A DNA stretch of 42,439 nucleotides, taken from contig DUEH01000001.1 of assembly GCA_011192195.1 (NCBI GenBank), positions 11,559 to 53,997 of the forward strand, written 5' to 3'. Origin of the DNA: Chloroflexota bacterium. Its GTDB lineage: Bacteria > Chloroflexota > Anaerolineae > 4572-78. The notes below the pieces were generated by a model. It had not been told where the DNA came from and ran no database searches. It saw nothing but the letters and a program-made list of their open reading frames with translations. Positions 1-42,439 of the stretch are shown one piece after another; position 1 is the stretch's first letter, and each line of letters opens with the position of its first letter. The position numbers and the translations under genes were made by a program.

Positions 1-105
1 AACCACGAATAGCGCTAATTTACACGAATATAAAAATTAAAAATTAGTGAAAATTCGTGTTATTCGTGCTTAAAAATGTCTTTCCCATTGAACGGCCCCA
101 GCGCC
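1..105. repeat. 105-bp dispersed repeat, family A copy 1; the window begins exactly at its first base
   Basis: 1-105 aligns base for base with 18760-18864, with 3 mismatches by eye. It contains an internal inverted repeat AACCACGAATA ... TATTCGTG(c/g)TT. Confidence 0.85.
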
Positions 106-675
106 TTTAATTCGCGTAATTTGCGCAATTCGATGCCCCGGTTTCTTTTGTTGTTATGTGTGACTTTTGCGGAACTGCCAAAAAAGTGATACAGAGATTC
201 ACGGAGAATGCACAGAGAACACTGAGAAAAGCAAAGAATTTAAAAATTCGGTGTATCTCGGTGTCTCCCTTGAAAATAGCGTGTTTGTAGTGAGGTACGT
301 AATGCAGTGGAGTACCGTAAAACGCCACTTCGCTGTCGCTGCGAGGCTCACTACGAGCAATTTTCATTCGCTGTGGTGTGCCCCAGGCTCATGATAACTC
401 CTCTGTGTTTTCTGTGTAACTGCTTTTCTTGCTCACTGTACAAGCCTGCCCTGAGTATAACCGAAGGGAAATCAACTGGAAAGCGCCTAATCTATTTCCA
501 TACCAGGCTGGAAATAAAATAATTGATTGTTGAATTGGCGAATAGTTAATAAACTACGCTGATGACGTTAACAATTCAATAATTAATCAATTCACAAATT
601 AGTTATTTGTTTTCAAAATCGGTAATTTTTTGTCGATAGAAAAGCCCTAAGACGCTAATGAGCACTGAGGACTAA

Positions 676-1521
676 ATGACAGACATTCCTCCGGACTTCA
701 CCCCTGAACATCTTCCCGAACCCGCCCCTCGTTTGAGCCGCTTTGCCTGGTTGCTTCTTGGGATTTCGGTGTTGGTGATAGCGACTTTTATTCTTGCGCC
801 GCCCTGGTCATTAATGGGGAAGGCGGATGTGGTGGGCAAGGGGATTTGCCACCAGATACCGTCGCACTCCCTGTTTTTCAATAATCAGCAGTTGCCCTTG
901 TGCGCGCGCTGCACCGGCATTTATTTGGGCGCGTTGTGGGGATTTATATTGATGATGATTTTGGGGCGATTTCGCGCCATTCGCTGGCCGTCTGCGCCAA
1001 TTTTGGCAATTTTGATCAGCTTTACCGCTTTGATGGGCATTGATGGCGTCAATTCTTATATCGGTTTCTTTCCGGCGCTGCCGCGTTTTTATGAATCGCA
1101 AAATTGGCTGCGTCTGGTGACGGGAACTATGCACGGCTTGACAATGAGCGTCATTCTGCTGCCCATCATCAGCGAAAGCCTGTGGCATCCCAGTTTGCTT
1201 AAGAATGAGCCGGTCATCAGGAATTTCAAGGATTTTGCTATGTTAGTGGCGGGCGCGGCAGTCATTATTTTGATTGTTTTGACCGGACAGCCTTTTTTGC
1301 TCTATCCACTGTCATTTTTGACTACCATAACAGTGTTGCTGATGCTGGCCTCGGTTTTTACCGTGTTTGCGCTTTTTGCGACCGGTCAAATGAGTTCCGC
1401 CCGCACCTGGCAAGACACGCTCCCCTCTCTGGCAATAGGTTTAGCGGGCGCTATTTTGATCATCGGGGGGATGTATTTTCTGCGCGTCAGTTTGATTGGC
1501 GACGCGCCGTTGGCGTTTTAA
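676..1521 (+). CDS. DUF2085-family polytopic membrane protein
   Basis: Multiple hydrophobic helices. The motif CHQIPSHS...PLCARCTGIYLG is as I remember it for DUF2085. Starts at an ATG. Confidence 0.6.
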   Translation: MTDIPPDFTPEHLPEPAPRLSRFAWLLLGISVLVIATFILAPPWSLMGKADVVGKGICHQIPSHSLFFNNQQLPLCARCTGIYLGALWGFILMMILGRFRAIRWPSAPILAILISFTALMGIDGVNSYIGFFPALPRFYESQNWLRLVTGTMHGLTMSVILLPIISESLWHPSLLKNEPVIRNFKDFAMLVAGAAVIILIVLTGQPFLLYPLSFLTTITVLLMLASVFTVFALFATGQMSSARTWQDTLPSLAIGLAGAILIIGGMYFLRVSLIGDAPLAF

Positions 1522-3735
1522 TTCCAACCAGCTTTGCAGCGCAAACCAGGGCGAAGCGGGCTGGTTGGGCGGCTTTTGGCCGAACTGCCGCCCGGTATTC
1601 CAGGTGACAACCAACTCTTGTTTGGCGCGGGTGAGGCCGACGTAAAAGAGGCGTAAGCGTTCTTTTACCAGCTCTGCCCGCGCTTGCTCTGTGGCCTCTC
1701 CTTCAAGATATTCTTTCCCCAACTCCACCGCCGATAACTGCGCCAGCGTTTCCGCTTCCAGATTTAGCGCGTCGCGGATGAACCATTTTTCAGAAAAATA
1801 TTGATCCTGCGGCTGCCCGGAGGGGAAATTGTAGTTATTCACGCCCATCAGGTACACCCTGTCCCATTCCAGGCCTTTGGCGCGGTGCATTGTAGCCACG
1901 GTCACTTTGCCGGGCGGCGGTTCAAAACCTATATCCTCTTCTTCAAAGCCAATAAAGCGACGCTGATTGCGGGCAATCTGGCTCAATTCTTCGATGAAAT
2001 GAGGCAGTCGCCAGTCCGGGTGTTCGCGGGCGGCTTGACGCAGCACCAGCGCGAATTTGTGGGTCAGCGCCAAATCGCTGGGCTGGTCAAAGAGGTCCTG
2101 GCCCAGTCGCAGCAACAGTTGGTCAATGGGCAAAATGGCGGCGGCGTGCCACACCTGCACCAACGCGCGAAACTCGGTGAGCAGGGCGTGGACTTCCACA
2201 TCGGCCAGCATTTCTTCGTTATCGTCCAGCCAATCGTGACCGGGGCGCGGCCAGAGATAGTCTTCCGTCTTTCTCAGAGATTGCAGCGCGCGTTCTACCC
2301 TTTCAAAGAGCGGCGCGGCTTCTTCGATATCCCATTCGTGGCGTTTCCAGACGCGAAAGAGGGTGGCAAGTTGTTTGGCGTCGGTGGGCTTGGAGAGGTG
2401 TTTCAGGGTGTTAGCCAGCACGCCGGCGGCGCTGCGCGTGGTAGAAGCGCTGTTGAGCAATTCCACGTAAGGCGCATTAAGACGTTTTAAGACGTTGGCA
2501 ACGTCAAAGCCCTTTTTATTGCGTGGAACCAGAATGGCGGCAGTCTGCTCCGGGTAATTTTCCAGCCACTTTTTGACGGAAAAGGTCACGGCTTCCAGCT
2601 CCTTTTCCGGGCTGAATTTGTTCTCCGGAAAGTAGATTTCATCCGGTTTGTCGGGCGGGTTGGGTTGCGGGTCATCGGGCGGGGTGGGCTGGATGAGGGG
2701 CGGGTTCAGGGCGCGGCGAGCGGCGGGCGTGGGGTGTTCACCGCGCGTCCATTCGATGAGGTGGTTTGCCAGTTGGATGACGCTGGCGCTGGATCGGCCT
2801 GATTCTGGCATTGGCAGGCTGCGGACCTTCTCTTCGGCCAGAAAATTGAGCAGGTTTTCCGGTTTGGCGGTGGTGAAGGTTTCGTAAATGGCCTGATTCG
2901 GGTCGCCGACGCGCGCCCAGTTGCCGCTTGCTCCGGCCAGATTACGCAAAATACGTTCTTGCAGCAAGCTGCTGTCCTGCGCTTCGTCTTCCAGAATGAA
3001 GGGCCATTTGCGACGCAATCTGGCGGCAAATTCCGAATCCAGATCCAGCGCCAGCGAAGCCAGTCGAATCAGATCGTCAAAATCCACGCCGGTACGGGCC
3101 AACCGCGCCTGATATTCGCGGTAGATGTCCAGCCCCAACTTAGCCAGGGGGAGGTCCTGGTCGCTCTGACGGTAATAATCAGCCAGGGCGACGGGGGTGA
3201 GTTGGCGGTCTTTGGCGCGTTTGATGAAGGTTTGGGCAATGGAGCGCACCAGCGCGGGGATGTCTTTGCGCCGAAGTCTTTGCACTTGCGCTTCGCCCAG
3301 ACTGGGGTTGAGATACTCTTCCACCAGCGTCGAGTGTCCGGCCAGCCAGCCGTCCGTTACTTCGGATAGCAATTGCCCGGCGGCGCGATCATCAACAATA
3401 TCAAAGTCCGCATCCAGACCCACCAGCGATGGCCGCTCGCGCACAATATCGTAGGCCAGCGAGTGCAGGGTGCTAACGCGATAGCCCATTCCGGCCAGCA
3501 GTCCCGCTTCGCGCACAAAGCCGTCAATGCGGCGGCGAAAATTATCAACGGCGGCATTGACCAGCGTGACAATCAATACTTCTTGCTCATCGTTGACCTG
3601 GGTGATCAGCTTTGAGGCCAAATAAGAAAGAATATGCGTTTTGCCGCTTCCCGGTACGGCAGACACGCCCATAAAACCGCCGTGTTGGGCGTATTCCAGG
3701 ATTTTCTTTTGAGAAGGGCGAGGGACGAAGGGCAT
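1441..3735 (-). CDS. UvrD/Rep/PcrA-family ATP-dependent DNA helicase
   Basis: Walker A AVPGSGKTH, motif II ILEDEAQDSS, motif III VGDPNQAIY, motif V TMHRAKGLEWD and motif VI YVGLTRAK are all present and in order. Confidence 0.85.
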   Translation of the reverse strand: MPFVPRPSQKKILEYAQHGGFMGVSAVPGSGKTHILSYLASKLITQVNDEQEVLIVTLVNAAVDNFRRRIDGFVREAGLLAGMGYRVSTLHSLAYDIVRERPSLVGLDADFDIVDDRAAGQLLSEVTDGWLAGHSTLVEEYLNPSLGEAQVQRLRRKDIPALVRSIAQTFIKRAKDRQLTPVALADYYRQSDQDLPLAKLGLDIYREYQARLARTGVDFDDLIRLASLALDLDSEFAARLRRKWPFILEDEAQDSSLLQERILRNLAGASGNWARVGDPNQAIYETFTTAKPENLLNFLAEEKVRSLPMPESGRSSASVIQLANHLIEWTRGEHPTPAARRALNPPLIQPTPPDDPQPNPPDKPDEIYFPENKFSPEKELEAVTFSVKKWLENYPEQTAAILVPRNKKGFDVANVLKRLNAPYVELLNSASTTRSAAGVLANTLKHLSKPTDAKQLATLFRVWKRHEWDIEEAAPLFERVERALQSLRKTEDYLWPRPGHDWLDDNEEMLADVEVHALLTEFRALVQVWHAAAILPIDQLLLRLGQDLFDQPSDLALTHKFALVLRQAAREHPDWRLPHFIEELSQIARNQRRFIGFEEEDIGFEPPPGKVTVATMHRAKGLEWDRVYLMGVNNYNFPSGQPQDQYFSEKWFIRDALNLEAETLAQLSAVELGKEYLEGEATEQARAELVKERLRLFYVGLTRAKQELVVTWNTGRQFGQKPPNQPASPWFALQSWLELKRQRRVANQTDAQKIHPPDDQNSAR

Positions 3736-3737
3736 AA

Positions 3738-3828
3738 TTGTGAATGGCGAATGGCGAATGGCGAATGGCGAATGGTGAATTGTGAATTGTGAATTGTGAA
3801 TGGTGAATTGTGAAGTATGAAGTATGAA
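3738..3828. repeat. 13 tandem heptamers (TKGYGAA: TTGTGAA, TGGCGAA x4, TGGTGAA, ...)
   Basis: Read directly as exact period-7 units. A partial inverted copy (TTCACAATTCATAA) lies at 3849-3862 and overlaps the stop codon of the 3860-4399 gene, so a hairpin is possible. The array lies between that stop and the helicase start. Confidence 0.9.
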
Positions 3829-3859
3829 TAGCCTTCGTTCACGATCAGCAATTTATCAT

Positions 3860-4399
3860 TCACAATTCATAATTATTTCCGGTTTTTAGCAGGTGCCACA
3901 GACGTTCTGGTTTGTACAACTTGTTGCGTACTACAAAAAGCAACGCCGCCAGCAGACCCCCCAACTCCCAGGCCCACAAATCAGGTCGTTTGGTGAAGGC
4001 GCGCCAGTAGGCCAGTTTGATGTCTTCCTGTTCGCTGCCTTGTTTGCCCCAGGCGTGGAATTTCCAGCCGCGGAAAGGCCAGTACCAGGTATCGTGAAAG
4101 AACCACAGGCGGTCAAGGATGGCGTGGCCGTTGAAGGCCAGCGCGTAGGGCCACCAGCGCGGTTTTTTCCACGCGGTGAAGAGAAAAAGCCCCAAATGTA
4201 CAATTAGCGTATGGGCAAACAGCACCGCCGATTTGTATTTTCGGTAGAAGTACAGCGCGGCCAGCGGTTTGTCCAGTAAATCCGGCCCTGTTGCCGCCAG
4301 CGCAATCAGGCGATAGTCAACTTTTTTTAGCGCGGGGATTCGGTCTTTCAGCAAATCCACCGCCGCGATGGTGTAGCTTATGTGGCTTTGTGGAAGCAT
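3860..4399 (-). CDS. small membrane protein, possibly a DUF457/YdjM-like membrane-bound metal-dependent hydrolase
   Basis: Hydrophobic segments plus GPDLLDKP and FAHT motifs resembling the DUF457 Asp/His motifs. The resemblance is weak. Confidence 0.35.
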   Translation of the reverse strand: MLPQSHISYTIAAVDLLKDRIPALKKVDYRLIALAATGPDLLDKPLAALYFYRKYKSAVLFAHTLIVHLGLFLFTAWKKPRWWPYALAFNGHAILDRLWFFHDTWYWPFRGWKFHAWGKQGSEQEDIKLAYWRAFTKRPDLWAWELGGLLAALLFVVRNKLYKPERLWHLLKTGNNYEL

Positions 4400-4403
4400 A
4401 TTT

Positions 4404-4469
4404 TGGTTTCAGGTTTCAAGTTTCGGGGTTTGAGTTTAATCGTCAATCCAAAATCGTCAATCGTAAATC
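4404..4469. repeat. period-7 tandem array (GGTTTCA-like units followed by TCGTCAA/TCGTAAA units)
   Basis: Read directly. The last unit supplies the stop codon of the methyltransferase (TGA on the minus strand at 4468-4470). It shares AAATCGT/AAATCCA words with the array at 11663-11697. Confidence 0.8.
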
Positions 4470-5619
4470 ACCTGGGTCTTTCGCCGTAGTATTGGTAATA
4501 CTCTACTTCAATAGCGCCGTTGTATAATTTTCTGCTGCGGTCAGGCCAGGCGCGTTTGAAATATTTGGGAAACATTTTATCGGCGGTCAAAACGTACAGC
4601 GACCAGCCTTTTTTCTTCTTGAAAGTTTTGTTGATAGAAATATAAAGCTGATTCAACTCCTGAAAATCAGACATCTTCAAACCGTAGGGAAAGTTTGAGA
4701 TGATGATGCCGTACTGTTGATCAATCCACAGATTGCGGATGTCTTTTTGCTGAAAGATAATATCATCGCCCACGCCGGCGTTCTCGGCGTTGGTTTTACT
4801 GGCGATAATGCTCTGTTCGTCAATATCGTAGCCGTAGATTTGCAGATTGAGGTCAGTGCGAATAGCGTCGCGGGCGGCGCGTCTGGCTCTGCGCCAGACT
4901 CTTTTGCCAATGGCGGGCCATTTTTCTGAAGCAAAGCTGCGGTGTAAGCCGGGAGCCATATTGCGGGCTATCATTGCCGCCTCAATTAAAATAGTTCCTG
5001 AGCCGCACATAGGGTCAATCAACAGGCGGCCTTTGTTCCAGTAACTAAGCTGAACCAGTCCGGCGGCCAGCGTTTCTTTGAGGGGCGCTTCGCCTGTCAA
5101 CGCCCGGTAGCCTCTTTTGTGCAAGCCTGAGCCGGAGGTGTCAATAGTCAGAGTGGCAATGTCCTTTAATATCGAGACCTGAATGGTAAATTCCGGGCCG
5201 CTTTCCGTGAACCAGTCGGTGTGGCAGGCTGTTTTCAGGCGTTCTACAACCGCTTTTTTGACAATGGACTGACAGGCTCTAACGCTGCCCAACGTAGATT
5301 TTAGCGATTTTCCGGTGACGGTGAACTTGCCGTCTTCGGTGATCCAGTCTTCCCAGGGCAGGGTTTTTGTCTCCTCAAAAAGCTCATTAAAGGTGACTGC
5401 CGAAAATTCGCCCAATTTCAGGCGCACTCTGTCCGCGCTTCTGAGCCATAAATTGACGGTGGGGATGTCTTGCGGTGTGGCGGTGAATTCTACTTTGCCG
5501 TTGACCACGCGCTCAACCTCAAAGCCTAAAGCTTGCACTTCGCGCTTAACTACTGCTTCCAGGCCAAAGGTCATTGTGGCTATCAAGGTTATTTGTGTGG
5601 GGGAGGATTGTTTTTTCAT
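4468..5619 (-). CDS. THUMP-domain class I SAM-dependent RNA methyltransferase (COG0116, RlmL/YpsC-like)
   Basis: N-terminal THUMP-like region, SAM motif I DPMCGSGTILIEAA, and catalytic NPPY-type motif NFPYG. Confidence 0.8.
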   Translation of the reverse strand: MKKQSSPTQITLIATMTFGLEAVVKREVQALGFEVERVVNGKVEFTATPQDIPTVNLWLRSADRVRLKLGEFSAVTFNELFEETKTLPWEDWITEDGKFTVTGKSLKSTLGSVRACQSIVKKAVVERLKTACHTDWFTESGPEFTIQVSILKDIATLTIDTSGSGLHKRGYRALTGEAPLKETLAAGLVQLSYWNKGRLLIDPMCGSGTILIEAAMIARNMAPGLHRSFASEKWPAIGKRVWRRARRAARDAIRTDLNLQIYGYDIDEQSIIASKTNAENAGVGDDIIFQQKDIRNLWIDQQYGIIISNFPYGLKMSDFQELNQLYISINKTFKKKKGWSLYVLTADKMFPKYFKRAWPDRSRKLYNGAIEVEYYQYYGERPR

Positions 5620-5692
5620 TTGCCGTAAATCTTACACCAAGAGGAGATTCTTGTCATATTAGCGTACTGCTGAAATTTATCATCGGCGTATT

Positions 5693-5720
5693 TTGACAAA
5701 AAGTGATATATCTATATAAT
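5693..5720 (+). promoter_or_regulatory. near-consensus sigma70-type promoter
   Basis: TTGACA (5693-5698), a 16-nt spacer, then TATAAT (5715-5720). It lies about 240 nt upstream of the recombinase-rpoC gene pair. Confidence 0.4.
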
Positions 5721-5814
5721 TATTGCGTATAAGGTAAGGATTGACAGGTTTCGCAGGGGAAATACGGCGGCTTTTATTGAAAAGTCGCTTTTTCGTGTCT
5801 AAGAAGAATTGTAT

Positions 5815-5941
5815 CTACTCACCCCCCTCCAAACCTCCCCCCGAAATCAAGGGGAGGCTTTTAAACTTCCCCCTGACAACGGGGGGAGAGCCTGCCCCGC
5901 TTTATCGGGCATTGAGGGGGGTAGGTTGAGCAGTAACGAAG
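5815..5941. repeat. about 125-bp dispersed repeat, family B copy 1 (C/G-run hairpin element)
   Basis: Near-identical to 41791-41915 with a few substitutions and two 1-nt indels. C-rich left end CTCACCCCCCTC and G-rich right end GAGGGGGGTAGGTTGAG are inverted. ORF 5741-5929 is only its translation. Confidence 0.85.
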
Positions 5942-5957
5942 AATTTACCGCAGGGAC

Positions 5958-6845
5958 TTGACCTTGGCCGAGCGCAATGACATTATCCTAAATCAATTTG
6001 AAGAGTACCTTACACAAATTGCGCTATCGCCGGCGACAATTACCAACTACCTGGCCGATATGCGCAATTTTGTGCGGTGGGGCAAAAAGACTTACGGGGA
6101 TGATTTCTCCCTGATCACCGTTGCTCCTGAACAAATCCGCGCTTATCGAAACCATCTTCTTGAAGAGCAAAAACGCGCCGCCTCAACCGTCAATCGCCAT
6201 TTGCAGGCTTTGAGAAAATGTTGCGCTTATCTGACCCAGACTAACCTGTCTCCCATCAATGCGGCAGAAGAAATATCCCTTGTTTCCGGCGAAAAAGGAA
6301 CATCCCCCCAGTCGCTATCAGCCAAAGATGTGGAAGCCTTTTTGGAGGCGGCCTATCAGACCCTCTCTTCTATTGCCAAACGAGACGCGGCCATTGTCAA
6401 TTTACTGGTTGGCGCGGGCTTGCGTTTGGCAGAAGTGAGCGGCTTGCAACTGGATGACGTGGTTTTTGATTATCCGGGCGTCCATCTGGCTGTCAGAGAC
6501 AGTCGGGGACAGGGGAAAAGAGATATTCCGCTTTCTCAGGAAATTTACAAGCTGTTGAAGGAGTGGTTGCTCATTCGGCCCAAAACTTCCTTTCCTTATG
6601 TTTTTTTAAGCCGGGAAGCCAATCCTGTCTCAAGCAGAACTGTTCAACATATTGTCAGTCGCTGCGCCAAAACCGCCAGACTAAATGGCGTTACGGCGCA
6701 ATTGCTGCGGCGCACTTACGCCCTTCGTTTACTGGAGGAAACAGGTGACTTAGACCTGGTTCAACAGAGATTAGGGCATCGGGACTCCGGAGTTACAAAG
6801 CGTTACCTGAATATTGAAAATCCACAGACAGACGCAGATGGATAG
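5958..6845 (+). CDS. tyrosine recombinase / phage-integrase family (XerC/XerD-like)
   Basis: N-terminal SAM-like core-binding region (LSPATITNYLADMRNFVRW). Catalytic-domain motifs GAGLRLAEV, LLRRTYA and LGHRDSGVTKRYL include the terminal Tyr. TTG start, so the start is uncertain. Confidence 0.75.
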   Translation: MTLAERNDIILNQFEEYLTQIALSPATITNYLADMRNFVRWGKKTYGDDFSLITVAPEQIRAYRNHLLEEQKRAASTVNRHLQALRKCCAYLTQTNLSPINAAEEISLVSGEKGTSPQSLSAKDVEAFLEAAYQTLSSIAKRDAAIVNLLVGAGLRLAEVSGLQLDDVVFDYPGVHLAVRDSRGQGKRDIPLSQEIYKLLKEWLLIRPKTSFPYVFLSREANPVSSRTVQHIVSRCAKTARLNGVTAQLLRRTYALRLLEETGDLDLVQQRLGHRDSGVTKRYLNIENPQTDADG

Positions 6846-6913
6846 ATAAAAAATTTATTGGAGATAAGCTGACCGCTGATGGCTGACAGCTTGTTTCACA
6901 AGGAGAATGATAA

Positions 6914-9900
6914 ATGGATGTAAAAGACTTTGCGGCATTGCGTATTAGTTTGGCCTCGCCGGATCTGATCAGCAAATGGTCTTATGGCGAAGTAACCAAG
7001 CCGGAAACTATTAACTACCGGCGATTACGCCCGGAAAAAGACGGCCTTTTCTGCGAGGCAATATTTGGGCCAACAAAAGACTGGCAATGTTACTGCGGCA
7101 AATACAAGCAGGTGCGCTATAAAGGAATCACTTGTGAAAAGTGCGGCGTTTTGGTGACCAGGTCTTCTGTGCGTAGAGAGCGAATGGGGCATATTGCACT
7201 GGCGGCTCCGGTAGCGCACATCTGGTATACCCGCCGCGTTCCCTCTTATTTGGGACTGCTGTTGAATATTTCGCGCCGAAACCTGGACCGCGTGTTGTAT
7301 TTTGCCCTCTACATTACCACCCGCGTTGATGAAAACGCCAGAGTCAGAGCTTTGAAACGGCTGGATGAGGAGGTTGAAAAGGAACGGGCCAAACTGGAAA
7401 GAGGTATTCAAGACCAGGTTGACCAACTGCAAGCCGAATTGGATGGCAAAGTTTCTACCCTGCGCGACAGAGAGCAGCAGCTCATCGAAGAACTGGATGC
7501 CAAACGGGACAAATCCATTGAAGATGTGATGAAAGCGGCGCAAGATTTGCAGAAGAAGTTGGAAGCTTCCCTGGGTAAAAAGCTGAAAGAAGATATGACG
7601 GTGCCGGGAACATCGGAAATAGTAGCAATGTCCGGCGAAGTGATTGACAATAGTCACCTTACGCGCCTGAATGAACTGGTTGACGCGCAGCTAGATGAGA
7701 TCAAGAACGAGATTGGCGACCGCCGCCTGCGTGAACAAGGCGAAACAGAAAAAGAAATTGACCAAATACGTCACGAAATTCAAGGCAAAATTGACATCTT
7801 GCAAGGCGGCATTGATCAGGAATTGGAGCAACTGATCCAGCGGGTTGAAGAGCAGCGCCAGGAACTAATTGGCATCCAGCCCATGCAATTTCTGAATGAA
7901 TTACAGTTCCGGGAATTGGAAGATCGCTGGGGTAGTGTTTTTAACGCCGGTATGGGCGCCGAAGCGCTGTACGATATTTGTCAAGACCTTAATCTGGAAG
8001 AAATGGCTGCCGAGCTGCGAACAGAAATTAAAACGACCCGTTCCAAACAAAAGGCCAAAAAAGCCGTCAAGCGTCTGAAAGTTGCCGACAGCCTGTTACG
8101 CAGCGGCAATCGCCCGGAATGGATGATCCTGACCGTGCTGCCGGTCATCCCCCCGGATCTGCGTCCGATGGTTCAATTGGACGGCGGTCGTTTTGCTGCC
8201 AGTGACTTGAACGACCTCTATCGCCGCGTCATCAACCGCAACAATCGTCTGAAACGTCTGCTTGATCTGGGCGCGCCCGACGTGATTGTGCGCAATGAAA
8301 AGCGTATGTTGCAAGAAGCGGTAGACTCTCTCATTGATAATAGCTCTCGCGGCAAAGCCGTCTCCTCCAGAGGCCGCCGCGAACTGAAAAGCCTGAGCGA
8401 TATGCTCAAAGGCAAACAGGGACGTTTCCGCCGTAACTTGCTGGGTAAGCGCGTGGACTATTCCGGCCGTTCTGTGATTGTGGTAGGCCCGGAACTGGAA
8501 TTGCACCAGACCGGCATTCCCAAAGAAATGGCGCTGGAACTCTTCAGGCCCTTTGTCATTCAAAAACTGGTTGAATACAACTACGCCAACAACGTTAAGG
8601 GCGCCAAGCGCTTCCTGGAGCAGCATCGCCCGGAAGTGTGGGAAGTGTTAGAAGAGGTTATTCACACCCGCCCCATTATGCTTAACCGCGCGCCCACGCT
8701 GCACCGTCTGGGTATTCAAGCCTTTGAGCCACTGCTGGTAGAAGGCAGCGCCATTCGCCTGCATCCGCTGGTATGTACCGCCTTTAACGCTGACTTTGAT
8801 GGCGACCAGATGGCGGTACACGTTCCGCTAAGCCAAAACGCGGTGAAAGAAGCCCGCGCATTGATGCTAGCCAACAAAAACTTGTTGCTTCCGGCCAACG
8901 GTGAACCGGTAGTAGGCCCCACCAAAGATATGGTTTTAGGTATTTTCTACCTGACAACGGAAAGCCACTTCAAAAAAGGTGAAGGCAAAGTCTTTGGCAG
9001 CATAGATGAAGTTTCACTGGCTTACGCTTTGGGTAAGGTTGACTTGCACGCACCCATAAAACTCAAAAATATTGACACAGCCTTTTCGCCAGAAGAGCGC
9101 CCCTACATAGAAACAACCGTGGGGCGCGCCCTTTTTAATGAAATTCTACCGTTGGAAATTCGGTTTGTCTTCAATCAGATAATGGAAAAGAAATCGCTGA
9201 AAGACCTGATTGGGCTTAGCTTCCAGAAATTTGGGGCGGAGCGCACCGCTCAGATTGCCAACAACATCAAGGCCATTGGTTTTAAATACGCCACCATATC
9301 CGGCACAACCATCGCCATTTCTGATATTAATATCCCTGACGCCAAATACACCATCATTGACGAAACCACAAAGAAACTGGAGAAAGTCGAAAAACAGTTT
9401 CGACGCGGCCTGATCACTGCTGACGAACAGTATATCAAGACGGTAGAATTTTGGACCAAGGCCACTGATGATGTTACCAGTGCCGTTAGCGATGCCATTG
9501 CCGATGATAGTCCTATTCGCATTATGGCTGAATCCGGCGCCACTAAAGGCGGCTTTAACCCCATTAGACAATTGGCCGGTATGCGCGGCTTAATGGCCGA
9601 TCCCAGCGGACGGATCATCCCCTTGCCCATTCGGTCTAACTTTAGAGAAGGATTGACCGCCCTGGAATACTTCATCTCTACTCACGGCGCGCGTAAAGGT
9701 CTGGCCGACACAGCCCTGCGTACCGCCGATGCCGGTTACTTGACCCGCCGTCTGGTAGACGTGGCCCAGGATATGATTGTCAGAGAAAACGACTGCGGCA
9801 CAACAGCCGGCCTGGAAGCCATTAGAGAAGACGACGGCAAGCTATCGGACATCTTTAAGGACAAAGTATTTGGTCGTTTCCTGGCGGATGACGTTCTGCA

Positions 9901-11554
9901 TCCTCAAACAGATGAAGTTTTATTTGATCGAGAACATCTGCTTGACCTGAATGACCTGAATACAATGGTAGAAGCAGGCGTAACCGACATCGAGATACGC
10001 TCTCCTATGACCTGCGAAGCCGAACGCGGCGTTTGCGCTTACTGCTACGGACGCGATATGGGCCGTGGCGGTTTGGTGAAAATTGGCGAAGCGGTGGGTA
10101 TTATTGCCGCCCAATCCATTGGTGAACCGGGCACGCAGCTTACCTTACGCACCTTCCACACCGGCGGCGTGGCTGGCGTAGAAGACATCACCTCTGGTTT
10201 GCCGCGTATTCAGGAGCTCTTTGAAGCGCGTAACCCCAAGCGAGAAGCGCTGATTGCCGACATAGACGGCATGGTAGAACTGATCAACCATGACGATGGC
10301 AGCCGTTCGCTAAAAATAGCGTCTACAGAGATGCGCCGAAAACTGTATAAAATTCCGCCAAAGTGGGACATCGCAGTAGAAGACGGCACGGAAATTGAAG
10401 CCAAAACCGTTATTGCCCGCTCAGAGGATAACGAATTAGTTGCTGAAAACGGGGGGCGGGTATATATTAAAGGCCGTAAAGTGACAGTTAGTTGGGAGCT
10501 TCGCCAGGAAGTAGAATTGCGCGTTGATTCCGCCGCAAAATTGCGGGTAAACAACGGCGATCTGGTGACTGCCGGCGAGCAACTCAGCGAAGGCTCCATC
10601 AACCCCCACCGTTTATTGGAAGTGATGGGCAGGGAAGCGGTGCAGCGCTATTTGGTAGATGAAGTACAAAGCGTTTACCGTTCTCAAGGCGTGCCCATTC
10701 ATGATAAACACGTTGAAGTTGTGGTCAAACAAATGACCAACCGCCTGCGCATTGTTACCTCCAGAGACAGCACTTACCTGCCCGGTGAAATTCTGGAACG
10801 TCGCGTTTTTCAACAAAATAGCGACGAACTTTTAGCTCAGGGTTTGCAACCCGCCATAGCCCACCCCATGTTGTTGGGCATCACCAAAGCGGCGCTGAAC
10901 ACCGATAGCTTCCTGTCCGCTTCTTCCTTCCAGCACACCATCAATGTGTTGGCCCAGGCCGCTATTGAAGGCAAACGGGACGAACTGGCCGGTTTGAAAG
11001 AGAATGTGATTATCGGAAAACTCATTCCCGCCGGAACAGGTTATCATACCCATCAGCCCGAAAACCTGGGCGAAGCCGAGAACGTCGAATCTGAATTTTA
11101 TGGCGATGACGCAGAAGCAATGGCTATGGTAGAAGACGAAGTCGCAGCCGCTGAAACTGGCGACGGCAACGACGCAGAGCCGGTTGCCGAAGCGACAGGC
11201 GATGTTGAAGGCGAAACCCTTGGCTCTGAGCCGGAAGCGAGCGTTGCTGATGAGATTGCCGAGACTGCCGTGAGCGAGGTCAGCGACGGTAACGGCGCAG
11301 AGCCAGTTACCGAAGCGGCAGACGATGTTGAAGGCGAAACCCTTGGCTCTGAGCCGGAAGCGAGCGTTGCCGCCGAGATTGCCGAGACTGCCGTGAGCGA
11401 GGCTACAGACGGCAACGACGCAGAACCCGCTGACGACCTGACAGAGGAAACCGCCGAGATTGCCGAGACTGTCGTGAGCGAGGCTACAGACGGCAACGAC
11501 GCAGAACCCGCTGACGACCTGACAGAGGAAACCGCCGAGACGCTTTCGGCTTAG
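6914..11554 (+). CDS. rpoC: DNA-directed RNA polymerase subunit beta-prime
   Basis: Zn-finger CYCGKYK...CEKCGV, active-site NADFDGDQM, a trigger-loop/bridge-helix-like region and [10 protein letters not shown] near the canonical C-terminus. RBS AAGGAG lies upstream of the ATG. Confidence 0.97.
11161..11554 (+). repeat. in-frame tandem repeats encoding the acidic C-terminal tail of beta-prime (2 x 123 bp, then 81 bp plus a 67-bp partial)
   Basis: 11161-11283 and 11284-11406 are near-identical, as are 11407-11487 and 11488-11554. The peptides are [34 protein letters not shown] and [17 protein letters not shown]. Confidence 0.9.
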
Positions 11555-11577
11555 AATTTTAACACAATCAATGATAT

Positions 11578-11655
11578 GTCATTGCGAGGGCGCAACCCGA
11601 AGCAATCCCCCCCCGTTGTCGGCAGGAGATTGCTTCGTCTGCGGCTCGCAATGAC
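11578..11655. repeat. nested-hairpin repeat, family C copy 1 (GTCATTGCGAG ... CTCGCAATGAC)
   Basis: Outer arms are GTCATTGCGAG/CTCGCAATGAC and inner arms CGAAGCAATC/GATTGCTTCG. The same core occurs at 40153-40226. Confidence 0.8.
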
Positions 11656-11662
11656 AACGCAC

Positions 11663-11697
11663 AACTCGTAAATCGTAAATCCAAAATCGTAAATCAG
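11663..11697. repeat. period-7 tandem array (AACTCGT AAATCGT AAATCCA AAATCGT AAATCAG)
   Basis: Read directly. Confidence 0.8.
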
Positions 11698-11718
11698 AAA
11701 GGGGGTGAGATCAAAAAG

Positions 11719-11922
11719 ATGAGCGTAGAACTAAGACCTGGCGAAACGCAAGAATCGTTGTTGAAACGCTTCAGGAAAGAAGTCGTAAAGGATAGGATTT
11801 TAAGCACCTATCGTAAAAAACGATGGTTCGTTTCCAAAAGTGAAGATCGTCGTCTGGCTAAACAGCGCGCCATTCGCAAAGCGCAGCGCAAAGTCCGGGT
11901 GATGAAAAGTCGGCAACGCTAA
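11719..11922 (+). CDS. rpsU: 30S ribosomal protein S21
   Basis: 67 aa and very basic. LLKRFRKEV...YRKKRWFVSKSEDRRLAKQRAIRKAQRK fits the S21 pattern. Confidence 0.85.
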   Translation: MSVELRPGETQESLLKRFRKEVVKDRILSTYRKKRWFVSKSEDRRLAKQRAIRKAQRKVRVMKSRQR

Positions 11923-11984
11923 AATGTTAGCCAAAACGCAATCCCCTTTTGCGCCTGGTCGCTATCAGGATTGGGGGCAAGAAA

Positions 11985-12017
11985 AATAAAAAGCTGACCG
12001 CAACGGTCAGTTTTTTT
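11985..12017. terminator. bidirectional intrinsic terminator
   Basis: Stem CTGACCG-caa-CGGTCAG flanked by an A-run upstream and T7 downstream. It sits between convergent rpsU and the 12041-12988 gene. Confidence 0.75.
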
Positions 12018-12040
12018 GTTGGGGCAAAAGGGGGTGTCTC

Positions 12041-12988
12041 TCAACTTCCATCACCGCCGGTGACAGGTAGAAATACTGGCGGCGCTATTTGGGGTGTGGT
12101 CAATTCAAGTGATGGCGTTTGGCGAGTGATCCCGTCTGAATAGCCAAACGAAGCAACAAGGTCCCACCTTTGTTCTGCTGCCGTTTCAGCGACGGGATGA
12201 ACAGCAATTTGCGCGGCAACTGTTTGACCGGCAGCTATTGGCGCAAAATCAATCGTGATCAGATTTTGCCATACTTCAACAGCCGCGTCCTTTGCCTGAA
12301 CATTGTCTACACCAAGGTCTGCGGGGAGCAGCAAAGTCATCCAGGCATTTAGCAGGGGTTGAGCGGTGGCGTTTTTTGCCGTAAAGGTCAGGATTGCGGA
12401 ATTTTGATCTTGTGAAGATGCGTGCAGCGTCAAAGGCGGCGGGGAAGGCGCTTCGGACTGCCGGTAGTAGCCCGGATTGACTTCCATTACCAGCCGGTGG
12501 GCGGTGCGCAGGGCGACATCCTGTGTCAACGCCTGATACCCTTCGTCAAGTACCGGATTCAGGGCGGCAATTCCTTCCCCCAAGCAGGCGAAGATGAAGG
12601 CGCTATTAGCATTGAGACCCTCTTCCAGCGCCCATTCATTTCCGGCCAGGCGTACGCGCGGCGATGACTGGAAACTGCTGCTCACGCTAAGAAAATGACC
12701 TTGCAAAACGGGACACGTCCCTGGCGCAGCAGATTCTTCCGTTGATGATTTGGATTGATGAGGGGCAGTTGGCGTTGGGGTTCCTCTGGGGAAAGGCGTG
12801 GGTGTGGGAGTGTAGCGCAGCGGCGGCGTTTGGGTAGGGGTGGGACGCAACGGCGCGGTTGGCGTGGGAGTGGGGCGCGGTGGCGTATCTTGCGCCTGAA
12901 CAGATTGCGTTAGATGATATACCGTAAATATCATCAATAGAAGCGCGCTGCTTATCAACAAGATTTTCCCGGCAGTTTTTCTGTTCAT
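12041..12988 (-). CDS. secreted Pro/Thr-rich protein ending in LPVTGG
   Basis: I moved the start to the internal ATG (MNRKTAGKILLISSALLLMIF, a signal/anchor) 4 nt after the upstream stop. It has a PTPTP-rich linker and ends in FLPVTGGDGS-stop. Confidence 0.6.
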   Translation of the reverse strand: MNRKTAGKILLISSALLLMIFTVYHLTQSVQAQDTPPRPTPTPTAPLRPTPTQTPPLRYTPTPTPFPRGTPTPTAPHQSKSSTEESAAPGTCPVLQGHFLSVSSSFQSSPRVRLAGNEWALEEGLNANSAFIFACLGEGIAALNPVLDEGYQALTQDVALRTAHRLVMEVNPGYYRQSEAPSPPPLTLHASSQDQNSAILTFTAKNATAQPLLNAWMTLLLPADLGVDNVQAKDAAVEVWQNLITIDFAPIAAGQTVAAQIAVHPVAETAAEQRWDLVASFGYSDGITRQTPSLELTTPQIAPPVFLPVTGGDGS

Positions 12989-12992
12989 AAAA

Positions 12993-13430
12993 TTATTCGT
13001 TTTTCTTGACTGCTTTGTGCGCAGAAGTATCAGCAACTTGTGTGGCGAATCTGAATTTCTGCCGATGGAAGCTTGTAATCCCCAGGCTTAGAAAAATTGC
13101 CCCCAGGCCAAGTAGCGTCAGTGCGGGGAGTATTGAGCCAGAATTAGCGCTGCTGCCTGTTTCTGGCAGCGCTTGGGGTGTGGCAAGGGGCGTTGGAGAG
13201 GGGGTAGGTTGCGCTGGAGCCGGTGCGGGCGCAGTTTCGCCACCGCCTCCATCATCATCGTTGCCGGATTTGGGTACTGGTGTGGGAACAGGCGTGTCTC
13301 TGGGGCTGGGGGGCGCTTCGCGGGTGGGCGCAACTTCACGGGTTGGCGCTTTGCCATCTTGAGCCACTACCGATGCAGGCGTTACCGCAACAAAGGCAAT
13401 CAGCAACAGAGCCAGAAATATTCCGCTCAC
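12993..13430 (-). CDS. small LPXTG-type sortase-substrate surface protein
   Basis: Signal peptide MSGIFLALLLIAFVAVTPASVVAQ and a Pro/Thr/Ala-rich spacer. The C-terminal LPETG is followed by a hydrophobic helix and a basic tail (HRQKFR). Confidence 0.7.
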   Translation of the reverse strand: MSGIFLALLLIAFVAVTPASVVAQDGKAPTREVAPTREAPPSPRDTPVPTPVPKSGNDDDGGGGETAPAPAPAQPTPSPTPLATPQALPETGSSANSGSILPALTLLGLGAIFLSLGITSFHRQKFRFATQVADTSAHKAVKKNE

Positions 13431-13466
13431 AAAGTAAAATGGGGCTGTTACGGTAACCGTTCACCC

Positions 13467-13587
13467 CCCCCTCGTTCCCAATCTCCAGATTGGGAACGCG
13501 CTTGCCAGAGAAACTCCGTTTCGGGCGTGGTGGAAACAGAGTTTTCGGGGCAATTGCGTCCCCAAACAGAGTTTGGGAACGAGGGGG
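13467..13587. repeat. about 120-bp hairpin element (family D, GGGAAC words)
   Basis: Outer arms are CCCCCTCGTTCCCA (13467-13480) and TGGGAACGAGGGGG (13574-13587). Inner hairpins are CGTTCCCAATCT-ccag-ATTGGGAACG and CCCAAAC-aga-GTTTGGG. A related CCCAGGCAGAGTCTGGGAAC hairpin lies near 26450-26480. Confidence 0.75.
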
Positions 13588-13751
13588 CTGAATAGTTACA
13601 GCGATGAATTCGCTAAGAATCAGAATATTGTGACTCGCGGCGCAATGCCATAAAACGAATGATACTATAGGGGAATTGGAATGGGGTAGGGAAATTGCAG
13701 GGAAATGGTTAGAAAAAAGAAGTTGGTGGCGTGTAGGCGCTGAAGAAGAAT

Positions 13752-13786
13752 AAAAGGCGAATGTCTCTGTTGGACATTCGCCTTTT
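13752..13786. terminator. bidirectional intrinsic terminator downstream of the bactofilin-like gene
   Basis: A4, then stem GGCGAATGTC / GACATTCGCC, then T4. Confidence 0.7.
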
Positions 13787-13814
13787 ATAAGCAGGTCAAT
13801 TTTTTATCAGTTGT

Positions 13815-15125
13815 TTATGCGACGACTTCAGGCGCTGCCGAATCCTCTGGCGGCGCGTTTGGGCGCAACATCTCCTGAGCAAAATAGTAAAGCGCGCCCA
13901 GGCCAAGCAGTACCACTATGACGGCAATGACCCATCCCAGGAAAGGAATGACGCGCAAAATTTCGTAGATGAACGCGCCCAGGGCCAGCGCGCCCAGATT
14001 TTGCCCTGTCCCTGGTTCCATTTGCGGCGCTAACTTTGCCAGGATCAGCCTGCCCGCTAAAAAAGCGACCAGCGCTTTGGTTACAACCGACAGCACAAAG
14101 GTGAAGAGCGATACCACCAGCGCCAGCGACGCCCCACCGATGCCCAGAATATCGCCAAAGAGTTGTCCGGCGGTGATAATTCCCCCCAGCGAGGCCACAA
14201 TGAAGAGCAAAACAGCCACAATGGGTACGGCAACGACGAAAATAAGCGTGACGGCGCAGCCCCACCCCGCGCTGGGCAGCGGTTGCGTTTGCAGCAACTC
14301 GCCCGCGCGCTTGACCATTGCCGGCCAAAATTGCAGCAGCAGGCCGCCAACGATCATCAGCGCAATAAATTCGCCTGCGCGGGCTAAAATGGCCTTGCCT
14401 GCAGTAACCACAATAGACTGGCCTTCCGTTGCCGTGCCGCCTGCTCCTTCTTCTACCATCTCTGTAACGTCTAATGTTCCGCTGATTTTGGCGTTATCGC
14501 CAACTTGCAGGCCGGGCGCCGCGCTTTCTACTATGGGCATACCGGGCATAAAAACGCCTGGGGGCGCGGCCTCGCCGGATACGCTGACCTGGCTTTTTAC
14601 ATCGCCGCCAACCGCGCCGTTCAGCGCCAGTGCGGCGCTGTCGGTTTCTACATCGTTTGCCACATCACCGTTAAGCAGAACTTGATAGCCGCCCGCGTAC
14701 AGGCTGCGGCCAATGCTGCTGCCCGCTTCGGTTTTTACGCTATAGCCAACACCGTAGACGTTGCGGCCAATTTCTGCCTTCGGGCCAACCGTCACCGAGT
14801 AGCCCGCGCCGTACATACTTCCGCCAACCGGCCCGTTTACCTCTACCATTTGCCCGGCGACAACCAGACTGCCTTTCACCTTGCCATTGATGATCACTTC
14901 ACTGCCGCTGGCAATGAGATCGCCTTTGACAATGCCGTTCATCTCAACGCGCTGACCGGAAATGAAAAGGTCGTCGTCAATCACCTCATCGGCGTCAATG
15001 GTAATGAAATCGCCGCCGCGAAAATCGGCGGCTTGCGCGGTTCCTCCACTTATTCCAAGCAATAACACGCTCAATACAGCTATCCCCAAAGCCAGACGAC
15101 TCCAGGTTTTCCAATGGTGACTCAT
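13815..15125 (-). CDS. bactofilin-like (polymer-forming beta-helix repeat) domain fused to a polytopic membrane domain
   Basis: I moved the start to the ATG preceded by AAGGAGG (MSHHWKTW..., signal peptide ending AQA). The N-terminal half has repetitive G.V.G/NG.V.GD beta-helix-type repeats. The C-terminal half has about 6 hydrophobic helices. Confidence 0.6.
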   Translation of the reverse strand: MSHHWKTWSRLALGIAVLSVLLLGISGGTAQAADFRGGDFITIDADEVIDDDLFISGQRVEMNGIVKGDLIASGSEVIINGKVKGSLVVAGQMVEVNGPVGGSMYGAGYSVTVGPKAEIGRNVYGVGYSVKTEAGSSIGRSLYAGGYQVLLNGDVANDVETDSAALALNGAVGGDVKSQVSVSGEAAPPGVFMPGMPIVESAAPGLQVGDNAKISGTLDVTEMVEEGAGGTATEGQSIVVTAGKAILARAGEFIALMIVGGLLLQFWPAMVKRAGELLQTQPLPSAGWGCAVTLIFVVAVPIVAVLLFIVASLGGIITAGQLFGDILGIGGASLALVVSLFTFVLSVVTKALVAFLAGRLILAKLAPQMEPGTGQNLGALALGAFIYEILRVIPFLGWVIAVIVVLLGLGALYYFAQEMLRPNAPPEDSAAPEVVA

Positions 15126-15300
15126 TAGTGTTCCCTCCTTATTTTCCACACAAGATTTGTGTGGTATGCGAAAAATTTTATAACTGCGCAGTAGTACGAA
15201 GATACCATCAGGAAGTTGCAAGGTAAATTACCCCTGGCGGCGCCGCTTGATGTATAATTTAGACAGAGGATACCATTTTTTGATGATCAGGAGAAAAACA

Positions 15301-18228
15301 ATGTCACTCACTTTATTATCTTCCCGACGATTTTACTTGAGTTTGTTTTTGCTGGCGATGCTTTTGCCAGGCTCTCCGGCTATGGCCGCAGCGCCCCCGC
15401 AGGGCGCGCCGCCCATCACCTACCTGCGTTACGATACGGAAATCGAAGTCAAGCCGGACGGCAACTTCACTGTGCGTGAAATTCAGCAAATTCAGTTCAA
15501 CGGCGAATTTTCTTACGCCTTTGCCGAAATTCCGCGTTATTATACTACCAATATCATAAATATCTACGTCTGGCAGGGCGATGAACTGCTGCGCCTTGGC
15601 GACAACCATCAGGCAGGAAATTATGAGATTTACCCGTCTGGAAACTCTATTGAAGTTTTGTGGGGTTATCAACAAACCTCTCCCGGCGATATACTCACCT
15701 TCACGCTGGAATATGAAGTTCAGGGCGGTTTGTGGGTCTACCCGGATGAAAATATTCTGGAATGGCGGGCGGTCCCGGCGGATCGCAGCGGGTTTGAGGT
15801 GAAAGAAAGCCGGGTGACGGTCAGGCTTCCCGCCGCAGTCCCCGCCGACGCGCTGCGCTACACCGCCTACGGGCCTGACTTTGTTGCCAAAAGCGACGCC
15901 AATCAGATTATTTTCACCGCCACGCGGCCCATCCCGGACGGACAGCTTTTTCAGGTGCAAGTGGGCTTTCCTTCTACGCTTATCCAGGCGCAAATGCAAG
16001 ATTGGCAAATTGATGAAGACACGGCCAAACTTGACTATCGCATCAAAGCCATTGACGTGAACCTGGACATTGCCGCCGGTGGGCGCGTAACCGTCACCGA
16101 ATTGCAGAACGTGGCGGTTGACGCCGGCGCGCTTTATCAGGGTTACAGAGACATTAGTCTGGCTTATTTGGATGATGTGAGCGATTTTAAAGTTTTTGAA
16201 GGCGAGCAAGCCTTTTCCCCCACCTCCGATGCGTGTGAAACTTATTGTTTTGAGGCGACAACAAGTGGGTATGTGCAAAAATGGATTTGGTATGACGAAG
16301 GGGAGCGCGCGCTTATTGTTGACCCAGGACGCGCGGGCAACGCGCAACTTGCCTGGAATTTTCCGGCTCTGGTCAGAGGAGAAGAAACAACCTTTCGCTT
16401 GCAATATCAAGTTGAAGGCGCTATTCAGGTGGACGAGAAAGCGCAGCAGCTAAATTGGACCGTCGCCTTTGCCGACCGCGATGTGCGAATTGAGTCTGCC
16501 TCCTTACGCATTGACCTTCCGCCGGGAGTAAGCTGGGAAAACGCTTATGTTCAAGGCGGAACCCTGATCATCAAACCGGATGGTTCTACCGCCATTGAGC
16601 GCGATCGGCCCATTGCGCCCGGCGGCGTTTGGCATATCAGTCTGATTATGCCCCCCAACGCTACTTCAGCCGCTAAACCGATTTGGCAGCAAGAACTGGA
16701 AGTTGCGCAAGCCGAGGCCCAACAAGCCGAAGCTCGCCGCGCGCGGCTGCAATTGTGGGCCGGCGTAGCAGCCGCCATAATTTTGCTTGGCGGTTTGTTG
16801 GGAGCGTGGTTGGTGTGGTATTTGTGGGGGCGCGATACCCCCACGCCGCCGCTCACAGATTATCTAAGCGAAGCGCCCTCTGACCTGCCGCCTGGCATTG
16901 TGGCCTATCTGGTTGACGAAAGGCCAACTGCCAAGGGCGTGTTGGCTTCGCTGTTTCATCTGGCTAGATTGGGTTTGTTGCGCATCAATATGGCTCAGGG
17001 AATGGTTTTACAGCGCAATTGGAAAGAATCGCTGGCTAAAGGGCAAAGCGTGCAAACGCCGGAAGGTAAGGTAATCGCCATTCCGGATCATCTGGTGATA
17101 CTCTTCAACGCGCTGCGCTCGCGCATTCCAATGGACAGGCCCATCCACCTGTCCAGCATAAGCAGCGAGTTTCAGAAAACCTTGCCCCGCGTGTACCTTG
17201 AAATGGCAGAAGAGACCACCCGATTTTTCAACGAACTGCCCGCTGCGGTTCGCCATCGCTGGCTTTCTATTGGACAGTGGTTGACGCTGGCCGGCATTGC
17301 AGGCGGAGCAATTGCCTATTGGTCCGTTGCGCCGGATTTGGGAAATGTAGCGCTGGCGCCGCCCATAGCCTTGCTGCCGGTAGGGTTGGCGTTTATGCTT
17401 ATCAGTCGCTGGATGCCCCAACGAAATAATCTGGGCGTGGAAGAAGCGGCTCGCTGGAGAGCTTTTAGAAGCTATCTGGAAAATATGAAAGAATACGGCA
17501 ATCTGGACGAGGCTCAGAAGATTTTGGACGATTATTTTGCTTATGCCGTGGCGCTGGATGTGGAGGAAGCAGTGTTAGCCAAAGCCGAAGAAATGGGCGG
17601 CGCGATGCCGGTATGGACCTTTCCGACCCATCTGGAGACTGTCCCGCTTCCTGATAAGGCCCTGTCGCCTGTTGAAGCGTCCTCTAAAAAGAGCGCAACG
17701 TCAGTTTTGAGGCGGCGAAAAGGTAGCAGCTCATCAAAACCGCCGCTTCAACCACTGCGTTTGACCCGGCAGGCACCGCTAAAAGGAGACAGCGACGAAG
17801 CGCTGCGCGATACTATTTCTCATTTCTCGCTATCGGGATTATCGCAGCAATTGGGGGAAACGCTGAACCAGGCCAGCAAAGGGATAAGTCGCAGCCTTAA
17901 TGTTGCCGCTGGTGGCGCTCAGGGAGATACGCCCTTTGTGTTGGTCTTCAAAGGGGTCAAGGGAACGGCGGAACTAACCTGGGATATTGGCGCTTCAACG
18001 CTGGACGTTGTGGGCGATATTCTGGAATCAGCGTCGTCGGGCGGCGGGGGCGGCGGGTACAGCGGTGGCTCCGATAGCAGTTCCGGCAGTAGTTCTTTCA
18101 GTAGCAGCAGTTCCAGCTCAACCCGCTGGAGCAGCAGTTCCAGCCGCAGCAGTTCATCAAGCAGCTCCAGCGGGCGCAGCAGCAGTTCTCGTCGCAGCGG
18201 GGGCGGGGGCAGCAGAGGCTTTGGATAA
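15301..18228 (+). CDS. DUF2207-family membrane protein with a duplicated ectodomain and a Ser/Gly-rich tail
   Basis: I moved the start to the ATG after AGGAG (MSLTLLSS... signal). ITYLRYDTEIEVKPDGNFTVREIQQIQFNGEFSYAFAEIPR fits the DUF2207 N-terminus. A second similar module begins LDYRIKAIDVNLDIAAGGRVTVTE. TM helices follow, and the C-terminus is poly-Ser/Gly (GGGGGGYSGGSDSSSGSSS...). Confidence 0.65.
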   Translation: MSLTLLSSRRFYLSLFLLAMLLPGSPAMAAAPPQGAPPITYLRYDTEIEVKPDGNFTVREIQQIQFNGEFSYAFAEIPRYYTTNIINIYVWQGDELLRLGDNHQAGNYEIYPSGNSIEVLWGYQQTSPGDILTFTLEYEVQGGLWVYPDENILEWRAVPADRSGFEVKESRVTVRLPAAVPADALRYTAYGPDFVAKSDANQIIFTATRPIPDGQLFQVQVGFPSTLIQAQMQDWQIDEDTAKLDYRIKAIDVNLDIAAGGRVTVTELQNVAVDAGALYQGYRDISLAYLDDVSDFKVFEGEQAFSPTSDACETYCFEATTSGYVQKWIWYDEGERALIVDPGRAGNAQLAWNFPALVRGEETTFRLQYQVEGAIQVDEKAQQLNWTVAFADRDVRIESASLRIDLPPGVSWENAYVQGGTLIIKPDGSTAIERDRPIAPGGVWHISLIMPPNATSAAKPIWQQELEVAQAEAQQAEARRARLQLWAGVAAAIILLGGLLGAWLVWYLWGRDTPTPPLTDYLSEAPSDLPPGIVAYLVDERPTAKGVLASLFHLARLGLLRINMAQGMVLQRNWKESLAKGQSVQTPEGKVIAIPDHLVILFNALRSRIPMDRPIHLSSISSEFQKTLPRVYLEMAEETTRFFNELPAAVRHRWLSIGQWLTLAGIAGGAIAYWSVAPDLGNVALAPPIALLPVGLAFMLISRWMPQRNNLGVEEAARWRAFRSYLENMKEYGNLDEAQKILDDYFAYAVALDVEEAVLAKAEEMGGAMPVWTFPTHLETVPLPDKALSPVEASSKKSATSVLRRRKGSSSSKPPLQPLRLTRQAPLKGDSDEALRDTISHFSLSGLSQQLGETLNQASKGISRSLNVAAGGAQGDTPFVLVFKGVKGTAELTWDIGASTLDVVGDILESASSGGGGGGYSGGSDSSSGSSSFSSSSSSSTRWSSSSSRSSSSSSSSGRSSSSRRSGGGGSRGFG

Positions 18229-18281
18229 TGACGAACTACGAATGACGAATGACGAAGGCGTCAGTACATATTCGTAGTTCA
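18227..18281. repeat. period-7 array (AATGACG AACTACG AATGACG AATGACG) with an inverted partner; likely terminator hairpin
   Basis: It begins inside the stop codon of the DUF2207 gene. GAACTACGAAT pairs with ATTCGTAGTTC. Confidence 0.75.
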
Positions 18282-18380
18282 TCGCTTGTAAGTATCTGAG
18301 CAAATAACGACGCTCATCAGGAAAGTAGATATGGACTTGAAGCCGATAATTTGATATACTGGTATCAACAGACGCCATAG

Positions 18381-18632
18381 ATGGGAATTGAGCGTGTAAT
18401 GGTACCTCAATCAAAAATCGAGCAATTTGAGGCTTCTACAACCCCCGTTTTGCGAGTGTATTTGCTGGGTTCTCCTCGCATTGAATGGGCCGGCCAGCCC
18501 TTGTCTATTCCCCGCCGTCAGGTTCGGGCGCTGCTTTATCGTCTGGTAACCCGGCTACAGCCCATCTCCCGTGAACATTTCTGCTTTTTATTCTGGCCTG
18601 ACGCGCCAGAAGCTACCGCCCGCCGCAACCTT
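18381..18632 (+). pseudogene. 5' fragment of a SARP/BTAD-family transcriptional regulator, truncated by an insertion
   Basis: The winged-helix N-terminus reads LRVYLLGSPRIEWAGQPLSIPRRQVRALLYRLV...FWPDAPEATARRNL. Family-like sequence stops where the palindromic element begins at 18631. No continuation is found downstream. Confidence 0.6.
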
Positions 18633-18761
18633 AGGAATGAGAATTTAATAACTTACCCAATCCGCCGGGAGATTGGAGATTAGAGATTGGAGATTGCATA
18701 ATCTCTTTATCTCCCAATCTCCAATCCCCAAATGGGTAAGTTATTTACGCACCATTCCTAA
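18631..18761. mobile_element. 131-bp palindromic MITE-like element
   Basis: Ends are TTAGGAATG / CATTCCTAA. Sub-terminal arms are AATAACTTACCCA / TGGGTAAGTTATT. The core is GAGATTG heptamers x4 facing CAATCTC-type units. Confidence 0.7.
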
Positions 18762-18864
18762 CCACGAATAGCACTAATTTACACGAATATAAAAATTAAA
18801 AATTAGTGAAAATTCGTGTTATTCGTGGTTAAAAATGTCTTTCCCATTGAACGACCCCAGCGCC
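18760..18864. repeat. family A repeat, copy 2
   Basis: See 1-105. This copy has the perfect 11-bp internal inverted repeat AACCACGAATA / TATTCGTGGTT. Confidence 0.85.
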
Positions 18865-19004
18865 CAATCGCATACAGGCAATATACGCACTCTTGCCTGG
18901 GTTAGCCAAGTTGGAGTTGGTCATCGTTGTGGTCATTTGTCGTCCAATTTGCTAAAGTGGGGTCGGGCAAGTTGCTAACCCTTCGACTACGCCCTTCGTC
19001 AAGC

Positions 19005-19820
19005 TCAGGAAGGGTCTCGGGCCAGGCTTGCCCCCCCCATTTCATTCTCTTGGCTCAAACGATGGTCATCGTCAAATTGCAGGGAGGTGTACAAGGATGT
19101 AGGCAAGCCAGGTAAAGTCAAAATACGTTCTTGTACCGGTGACAACGGGGTCACAAAGCAGAGTTCTTGCGTTTCTGACAGTCTCTGGGAGGGCATTATG
19201 AGCAGATTGATGTGTTCAAATGCCTTGAGTATTCGCTCGGTGGTTGGCCGGGTTGTGCCCCGTTTGGGGCTGCCGCGATAGACGTCGGTCAACTTGACAT
19301 CCGGGCGCTCTTTTGCCAGCGCTCGTTTGGCTTGATAATCGCCGAGGGCAAGCAAGCGCGAGCCAAGGGTCAACAGGTGAAAGAGACCCTGAGCGTGGTC
19401 ATCCCGCTGCACGTAAACGGGCGTGATCGAGAGGAATTTTCCCTGCAAACGACGGAAGATATTCTCCTCGATATACTGGTCTCGATAAGCCAGGACGCCC
19501 TCCGTAAGGGAGAGCCTTTTTGCTGGCGCGTTGGTGGCGTAAATGCGCCAGCCCGCTTTGAACTCAGCGTCGCTGATTGCTTCTTGATTGCGGATGACAG
19601 TCAGTTGGTAGCGCACTTTACGTTCGGTGCGGGCTGGCTGGCCTTTGTAAGCGCGAATGTGTCGTTCTTCGATCTGGCTTCATAAGTGCCGTCAAAAAGC
19701 CCCTGGACACGGTACTTCTTCTCAATAGGTTCGGCTACGCTTGTATGATAAGTAGCAATGAGGTAATCTTGGATTGTAGTAGAGATTATCTCTACGGCGC
19801 CAAAGCGGTGAAGTTCTGGC
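19005..19820 (-). pseudogene. IS4/IS1634-like transposase, C-terminal remnant with a frameshift
   Basis: The C-terminal signature-like motif is YRDQYIEENIFRRLQGK. The frame breaks near 19680 (..KKYRVQGLFDGTYEA in one frame, QIEERHIRAYKGQPARTERKVRYQL in the next). The N-terminal part is absent. Confidence 0.6.
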
Positions 19821-19867
19821 TGCGCTTATTCTACGGAAATAGTTAGTGAGATAAACTCCCGCTTTGG

Positions 19868-21340
19868 TTGCCGGCCAATACAACGAACGGTATCCATTCG
19901 GCTTCGCTCAGCACAGGTCTGGCCGTGATGAGTTTGCTCGGTTTCACAATCCGCCAGATAATTGAAGGGATGACCCTCCGCGGTCGAAGCCGCCGCAGCG
20001 GAAAAGGAGAATACGCGCTGATGGATCCGGCAACCTTGTCCGAAACAATCAGCAAGGCTAACGCGCAAGAATTGGAAAAGTTGTTCAATGGCGTTATCCA
20101 TTGTTTGGCGGCCTTTGGCATTTTTATGGCCGAAGCGATGGTAGTCGTAGACGGGACGCAGATAGAAACCACCGCTCTCTATCAAGGCTGCGGTTGCCTG
20201 AAGGTAGAGAAGCGCAAACGCACCAAAAAAGGGTCCAATGTGACCGTCGTCGAATTGGTCTTCGGTTGGCGTCTGATAGCCTTGATGGATTTGGCGACGC
20301 TGACGCCTATGGCTATAAAGGTGGTCAAGATACAAGCCAACGAAGCGCCCCACTTGCTCGAATTGGTCGAACAGGCTCAAGAAAATCTGGCTCCTTACAG
20401 TCGTATTCGCTGGCTGGTGGCAGATCGGGCTTATGTGGACGGCAAAAGCCTGTATAAACTGGATCAAATGGGCATTCGTTTCGCGGTCATTGCCAAATCC
20501 ACGATGCTGGCTCGTCAAGCCGCTCTGGATATGAAGGGCAAAGTCGCCTACTATGACCGCACTGAAACCAAACGGCGCGGGCAAGGACGTTCTCTATGGC
20601 ACGAAAAGTTGCATAGCCGTGTCTACGCCGTGACCAACATTCGGGATTGGGCTGCTTATCGTCCCCCTGTCGTTTCCGGCAAACCTTTGCGCCGCGAAGC
20701 TCGCCCGGCTCTCAATGCTGTGGTAGTCGAGAAATGGCGCAATCATCCTCCCTCTCCACACGGACCCAAGGTCTATCTGACAAACGCCCCGGTTGATAAT
20801 CCCTGGCTCATCGTTGACTTCTATGACGACCGCAGTTGGGTCGAAAACGGACTCTTTCGCAACTCCAGGCAGTTCCAAACTCTCGCCTATCGCTTGTGGC
20901 AAAAAAAGCAGACTTCCGGAAATGACAATGCTACACTTCATCATATCTCTGACCATCAGATTGACCGCGTTGCCCACCATCTTGTCAATATTGAAACCGG
21001 CGAGATTATCGAATTGCCTCAGCCTCCCAACCCAAATCCAACCCATCTCAGCAGCATTCTCCCCCTTCAAACTGATGACCAGCAAGAGCCCCCTGATATT
21101 ATCGCTCATAGTTTGCTGGACGGACAAGGCATTCTTCGTTGGCAACGCGCATTGGAGCAAGAAAGTCGAGATAAAGTTATTGTCTTTATCGGCAACCAAT
21201 ATGGCATTTTTAACCTCTACGAACTCCTTGTTCTGGTCGGCGTCTCCTTTCGGCGCTCTCCACCGCACCTTGACCCGCCTGATGTTATTCTTCGCCGTTT
21301 CGGGTGTGATGTCAAGGCTAGAGACGGGCCAGTTCAATAA
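19868..21340 (+). mobile_element. IS4-family DDE transposase gene (490 aa; the N-terminus is possibly incomplete)
   Basis: DDE candidates are VVVDGTQIE, WLVADRAYVDG and YDDRSWVENGLFRNSRQ (Y-x2-R-x3-E). TTG start immediately after an in-frame stop. I could not define the terminal inverted repeats. Confidence 0.7.
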
Positions 21341-21383
21341 ATTTAATTTACATAACGCTTATGTCGTAATTCCACAAATGATG

Positions 21384-21437
21384 GTGGATAACCGGCCTCC
21401 GGAGTCGGGTGTCTGCGTTCGAATCGCGGTGGGGGTT
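21384..21437 (+). pseudogene. tRNA-Arg(CCG)-like 3' fragment; the 5' acceptor and D-stem are missing
   Basis: Anticodon arm CCGGC-CTCCGGA-GTCGG, variable loop GTGT, T-arm CTGCG-TTCGAAT-CGCGG and 3' acceptor TGGGGGT. No complementary ACCCCCA lies upstream. Confidence 0.45.
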
Positions 21438-21480
21438 GGGGTATCGCATTGCCTTCTAATTATCATTTGACGAAATATAG

Positions 21481-21517
21481 AAAAGCTGGAAGCAAATAAT
21501 ACTGCTTCCAGCTTTTT
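21481..21517. terminator. bidirectional intrinsic terminator 3' of tRNA-Leu
   Basis: Stem AGCTGGAAGC / GCTTCCAGCT with flanking A- and T-runs. Confidence 0.7.
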
Positions 21518-21520
21518 GTG

Positions 21521-21603
21521 TGCCCTGGGAGAGACTCGAACTCTCACGTCCTTTCGAACACAGGCCCTCAACCTGCTGCGTATGCCAATTCCGCCACCAG
21601 GGC
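21521..21603 (-). tRNA. tRNA-Leu (anticodon GAG), type II with long variable arm, CCA not encoded
   Basis: Folded by hand: acceptor GCCCTGG/CCAGGGC, anticodon stem GCAGG/CCTGT, loop TTGAGGG, variable arm GTTCGAAAGGACGT and T-arm GAGAG-TTCGAGT-CTCTC. It is 83 nt long. Confidence 0.9.
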
Positions 21604-21650
21604 ATAAGCAAGGCGCATTATACCAAGATTAGGATTAACTGTCAAAGCAA

Positions 21651-21725
21651 ATAATGAGTTACGAATAACGAGTTACGAATTATGCGCCCCTATTTGTTAT
21701 TCGTTATTCGTAACTCGTAACTATT
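21651..21725. repeat. period-7 array (AGTTACG AATAACG AGTTACG AATTATG) with an inverted partner; hairpin 3' of the XDH operon
   Basis: Read directly. The right arm is TTATTCG TTATTCG TAACTCG TAACT. Confidence 0.8.
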
Positions 21726-21726
21726 T

Positions 21727-23940
21727 TTACTCAAGTTTCCCCAATGCCCGCAGGACGCGCTCCGGGGTGAGAGGGAATTGGTCAAACCAGATGCCGGTGG
21801 CGTTGTGAACGGCGGCGGTGACGGCGGGAGCGTAGATCAGATAGGGCATTTCGGCCATTCCGCGCGCGCCATAAGGTCCTTCAGGGTGCGGGTCTTCCAC
21901 AATGATTGATTCCACCCGCTCCGGGATGTCTGAGATGCCGGGGATGAGATAGGTGCTGAGGTTGGGCGTCAGGATTTCGCCGTTTTTGGTCTGAAATTCT
22001 TCCAGAATGGTGTAGCCGTGCGCCTGCACAATGGCTCCTTCTATTTGCCCGATGACCTGTTCCGGGTTGATGGCTTTGCCCACATCATTGGCGCAGATGA
22101 CTCGCTGCACGGTAATGAAGCCGGTTTCCGTATCCACCGTAAGTTCTACCGTTTCGCACACGTAACCGTAGGCAAAGTTGGGCATACATTCGCCCGTTTC
22201 CGGGTCAAAGGTGGTGGTTTTGGGGGCGTAGTAGGTGTATTCCACCTTAACCGGGCGTTCTTCGTTCTGCCAGCGCTGCAAGGCTTCCTCTGCCGCGCCT
22301 TTAACGGCGTTTCCGGCCATAAAGGTCAGCCGAGAGGCCGATGCGCTGCCAGCGCTGTCGGCGTAGGCGGTGTCGCCGGCAACCAGAGTGATGCGGTCAA
22401 TGGGAATGTCCAGCGCTTCAGCGGCAATTTGGGTCATTGCGGTGTGATGTCCCTGCCCCACATCGGAACCAGAGATAGACAGCACCGCTTCCTCAATTTT
22501 CGCATCGCCCAGCAATTCAATTCCGGCCCAGCTATTTTCGGGATAGCCCAAACTAAAGCCAATATTTTTGAAGCCCAGTGTAATGCCTGTCCCCCTGGCG
22601 GTATCGCCAACGCCGTCCACTTCCGGGGCCAGCCAATAGCCGTCTTGCTGCGTCCATCCGGCGGCCAGAGCTGTTTTTTCCAGTACCGTTTTCAGGCTGA
22701 TGCCGCCCGGTATGGGCGTGCCGACGGTGAGCGGTTTTTCTTCGTCCAGCAGGTTTTTCATCCGAATTTCTACCGGATCCATTCCCAGCGCTTCGGCCAG
22801 TTTGTTCATCTGGCCTTCGGCAGCAAATTGGGCTTGCGGACCGCCAAAGCCCCTGAAAGCCCCGCCGGGGATGTTATTGGTGTAAACGGCAAAGGCGTCC
22901 ATTTTGGCGTGAGGCCAGTAGTAGGGGCCGCCAACCGTCATAATGGCGTTAGCCAATACTTTGTTGCTGGTGTACATATACGCGCCACCGTCGCTAACGA
23001 TTTTACTTTCAACGGCTACCAGCGTACCGTCTTGTTTAGCGCCCCATTTGGCTTGTATGGTCATTGGGTGACGTTTGCAGTGGCCGATGATCGATTCTTC
23101 GCGGCTCCAGACAATTTTTACCGGACGATTGACGCCCCGCTGTTGCAGCTTGTACACGGCCAGACCCAGAATGATCTGCACAGAGATGTCTTCTCTACCG
23201 CCAAATGCGCCGCCGATGGCGTCGTGAATGACGCGCACTTTTTCCGACGGCAGGGCCAAGGCGTGGGCTATTTGTTCTTGCTCTTCCCAGGCCCATTGAC
23301 CGGCGCAGGCAACGGCTATGCGGCCTTCATCGTCAATATAGGCGGTTCCCGCTTCCGGCTGCAAGTAGGCGTGTTCCTGCCAGGGCGTGTGATAGGTGTT
23401 TTCGATGATTATGTCACATTGCTCCCAGGCAGAATCGGTATCACCTCGCCGAATTTTGTCATGGGTGGCAATGTTGTCCGGGCAGTGAGGGTGAAGTTGG
23501 GGCGCGTCTTCTTCCATTGCCGCAAAGGGGTCGGTGACGGCGGGCAGGTCTTCGTATTCCACGTTGATCAAATCGCAGGCTTTGGCGGCAATTTTTTCGT
23601 TGACTGCCACCACTACGGCTATTTGATCGCCCACAAAGCGAGCCACATCCGCGCCCTCTTTGCTTGAACCCGGACCGCACAGTACCGGTTGGTCCGGCGT
23701 TTGCAAGCCGTATTCGTTTACCGGTACGTCTTTGGCCGTCAGCACAAGCACCACGCCGGGCAAGGCTTCGGCGGCGGCAGTGTCAATGCTGAGAATGCGC
23801 GTGTGGACTCGTTTGGCAAAGTGTACTTTTAGCCAGAATTGGTTGTTGTGGTTCTGATCGCCGGGGTAAAGTGTTTCGCCGGTCACTTTGCCCCAGGCGT
23901 CCAGCCGATTGATAGATTGACCGATGAACTTGTGCGTCAT
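21727..23940 (-). CDS. xanthine dehydrogenase / aldehyde oxidase family, molybdopterin-binding large subunit
   Basis: 737 aa. N-terminal Ald_Xan_dh-type region (GKVTGETLYPGD, VLTAKDVP), then FGGRE, GGAFRGFG and the C-terminal GARGMAEMP typical of the family. Confidence 0.85.
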   Translation of the reverse strand: MTHKFIGQSINRLDAWGKVTGETLYPGDQNHNNQFWLKVHFAKRVHTRILSIDTAAAEALPGVVLVLTAKDVPVNEYGLQTPDQPVLCGPGSSKEGADVARFVGDQIAVVVAVNEKIAAKACDLINVEYEDLPAVTDPFAAMEEDAPQLHPHCPDNIATHDKIRRGDTDSAWEQCDIIIENTYHTPWQEHAYLQPEAGTAYIDDEGRIAVACAGQWAWEEQEQIAHALALPSEKVRVIHDAIGGAFGGREDISVQIILGLAVYKLQQRGVNRPVKIVWSREESIIGHCKRHPMTIQAKWGAKQDGTLVAVESKIVSDGGAYMYTSNKVLANAIMTVGGPYYWPHAKMDAFAVYTNNIPGGAFRGFGGPQAQFAAEGQMNKLAEALGMDPVEIRMKNLLDEEKPLTVGTPIPGGISLKTVLEKTALAAGWTQQDGYWLAPEVDGVGDTARGTGITLGFKNIGFSLGYPENSWAGIELLGDAKIEEAVLSISGSDVGQGHHTAMTQIAAEALDIPIDRITLVAGDTAYADSAGSASASRLTFMAGNAVKGAAEEALQRWQNEERPVKVEYTYYAPKTTTFDPETGECMPNFAYGYVCETVELTVDTETGFITVQRVICANDVGKAINPEQVIGQIEGAIVQAHGYTILEEFQTKNGEILTPNLSTYLIPGISDIPERVESIIVEDPHPEGPYGARGMAEMPYLIYAPAVTAAVHNATGIWFDQFPLTPERVLRALGKLE

Positions 23941-24045
23941 AGCTTATTCCGCCCTATTGCGAGATATTTTAGATAGAAATTGGGTAGTGGTTACACGGTA
24001 AGTGATGCTTCGGAGCAACAAAGTTTAACTTTGTCGCCCCATCAC

Positions 24046-24981
24046 TTACTCTTTCACCACTACCAGAAATTGCTCAACTTCAGCCAGAGTAGACGCTTCA
24101 AGCGCTATATCTGCCAGAGAGAGAAGTTGGTCTGAATTTAATTGATGAATACGGCCCTTGAGTTCAGCGCTTACCGGCGTAAATCGGTGTTCCAGAATGT
24201 ATAGCAACATTTTTTGTCGTTCTTGCTGTTGACCTTGCTCAAGACCTCGCTGTTGACCTTGCTCAAGACCTTGCTCAAGACCCTGCTCAAGACCCTGCTC
24301 AAGACCTTGCTCAAGACCTTTTTCAAGACCTTTTTCAAGAATTTGGTTGTACCAAGGTGATTCTCTTAAAATTGTCATATCCCACCTCATAATTTTGCTA
24401 ACTATTTTGGCGTCCAGAACAAAACTGGCAAAGAAAGCCAGTAAGGACTCCATTTCTGCCAGTTTTTCATCGTTGCGGAGTAAGGCGACGGCCTGTTTTA
24501 GAACTGATGGCTCCTGCCCGCCCTTCAGAATGGGAACAAAAGGCAATAACGGCGACAGGTTTTGCTCAAATACCAGATTAACGTCTTCTTCCCACAAATT
24601 TATCACCCGAAAATCTTGATGCGCTGTCAGCCCCATAAACTCATTGTGGTAGTTGTTGCCAAGTACCTTACCCGGTAATATGTTCACTACAACCGGATAG
24701 ATGTTGAGATCGTAATGCTCTTCGGCCAGAGCTGCATAAGCCCTTATTCGCCGGGCCATTCGTTTGTTCGGGCGTATTTGAATTTCATTGACGATCAAAA
24801 AGGTTCCATGTTGGGCAGATTTGACCTTGAGTAAAGCATCGTTCGCTCGGCTGATCCATTGAAACTCCTCCGACAAGAGTTCAATAGCCTCTACATCAGG
24901 ATTGCCGGTGAGCCAGCGCGCCCAGGCGGTTGGTTTCAGTTTGATCAGACGTTTGCTGCCGATATCGGCTGTTTTGGGCAT
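24046..24981 (-). CDS. Rpn-family recombination-promoting nuclease / putative transposase (PD-(D/E)XK) with a DUF4351-like C-terminus
   Basis: N-terminal GSKRLIKLKPTAWARWL, core D...NEIQIRPNKRM, a GLEQ repeat linker and C-terminal ILEHRFTPVSAELKGRIHQLNSDQLLSLADIAL. Confidence 0.65.
   Translation of the reverse strand: MPKTADIGSKRLIKLKPTAWARWLTGNPDVEAIELLSEEFQWISRANDALLKVKSAQHGTFLIVNEIQIRPNKRMARRIRAYAALAEEHYDLNIYPVVVNILPGKVLGNNYHNEFMGLTAHQDFRVINLWEEDVNLVFEQNLSPLLPFVPILKGGQEPSVLKQAVALLRNDEKLAEMESLLAFFASFVLDAKIVSKIMRWDMTILRESPWYNQILEKGLEKGLEQGLEQGLEQGLEQGLEQGQQRGLEQGQQQERQKMLLYILEHRFTPVSAELKGRIHQLNSDQLLSLADIALEASTLAEVEQFLVVVKE
24227..24346. repeat. 10 tandem 12-bp units (TCAAGACCTTGC and variants) inside the Rpn-family gene
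   Basis: Read directly. They encode (GLEQ/GLEK)n on the minus strand. Confidence 0.9.
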
Positions 24982-24993
24982 TGATGAGCGTCT

Positions 24994-26400
24994 CTATGAT
25001 GTTGTAGCAGTTTTCTCAAATGCTTTCAAGATGTTGTAGTAGCCGGTGCAGCGACACAGGTTTCCGGTTAATCCTTGCTTGATTTCACCGGGCGTGGGGT
25101 GTTCGTTTTCCAGCAGCAATGAAGCGCCGCTCATCAAAAAGCCGGGGGTGCAGTAACCGCATTGCACGGCGTCTTCCTTGATGAAGCTTTCTTGCAGCGG
25201 ATGTTCCATTAGCCCTTCTACGGTGATGATTTCGCTGCGGTGCGCTCTGGGCGCGGGAACCAGACAACTCATCACGGCCACGCCGTCTAGCAGCACGGTG
25301 CAAGCGCCGCATTCGCCTTCGGCGCAGCCTTCTTTGGTTCCGGTCAGGTAGAGGTCTTCACGCAACATCCGCAACAGGGTTTTATCGTTGGCGTGGCGGA
25401 CGATGACTGGCTCACCGTTGACAATGGAAACTATGGCCTCTTCGCCCTCTTCGGTGTGGGGGGTAGATTCGTTTTCCCGGTAGGGGTAATGACCGTCGGT
25501 GTCGCTCCAAAGCATAATGGGCGTGTCCGGGAGATGGTCTTTTTCCTCGCCGTTGCGCAGGGCGGTGAGGGCGAGGCGTGTGTAAACTCCCACTGAATAG
25601 CGGCGATAAGATGCGCTGCCGCGGAGGTCATCAATGGGTTTGGCGGCTTCGGCGGCTAGATTGGCAGCGTGGGTAATAATCTTGTCGCTGAACGATTGCC
25701 CAATCAGGGCGGCTTCGGCTTTGGGAGCGCGGATGATGGTGGGCGCAACACTGCCCAGCGTAATGCGAGCGTCTGAGATTTTGTCCCTATCAAAGGTAAG
25801 GACAACGGCTACGTTGATAATCGAAATAGCTTGAGCGCGGCGTAGTCCCAGTTTTTCAAATGTTCCCACCTGATTGGGCTGCATTGCCGGAAAGTGAATG
25901 TCTACCAGCATTTCCTGGGGAGTCAGCGCGGTCTTTCGTACGCCCAGAAAGAAGTCTTTTAGCGATAAGGTGCGTTCGCCGTCAACGCTGGCCAATGTGA
26001 CGCTGGCATCCAGAGCCATCATAGGGCTAATAGTGTCGTTGGCAGGCGAAGCGGTGATCAGGTTGCCAGCTACGGTTCCTCTATTACGAATTTGCGGTGA
26101 GCCGATCTGCCAGCACGCATTGACCAATGGAAAGGCGCGCTCTCGGCATAGCGTTGAGCCAATAACCTGATTGTGGGTGATAGTTGGCCCCAGGTGGATG
26201 CGCTCATCTTCGTCCAGCCAAATGGTATCCAGCCCGTTCAAGCGGCTGATGTCAATGACAGCTTCGGGGCGGCGAATGCCTTTTTCTATTTCCAGAATCA
26301 GGTCGGTTCCCCCGGCAATTATCCTGGCATTCGGTTGAAATTCGTCCAGCAGTTCCAGAGCTTGTTGTAGAGAAGTGGGAGTGTAGTAGTTTTTCCACAT
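24994..26400 (-). CDS. fused FAD-binding (CoxM/XdhB-like) and [2Fe-2S] (CoxS/XdhC-small-like) subunit of a molybdenum hydroxylase
   Basis: N-terminal IIAGGTDLILEI (FAD_binding_5-like). C-terminal GCAEGECGACTV, QCGYCTPGF and NLCRCTGY are the two 2Fe-2S Cys clusters. Confidence 0.85.
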   Translation of the reverse strand: MWKNYYTPTSLQQALELLDEFQPNARIIAGGTDLILEIEKGIRRPEAVIDISRLNGLDTIWLDEDERIHLGPTITHNQVIGSTLCRERAFPLVNACWQIGSPQIRNRGTVAGNLITASPANDTISPMMALDASVTLASVDGERTLSLKDFFLGVRKTALTPQEMLVDIHFPAMQPNQVGTFEKLGLRRAQAISIINVAVVLTFDRDKISDARITLGSVAPTIIRAPKAEAALIGQSFSDKIITHAANLAAEAAKPIDDLRGSASYRRYSVGVYTRLALTALRNGEEKDHLPDTPIMLWSDTDGHYPYRENESTPHTEEGEEAIVSIVNGEPVIVRHANDKTLLRMLREDLYLTGTKEGCAEGECGACTVLLDGVAVMSCLVPAPRAHRSEIITVEGLMEHPLQESFIKEDAVQCGYCTPGFLMSGASLLLENEHPTPGEIKQGLTGNLCRCTGYYNILKAFEKTATTS

Positions 26401-26573
26401 AGCATCTTTGCCTTGGTTATGGAGAGGTGAAATGGGTGTTTTATTTTACTTGCTCCCAGGCAGAGTCTGGGAACAAGTAAAGTTCTATTTAGGGATAAAT
26501 AAAACAAGAAAGATTGCTCACCCTCATTATAGTTCGGAGTGGTAGAGGTGTCAATCGGCGTGTGATGTGTTGT

Positions 26574-26969
26574 TTAGAGGGACATCACCAGCAACAATAA
26601 CATCAGCAGTATGTAGCTGGCAATATTGGCAATAATGGCCGCTATCCAGTTCTGTCGTCCACCGCTCCGTTTCATTAAAATCAGTATGCTGCCCTCAATG
26701 ATAACCGATAATCCCCAGGTGACGGGCAGGTACATAACAGGATTGGCGCTGATGGGCAGAAGCATCAGGGGAAGGCCCACCAGCGTGGAGACCAGATTCA
26801 TCAAAAATGAAGCCCACAGCGAGCGCCAGTAACCGTTCCATTTGAGTAGTTTAAGCGCAAGTGATTCAAGCAGAACGACGACAATGAAAGAGATGACCAG
26901 TAAAATGGCGCCAAAGGCAAGCATTGCCCCAATTGCCACATCGGCGAAGGTGATTGCGGAAAACAACAT
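26574..26969 (-). CDS. hypothetical small membrane protein (about 4 TM)
   Basis: Hydrophobic throughout. I recognise no motif. Confidence 0.4.
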   Translation of the reverse strand: MLFSAITFADVAIGAMLAFGAILLVISFIVVVLLESLALKLLKWNGYWRSLWASFLMNLVSTLVGLPLMLLPISANPVMYLPVTWGLSVIIEGSILILMKRSGGRQNWIAAIIANIASYILLMLLLLVMSL

Positions 26970-27078
26970 TTTGCTCCTCCTGAAATTTGATTTTTACGGC
27001 GTTTGCGGCTAATGTCTGTAGGGCCTGTCCATAAGGGACTGGAAAGCCTATCCTAAAATTATTTACGTAAACAAGCCA

Positions 27079-27411
27079 ATGACAGATACCGACACAATTG
27101 TCGCGCCGCCAAAACCGGATATTGATTTAGAATTTGTAGTGATGGATGACGAGGAGATGGAAACGCCATTTCGTGTCATCATTCACAACGATGATGTGAC
27201 GCCGATGGATTTTGTAGTGGTGGCGCTGGTGAATATTTTTGAGTTGGGGCTTCAGCGCGCCATTGTGGTGATGCAAGAAGCGCATATCAAGGGGCAATCG
27301 TTGGTGACGGTGTTGCCCTACAAAGAGGCGCACCGGCGCGTGTACAACGCGCAAAGCGCCGCCAGAGAGTTTGGCTACCCGCTTTCATTCACGTTGGAGC
27401 CGGACGACTGA
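27079..27411 (+). CDS. clpS: ATP-dependent Clp protease adaptor ClpS
   Basis: FRVIIHNDDVTPMDFVVVALVNIF...AIVVMQEAHIKGQSLV fits the conserved ClpS core. Confidence 0.85.
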   Translation: MTDTDTIVAPPKPDIDLEFVVMDDEEMETPFRVIIHNDDVTPMDFVVVALVNIFELGLQRAIVVMQEAHIKGQSLVTVLPYKEAHRRVYNAQSAAREFGYPLSFTLEPDD

Positions 27412-27488
27412 AGCAAAGGATGAAGGCAGAAGGCGGAAGGGGGCCTTGTTAGCTTTTTTCATCCTTCTGCCTTCATCCCTCTGCCTTT
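27409..27488. repeat. period-7 array (TGAAGCA AAGGATG AAGGCAG AAGGCGG AAGGGGG) with an inverted partner
   Basis: The left arm starts with the clpS stop codon. The right arm encodes the last residues (FLKAEG-stop) of the convergent nitroreductase. Confidence 0.8.
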
Positions 27489-28255
27489 AAAAACCCCTGT
27501 TTCTTGAGAAAATTCAAAATTTCTGCCGACAATTCCTGATGAAAGGGTTTGGTGTATTTGACGGTGGTGTAAAGTTGCGCCAGATTTTCCACGCCCGCTT
27601 CTTGCGCCTTTTGCCGCAATTGCGGCAAGGCCATATAGCGCTCCCACCCTTTTTTATCACGCTTGGCGTAGATTTGGGCAACGCGCTGAGGAGTGTAATC
27701 CTGATACGTTTCGTGGTGAACCAGACCGTCCAGCGGAAGGCGGTCTCGCAGCGGAGGATTTTCGGCGGGGTAGCCCAGAGTGAAGCCAACTACCGGCATC
27801 ACAGTTTGGGGAAGTTCTAATATCTGCGCCACTTCCTCGCAGTGAGCCAGCGTTGAGCCGATATAACATACGCCCAACCCCTTTGCCTCTGCCGCCAGCG
27901 CCGCGTTCTGCGACACCAGAACGGCATCAATGGCGGCGACCATAAATCCCAAAAAATCATCAAAATTATCCGGAGCATTATTTAGCGCCAGCCATTTGCG
28001 CATCCGGTTGAAATCGGCGCAAAAAGTCAGGTAGACAGGCGCTTGCAGCGTCATTTTTTGTTCACGCAGGGCGTAAAAAAGTCGCTTTCGCAGCGATTGT
28101 TTACGGCTAACAATGATGGAATAGCTCTGCATATTCCCCGATGACGAGGCGCGGATGCCGGCGTTGAGAATATCGTTCAGCGTTTCTCCCGCTATCGGAT
28201 CAGGTTTGTATTTGCGGATGGAGCGGTGTTGGGTGATGAAATCTAGTTTTTCCAT
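27473..28255 (-). CDS. nitroreductase-family NAD(P)H-dependent oxidoreductase (NfsA-like)
   Basis: N-terminal HRSIRKYKPDPI motif and length of 260 aa. Confidence 0.7.
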   Translation of the reverse strand: MEKLDFITQHRSIRKYKPDPIAGETLNDILNAGIRASSSGNMQSYSIIVSRKQSLRKRLFYALREQKMTLQAPVYLTFCADFNRMRKWLALNNAPDNFDDFLGFMVAAIDAVLVSQNAALAAEAKGLGVCYIGSTLAHCEEVAQILELPQTVMPVVGFTLGYPAENPPLRDRLPLDGLVHHETYQDYTPQRVAQIYAKRDKKGWERYMALPQLRQKAQEAGVENLAQLYTTVKYTKPFHQELSAEILNFLKKQGFLKAEG

Positions 28256-28749
28256 AATCTCTCGATGGCCTCTGCTAATTCATACGGATTTTGTGAGCCA
28301 ATCATAACTTGCCTGCCGTCGGTGAGGGTGAGTTCTACGCCCAGATTCCCGCTGACGTTATAAGCCATACGTTTGCTGCGCGACCAGCCTTTTATGCCCC
28401 AGCCGCCGAACTCTTTGATTGGCTTGTAACTGCGCGCCTGAAAACTTTTTATCTCTTCAAAGGGGATGTACCGCGTGGTGAAAGGGATGAATTTCAGGTG
28501 AAGGCCATCCGCTTTGACTTTGACGATCAACCTGCTGTGGTAAAAGAGCAGCGGAAAGCCGATGCCAAAAATGAGCCACAAAAGCCACACTTCCCAATCT
28601 GATGCGGGGTTTGCGCCAAAGGGAACGCCAAAAAATATCTGGACAATAAAGCCGTACCACATTAAGGCGGTGATGCCGAAAATGAGCAGCGTCACCCACC
28701 ACACCCGGTAGATGTATTGCACTTCTTGAAAAGACGTGTCATTTGTCAT
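28243..28749 (-). CDS. hypothetical membrane protein (two N-terminal TM helices plus a small soluble domain)
   Basis: Its ORF overlaps both neighbouring genes (4 nt and 13 nt), which suggests an operon. I recognise no secure family. Confidence 0.45.
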   Translation of the reverse strand: MTNDTSFQEVQYIYRVWWVTLLIFGITALMWYGFIVQIFFGVPFGANPASDWEVWLLWLIFGIGFPLLFYHSRLIVKVKADGLHLKFIPFTTRYIPFEEIKSFQARSYKPIKEFGGWGIKGWSRSKRMAYNVSGNLGVELTLTDGRQVMIGSQNPYELAEAIERLWKN

Positions 28750-29939
28750 GGGCTTTTATTCTCCATTTGGAATTTCTCTAATCCTTGCGACAGGTCGGCA
28801 ATCAGGTCGTCTACGTCTTCCAGGCCAATGCAGATGCGGAAGGTGTCGTCGTCAATACCCAAGGCGGCGCGCGTGTCGGGCAGGTCTTTGAAAGCGTTCC
28901 CAATTGGAAGGATGAGGCTTTCAAAGCCGCCCCAACTGACGGCAATGGTGAAATAACGCAGACTGTCCACAAAAGCGGCGCGCGCCTTTGGCGTGGATGG
29001 CGCTAATTTGAAGGCAAACAGGCTGGATGAGCCGCTCATTTGTTTCTGCGCCAGCGCGTAACCGGGAAAATCGGGTAGACCGGGATACAGCGCTTGGCGC
29101 ACTTCGGGGCGATTTTGCAGCCAGCGAGCAATTTTCAGCGCTGCCGCCTCTTGCGCCGCCAGCCTAAGCGGCAGCGTGCGCAGTCCCCGCGTGACCAACC
29201 AGGCGTCGTCCGGCGAAAGGTTTGCGCCCAGCAGCGCGGCAATCGGCTTGATGCGTTGGTACAAATCTTCATTACAGGCCAGTAAGCCCACCACCACATC
29301 AGAATGTCCGGCGATGTACTTGGTGGCGCTGTGAACTACTACGTCTACGCCCATTGTGATGGGCTGCTGGTAAAGGGATGTGGCCCAGGAATTATCAATA
29401 ACGGTGATAATGTTCCGCGTTTGCGCCAGTTGCGTGACGGCGCGAATATCCTGAATTTGAAAGGTGAGACTGCCCGGCGATTCCAGATAGATGAGGCGGG
29501 TGTTGGGCTTGAGACGTTTTTCCAGCGCGGGCGATTCAGCGGCGCGGTAGTATTCTACTTCTACGCCAAGGGCGCTGAGGAGCGTATCGGCGAATTGGCG
29601 GGTGGGGCCGTAGCAGCCAGAGACAAAAAGGGCGTGGTCTCCCTGTTGCAAAAAGGCCAGCAGCGCCGCCGAAATTGCGCCCATCCCGGAAGAAAAAGCA
29701 ATGGCGCGATCAGTTTTTTCCAGCAGCGCTATTTTTTCTTCCAGCGCTTGCCGGGTAGGGTTGCAGACACGAGTGTACACCGGCGTTTTTGCGGCAATCT
29801 CATTGGCTGTGGCGACTTCAAAATCGGCGTAACTCTCAAAGCCAAAGAGCGATGCGCGGTAGACCGGCGTACTGATTGCGCCGTGATGACGTTGGCGGTC
29901 GTCGCCTTGGTGGAGAAGGGCTGTTGCGTTAGATGGCAT
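28746..29939 (-). CDS. Cys/Met-metabolism PLP-dependent enzyme (cystathionine beta-lyase / gamma-synthase family)
   Basis: The PLP-lysine motif is HSATKYIAGHSDV. N-terminal TALLHQGDD...GAISTPVYRASLF. I placed the start at the ATG that overlaps the upstream stop (TGATG). Confidence 0.8.
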   Translation of the reverse strand: MPSNATALLHQGDDRQRHHGAISTPVYRASLFGFESYADFEVATANEIAAKTPVYTRVCNPTRQALEEKIALLEKTDRAIAFSSGMGAISAALLAFLQQGDHALFVSGCYGPTRQFADTLLSALGVEVEYYRAAESPALEKRLKPNTRLIYLESPGSLTFQIQDIRAVTQLAQTRNIITVIDNSWATSLYQQPITMGVDVVVHSATKYIAGHSDVVVGLLACNEDLYQRIKPIAALLGANLSPDDAWLVTRGLRTLPLRLAAQEAAALKIARWLQNRPEVRQALYPGLPDFPGYALAQKQMSGSSSLFAFKLAPSTPKARAAFVDSLRYFTIAVSWGGFESLILPIGNAFKDLPDTRAALGIDDDTFRICIGLEDVDDLIADLSQGLEKFQMENKSP

Positions 29940-30787
29940 CAAGAGTCTCCTTGACGAGTTGGATGGGGAGATGCGGGCAGTTTTGGGCCGGTGGAGCGCA
30001 TCAACGGACGCCCCATAATAGTTTTCTCCAGCAATCGCCAACCCAGGTCGAGGCTGCCGGTGACGGGTTGCCGGTCGGCGGGGGAGAGGCGATAGGGCAT
30101 AGCGTGAACGTGTCCGGGCAGCAAGCGGTCAAAATCCAGTTCAAGCAGCTTGCGAGCGCTTGCTTCGGTTTGGACGGGATCGGCGTGAGGAAAGGTGAGG
30201 ACGGTGCGTTTGTAGCAGAGCAGCGCATCGCCGGCAAAAAGCGTGCGGCGGCCCGGCGACAGGAGCGAAATATGCCCTTCGGAGTGCCCCGGCGCGTTAA
30301 TCAGTTGTAAATCCCACTCTGCCAGCAAAGGATCATCTTCGCGTAGCGATTCAAGTCGCGCCACCTGAGCATCATCAAGTACGCCCGGCGAATAAGGGCG
30401 CGGCCCGGATTTGCCTAACCAGCCCCAATTTTTCAGTGGCAGGGGCTTTTGAGCGCGGAGAAGGTCAATTTCGCCGGCGGGAACCAACACGCGCGCAGCT
30501 TCTCCTGCGGCGTCCATCATTGCGCCCAGACTGCCGCTGTGGTCTTCGTGCCAGTGGGTCAGGATAATGGCTTCCAGGTCAGCAGGCAGATGTCCCAGCG
30601 ATTCAATGGTCTGAAGGATAATATCGTCGCTTCCGGCTGAGCCGGTGTCAATCAGCAAGAGTCGTCCGCGGGCGGCGCTACGCAACAGGTAGGCGCGGGT
30701 TCCCCAAGCCAGCGCTCCTTGTCTTGGCGGCGTGAGGTTGACGGCAATTTCGGTGATTTCTGCGGTTAAATGGGTTATCCGGCGCAT
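29939..30787 (-). CDS. MBL-fold metallo-hydrolase
   Basis: HxHxDH motif THWHEDHSG plus later His/Asp ligands (NAPGHSEGH). The second ATG is preferred because AAGGA lies 8 nt upstream; the alternative start is at 30823. Confidence 0.75.
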   Translation of the reverse strand: MRRITHLTAEITEIAVNLTPPRQGALAWGTRAYLLRSAARGRLLLIDTGSAGSDDIILQTIESLGHLPADLEAIILTHWHEDHSGSLGAMMDAAGEAARVLVPAGEIDLLRAQKPLPLKNWGWLGKSGPRPYSPGVLDDAQVARLESLREDDPLLAEWDLQLINAPGHSEGHISLLSPGRRTLFAGDALLCYKRTVLTFPHADPVQTEASARKLLELDFDRLLPGHVHAMPYRLSPADRQPVTGSLDLGWRLLEKTIMGRPLMRSTGPKLPASPHPTRQGDS

Positions 30788-30862
30788 CGGCGTTTCCTTT
30801 TCGTATGTGAGGGATTGTAACATTTATTGTTTTGAAAGGAAAAACAAGGTATACTTAGCGTT

Positions 30863-31834
30863 ATGGATATTGGCGCGTTATCTGATCAGGAATTGTTGAA
30901 TTATGTCATCTTTTTAGGCGCGGGCGCGGTGGTGTTTGCGCTTGTTTTTGTCGTTACAATGGTGGTTTATATTCGTGGACGACAAGCAACTACCAAGCGC
31001 GCGCCGGCGCCCGATGCAAAGCGCGTCGCTGCAACATCTGCGAGAGAGGAGAACGATACAATGAGCTTATTGAAATCCAGGATAAAGAAAACTCAGGAGA
31101 CGGCTGCTGACGCGCAAACGGCGGTGAAGACACCGGCGCCGATTCAGTCGATTCAGTCTGCAACTGTGGATGTGGCGTATCATGAGTTGCTCAGAGTTTT
31201 GGTTGACCCCAGCGGTGAAAAGATTGTGGTTGAGGTGGAGGGCAGGCGCTACGAAGCGATCAGCCAGATAAAAGACCGCGCTATTGGTCGGCGGATATTG
31301 GAAACGATTGCGGCTTTGTTGAAGTTTAGCGGCGGTTATATTGCTACGGCTGAGGGAACCAAAGTTCTGCCAACGCCCAATGTAAAATTGACCGTTTTGC
31401 CTGCCAAATCCGCACCGTTTGTGTCGCCTTCTCCCGCGTCCGCAACGCAGGCCAGGCCCACACAGGCGCAATCACCTGAAATGTCGCCGGCGGTGGCGGA
31501 ATTTTTGGCAGATATGGAAGCGGCAGGCCAATCTATGCAGCAGGTAGAAACGCCGGAAACGCCGCAATCGTTCTGGGGACGCGCTTTTAAGGGCGGGGAC
31601 AAATCGGTGGCAGCGCCGGAAGCGCCTACCTTCAGTCTGGCCGAAGAAATAGATAAAATTGTGCAGCAGAAGCTCAAAGCGGCTAATGAATGGACGCGGG
31701 TAAAAATTCAATCGGGCGCGGGTGGAATGGTTCGGTTTCAGGTGGCGGATAAGGTTTATGAGTCGGTAGACCGGATTGAAGAGGTCAATGTTCAGGCTAT
31801 TATCAAAAGCGCCATTGAAGAGTGGAATGGGTGA
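30863..31834 (+). CDS. hypothetical single-pass membrane-anchored protein
   Basis: One N-terminal TM helix (YVIFLGAGAVVFALVFVVTMVVYI). The rest is soluble and Ala/Pro/Gln-rich. I recognise no motif. Confidence 0.4.
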   Translation: MDIGALSDQELLNYVIFLGAGAVVFALVFVVTMVVYIRGRQATTKRAPAPDAKRVAATSAREENDTMSLLKSRIKKTQETAADAQTAVKTPAPIQSIQSATVDVAYHELLRVLVDPSGEKIVVEVEGRRYEAISQIKDRAIGRRILETIAALLKFSGGYIATAEGTKVLPTPNVKLTVLPAKSAPFVSPSPASATQARPTQAQSPEMSPAVAEFLADMEAAGQSMQQVETPETPQSFWGRAFKGGDKSVAAPEAPTFSLAEEIDKIVQQKLKAANEWTRVKIQSGAGGMVRFQVADKVYESVDRIEEVNVQAIIKSAIEEWNG

Positions 31835-31931
31835 TGACTTTGTTGTTCCAGGAATTGCGTGTATGATAGGCAACAGCCTGCGCTGTACATCATCCTGATC
31901 GCCGCGCGTTTTTTCAAATGAGGAAGCCACA

Positions 31932-32753
31932 GTGCGTCAACTTGTCTTAACTCTTGCCGCTTTGCTCTTGCTAACGGCCTGTTCAGCTCAATCCATTGAG
32001 GTTCCGGTTGAAGTGACGGTGGTTGTGACGGCCACGCCCGACCCATCGGCAGCCCATAAGCCGGAAGAAGGTGTGATCACTATTCCGGCCGATGAACAGC
32101 GCAGCCAATGGTCCGCCCGACAGCCGGAAGAATACACCCAGCTATCGGCCCCGTTTTCCCTGAATGACAAAAAAGCTATCAAAGCCGGCAAAACCCTGTA
32201 TCGAGACAATAGCTGCCATTTGTGCCACGGAGCCAGAGGAAACGGCGAAGGACGCATCAGTCCCGGCCTGAATCCCCGTCCCATTGACCTGACCGACGGC
32301 GCATTGATGGCGCGCTTGGACGACGGCTACCTTTTTTGGCGCATCAGCCAGGGCGGTTCGCAGCCGCCTTTCCTGTCGGCGATGCCGGCTTGGGAAGATA
32401 TGTTGACGCAGGAGGAGCGCTGGCAGATCATTGTTTATTTGCGCAGCATTGCAGTTGAGCCGGCCGATACGCTCATCGGCGGCGTTGAAAAGCAGGTTGG
32501 CCTGCAATTGCTACAGGTCAGCGGCTGCCTGGGATGCCACCATTACAAAGGCAAAGGGGGGCGCGTTGGCCCGGAATTGAGCGACGTGGGGTCCCGACGT
32601 GACGTTGATTTCATTCGGGAATCGATCATCAACCCATCGGCGGTGGTGGCAGAGGATTACAGAGACCTGATGGCCCAGGATTACGCCGAGCGTATCAGCG
32701 AAGCAGATTTGGATATGCTGATTGATTTTCTGGCAGGCTCCGTGGAAAAATAA
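31932..32753 (+). CDS. dihaem c-type cytochrome lipoprotein
   Basis: Lipobox LLLLTAC and two CxxCH motifs (CHLCH, CLGCH). GTG start. Confidence 0.75.
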   Translation: MRQLVLTLAALLLLTACSAQSIEVPVEVTVVVTATPDPSAAHKPEEGVITIPADEQRSQWSARQPEEYTQLSAPFSLNDKKAIKAGKTLYRDNSCHLCHGARGNGEGRISPGLNPRPIDLTDGALMARLDDGYLFWRISQGGSQPPFLSAMPAWEDMLTQEERWQIIVYLRSIAVEPADTLIGGVEKQVGLQLLQVSGCLGCHHYKGKGGRVGPELSDVGSRRDVDFIRESIINPSAVVAEDYRDLMAQDYAERISEADLDMLIDFLAGSVEK

Positions 32754-32904
32754 CGGATGAGCGTCAAATAGCGTCATTCGTCAAAGGAAGCGCGCAACGC
32801 GACAAGCCGCACCTGTTATGCTCCTGGCGGGTCCATAGACCCGCGTCGCCGGTTCACGGAACCGGCTAGAGCGGAACTCATACTGATTCTTACAAACCGC
32901 GCAA

Positions 32905-34980
32905 ATGTTGTGGGGTAACACGACAATGGGTAGTTCTGAAGAGACAAATATCAGAAAGAACAAAGCCCGTTCCCGTCTTCGACTCAATCTGGGGGAGCGA
33001 TTGGCCCTTAGCATTGGGGTGATCATTGGCTTGACCAGCCTGGTCCTCTTTTTGTGGCTCTCACATCGCCAGGAAACGCAGGCGCTACGGATGGTTGAAG
33101 CTCAAGCTCAGGCATTGCTGACCGATATGCTGGTCACCCGAGAATGGGTATCCAGTTACGGCGGCGTGTGGACCGACCATCCGGGGGAAATTTACCTGGA
33201 AGAAAAAGACGGCTACTTTCTCAAATCGCCGGCGATGGTCACCAAGGAACTGTCGAATCTTTCGACCAACAAAGGTCTCTACGAATTCCACATCACCAGC
33301 CTCCATCTCAAAAATCCTGATAACGTCCCCGACGCTTTTGAACTGGAAGTCTTGCGCCAATTCGAAGAGGATACTACCCCTGTCAGCCGAGTTGAGGCGG
33401 TAGATGGAGAGCGCTTCTACCGCAAAATGATTCCGCTGCCCACCACAATCTCCTGCCTGGAATGTCACGCCGATCAGGGCTATCAAGTGGGCGATATTAG
33501 GGGCGGCCTCAGCGTGATGTTGCCTATGGCGGAAGTTGATCAGGCGCTAACCGCTAATCGGCAGGCTTTGATGTTGGCTATGGTTGCTATTGTTGCCTTG
33601 ATGGTTGGGCTGCTCTACTATTTTGTGCGACGAATCATTGTCGCCCCCATTGGCAAACTGACATCGGCTACCCAGACCATTGCGGCGGGAAATTACGATG
33701 TTTGCTGCGCTATCCACACCGGCGACGAGTTGGAAACGCTGTCCGATTCTTTCAATCAAATGGTGCAAAATCTAAAAAATTCTCACAACGCTCTGCAACA
33801 ACAAGTGGCTGAACGCACCAGAGAATTGACTGCCCTGTCAGAAATAGCTCTGACCATCAGTCGCTCTGAAGACCTGGAAACGGTATTGAAAGAAGGGCTG
33901 GGACAGGTTATCCAGGCTGCGGAAATGGATAGCGGCGCCGTCCACCTGCTGCAATCTAATGGCGCCCCTTATCTTGTCGCCAACAAAGATTTGCCCGTGT
34001 CCGTAACAAGCTGTATGGCCGATCAGGAAAAAGATAGTGGATTCCTGATTGGAATAAGTCAGGAAAAAATTCCCTTTTTTCATACCAGCCTTGTGAAAGG
34101 AACATGCCAATTTCAAGCCACCGGCGTGCCTTGCCCGGCTGCCGGCGCAGGCTACGGCGCGTTGGTTTCCGTCCCCCTCCGCTCCCGCAATCAGACATTG
34201 GGGACCTTGACACTATTATCCCACCAGGCATACGTTCCCTCTGACGAACTAATACAATTTATAACCTGTATGGGAAACCAGTTGGGCGCAGCCGTATCTA
34301 GCTCTCGCTACCACGAGCAGGTTGAACAACTGGCAACGGTAGAAGAACGCAGCCGCATTGGCCGGGAACTGCATGACAGTCTGGCTCAAACTTTGGGCTA
34401 TCTTAATCTGCAAACCCGCGCCGTCAGCGACCTGCTGCAAGTTGACCAGATACCCCAAGCCATTGACGAACTGAATGAGGCCCGTCAGGTAATCAAAGAT
34501 GCCTACGAAGAAATTCGTCACGCTATCTTTGACCTACGCTACACCACCCACCTCAACGGCGATTTTGGCGCCGCCCTGCGCGAATACCTTTACGAATACG
34601 CTCTCCAGAGCGCCATCCCCGTCGAATTATTGCCGGACGACTCAGCCGCCTGGCGCTTCCCCCCTGAAGTAGAGATCCAACTCCTGCGCATCATTCAAGA
34701 AGCCCTCACAAACGTCCGCCGCCACGCCGAGGCAGGCAAAGCGCGTATCAGCCTTATTCCCGGCGACGGCGTCAGCATCATCCGCATCGAGGATGACGGA
34801 CGCGGCATCCCCCCCCACCACGCCCGCCCCAAAGACCGCCCCCACTTTGGCCTGCAAATCATGCGCGAACGCGCCGAAAGCATCGGCGGCCAACTTACTG
34901 TTTTCCAGAGTGAATGGGGAGGCGCGGTAGTGAAGATTAGCCTGCCCAACGCCTATGACAAGGAGCAGGTGGGCAGGTGA
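32905..34980 (+). CDS. sensor histidine kinase: DUF3365 (c-type haem) - HAMP - GAF - HisKA_3 - HATPase_c
   Basis: N-terminal TM. DUF3365-like LKNPDNVPDAFE...CLECHADQGYQVGDIRGGLSV contains a CxxCH. HAMP (ELETLSDSFNQMV). H-box ERSRIGRELHDSLAQTL. The ATPase region includes RIEDDGRGIP. The exact start is uncertain. Confidence 0.8.
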   Translation: MLWGNTTMGSSEETNIRKNKARSRLRLNLGERLALSIGVIIGLTSLVLFLWLSHRQETQALRMVEAQAQALLTDMLVTREWVSSYGGVWTDHPGEIYLEEKDGYFLKSPAMVTKELSNLSTNKGLYEFHITSLHLKNPDNVPDAFELEVLRQFEEDTTPVSRVEAVDGERFYRKMIPLPTTISCLECHADQGYQVGDIRGGLSVMLPMAEVDQALTANRQALMLAMVAIVALMVGLLYYFVRRIIVAPIGKLTSATQTIAAGNYDVCCAIHTGDELETLSDSFNQMVQNLKNSHNALQQQVAERTRELTALSEIALTISRSEDLETVLKEGLGQVIQAAEMDSGAVHLLQSNGAPYLVANKDLPVSVTSCMADQEKDSGFLIGISQEKIPFFHTSLVKGTCQFQATGVPCPAAGAGYGALVSVPLRSRNQTLGTLTLLSHQAYVPSDELIQFITCMGNQLGAAVSSSRYHEQVEQLATVEERSRIGRELHDSLAQTLGYLNLQTRAVSDLLQVDQIPQAIDELNEARQVIKDAYEEIRHAIFDLRYTTHLNGDFGAALREYLYEYALQSAIPVELLPDDSAAWRFPPEVEIQLLRIIQEALTNVRRHAEAGKARISLIPGDGVSIIRIEDDGRGIPPHHARPKDRPHFGLQIMRERAESIGGQLTVFQSEWGGAVVKISLPNAYDKEQVGR

Positions 34981-35050
34981 GAAAGTGAGCAGGTGAGCAG
35001 ATAGCATCTTCCCGCCTGCTCACTTTCTCACTTTCTTACCTGCCCACCTC
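34965..35050. repeat. period-7 array (CAGGTGG GCAGGTG AGAAAGT GAGCAGG TGAGCAG) with an inverted partner
   Basis: The left arm contains the kinase stop codon. The right arm is CCTGCTC ACTTTCT CACTTTC TTACCTG CCCACCT. Confidence 0.8.
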
Positions 35051-35178
35051 CCCCCGCGCCTCCATAAGAACTACGCCAACCTAGTCCTTCCGGTTAGTTG
35101 CAAAATAACAATCTTGAACCATAGACAGTAAATATTGTTTGGGTGTAGCATGCATGATGAATGGATGGGTAGGTTGTA

Positions 35179-35213
35179 GTGTTGCGTGAAGTGCGAAGCA
35201 CTTCACGCAACAC
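35179..35213 (+). promoter_or_regulatory. perfect 16-bp inverted repeat upstream of the Rieske gene (operator or 5'-UTR hairpin)
   Basis: GTGTTGCGTGAAGTGC-gaa-GCACTTCACGCAACAC. No T-run follows. It ends 54 nt before the start codon. Confidence 0.4.
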
Positions 35214-35266
35214 GAACGCTAACTCAATCCAAAAACGCAAATGACAAAATTTCACAGGAGGAGAAT

Positions 35267-35758
35267 ATGTCATCACAAGAATCGCAAGCCCCCCCCACGA
35301 CGACCCGCCGCAAATTTATGCAAACGGTCATCGCCACATTAGGGGGGATCATCACCGCCGGATTTGCCATTCCGGCCGTTGGCTACGTAGTAGGTCCGGC
35401 GCTGCAAGAGAAGGTAGAGGCCTGGTTTCAGGTGGGAACCGCCAGCAAAATCCCCGTTGGCGAGCCGACTCTCTTGAAAATCAGCATAGAACGGAAAAGC
35501 GGCTGGATAGTAGACACTCAGGAACACGCCTATTACGTCTACACCGAAGACGGGCAGAACTATCAGGCTGTGTCCAATGTCTGCACCCACCTGGGCTGCC
35601 GAGTGCGCTGGATTGAGGACCAGGAAATTTTCTTCTGCCCCTGCCACAACGCCAGCTTTGCCAAAAATGGCGATGTACTCGACGGCCCGCCGCCGCGCCC
35701 TCTGGACAAAGCAGAACTCAAAATTGAAGACGATCAGATTTACATAAAGGGAGGTTGA
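35267..35758 (+). CDS. Rieske [2Fe-2S] subunit of a cytochrome bc/b6f-type complex, Tat-exported
   Basis: The ATG follows AGGAGG. Twin-arginine TTTRRKFMQ. Cluster boxes CTHLGCRV and CPCHNASF. Confidence 0.85.
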   Translation: MSSQESQAPPTTTRRKFMQTVIATLGGIITAGFAIPAVGYVVGPALQEKVEAWFQVGTASKIPVGEPTLLKISIERKSGWIVDTQEHAYYVYTEDGQNYQAVSNVCTHLGCRVRWIEDQEIFFCPCHNASFAKNGDVLDGPPPRPLDKAELKIEDDQIYIKGG

Positions 35759-35759
35759 T

Positions 35760-36416
35760 ATGGCAGCAATAGGCGATTGGTTTGATGATCGATTGGGGTG
35801 GCGCGGGGTATGGGAGACCATATTTGCCCGCAAAATCCCCAAAGTCAATTGGTTTTACACTCTGGGCAGCGCCACCCTCTTTACGGCTATTAGCCAGGGC
35901 ATCACCGGCATTCTGCTCACCCTGTACTACGTCCCCACTCCGGACCACGCCTGGGACAGCGTAGCCTACATTATGTACGAGCTTCCCTTTGGCTGGTTCA
36001 TCAGAGGGGTACACCACTGGGGATCCAGCGTCATGGTGGTGTTGGTCTTCCTGCATATGCTCCGAGTGGTCTTTATGGGATCCTACAAATTCCCCCGCGA
36101 GTTCACCTGGATCACCGGCTTATTATTGCTGCTCCTCACTCTGGGCTTTGGCTTCACTGGCTACCTGCTTCCCTGGGACCAAAAATCGTACTGGGCCACT
36201 ACTGTTGGCACTCGCATTGCCGAAGTTACCCCGGTGATAGGCCACTTCACTCTAAAGGTGATGCGCGGCGGAGAGGAATTGAGCGCCCTCACTCTGGCGC
36301 GTTTCTTTGGCGCCCATGTCTGGGTGTTGCCTATCTCGCTTATTGTGTTGATCAGTTCTCACATGTACCTGATCCTCCGACACGGCATTACAGCGCCGCC
36401 CAAGAAAGGTGAGTGA
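35760..36416 (+). CDS. cytochrome b (b6-type, N-terminal four-helix half)
   Basis: Haem ligand pairs are H-x13-H (HHWGSSVMVVLVFLH) and H-x14-H (HVWVLPISLIVLISSH). The 14-residue spacing is the b6/Firmicute type. Confidence 0.85.
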   Translation: MAAIGDWFDDRLGWRGVWETIFARKIPKVNWFYTLGSATLFTAISQGITGILLTLYYVPTPDHAWDSVAYIMYELPFGWFIRGVHHWGSSVMVVLVFLHMLRVVFMGSYKFPREFTWITGLLLLLLTLGFGFTGYLLPWDQKSYWATTVGTRIAEVTPVIGHFTLKVMRGGEELSALTLARFFGAHVWVLPISLIVLISSHMYLILRHGITAPPKKGE

Positions 36417-36417
36417 A

Positions 36418-38532
36418 ATGAAAAAACAAGAGCAAGAACAATACCTGAAAGATTATAAGAAAGCCAAAGAAAAGGGCATCCCTTTCTTTCCCGATGTCAT
36501 TTTCAAGGACACCATCGCCGCCTTCGTGATATTCCTTGTTCTGATCGCGCTGGCCGTTTTCATTGGCGCGCCTTTGGAGGAACAGGCCAACCCTCAGGAT
36601 ACCAGCTACACTCCTAAACCGGAATGGTACTTCCTCTTCCTCTTCCAGGCCCTAAAATACTTTCCGGGCAACCTGGAGGTCATTGGCGCGGTCATCATCC
36701 CCACGCTGGTGGTCGTTGCGCTGTTCCTCTTACCATTTCTGGATCGCAGTCCCAAGCGCCACCTGATGAGCCGCCCCATCGCCACTATTGTCACCATTCT
36801 GTCCGTGGTATTGATTGTCGGCTTGACCGTTGTTGCCCAACTGGAAGCCCCACCCCCCGCCGAAGCCCACGTTACGGATTTAGCGGCCACGCTCTACGAG
36901 CAGAACTGCTCCAGTTGTCACGGTCAGGTCGTGGAGGCAGGCACCGCCAATTTACACGATGTCATTGTCAGCGGCGGGCACGAAGGGATGCCGGCCTGGG
37001 GCGGTGACTTGAGCGCGGATGAAGTTGACCTTCTGGTTGGCTACATCTCCTCGCCCCAAGGGAACATTGTCTACATTCGCGAGTGCGCCGGTTGCCACGA
37101 AAACGAAATACCGATAGTAGAAAAGCCTATGGAATTGATAGCTATTCTGGACCAAGGCCCGGACCATCCCCTTCACGCCGATACGAAAAAGATACCTTAT
37201 TGGACGGAAGAACTCTCGGGCGGCGAGCGCAACGCTCTACTCAACTTCCTGGCCGCGCCCGACGGTCAGCGGCTCTACACCATCAACTGCGCCGGATGTC
37301 ACGGTATGGGGATTGACCACGTTGCCGAAACAGAAGACCTGGAAGCCGAACTGCTTGCAGTGATCATCCAGGGCGAACACAACCGCGACATGCCCGCTTT
37401 CGACGATACCCTGTCTGAAGTTGAGATTGGCATACTGACCGATTACGTGATGGACCCGGCTAAATCGCCCGCTGGCGCGTCCCTTTTCCAGGCCAATTGT
37501 TCTTCCTGCCACCACGACAGAGTACCCACCTCAGACAAAAAATCCGAGGCCAAAAAAGCGATTTCCGCCGGCGGTATGCATGAAGTAATGCCCGCCTGGG
37601 GCGACGTGCTTACCCCGGAACAGTTAGACGCTTTGGTCGGCTACGTCGCTGAACTGGTGGAAGGAGTTGGCGCCGGTAAAGGCGGCGCTCTCTACCGGGA
37701 TAACTGCGCCCTGTGTCACGGACCCTTCGGCGAAGGCGGACCCAACCCCGGCCAACCCGGCGACGTTATCGCCCCCATCAGCACCTCCGAATACCTGAGT
37801 ACCCGCAACGACTTGACCCTGAAGCAGATTATCTCAATGGGTCAGCCAAACTTCGGTATGTCGCCCTTTGGTTCGGCTCACGGCGGACCGTTGGAAAATG
37901 AAGACATTGATGCCATTGTGGCCCTGATGCGTGCCTGGGAAGCCAACCCGCCGGTAGACCTACCGCCTGAAATTGACGCTGGCATTGTCGCTTATGGCGG
38001 CGAAGAAGTCTTCCTGAACATCTGCGCCAACTGTCACGGACCCGAAGGCAAAGGGGACATCGGCCCGGCCCTTAACTCGGACGATTTCCGCTCTGCCTAC
38101 GATGACGACGACACTTTTGCCGTCGTTGCCGACGGACATGCAGGCACAGTGATGATTGGCTGGGGCAACATCCTCACCGAAGAACAAATTTGGGACGTGA
38201 TTGACTACATGAGTATCTGGGGCGGCCCGCAGCCCGGCGAAGAGATTTTGTTCGCCGAACACATCCAGCCCCTCTTTGACCGCAAATGCTTCCGCTGTCA
38301 CGGCGATAAGCTGGATTCAGGCGACTGGCGCAGCGACACTTACGAAGCCATAATGGAAAGCGGCAAAAACGCGCCCAACATCATCCCCGGCGATCCGGAC
38401 AGCAGTTTGCTCATCCAAAGACTGCTCAACAAGCCATCCGGCGGCGGACAAATGCCCCCCGCCAGGATGATGAACGAGCGTCAAATTCAGTGGGTGATTG
38501 ACTGGGTAGCAGAGGGAGCGCCGAATAATTAA
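36418..38532 (+). CDS. subunit IV (cytochrome b C-terminal half) fused to seven c-type cytochrome domains
   Basis: N-terminal PFFPD...PEWYFLFLFQALKYFP (PetD/QcrB-C like) with 3 TM helices. Seven CxxCH motifs follow (CSSCH, CAGCH, CAGCH, CSSCH, CALCH, CANCH, CFRCH). The last domain resembles a PSCyt1-type domain (IIPGDPDSSLL). The ATG at 36418 lies 2 nt after the cyt b stop; the alternative GTG is at 36409. Confidence 0.8.
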   Translation: MKKQEQEQYLKDYKKAKEKGIPFFPDVIFKDTIAAFVIFLVLIALAVFIGAPLEEQANPQDTSYTPKPEWYFLFLFQALKYFPGNLEVIGAVIIPTLVVVALFLLPFLDRSPKRHLMSRPIATIVTILSVVLIVGLTVVAQLEAPPPAEAHVTDLAATLYEQNCSSCHGQVVEAGTANLHDVIVSGGHEGMPAWGGDLSADEVDLLVGYISSPQGNIVYIRECAGCHENEIPIVEKPMELIAILDQGPDHPLHADTKKIPYWTEELSGGERNALLNFLAAPDGQRLYTINCAGCHGMGIDHVAETEDLEAELLAVIIQGEHNRDMPAFDDTLSEVEIGILTDYVMDPAKSPAGASLFQANCSSCHHDRVPTSDKKSEAKKAISAGGMHEVMPAWGDVLTPEQLDALVGYVAELVEGVGAGKGGALYRDNCALCHGPFGEGGPNPGQPGDVIAPISTSEYLSTRNDLTLKQIISMGQPNFGMSPFGSAHGGPLENEDIDAIVALMRAWEANPPVDLPPEIDAGIVAYGGEEVFLNICANCHGPEGKGDIGPALNSDDFRSAYDDDDTFAVVADGHAGTVMIGWGNILTEEQIWDVIDYMSIWGGPQPGEEILFAEHIQPLFDRKCFRCHGDKLDSGDWRSDTYEAIMESGKNAPNIIPGDPDSSLLIQRLLNKPSGGGQMPPARMMNERQIQWVIDWVAEGAPNN

Positions 38533-38537
38533 ACAAC

Positions 38538-38591
38538 AGTGAAAAATGAATAGTGAATAATTTTTCACTATTCATTTTTCATTATTCATTG
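38538..38591. repeat. period-7 array (AGTGAAA AATGAAT AGTGAAT) with an inverted partner; likely terminator hairpin
   Basis: Read directly. The right arm is TTTTTCA CTATTCA TTTTTCA TTATTCA. Confidence 0.8.
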
Positions 38592-38610
38592 ATTTAGCGC
38601 GGGTTTTCCA

Positions 38611-39270
38611 ATGACTGAAGAAGCGATCAAAATCCTGGTAGTGGACGATCACCCCCTCTTTCGCAAGGGAGTCGTCCATATGCTTCAGGGTGAAACGGAC
38701 ATGGAGATCATCGGCGAGGCGGGCGAAGGTGAAACAGCCCTGAATATGACCCGCGAACTGATGCCGGACATAACCCTGATGGACGTTTCCATGCCCGGCT
38801 GGGATGGCATAAAGGCCACCAGACGGATCATGGAGGAATTTCCCTCAGCGCGCATTGTGATGCTCACTGTCAACGACGATGACCGCTCTCTCTTCAACGC
38901 CATCAAAGCGGGCGCGCGGGGCTACCTCTTCAAAAATCTGGAGCCGGAAGACCTGATCGCGATGGTGCGGGGCGTCTTTCGGGGCGAGGCGCCCATCTCT
39001 CGCATCACGGCCAATCGCATTTTGCAGGAATTTGGCCGTCTTGCCCGCCATGAAACAAAACCCTCGGTGGCTGACCTTAGCCCCCGCGAGAAGGAAATCC
39101 TCAAGTTGGTGGCCAAAGGCGATTCCAACAAAGAAATCGCCAGAGAATTGATCATTACCGAATACACCGTCAAGAACCATTTGCGCAATATCCTGGAAAA
39201 ACTTCACGTCCGCAATCGGGTAGAAGCCGCCGCCATCGCCGTACGAGAGGGGCTGGTGGAAAACAACTAA
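38611..39270 (+). CDS. NarL/FixJ-family response regulator (REC + LuxR-type HTH)
   Basis: ILVVDDHPLFRKG, phospho-acceptor region ITLMDVSMPGWDG, and C-terminal LSPREKEILKLVAKGDSNKEIA...VKNHLRNILEKL. Confidence 0.9.
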   Translation: MTEEAIKILVVDDHPLFRKGVVHMLQGETDMEIIGEAGEGETALNMTRELMPDITLMDVSMPGWDGIKATRRIMEEFPSARIVMLTVNDDDRSLFNAIKAGARGYLFKNLEPEDLIAMVRGVFRGEAPISRITANRILQEFGRLARHETKPSVADLSPREKEILKLVAKGDSNKEIARELIITEYTVKNHLRNILEKLHVRNRVEAAAIAVREGLVENN

Positions 39271-39283
39271 AAACTAAATAAAA

Positions 39284-39445
39284 CACCTCCGAGCCTTATT
39301 GTCTAAGGGACATCGTCCTACGGCAACTGGGCCGATCCTCACCGCGGTGAGGGATTGCCACAAACAGGCGATTACAGGCAGGCGTAGAAATGCGCCGGCC
39401 TCCCGAAGGTCCCCAATTGGGGATACTGACTTGGAAAGGAGGCTT
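39284..39445 (+). promoter_or_regulatory. candidate Moco (molybdenum/tungsten cofactor) riboswitch aptamer
   Basis: The closing helix is CCTCC (39286-39290) / GGAGG (39438-39442). CCUCCGAGCC, GAUUGCCAC (39353-39361), GGCCUCCCG (39397-39405) and GGAAAGGAGG (39433-39442) match my recollection of the RF01055 core. Internal hairpins lie at 39337-39352 and 39410-39423. This has not been verified with a covariance model. Confidence 0.55.
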
Positions 39446-39463
39446 ACAGATGACAATTCTTCT

Positions 39464-39497
39464 GTCGCCAGCTTTCCAAGCTGGCGATTTTTTTTTT
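39464..39497 (+). terminator. intrinsic terminator forming the expression platform of the leader
   Basis: Stem TCGCCAGC (39465-39472) / GCTGGCGA (39480-39487) followed by T10 (39488-39497). It ends 12 nt before the next start codon. Confidence 0.8.
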
Positions 39498-39508
39498 GGA
39501 GATTGGAG

Positions 39509-40042
39509 ATGGCTTCTCTTACTTTACTCACCGGCCCACGCGGCGCGGGTAAAACAAGTTTATGTCTTCATAAGGCCGAAAAGGCGCGGGCAGACGGTCA
39601 GACTGTGGCCGGGTTGCTTTCTCCGGCTCGCTTTGAGCGTAATTACAAAGTTGGCATTGACGCGCTAGACCTCCGCAGCGGACAGCGCCGTCCGCTGGCT
39701 CAACGCCGCAGCAAAGCGACAGGCGGCGCGCCCTTCGACCTTTCGGCTTCGCTCAAGGCAGGCTTTGCTCACCTGCGGCAGCTTGAAACCAGCAACTGGC
39801 GCTTCGACCCCGACGCGCTGGCTTGGGGAGCAGAAGTATTGCGGCAGGCAACGCCCTGCGACCTACTGATAATAGACGAACTGGGACCGCTGGAGTTTGA
39901 GCGCAGAGGGGGCTGGTTAGTCGCACTGGATATCATTACTCAAGGAGACTACCGCCACGCGCTGGTCGTTGTGCGCCCGGAATTGTTAGAAGTGGCTCAA
40001 AATCGCTGGCCCTGGGCGGAAATTTGGCAGGTGGGCGGGTGA
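39509..40042 (+). CDS. small P-loop NTPase (DUF2478/THEP1-like, possibly MobB-like)
   Basis: The ATG follows GGAG. Walker A LLTGPRGAGKTS and Walker B DLLIIDELGPLE. 177 aa. The longer ORF from 39299 would be a translation of the leader RNA. Confidence 0.65.
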   Translation: MASLTLLTGPRGAGKTSLCLHKAEKARADGQTVAGLLSPARFERNYKVGIDALDLRSGQRRPLAQRRSKATGGAPFDLSASLKAGFAHLRQLETSNWRFDPDALAWGAEVLRQATPCDLLIIDELGPLEFERRGGWLVALDIITQGDYRHALVVVRPELLEVAQNRWPWAEIWQVGG

Positions 40043-40127
40043 GCAGGTAAGTGCAAGTAGTTTTTGCTCCAAGCGGTTCCGCGAACCGCGTCTTGGACGT
40101 ACCGACTCCGCCGGGTCTGTCCTGACC

Positions 40128-40258
40128 CAGGGCTGTTCAGTTCTGCGGTTATGTCATTGCGAGGCGCATTTTGCCGAAGTAATCTCCGGCCTGCAATGCG
40201 GAGATTGCTTCGTTCCTCGCAATGACACGCACAGAATCTTTAGAACTGAACAGCCCTG
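40128..40258. mobile_element. 131-bp MITE with perfect 17-bp TIRs and an 8-bp target-site duplication, carrying a family C hairpin core
   Basis: TIRs are CAGGGCTGTTCAGTTCT (40128-40144) and its exact reverse complement (40242-40258). They are flanked by direct TCCTGACC at 40120-40127 and 40259-40266. The internal GTCATTGCGAGG...CCTCGCAATGAC lies at 40153-40226. Confidence 0.8.
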
Positions 40259-40329
40259 TCCTGACCGAAGACGCCGAAGAATCACGAACCCGGCTAGAGC
40301 ATCAGACACAAATAACAAATGACGATTCA

Positions 40330-41790
40330 ATGATTGAACTCAACCGCCTTTCAATACAATACGGCAGCGTTAGCGCTCTGGAAGAAACCTCTCTGACTAT
40401 CCAGCCGGGAGAATTTGTGTTGATTACCGGACCGTCCGGCTGCGGTAAAACCACTCTGGGGCGAGCTATCACCGGTCTTATTCCGCACGCCATACCGGCT
40501 GTCGTCAACGGTTCAGTAGTGGTGAATGGGCTGGAAACCGGAGCGCATTCGCTGCCGACGCTGGCGCAAAACGCGGGAATGGTCTTTCAAAACCCGGCCT
40601 CGCAACTCTTTCATCTCACCGTGCAGGATGAAGTGGCTTTTGGCCCGCATAACCTGGGATTGCCTGAAGACGAAGTGAGCCGGCGCGTCGAATGGGCGCT
40701 GACCATTACCGGGCTGAATGATCTGGAGCAACGCTCCCCCCCCGAACTATCGGGCGGTCAACAGCAGCGAGTAGCCATTGCGGCGGCGCTGTCTATGCGT
40801 CCCCGGGTACTGGTACTCGATGAACCTATGGCTTCGCTCGATGTGCCCGGCGTTCGTCAGGTGATGTCGGCGCTGGCTGACCTAAACCGGCGTCACGGCA
40901 TCACCATCATCCTGATCGAACATCGTCTGGCCGAGGCGGCTCGTTTGGCCGGGCGCGTCATCCTGATGGATCGGGGGCGGATCGTCGCTGATGGTCCCCC
41001 CGATCGCGTTTTGGCTGACCGTCCCTTGCTGCGCCGTCTCGGCATCCGTCGCCCCACCAGTGAAGCGCCAATGAATTGGGAGCGATTGCTTCAATCCAAC
41101 GGTCGCGCATCCCGCGGATACGCACTGCCTTCAACGTCTCCCCTGTTGGAACTGCGCGACGTGCAGGCCGGCTTCTCGCGTTGTCCGGTGTTAACGGGCG
41201 TCAACCTTGAGCTCTACCCCGGTGATTTCGTGGCCCTCGTCGGCGACAACGGCGCGGGCAAAAGCACTCTGGGGCTGGTTGCGGCGGGATTACTCAAGCC
41301 GCAGCGCGGCTCGGTCTCTTTTAATGGAGGCCAGCGCTCACTCCCCGGTCTTGATGTGGGGCTGCTCTTTCAAAATCCGGTACACCAACTCTTCACCGAC
41401 CTGGTAGATGATGAAGTCGCCTTTGGTCCGCGCAACTACGAGCGCTTCGCCTCCGCCGATCACGAGCAAATTCTAAGTCAGGCCGATCTGCTCTCACTGC
41501 GCAACCGCGCTCCAATGACCCTCTCGGCCGGCCAGCAGCAACGACTGACCCTGGCCGCAACCCTGTCGCTGCGCCCAAAACTGGTTATCCTCGACGAACC
41601 GACAATGGGCCAGGATTGGAGGCATTTGCAGCAACTTATGGCCTTTGTGAACGAACTCAACCGGCAGGGTACTGCTATTTTGCTGATCACGCACGATTAT
41701 AAACTGGTTCATCACTACGCTCGACGGGTAGCGCTTTTGCGTCAGGGGAAGATTGTGGCAGAAGGGATTCCAAAGGATGAAGGATGGTAA
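40330..41790 (+). CDS. fused double ABC ATPase of an ECF-type transporter (EcfA-EcfA' / YkoD/CbiO-like)
   Basis: Two complete cassettes: GPSGCGKTT...LSGGQQQRVAIA...LVLDEP and GDNGAGKST...LSAGQQQRLTLA...VILDEP. I placed the start at MIELNRL because the ORF-track start at 40222 lies inside the MITE. Confidence 0.8.
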   Translation: MIELNRLSIQYGSVSALEETSLTIQPGEFVLITGPSGCGKTTLGRAITGLIPHAIPAVVNGSVVVNGLETGAHSLPTLAQNAGMVFQNPASQLFHLTVQDEVAFGPHNLGLPEDEVSRRVEWALTITGLNDLEQRSPPELSGGQQQRVAIAAALSMRPRVLVLDEPMASLDVPGVRQVMSALADLNRRHGITIILIEHRLAEAARLAGRVILMDRGRIVADGPPDRVLADRPLLRRLGIRRPTSEAPMNWERLLQSNGRASRGYALPSTSPLLELRDVQAGFSRCPVLTGVNLELYPGDFVALVGDNGAGKSTLGLVAAGLLKPQRGSVSFNGGQRSLPGLDVGLLFQNPVHQLFTDLVDDEVAFGPRNYERFASADHEQILSQADLLSLRNRAPMTLSAGQQQRLTLAATLSLRPKLVILDEPTMGQDWRHLQQLMAFVNELNRQGTAILLITHDYKLVHHYARRVALLRQGKIVAEGIPKDEGW

Positions 41791-41915
41791 CTACTAACCC
41801 CCCTCCAAACCTCCCCCCGAAATCAAGGGGAGGCTTTTAACTTCCCCCGTCAACGGGGGGAGAGCCTGCCCCGCTTTACCGGGTATTGAGGGGGGTAGGT
41901 GAGTAGTTACGAAGG
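41787..41915. repeat. family B repeat, copy 2
   Basis: Aligns with 5815-5941. TIR-like ends GTAACTACT (41787-) and AGTAGTTAC (-41910). The left end overlaps the ATPase stop codon TAA. Confidence 0.85.
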
Positions 41916-41926
41916 ATGAAAAAACA

Positions 41927-42439
41927 ATGAAATTCAACACCAGAGAACTCGTTACCTTAGCCGTTTTTGGGGCGCTGTGGGGCGTGGTTGAAGTTAGCCT
42001 CGGCTCGTTGCTGCACGTGCTGAATGTGCCGCTGACCGGTTTGTTTATGACGGCGGTCGGCATTGCCATTGCCCTGGTCGGACGATTGTACGTACCCAAA
42101 CCCGGGGCAACCGTCTTCATCGGGCTGATTGCCGCCCTGCTCAAGATGTTCAGCTTGGGGGGCATCGTCATCAACCCTATGATCGGCATCATCGCCGCGT
42201 CGCTGTTGGCCGAAATTGTTCTCACCGCTTTTCGCCGTCCGCGACGACTGGCTTTTGTTCTGGCGGGCGGACTGGCTGTTTTGTGGACGCTGGTTCATCC
42301 CTTTTTAACCCAAAGCTTCCTGGCTGGACGCGGCGTTCTGGTCATCTGGCTGGATTTGCTGGACGAAGGGATACGCTTGTTTGGGCTAAATTCAAACGCG
42401 GCCTGGGTCATCGTTGCCGCGTTGGTTTTGTTGCGCTTG
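41927..42439 (+). CDS. polytopic membrane protein, candidate ECF S-component (3' end lies outside the window)
   Basis: I translated this myself because it is open to the window end and so is absent from the ORF track. MKFNTRELVTLAVFGALWGVVEVSLG... resembles the N-termini of ECF substrate-capture subunits. At least 5 hydrophobic helices are present. Confidence 0.5.
   Translation, partial: MKFNTRELVTLAVFGALWGVVEVSLGSLLHVLNVPLTGLFMTAVGIAIALVGRLYVPKPGATVFIGLIAALLKMFSLGGIVINPMIGIIAASLLAEIVLTAFRRPRRLAFVLAGGLAVLWTLVHPFLTQSFLAGRGVLVIWLDLLDEGIRLFGLNSNAAWVIVAALVLLRL

What the first reader, a model, noticed from the sequence alone, without database searches (positions are those of the whole stretch)
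32905..39270. Rieske/cytochrome b operon embedded between a haem-containing sensor kinase and its response regulator
The gene order is haem-sensor kinase (DUF3365 with CxxCH, HAMP, GAF, HisKA_3), then Rieske, then cytochrome b6-type, then subunit IV-heptahaem, then a NarL-type regulator. All are on one strand with 1-nt and 2-nt gaps inside the bc core. A two-component pair split by the respiratory complex it presumably regulates is an unusual layout. The kinase carries its own c-type haem, which suggests direct redox or ligand sensing coupled to expression of this complex. A dihaem cytochrome c lipoprotein lies immediately upstream at 31932-32753.
Basis: partly seen in the sequence, partly recalled or inferred. 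Interest (0 to 1): 0.62.

Follow-up and report, generated by a model that had tools for sequence, protein, structure and literature searches.

The report
Haem-sensor kinase and regulator flanking bc operon
In this uncultured marine Anaerolineae bacterium, a haem-containing sensor kinase and its probable partner regulator sit on either side of a three-gene respiratory (Rieske/cytochrome b) complex; every part belongs to a known family, and the arrangement is a rare rearrangement specific to this lineage, which makes it moderately interesting rather than new biology.

Summary
On the + strand lie a dihaem cytochrome c lipoprotein, a sensor kinase (sCache_heme/Tll0287-like, HAMP, GAF, HisKA_3, HATPase), Rieske, cytochrome b, subunit IV fused to seven c-haem domains, and a NarL-type regulator. 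The split layout is rare. In 28 of 29 related kinase loci the regulator directly follows the kinase. None of 80 related bc operons has this kinase upstream. The split recurs only in a sister genome and in one vent contig (kinase 56% identical). The kinase is a mosaic. Its sensor-HAMP-GAF part resembles other Anaerolineae sCache_heme kinases. Its DHp/CA core groups with soluble GAF kinases, and the partner regulators of those kinases are the closest orthologues of the window's regulator (65-70%). That congruence argues the split kinase and regulator are partners. A single operon is unlikely. Both junctions are multi-copy palindromic repeat elements, a conserved promoter-like block precedes Rieske, and a Moco riboswitch follows the regulator. 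The sensor family was described in 2026 as an NO-binding haem Cache domain. The heptahaem bc operon is very common in Anaerolineae. Control of the bc operon by this pair is inferred, not shown. Interest is moderate.

The parts
31932..32753 (+). Dihaem class-I cytochrome c lipoprotein. It is probably an accessory gene, because it is absent at this position in the sister genome.
   Evidence: Pfam Cytochrom_C and Cytochrome_CBB3; 2 CxxCH and a lipobox. L080 goes from the up323 homologue straight to the kinase behind the same promoter block.
32926..34980 (+). Sensor histidine kinase with the order TM1, extracytoplasmic sCache_heme (Tll0287-like), TM2, HAMP, GAF, HisKA_3, HATPase_c. An alternative start is at 32905. 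It is a mosaic: aa 1-457 resemble L001/L082-type kinases, and aa 458-684 resemble GAF-kinase cores.
33076..33525 (+). sCache_heme (DUF3365/Tll0287-like) c-haem sensor domain carrying the invariant CLECH motif.
   Evidence: PF11845 at 68.1 bits against a cut-off of 24.1. AF2 model pLDDT 91.7. Foldseek top hits are 5B82 Tll0287 and 3B42 GSU0935.
34947..35059 (.). 113-nt GC-rich palindromic multi-copy repeat element. It is inserted at the kinase's 3' end and supplies the kinase's last 10 codons and stop codon.
   Evidence: Fold energy -65.8 kcal/mol, z -9.6. Depth about 150 against 20, contig breaks, and a joint 34946->35060 in X2/X3 that lacks the element. Reading-frame check.
35108..35151 (+). 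Promoter-like block conserved between the window and L081: ACAATnTTGAnnCATAGACAG, then TAGACA-N18-TAGCAT. It is the candidate bc promoter or operator region.
35179..35213 (+). Perfect 16-bp inverted repeat with a 3-nt loop in the presumed 5' leader of Rieske. Its function is unknown.
   Evidence: fold energy -30.6 kcal/mol, z -5.6. It is a single copy in the window.
35267..35758 (+). Rieske 2Fe-2S subunit with a Tat signal (RRKF), CTHLGC and CPCH boxes.
35760..36416 (+). Four-helix cytochrome b (split, b6-like). The protein contains no Cys, so it has no covalent haem ci site.
   Evidence: PF00033 at 171 bits; sequence.
36418..38532 (+). Subunit IV (3 TM helices, PEWY motif) fused to seven monohaem class-I cytochrome c domains. 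An alternative GTG start is at 36409.
   Evidence: All 7 CxxCH are invariant in 21 homologues.
38527..38594 (.). AT-rich palindromic multi-copy repeat element between subunit IV and the regulator. It may act as a weak terminator.
   Evidence: fold energy -26.6 kcal/mol, z -6.6. Depth 250-631 against 10-20 with many different flanks. The sister genome has a different palindrome at this site.
38611..39270 (+). NarL/FixJ-type response regulator (receiver plus GerE HTH). It is the orthologue of regulators paired with GAF-HisKA_3 kinases.
39275..39498 (+). Moco riboswitch aptamer (39275-39457) followed by a terminator-like hairpin with a T-run (39464-39498). It marks the start of a separate downstream unit (NTPase_1, ABC).
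   Evidence: RF01055 at 58.3 bits against a gathering score of 36, E 2.6e-12. Terminator scan.

Best explanation
The locus has three modules.

(1) A membrane sensor kinase. Its extracytoplasmic domain is an sCache_heme (DUF3365/Tll0287-like) domain with one covalently attached c-haem. It is followed by HAMP, GAF and a HisKA_3/HATPase core.

(2) A tightly packed, probably translationally coupled Rieske / cytochrome b / subunit IV-heptahaem c complex. This is a quinol:cytochrome c oxidoreductase of the split-cytochrome-b kind and is standard in Anaerolineae.

(3) A NarL-type response regulator.

The kinase and regulator are most likely a cognate pair, even though the complex separates them. The kinase is a mosaic in which an sCache_heme-HAMP-GAF input was joined to the DHp/CA core of a GAF-kinase lineage, and the partner regulator of that lineage is the orthologue of the window's regulator.

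Proposed mechanism (inferred):
- A ligand such as NO, or a change in the redox state of the extracytoplasmic haem, changes kinase activity.
- The phosphorylated regulator acts on the conserved promoter block in the kinase-Rieske spacer, and probably on nearby N-oxide respiration genes (nap-type genes lie about 5 kb downstream in the sister genome).

The split order is a derived rearrangement specific to this lineage. Kinase, bc genes and regulator are probably separate transcription units bounded by palindromic repeat elements.

Shown: domain content, haem motifs, rarity and conservation of the layout, mosaic ancestry, repeat nature of the spacers.
Inferred: haem attachment, the signal, phosphotransfer, the target promoters.
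For: - Domains and motifs. CxxCH is invariant. Sensor fold.
- Layout statistics: 28 of 29 related kinases have an adjacent regulator; 0 of 38 and 0 of 30 bc loci show the window's arrangement.
- The split layout is conserved in L081 (kinase 56%, Rieske 66%, cyt b 74%, subunit IV 67%) and in the sister genome.
- Mosaic kinase: identity to L082/L001 is 63-64% in the sensor, 54-58% in HAMP and 46-51% in GAF, but only 40-42% in DHp and 34% in CA. Identity to the GAF kinases L164/L165/L169 is 48-50% in DHp and 49% in CA.
- NJ bootstrap: the kinase core groups with GAF-kinase cores in 85% of replicates against 1.4% for the alternative; the regulator groups with the L164/L165 regulators in 93%.
- The regulator's recognition helix is almost identical to L164's.
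- Related kinase-regulator pairs are regularly followed by extracytoplasmic haem enzymes: NrfH-like plus octahaem, dihaem peroxidase plus MsrPQ-like, or octahaem plus Rieske/cyt b. This fits a role in controlling N-oxide or oxidant-related respiration.
- Other Anaerolineae bc operons often have their own adjacent HisKA_3/NarL pair (8 of 30), so local two-component control of this operon is common.
- The signalling class of sCache_heme binds NO tightly (bioRxiv 10.64898/2026.02.01.703092).
- A conserved promoter-like block lies upstream of Rieske.
Against: - No transcript data exist.
- No operator motif is shared with promoters next to the orthologous regulators.
- The regulator's closest orthologues lie beside nap-type genes, not bc genes, so bc need not be the main target.
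- Bootstrap support for the mosaic is good but not overwhelming (85%). It rests on NJ trees of about 225 columns.
- Three other sCache_heme kinases paired with the same regulator clade (L026, L166, L168) do not share the window's kinase core closely (40-42%).
- In the source sample both junctions pass through multi-copy repeats.
- Haem binding and the nature of the signal are untested.
Confidence: 0.5

Rival explanations
1. The kinase and regulator are partners, but the bc operon is a passenger. The pair mainly controls other genes, such as the nap-type nitrate reductase cluster downstream or haem enzymes elsewhere. The bc genes have their own, unrelated regulation and merely ended up between the two by rearrangement.
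For: - The closest regulator orthologues (70-71%) sit directly upstream of Pyr_redox_2, NapD, a NapA-like gene, NapGH-like genes and an octahaem gene.
- The sister genome has NapD and a NapA-like gene about 5 kb downstream of the regulator.
- bc operons closest to the window's (L170, L173) have no two-component system and are fused to a Mo-oxidoreductase cluster.
- No shared operator was found.
Against: - The kinase-to-bc adjacency is kept at 56% kinase identity.
- Many other bc operons carry their own local HisKA_3/NarL pair.
- A promoter-like block conserved with L081 lies in the spacer.
Confidence: 0.27
2. The kinase and the regulator are not partners. Each is an orphan left over from a different ancestral pair, and each signals with partners encoded elsewhere.
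For: - The regulator is only 42-49% identical to regulators that sit next to the kinase's closest full-length relatives.
- The regulator falls in a different clade from them.
Against: - The kinase DHp/CA core, which is the part that selects the partner, groups with kinases whose partners are this regulator's orthologues.
- No other kinase or regulator gene was seen in the annotated parts of the 42-kb window.
- The two genes stay linked in the sister genome.
Confidence: 0.12
3. The sensor haem reports redox state rather than a gas. It exchanges electrons with the heptahaem subunit or the dihaem lipoprotein, so the kinase monitors electron flow through the very complex it flanks.
For: - The sensor and the c-haem domains are all extracytoplasmic and membrane-anchored.
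- Stand-alone sCache_heme proteins have cytochrome-like potentials (preprint 10.64898/2026.02.01.703092).
- Unrelated dihaem sensor kinases also sit next to the same operon in other Anaerolineae.
Against: - The kinase lacks the distal Cys of the redox-type (Tll0287) class; the only conserved Cys residues are those of CxxCH.
- The signalling class that has been characterised behaves as an NO sensor.
- The dihaem gene is absent in the sister genome.
Confidence: 0.2
4. The layout is an assembly artefact created by mis-joining contigs at the two repeat elements.
For: Independent contigs of run X1 end at both elements, and both elements have many alternative flanks.
Against: - X2/X3 contigs join the kinase's 3' end directly to the Rieske spacer without the repeat.
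- L081 has kinase, Rieske, cyt b and subunit IV on one contig.
- L083 has Rieske through to the regulator on one contig.
Confidence: 0.03

Closest known systems
sCache_heme (DUF3365/Tll0287-like, PF11845) receptors: Tll0287 (PDB 5B82), Geobacter GSU0582/GSU0935, and the Pseudomonas azotoformans Cache_heme-HAMP NO receptor (bioRxiv 10.64898/2026.02.01.703092 and 10.64898/2026.05.25.727664)
   Same: It is an extracytoplasmic Cache-fold domain with a CxxCH motif on a short helix inserted before the last strand, flanked by TM helices and followed by HAMP. It lacks the distal Cys, like the signalling (NO-binding) class.
   Different: The output here is GAF plus a HisKA_3 kinase in Anaerolineae. The preprint calls Chloroflexota a phylum in which the domain is rare or absent, yet about 97 protein clusters with this architecture were found. 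Ligand and haem binding were not tested here.
NarX-NarL / NarQ-NarP nitrate-nitrite two-component systems
   Same: It shares the HisKA_3 kinase core, a NarL/FixJ-type regulator, and a genomic link to N-oxide respiration genes. NarQ, NarX and NarL are the best NCBIfam hits.
   Different: Scores are far below the equivalog cut-offs (207 against 553 for the kinase; 208 against 250 for the regulator). The sensor is a haem Cache domain, not the four-helix P-box nitrate sensor, and an extra GAF domain is present. The genes are not adjacent.
Split-cytochrome-b Rieske/cyt b complexes with c-haem fused to subunit IV or with a multihaem subunit: Bacillus QcrABC (my own knowledge) and the anammox Kuste4569-4574 / Kustd1480-1485 complexes (PMC12954380)
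   Same: It has a Rieske subunit, a four-helix cytochrome b and a subunit IV-like protein with the PEWY motif. c-type haems replace cytochrome f/c1. The c-haems are membrane-anchored.
   Different: It has seven tandem monohaem class-I domains on subunit IV. There is no Cys for haem ci, no NAD(P) oxidoreductase subunit and no HAO-like subunit in this locus. NCBIfam scores for b6, ExtP and QcrB are below their cut-offs.
RegB-SenC-RegA (PrrB-PrrC-PrrA) of Rhodobacter, a redox-responsive pair separated by a respiration-related gene (my own knowledge; not checked here)
   Same: The kinase and regulator genes are separated by a gene or genes of the respiratory chain whose activity the system is thought to monitor.
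   Different: The kinase and regulator families differ, and one small assembly gene lies between them rather than a whole three-subunit complex. In Rhodobacter the kinase is transcribed divergently, whereas here all genes are on one strand. There is no homology.

Membership tests
sCache_heme / Tll0287-like (PF11845) | Profile match above Pfam's gathering score | tested here: met
   68.1 bits against a cut-off of 24.1, aa 58-207, covering the full profile.
sCache_heme / Tll0287-like (PF11845) | Conserved CxxCH on a short helix inserted before the last beta-strand of a Cache fold | tested here: met
   CLECH at aa 184-188 of the 691-aa ORF; its two Cys and the His are invariant in 24 and in 33 aligned homologues. 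The AF2 model places helix 136-142 between strands 120-130 and 149-158. Foldseek top hits are 5B82 and 3B42, followed by Cache domains.
sCache_heme / Tll0287-like (PF11845) | Extracytoplasmic location, which c-haem attachment requires | tested here: met
   Hydrophobic segments at aa 29-55 and 214-249 bracket the domain. This is a prediction only.
sCache_heme / Tll0287-like (PF11845) | Covalently bound haem c; NO binding in the signalling class | not testable with these tools
   This needs haem staining and spectroscopy of the expressed domain.
NarX/NarQ-NarL nitrate/nitrite system | Equivalog-level similarity of the kinase and the regulator | tested here: not met
   NarQ 206.6 against 553; NarX 149.1 against 578; NarL 207.8 against 250. 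It shares the superfamily architecture only.
NarX/NarQ-NarL nitrate/nitrite system | HisKA_3 + HATPase_c kinase with a conserved His, and a receiver + GerE regulator | tested here: met
   Pfam hits. The ELHDSLAQ H-box and the receiver Asp residues are visible in the translations.
Cognate two-component pair (kinase with this regulator) | Adjacent genes, or congruent ancestry of the kinase DHp/CA core and the regulator | tested here: inconclusive
   The genes are not adjacent. The kinase core and the regulator both group with the L164/L165/L169 pairs (85% and 93% bootstrap; identities). Phosphotransfer was not tested.
Rieske/cytochrome b complex, split b6-type | Rieske CTHxGC and CPCH boxes; four-helix cytochrome b with four His ligands; subunit IV with the PEWY motif | tested here: met
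   CTHLGC and CPCHNASF; His in VHHWG, FLHML, GAHVW and SSHMY; YTPKPEWY.
Rieske/cytochrome b complex, split b6-type | Covalent haem ci Cys in cytochrome b6, as in b6f and Firmicutes b6c | tested here: not met
   The 218-aa cytochrome b contains no cysteine (translation). The cytochrome b6 subfamily score is 241.7 against a cut-off of 325.
Single operon (kinase, bc genes and regulator co-transcribed) | One transcript spanning all junctions | not testable with these tools
   No RNA runs hold the region. The sequence argues against it: strong palindromic elements sit at both junctions, and a promoter-like block precedes Rieske.
Moco riboswitch (RF01055), downstream neighbour | Covariance-model score above Rfam's gathering score | tested here: met
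   58.3 bits against 36, full model positions 1-135, E 2.6e-12.

The most novel reading that the evidence does not exclude
Anaerolineae have repeatedly recruited extracytoplasmic haem-c sensor kinases to sit beside the same heptahaem Rieske/cyt b operon. Two unrelated types are involved: sCache_heme here, and a dihaem periplasmic domain in other lineages. In the window's lineage this was achieved by grafting an sCache_heme input onto the kinase core of a nap-linked pair. If the sensor haem reads the redox state or the NO output of the heptahaem complex directly, for example by electron exchange with it, the locus would be a feedback circuit in which a respiratory complex is monitored from outside the membrane by a cytochrome-like kinase.
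Probability: 0.15. Interest if true: 0.65.

Novelty: new variant of a known kind. Interest (0 to 1): 0.38.

Why it matters
If the inference holds, this is a natural example of rewiring a two-component system by domain swapping, in which a haem-based (probably NO- or redox-sensing) input was placed onto a different kinase core and regulator module. It would also give a concrete candidate regulator for the uncharacterised heptahaem Rieske/cyt b complex that is very widespread in sediment Anaerolineae. The sCache_heme family, said to be rare in Chloroflexota, turns out to be a regular companion of multihaem N-oxide and oxidant enzymes in Anaerolineae, which suggests what these sensors respond to in nature. 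None of this overturns current understanding. It is a useful lead for people working on haem sensors or Chloroflexota respiration.

Tried and rejected
1. RNA evidence: no RNA run holds the region, so transcript boundaries could not be tested.

2. Operator search: the block conserved between the window and L081 (ACAATnTTGAnnCATAGACAG) occurs nowhere else in the window or in the 169 loci held at that point. No 10-mer (at most 1 mismatch) from the promoter block recurs convincingly in promoters beside the orthologous regulators.

3. Known RNA families for the hairpins: only sub-threshold 'miRNA' matches, which are generic long-hairpin noise.

4. Cassette idea: I looked for repeats shared by the two junctions. 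No 9-mer is shared between any of the five spacers, and the two palindromic elements are unrelated. There is therefore no sign of a composite mobile cassette.

5. Copies of the elements in fetched loci: none.

6. A first bootstrap with Biopython timed out. A first clade test was too lenient because complements of unrooted splits were counted. It was redone with outgroups on the excluded side.

7. A contig joint 39240->34957 in X1/X3 suggested a second regulator copy followed by the GC-rich element. It was not reproduced when only the regulator gene was laid, so I set it aside as a short local match.

8. NarX/NarQ/NarL, cytochrome b6, ExtP/ExtQ and QcrABC memberships were considered. All were rejected at equivalog level because scores fall below the curated cut-offs.


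Full report
**Observation**

The ORF list and Pfam/NCBIfam scans confirm the gene order on the + strand:
- dihaem cytochrome c, 31932-32753
- sensor kinase, 32905/32926-34980
- Rieske, ORF from 35186 with the likely start at 35267
- cytochrome b, 35760-36416
- subunit IV fused to c-type cytochrome domains, 36409/36418-38532
- NarL-type regulator, 38611-39270

The kinase carries Tll0287-like (PF11845, 68 bits), HAMP, GAF, HisKA_3 and HATPase_c. It has one CxxCH (CLECH) lying between two predicted membrane helices. The subunit IV protein has seven CxxCH, and the upstream cytochrome has two plus a lipobox. With the ATG starts, both gaps inside the bc core are 1 nt. The organism is an uncultured Anaerolineae/Chloroflexota bacterium from marine sediment and hydrothermal vent metagenomes.

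**Is the assembly right?**

Independent contigs of the best-matching run end exactly at the two spacers. Depth there is 150-630 against about 10-20 nearby, and many different flanks are seen. Both junctions therefore run through multi-copy palindromic repeat elements.

The adjacencies still hold:
- Contigs from two other runs join 34946 directly to 35060 without the 113-nt element.
- L081, a vent contig, has kinase, Rieske, cyt b and subunit IV in one piece.
- The sister genome's contig L083 has Rieske, cyt b, subunit IV, regulator and NTPase in one piece.

Without the element the kinase would simply end seven codons later in spacer sequence.

**How unusual is the layout?**

I fetched 79 genome loci with the kinase alignment and 80 metagenome loci with the subunit IV alignment and scored them with tblastn.
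- Of 29 full-length sCache_heme kinases with enough downstream sequence, 28 are followed within 400 nt by a NarL-type regulator.
- Of 38 bc operons with at least 2.5 kb upstream, none has this sensor.
- Of 30 with at least 2.5 kb downstream, none has a regulator directly after subunit IV.

The split order occurs only in the window, in its 88-94% identical sister genome and in L081. In L081 the identities are kinase 56%, Rieske 66%, cyt b 74% and subunit IV 67%, and the contig ends before a regulator could be seen. The layout is rare and derived, but it has been stable over substantial divergence.

**The parts are ordinary for this lineage**

The subunit IV-heptahaem protein of about 705 aa has 1692 database relatives at E <= 1e-20, many of them full-length at about 50% identity. 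All seven haem motifs and PEWY are invariant in the 21 sequences aligned. Rieske, cyt b and subunit IV travel together as a unit wherever the contigs are long enough to show them, usually among many multihaem cytochromes.

In the closest operons outside the window's own lineage (L170, L173), a Tat-exported molybdopterin oxidoreductase, FeS proteins and a NarJ-like chaperone run straight into Rieske. The same NTPase_1 and ABC genes follow downstream as in the window. The kinase and regulator were therefore placed around a pre-existing block of bc, NTPase and ABC genes.

The cytochrome b has no cysteine, so it has no haem ci site.

**What the kinase family usually sits next to**

In Anaerolineae the kinase-regulator pair is typically followed by one of three gene sets:
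- an NrfH-like tetrahaem plus an octahaem cytochrome of family PF13447 (about 14 loci);
- a dihaem cytochrome c peroxidase/MauG-type protein plus MsrP- and MsrQ-like genes (about 5 loci);
- in the window kinase's closest full-length relatives (L001, L002, L003, L023), an octahaem cytochrome plus a Rieske/cyt b complex.

This fits a system that controls extracytoplasmic haem enzymes for N-oxide or oxidant metabolism.

**Are the split kinase and regulator partners?**

The window's regulator is only 42-49% identical to the regulators next to other sCache_heme kinases. It belongs instead to a large orthogroup at 60-73% identity.

Its closest orthologues fall in two contexts:
- L164, L165 and L169 follow soluble GAF-HisKA_3 kinases. 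In L164 the next genes are NapD, a NapA-like gene, NapGH-like genes and an octahaem gene.
- L026, L166 and L168 follow sCache_heme kinases.

Domain-by-domain comparison shows the window kinase is a mosaic.

| Compared with | Sensor | HAMP | GAF | DHp | CA |
|---|---|---|---|---|---|
| L082/L001 | 63-64% | 54-58% | 46-51% | 40-42% | 34% |
| GAF kinases L164/L165/L169 | no homologous region | no homologous region | 17-18% | 48-50% | 49% |
| L081 | 59% | 48% | 44% | 65% | 59% |

L081 shares the mosaic.

In neighbour-joining bootstraps (500 replicates), the window/L080/L081 core groups with the GAF-kinase cores, away from the main sCache_heme kinase clade and the outgroups, in 85% of replicates. 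The alternative appears in 1.4%. The regulator groups with the L164/L165 regulators in 93%. The regulator's recognition helix is almost identical to L164's.

The part of the kinase that selects the partner and the regulator therefore share ancestry. This is the best available evidence that they work together, and that an sCache_heme-HAMP-GAF input was grafted onto another pair's core. It is phylogenetic inference, not a test of phosphotransfer.

**Transcription units**

The kinase-Rieske spacer holds three features:
- the 113-nt GC-rich palindrome (-65.8 kcal/mol);
- a promoter-like block conserved with L081 (TAGACA-N18-TAGCAT, preceded by ACAATnTTGAnnCA);
- a perfect 16-bp inverted repeat in the presumed leader (-30.6 kcal/mol).

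The spacer between subunit IV and the regulator is almost entirely an AT-rich palindrome (-26.6 kcal/mol). The sister genome has a different palindrome there (-55.5 kcal/mol). Immediately after the regulator lies a Moco riboswitch (58.3 bits against a gathering score of 36), followed by a terminator-like hairpin.

These features point to three separate units with possible read-through, not one embedded operon. No RNA data are available.

**What is known**

The sensor domain was described in 2026 as sCache_heme. Its stand-alone members, which have a Cys distal ligand, are redox-type. Its signalling-fused members lack that Cys, and one of them binds NO with a slow off-rate (bioRxiv 10.64898/2026.02.01.703092; see also 10.64898/2026.05.25.727664).

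The window's domain has no conserved Cys outside CxxCH. Its model (pLDDT 91.7) matches Tll0287 and GSU0935 best.

That preprint reports the domain as rare or absent in Chloroflexota. Here about 97 protein clusters with the full kinase architecture were found, and every one that a source names is labelled Anaerolineae or Chloroflexota.

Multihaem Rieske/cyt b complexes are known from anammox bacteria (PMC12954380).

**Verdict**

The most likely reading is a domain-swapped, haem-based (probably NO or redox) sensor kinase and its NarL-type partner, separated by a lineage-specific rearrangement around a common Anaerolineae bc operon. They possibly control that operon and nearby N-oxide respiration genes. 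I classify it as a new variant of known kinds and rate its interest as moderate.

Noticed in passing
window 39275-39498: A Moco (molybdenum/tungsten cofactor) riboswitch aptamer (RF01055, 58.3 bits against a gathering score of 36), followed by a terminator-like hairpin and a T-run. It lies directly after the regulator's stop codon and ahead of the NTPase_1 and ABC-ATPase genes. In the sister genome this block continues to Oxidored_molyb, CbiQ, NapD and a NapA-like gene. The long ORF 39299-40042 therefore probably starts near 39503.
   Followed up: partly
window 34947-35059: A 113-nt GC-rich palindromic element built from GGTGAG-like repeats. It is multi-copy in the metagenome (about 7x local depth, many flanks) and absent from related strains in two other runs. 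It encodes the last 10 codons and the stop of the kinase. It looks like a small mobile palindromic (MITE/REP-like) element.
   Followed up: partly
window 38527-38594; L083 3382-3530: An AT-rich palindromic element with 12-70x local depth and many different flanks. The sister genome carries an unrelated long palindrome (-55.5 kcal/mol) at the same site, so this spacer is an insertion hot spot for such elements.
   Followed up: partly
window 31835-32753; L080 1152-1489: The dihaem cytochrome c gene is missing in the sister genome. The promoter-like block GAATTGCGTGTATGATAGGC precedes the cytochrome gene in the window but lies directly upstream of the kinase in L080. The cytochrome gene is therefore a recent insertion in one genome or a loss in the other.
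   Followed up: partly
L097, L098, L110, L130, L146, L162 (for example L110 2714-4195): In other Anaerolineae a HAMP-HisKA_3 kinase of about 495 aa plus a NarL regulator lies next to the Rieske/cyt b/subunit IV-heptahaem operon, directly after it in five of these loci and upstream of it in L130. Its periplasmic part carries two CxxCH and weakly matches PF21563. This is a second, unrelated haem-c sensor kinase linked to the same operon. A related set (L113, L116, L119, L120, L134) has a 4-TM sensor without haem motifs.
   Followed up: partly
L005, L010-L013, L015-L020, L024, L027, L031; L004, L007, L014, L025, L030: sCache_heme kinase-regulator pairs are followed by conserved cargo: either an NrfH-like tetrahaem plus a PF13447 octahaem cytochrome, or a dihaem peroxidase/MauG-like protein plus MsrP-like and MsrQ-like genes. 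This suggests the family responds to N-oxides or oxidants.
   Followed up: partly
L170 1-10115; L173 1-10109: A Tat-exported molybdopterin oxidoreductase (about 941 aa), an Fer4_11 protein, a beta-propeller protein, a NarJ-like chaperone and a further FeS protein are packed directly against Rieske/cyt b/subunit IV-heptahaem. This suggests a Mo-enzyme/bc supercomplex or a shared electron path.
   Followed up: no
L026 8999-12600; L166 5002-8699: Some sCache_heme kinases are flanked by two NarL-type regulators, one upstream (53-54% to the window's regulator) and one downstream (62-64%).
   Followed up: no
window 19868-21340 and 21727-26400: A DDE transposase gene lies next to a xanthine-dehydrogenase/CO-dehydrogenase-type molybdoenzyme set (MoCoBD; FAD_binding_5 plus Fer2). 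RpoC lies at 6914-11554.
   Followed up: no
window 39240 and 34957 (runs X1, X3): One contig in each of two runs appeared to join sequence ending at 39240 to the GC-rich element at 34957, with 33 nt in between. It was not seen again when only the regulator gene was laid. It is probably another gene's 3' end followed by another copy of the element, but this remains unexplained.
   Followed up: partly

Follow-up and report, generated by a model that had tools for sequence, protein, structure and literature searches.

In a stretch of 42,439 nucleotides of Chloroflexota DNA, here called the window, a genuine Moco riboswitch precedes the first genes of an operon for a group I (dedicated) ECF importer, whose conservation extends to at least 69 Chloroflexota genomes. 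The ECF identity of the encoded proteins, the conservation of the operon and its molybdenum-cofactor neighbourhood have been demonstrated directly, import by the ECF complex is inferred, and a dedicated role in feeding Moco assembly is supported by the evidence. The substrate has been inferred without any ligand data; we tentatively favour a pterin of the Moco pathway over molybdate or tungstate, a choice that comes close to being probable without quite reaching it. Riboswitch-controlled ECF importers are the standard route of vitamin salvage in bacteria. To our knowledge, none has been known for the molybdenum cofactor, and the only known importers of Mo/W are the oxyanion systems ModABC, TupABC and WtpABC; no prior description of a Moco-riboswitch ECF operon was found in the literature. 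An earlier note on this DNA had proposed a Mo/W-cofactor-responsive ECF module for salvage or metal uptake, and this proposal is supported: it would have been refuted by the lack of an RF01055 match, by clustering of the S component with one of known specificity or by the lack of co-occurrence with Moco motifs, and none of these was encountered. The features identified in the window are the following.

39275-39457, plus strand: Moco riboswitch aptamer (RF01055) of the P3-containing type (Rfam match, own model R1, covariation)
39430-39480, plus strand: antiterminator (exact 9-nt reverse complement, folding)
39464-39497, plus strand: intrinsic terminator with an 11-bp stem and a 3-nt loop, followed by T10 (hairpin prediction, folding energy)
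39509-40042, plus strand: THEP1-like P-loop NTPase of 177 aa, the first gene of the operon (PF03266, Walker motifs)
40117-40266, no strand assigned: nested inverted-repeat insertion of ~131 nt, unrelated to the system (11-bp direct repeat CTGTCCTGACC on either side)
40330-41790, plus strand: fused EcfA-EcfA' ATPase of 486 aa with two ABC domains (TIGR04520, TIGR04521, PF00005 twice)
41781-41920, no strand assigned: second intergenic inverted-repeat element, not part of the system (repeated sequence)
41927-42439, plus strand: ECF S component of a new family, first 171 of ~196 aa, the gene being cut by the window end (homologues, fold match)

The match of RF01055 to positions 39275-39457 of the plus strand covers the full model (1-135) and reaches 58.3 bits, well above the gathering score of 36 (E 1.4e-11), our own covariance model R1 gives the aptamer 124 bits, and the fold of the leader is 5.5 standard deviations better than that of shuffled sequences. 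RF01055 was the sole family found in the 42 kb window at the Rfam gathering level, and in a permissive Rfam scan of 39200-39560 all other families, rival riboswitch classes included, remained far under their own gathering scores. The four core strings from which the note had recognized the Moco motif are all found in the leader, and its closing helix CCTCC/GGAGG is P1, in which CCUCC (39286-39290) pairs with GGAGG (39438-39442); the length of the leader, given as 214 nt, has to be corrected to 238 nt between the response-regulator stop (39268-39270) and the ATG of the NTPase gene (39509). Among 74 homologues, 90% of the cells in the aptamer pairs are paired, a level attained by none of 500 shuffles, double changes occur in 27 of the 37 pairs, and in controls with slid alignments the pairing collapses to 32-48%. 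Covariation backs the P1-P5 architecture with its conserved core (CUCCGA, a GAAA loop, CCUCCCG and GGAAAGGAG); P3 is present, aligned with a 32-nt insert, and its pairs 88-91/136-139 covary in alignment A2. The presence of P3 is the mark of the Moco-type RNA, associated with Moco rather than Tuco genes (PMC2408646). The leader is thus a Moco riboswitch by identity, and Moco control or binding is not part of this evidence. A promoter search upstream of the leader found none, because the response-regulator gene ends ~15 nt before P1. The aptamer family, the P3 type and the inferred OFF logic are shared with the E. coli moaABCDE riboswitch and the other RF01055 members, for some of which transcription-terminator platforms have been already described (Regulski et al. 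2008, PMC2408646). The gene associations listed there are molybdate ABC transporters, Moco biosynthesis and Moco enzymes, whereas an ECF-type transporter operon is an unlisted class, which is now added to the Moco riboswitch regulon, and Chloroflexota are not among the phyla listed.

The strong intrinsic terminator with T10 reported previously is confirmed, with a stem of 11 bp instead of 8: the stem (39464-39488) has 11 pairs, six of them G-C, and T10 occupies 39488-39497. Folded alone, it reaches -17.6 kcal/mol (z -5.0), and in the minimum free energy structure of the full leader it coexists with the closed P1. An alternative helix of 9 bp is formed by CUUGGAAAG (39430-39438), which overlaps the 3' core of the aptamer, GGAAAGGAGG, and by CUUUCCAAG (39472-39480), which in the terminator makes up the 5' arm together with the loop; when 39426-39500 is folded without the 5' strand of P1, the result is this antiterminator helix (-24.8 kcal/mol), and no terminator forms. 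Terminator and antiterminator are therefore mutually exclusive. Since the 9-bp antiterminator uses the 3' core of the aptamer, we infer that the riboswitch is an OFF switch, the direction of regulation being itself an inference. The P3-containing riboswitch would sense the cellular level of Moco: with Moco bound, P1 would close and sequester GGAAAGGAGG, the hairpin and T10 would terminate transcription and the operon would be off, while under Moco scarcity the free CUUGGAAAG would pair with the 5' arm of the terminator, allowing read-through and synthesis of the importer. Strict terminators, with loops complementary to GGAGA/GGAAA, were found in 47 of the 74 homologous leaders, and most relatives have analogous hairpins 3' of the aptamer; in several other leaders the ATG follows directly after GGAG, as in a translational version of the switch.

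The first protein had been described as a 177-aa P-loop NTPase, DUF2478 or MobB-like, of which the first part stands: it has a Walker A (GPRGAGKT) and a Walker B (LLIIDELG) motif and matches PF03266 at 51.2 bits (cut-off 23.9), DUF2478 (PF10649) is marginal (the whole protein reaches 26.2 bits, cut-off 22.3, but no single stretch passes), and the Pfam search gave no match to the MobB domain PF03205. On the NCBIfam equivalog model PRK13695 it scores only 45, far short of the cut-off of 156, therefore we classify it as a member of the THEP1/NTPase_1 family and not as the equivalog; database sources label it nucleoside-triphosphatase THEP1. The second protein is indeed a fused EcfA-EcfA' ATPase, as had been suggested, with scores above the curated cut-offs of both TIGR04520 (372.7 bits, cut-off 315) and TIGR04521 (369.3 bits, cut-off 330); it also scores on cbiO models, and its relatives comprise 483-494 aa. 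Its true start is likely 40330 rather than 40222, because the latter ATG sits within the inserted inverted-repeat element.

The third protein, previously called S-component-like, belongs to a family with 356 homologues, two basic residues of which (R53 and K73) are invariant. The AF2 model of P0003, which is 94% identical to the window protein, has seven helices (pLDDT 88) and fits the S-component fold of YkoE: its best PDB match in Foldseek is 5edl (YkoE; TM 0.66, probability 1.0, 18% identity), followed by TmRibU. Judging from this model, the fold is of the vitamin type (YkoE/RibU-like) and not of the CbiM/NikM type. The likeness to YkoE is restricted to the fold, as the family profile has no match among PDB sequences at E<=10, 5edl included. 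The window protein matches PF09819 marginally (30.8 bits, cut-off 25.2), most of its relatives are under the Pfam threshold and none matches NCBIfam. Membership in the YkoE/PF09819 thiamine-HMP family was considered and rejected on the basis of the marginal Pfam score, the missing sequence match to 5edl and the Moco context.

The operon was compared among 80 loci of other species, nearly all of them Chloroflexota/Anaerolineae, with testable subsets of 73 or 76. The gene set recurs behind Moco motifs in other genomes, as the earlier note had anticipated: the riboswitch is present in 69 of 73 testable loci, always on the coding strand and at a median distance of 75 nt from the first gene, and RF01055 passes gathering in 14 of the 18 related loci scanned with Rfam. 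The NTPase is encoded in 62 of the 73 operons. A CbiQ-type EcfT has been found in all 76 relatives with enough sequence (PF02361 at 43.7 bits in L004; Arg-containing coupling-helix motifs LRMRG and AEARAF in L058), and the A-A', T and S modules are all present and co-conserved in these 76 loci. The T component had been missed for the reason given in the note, namely that the window ends, in fact inside the S gene. Between S and T, 68 of the 76 loci contain a small lipoprotein gene; that this gene and EcfT lie just past the window end is inferred from L004, the closest relative (S component 94% identical, upstream synteny shared), as both are absent from the window itself. The lipoprotein is lacking in 8 of the 76 operons and reduced to a 77-aa remnant in L005, and is therefore not indispensable.

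The operon is often fused with genes for late Moco assembly (MoeA, MobA/B, FmdE); MobB occurs in 30 loci, an FmdE-like protein in 27, MoeA in 14, MobA in 8 and MoaA in 5. The downstream MobB of the 30 loci is genuine (144 bits) and separate from the NTPase of the operon. A NarJ/TorD-like chaperone, TatC and exported Mo-oxidoreductases are also frequent neighbours. The host genomes carry de novo Moco genes, therefore salvage would not be obligatory. Neither the lipoprotein gene nor the linkage to MoeA, MobB, MobA and FmdE had been foreseen previously.

The only Cys of the lipoprotein is the invariant one of the lipobox, and the protein matches only positions 56-160 of the 169 in PF00174; with no Mo-ligating Cys and a merely partial domain, it was rejected as a SUOX molybdoenzyme. 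Its predicted structure (pLDDT 86) best matches the periplasmic pterin-binding proteins PruR (7kom, 7kos, 7kp2, and 7rkb with bound neopterin) at E 1e-6, TM 0.65-0.73 and rmsd 2.5-3.1, with SUOX Moco domains next, and on these grounds it is a secreted stand-alone SUOX fold without the Mo-ligating Cys, PruR-like, for which no ligand data exist. The residues of the pterin site of PruR (N102, Y104, W160 and the P-W motif; PMC11194511) could be compared by sequence alignment only: in the profile alignment to 7kom the pterin-contacting N-x-Y lies opposite the invariant D-G-[F/Y] of the lipoprotein, so that the stacking aromatic at Y104 is kept (F/Y) and the Asn is replaced by an invariant Asp, the P-W hairpin is deleted and conservation is lacking where PruR has the second Trp. 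The SUOX-type basic residues are retained, R131 and R144 being invariant, and could equally bind an oxyanion. PruR of A. tumefaciens, Vibrio and Klebsiella is likewise a small secreted protein that consists of a degenerate SUOX fold alone and lacks the Mo-ligating Cys (PMC11194511), but it is soluble rather than lipid-anchored, comes from Proteobacteria rather than Chloroflexota, and is partnered with the DcpA diguanylate cyclase/phosphodiesterase, whereas the lipoprotein keeps the SUOX-type Arg of the RLVVPG motif and has the ECF S and T genes as partners in all loci. The characterized members of this fold all bind a pterin at that site (PMC11194511).

In the reading that we prefer, the importer would consist of the THEP1-like NTPase, the fused EcfA-EcfA', the YkoE-fold S component, the PruR-like membrane-anchored lipoprotein and EcfT, and would supply the late steps of Moco assembly (MoeA, MobA/B, FmdE) with molybdopterin, cPMP, Moco itself or a breakdown product. 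The lipoprotein may capture the pterin outside the cell and pass it to the S component, the hand-over being inferred. This would be cofactor salvage paralleling the pairing of the FMN riboswitch with RibU or of the TPP riboswitch with YkoEDC/ThiT. YkoEDC (thiamine/HMP, TPP riboswitches; 5edl) and RibU (FMN riboswitches) resemble this operon in the joint encoding of A-A', T and S, in an S component of YkoE fold, in the repression of uptake, inferred in our case, by the riboswitch for the cofactor concerned, and in de novo genes that lie elsewhere in the genome under the same riboswitch class. The present operon differs in the riboswitch, in its new S family without significant sequence match to YkoE, and in two additional conserved genes, for the NTPase and the extracytoplasmic lipoprotein. 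The usual definition of an ECF system excludes a substrate-binding protein. It is the lipoprotein that tilts the choice between Mo/W salvage and metal uptake towards a pterin, and the vitamin-type fold of the S component, rather than a CbiM/NikM-type one, points the same way; against it count the loss of the P-W motif and of the second stacking Trp, and the linkage to MoeA, MobB and FmdE, which is also encountered in tungstate/molybdate ABC operons (tup/mod clusters).

It remains a real possibility, if a rather doubtful one, that the same riboswitch-controlled importer takes up molybdate (or tungstate), as an oxyanion counterpart of CbiMNQO/NikMNQO. The latter (with NikK/NikL) are dedicated metal ECF systems for cations, to which further components, small or extracytoplasmic, belong; extra components and ATPase scores on cbiO models are shared, but the S component here is not CbiM/NikM-like. 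The lipoprotein would then be a further component of the NikK/NikL type, whose invariant arginines bind the anion. Such a substrate would agree with the basic residues R131/R144 of the lipoprotein and R53/K73 of the S component, with the frequent fusion to the molybdate-inserting enzyme MoeA, MobB and FmdE, with the oxyanion (sulfite/sulfate) pocket that the SUOX fold also has (PDB titles), and with the common control of molybdate transporters by Moco riboswitches (PMC2408646). Close relatives of ModA were found in 6 species only in a narrow scan, and most hosts may lack that type of ModA. On the other hand, we know of no ECF system with an oxyanion as substrate, the fold of the S component is not of the metal type, and the lipoprotein is structurally closest to proteins that bind pterins. 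In L027, L057 and L058 a second molybdate importer would be redundant, because a gene for ModA, preceded by a second Moco riboswitch of its own, lies there at a distance of a few kb. A tungstate-specific role is opposed by the Moco (P3) type of the riboswitch. ModABC, TupABC and WtpABC share Moco/Tuco riboswitch control and clustering with moeA, mobB and moaA, but they are type I ABC importers with the binding proteins ModA/TupA/WtpA, and nothing in the ECF operon is homologous to these importers.

It appears improbable that the module is not a Moco nutrient importer, and that it serves PruR-like extracellular pterin sensing or handling, or maturation of extracytoplasmic molybdoenzymes, with the ECF-like proteins as accessories. 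PruR homologues do act in signalling and not in transport (PMC11194511), and the frequent TatC, chaperone and oxidoreductase neighbours would suit maturation. Canonical A-A', T and S modules are nevertheless co-conserved in all 76 loci, no DcpA-type GGDEF/EAL partner is found at the loci, and repression by Moco fits the logic of supply. We know of no role in ECF transport for an NTPase of this type, a further point in favour of such functions, but all characterized ECF systems known to us are importers. That the operon encodes a YkoEDC-like thiamine/HMP importer or another ordinary vitamin importer, with an incidental Moco element upstream, is very improbable: the PF09819 score, YkoE as the best fold match and the JGI label 'ABC-type thiamin/hydroxymethylpyrimidine transport system permease' on several relatives are opposed by RF01055 and no TPP riboswitch in front of the operon, by the failure of most relatives at Pfam and of all at NCBIfam, by the lack of a sequence match to 5edl and by neighbours that are Moco genes and not thi genes.

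A pterin substrate also has against it that both Moco and molybdopterin are highly sensitive to oxygen, and that bacteria are not known to take up either. It is possible, and proposed here with due reserve, that the operon encodes the first system by which bacteria take up a molybdopterin-type pterin and the first ECF transporter with an extracytoplasmic capture protein. A pterin substrate, if true, would make it the first importer of a pterin/Moco precursor and also the first ECF system to include a binding protein, and uptake of a molybdopterin-type pterin would mean that intermediates of the Moco pathway are exchanged in anaerobic microbial communities; with an oxyanion substrate it would be the first oxyanion ECF transporter. 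The route of pterins across bacterial membranes is unknown according to a recent review (PMC13259868), and nematodes obtain Moco from their bacterial diet (PMC7849362). The operon, which recurs in many species, provides a concrete importer candidate, whose soluble lipoprotein domain is amenable to expression and ligand assays, and a lead to the function of a PruR-like protein outside Proteobacteria and of the THEP1-like NTPase.

Elsewhere in the window, the molybdenum hydroxylase operon mentioned previously is present, with genes of the xanthine-dehydrogenase type at 21727-23940 and 24994-26400 of the minus strand. The inverted-repeat element at 40117-40266, which lies in the operon spacer and holds the spurious ATG 40222, has a related copy at 11575-11663, and in L005 the NTPase and ATPase genes overlap without any spacer. 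The second element, at 41781-41920, has a 91% identical copy at 5805-5944.

The leader in front of the P-loop NTPase gene matches the Rfam model of the molybdenum cofactor (Moco) riboswitch, RF01055, over its full length at 39275-39457 of the + strand (58.3 bits against a gathering score of 36), and RF01055 is the sole Rfam family that reaches its threshold anywhere in the 42 kb window. The rival models named in an earlier sequence-only note, namely the cobalamin, TPP and NiCo riboswitches, are absent at gathering level from the whole window, and a permissive scan of 39200-39560 returned only sub-threshold sRNA/miRNA noise over the terminator, which rules out an alternative riboswitch class. 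The fold of the leader is 5.5 sd more stable than that of shuffled sequences. The RNA is a genuine representative of RF01055 and belongs to the P3 (Moco) type; the note had proposed the Moco motif from four sequence strings, all of which are found in the leader. The structured leader and T10 terminator described in the same note are present as well, with the leader measuring 238 nt and not 214, and the terminator stem 11 bp and not 8. The elements of the region are as follows.

38611-39270, + strand: NarL-type response-regulator gene, upstream of the leader; the next ORF starts with the ATG at 39509
39464-39488, + strand: intrinsic terminator, 11 pairs (6 G-C) and then T10
39509-40042, + strand: P-loop NTPase of 177 aa, THEP1/NTPase_1 family (PF03266, 51 bits)
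40117-40266: nested inverted-repeat element of ~131 nt between the NTPase and ATPase genes, MITE-like, flanked by the 11-bp direct repeat CTGTCCTGACC
40330-41790, + strand: fused EcfA-EcfA' ATPase (EcfAA'), with scores exceeding the curated cut-offs for the two ECF ATPase equivalogs
41781-41920: another intergenic inverted repeat, situated between the genes for the ATPase and S; dispersed repeat, nature unknown
41927 to window end, + strand: first 171 of ~196 aa of a membrane protein, predicted from its fold to be the substrate-specific (S) component

The conserved 3' core of the aptamer passes through CUUGGAAAGGAGG (39430-39442), the first nine bases of which are the exact reverse complement of CUUUCCAAG (39472-39480), the sequence that makes up the 5' arm and loop of the terminator. 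When 39426-39500 is folded without the 5' strand of the closing helix P1, an antiterminator is obtained at -24.8 kcal/mol and the terminator, which folded alone reaches -17.6 kcal/mol, is absent; in the minimum-energy structure of the whole leader P1 is closed and the terminator formed. Binding of Moco would be expected to cause termination, a classic OFF arrangement, with the direction of regulation inferred. Among 74 homologous leaders 47 carry a strict terminator, and in most of the others the hairpin is retained but its U tract is weaker. The loops of these hairpins bear UCUCC or UUUCC, complementary to GGAGA or GGAAA of the aptamer. In a few leaders the ATG directly follows GGAG, and there a closed P1 would mask the ribosome-binding site, which is known for E. 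coli moaA (PMC2408646). The sequence of the hairpin (CTCGCCAG...CTGGCGAG) is almost the same across many species, for instance at about 4380-4405 of the homologous locus L058, and its conservation exceeds the need of a terminator alone. In another locus, L075, two tandem Moco aptamers (4522-4651 and 4794-4927) precede the ECF operon, the first with its own terminator. No sigma-70-like promoter is predicted on the + strand at 38611-39290 of the window, as about 15 nt separate the stop codon of the response regulator from P1, and transcription of the operon may be read-through from the upstream cytochrome bc/two-component operon (31932-39270) or start from a promoter inside the response-regulator gene.

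Everything past residue 171 of the S protein is inferred from relatives. An attempt to recover the window's own downstream sequence from the sole other assembly with an identical NTPase, which represents the same organism, failed, as its contig breaks at the 40117-40266 element, 241 nt past the gene. The closest relatives, L004 (S protein 94% identical) and L005 (88%), share the upstream synteny of the window (Rieske/cytochrome b/multihaem cytochrome c, histidine kinase, response regulator) and continue downstream with a CbiQ-type EcfT, NapD and a molybdopterin oxidoreductase. A family alignment identified 160 relatives among GTDB species representatives, of which the best 80, nearly all from Chloroflexota/Anaerolineae MAGs, were analysed. 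RF01055 was found by the Rfam scan at gathering level on the coding strand upstream of the operon in 14 of the 18 loci scanned, and our own covariance model, built from 15 Rfam-verified aptamers and run on 83 sources, detected 74 aptamers, each of them on the + strand. When these are aligned, 90% of the cells are paired and compensatory changes occur at 27 of 37 pairs, a level of covariation reached by 0 of 500 shuffles, and slid controls fall to 32-48% paired. A tblastn map revealed the conserved order riboswitch, NTPase, EcfAA', S, small lipoprotein, EcfT. Counting only loci with enough flanking sequence, the riboswitch is present in 69/73 (median 75 nt before the first gene), the NTPase gene in 62/73, the lipoprotein gene in 68/76 and EcfT in 76/76. 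The gene set thus does recur behind Moco motifs in other genomes, and the T component, which the note could not see, is encoded in all relatives with enough flanking sequence, the window itself ending within the S gene. About seven loci (L013 at 6382-6987, L008, L015 and about four others) contain a gene for a SAM-dependent methyltransferase (PF13649) between EcfAA' and S. The MAGs that contain the operon copies of L014, L036, L043, L054 and L067 carry the labels Zixibacteria, Actinomycetota, Desulfobacterales or Sulfomarinibacteraceae, which could reflect horizontal transfer or, most related genomes being MAGs, mis-binning.

The fused EcfA-EcfA' ATPase was correctly recognized in the note; an ATG at 40222 was rejected as its start, as it lies inside the inverted-repeat insertion and relatives are 483-494 aa long. 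The NTPase is indeed a P-loop protein of 177 aa, assigned here to PF03266, as its match to DUF2478 is marginal and its NCBIfam equivalog score far below the cut-off. It is not MobB, given that there is no match to PF03205 and that MobB has a gene of its own nearby. Searched against PDB sequences, the NTPase yielded generic P-loop matches and human NTPCR at E 0.003, nothing else, and its homologues are labelled only 'nucleoside-triphosphatase THEP1', offering no functional lead; a role as cargo chaperone, or as kinase acting on an imported dephospho-precursor, is speculation. The S protein has 356 detectable homologues, touches PF09819/PF09605 only marginally and has no NCBIfam match, and no PDB sequence was found with the family profile at E<=10. 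The full-length relative with 94% identity, modelled with AlphaFold (pLDDT 88, seven helices), matches YkoE, a group I S component (5edl), over its full length (TM 0.66, probability 1.0, 18% identity), with TmRibU as the next-best structural match. Judging from this model, the membrane protein is therefore an S component by fold, in agreement with the initial suggestion, in a family of its own and not an orthologue of YkoE.

The lipoprotein encoded between S and T, which the note did not foresee, comprises in the relatives 145-155 aa, with a basic-hydrophobic N terminus, an invariant lipobox cysteine and no second cysteine. It scores above the Pfam threshold for PF00174, the Moco-binding domain of sulfite-oxidase (SUOX)-family enzymes, but covers only positions 56-160 of the 169 in the profile, and therefore lacks the hairpin bearing the Mo-ligating cysteine; without the Cys ligand and with a truncated domain, it is ruled out as an active SUOX enzyme. 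Its AlphaFold model (pLDDT 86; >95 over the folded domain) finds its best PDB matches in PruR (E 1e-6 to 3e-5, TM up to 0.73, rmsd 2.5-3.1 A), in structures of a 'putative pterin binding protein' from Vibrio vulnificus, Agrobacterium and V. cholerae and one from Klebsiella with neopterin, with SoxC, YedY and sulfite oxidases coming next through their Moco domains. A degenerate SUOX fold devoid of cysteine, PruR resides in the periplasm and binds monapterin and neopterin at the homologue of the Moco site, the pterin being sandwiched by Y104 and W160 and hydrogen-bonded by N102 (PMC11194511); pterins are the sole ligand class known for this fold. A profile alignment to 7kom places the L-N-D-Y of PruR opposite the invariant D-G, then F or Y, of the lipoprotein family, so that the stacking aromatic is kept and Asp stands in place of Asn. 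The family lacks the P-W hairpin and shows no conservation where the second Trp would probably lie; two arginines, R131 of the SUOX 'RLVVPG' motif and R144, do not vary. The lipoprotein, which is not an orthologue of PruR, thus represents a third type of small SUOX-fold protein, intermediate between PruR and the enzymes. In L005 (8534-8767) and L006 (585-818) its gene is cut down to a 77-aa C-terminal remnant, and eight other loci have none.

Clustering of all other ORFs in the 80 loci and annotation of the commonest clusters revealed MobB in 30 loci (by tblastn), an FmdE-like protein with a zinc ribbon in 27, MoeA in 14, MobA in 8 and MoaA in 5, together with a ferredoxin-like protein (29), a radical-SAM protein (24), a NarJ/TorD-like chaperone (23), TatC (22) and molybdopterin oxidoreductases. 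In L059 and similar loci the FmdE-like, MobB and MoeA genes follow EcfT gap-free and hence are probably on the same transcript as the ECF operon. Three loci contain a second Moco riboswitch a few kb downstream (L027 at 11625-11761, L057 at 11621-11757, L058 at 11996-12132), located after EcfT-MobB-MobA-MoaA and ahead of an FmdE-like/zinc-ribbon gene and ModA. The hosts therefore synthesize Moco de novo, at least some of them with a conventional molybdate importer. A scan for co-occurring ModA, whose patterns were too specific, found it in 6 loci, 3 of them already known.

We hold with high confidence that the system is a Moco-repressed, dedicated ECF importer within the Moco economy of its hosts, with transport and the direction of regulation being inferred. 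The Mo/W-cofactor-responsive ECF module proposed in the note is thereby supported and extended, by the conservation of the operon and by its Moco-related neighbours, while the choice between salvage and metal uptake is not settled. The transporter meets the defining features of group I ECF systems, except for the candidate binding protein encoded alongside. A full-text literature search retrieved nothing that connects an ECF system, or this S family, with molybdenum or a Moco riboswitch, but its coverage was incomplete and a prior description is not excluded.

As the substrate we tentatively favour, with somewhat less than even confidence and without ligand, transport or expression data, a pterin of the Moco pathway, given the PruR-like putative capture protein, the S fold of vitamin type and not of CbiM/NikM type, the coexistence of ModA under a separate Moco riboswitch, and the general tendency of cofactor riboswitches to govern an ECF salvage transporter as well as de novo genes. 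According to a 2026 review (PMC13259868), it is unknown how pterins pass through bacterial membranes. A molybdate or tungstate oxyanion is a possible substrate, although a more doubtful one: oxyanion importers are typical targets of Moco riboswitches, the fusion of the operon to MoeA, MobB and FmdE is reminiscent of mod/tup clusters, the lipoprotein and S each contain invariant basic residues, 8/76 operons do without the lipoprotein, and Moco and molybdopterin are chemically fragile. A role of the module other than import seems improbable, and that it is an ordinary thiamine/HMP importer even more so.

Both inverted-repeat elements of the operon have counterparts elsewhere in the window: a 91% identical copy of the 41781-41920 element lies 36 kb off at 5805-5944, and a 75%-similar core of the 40117-40266 element at 11575-11663. 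Palindromes like TGTCATTGCGAGG are also present in the homologous loci L033 and L017. Near the Mo-hydroxylase genes of the window there is an ORF for a DDE transposase (19868-21340), and a gene for a DUF4351 protein (24046-24981) lies between two Mo-hydroxylase subunit genes on the minus strand (21727-23940 and 24994-26400).
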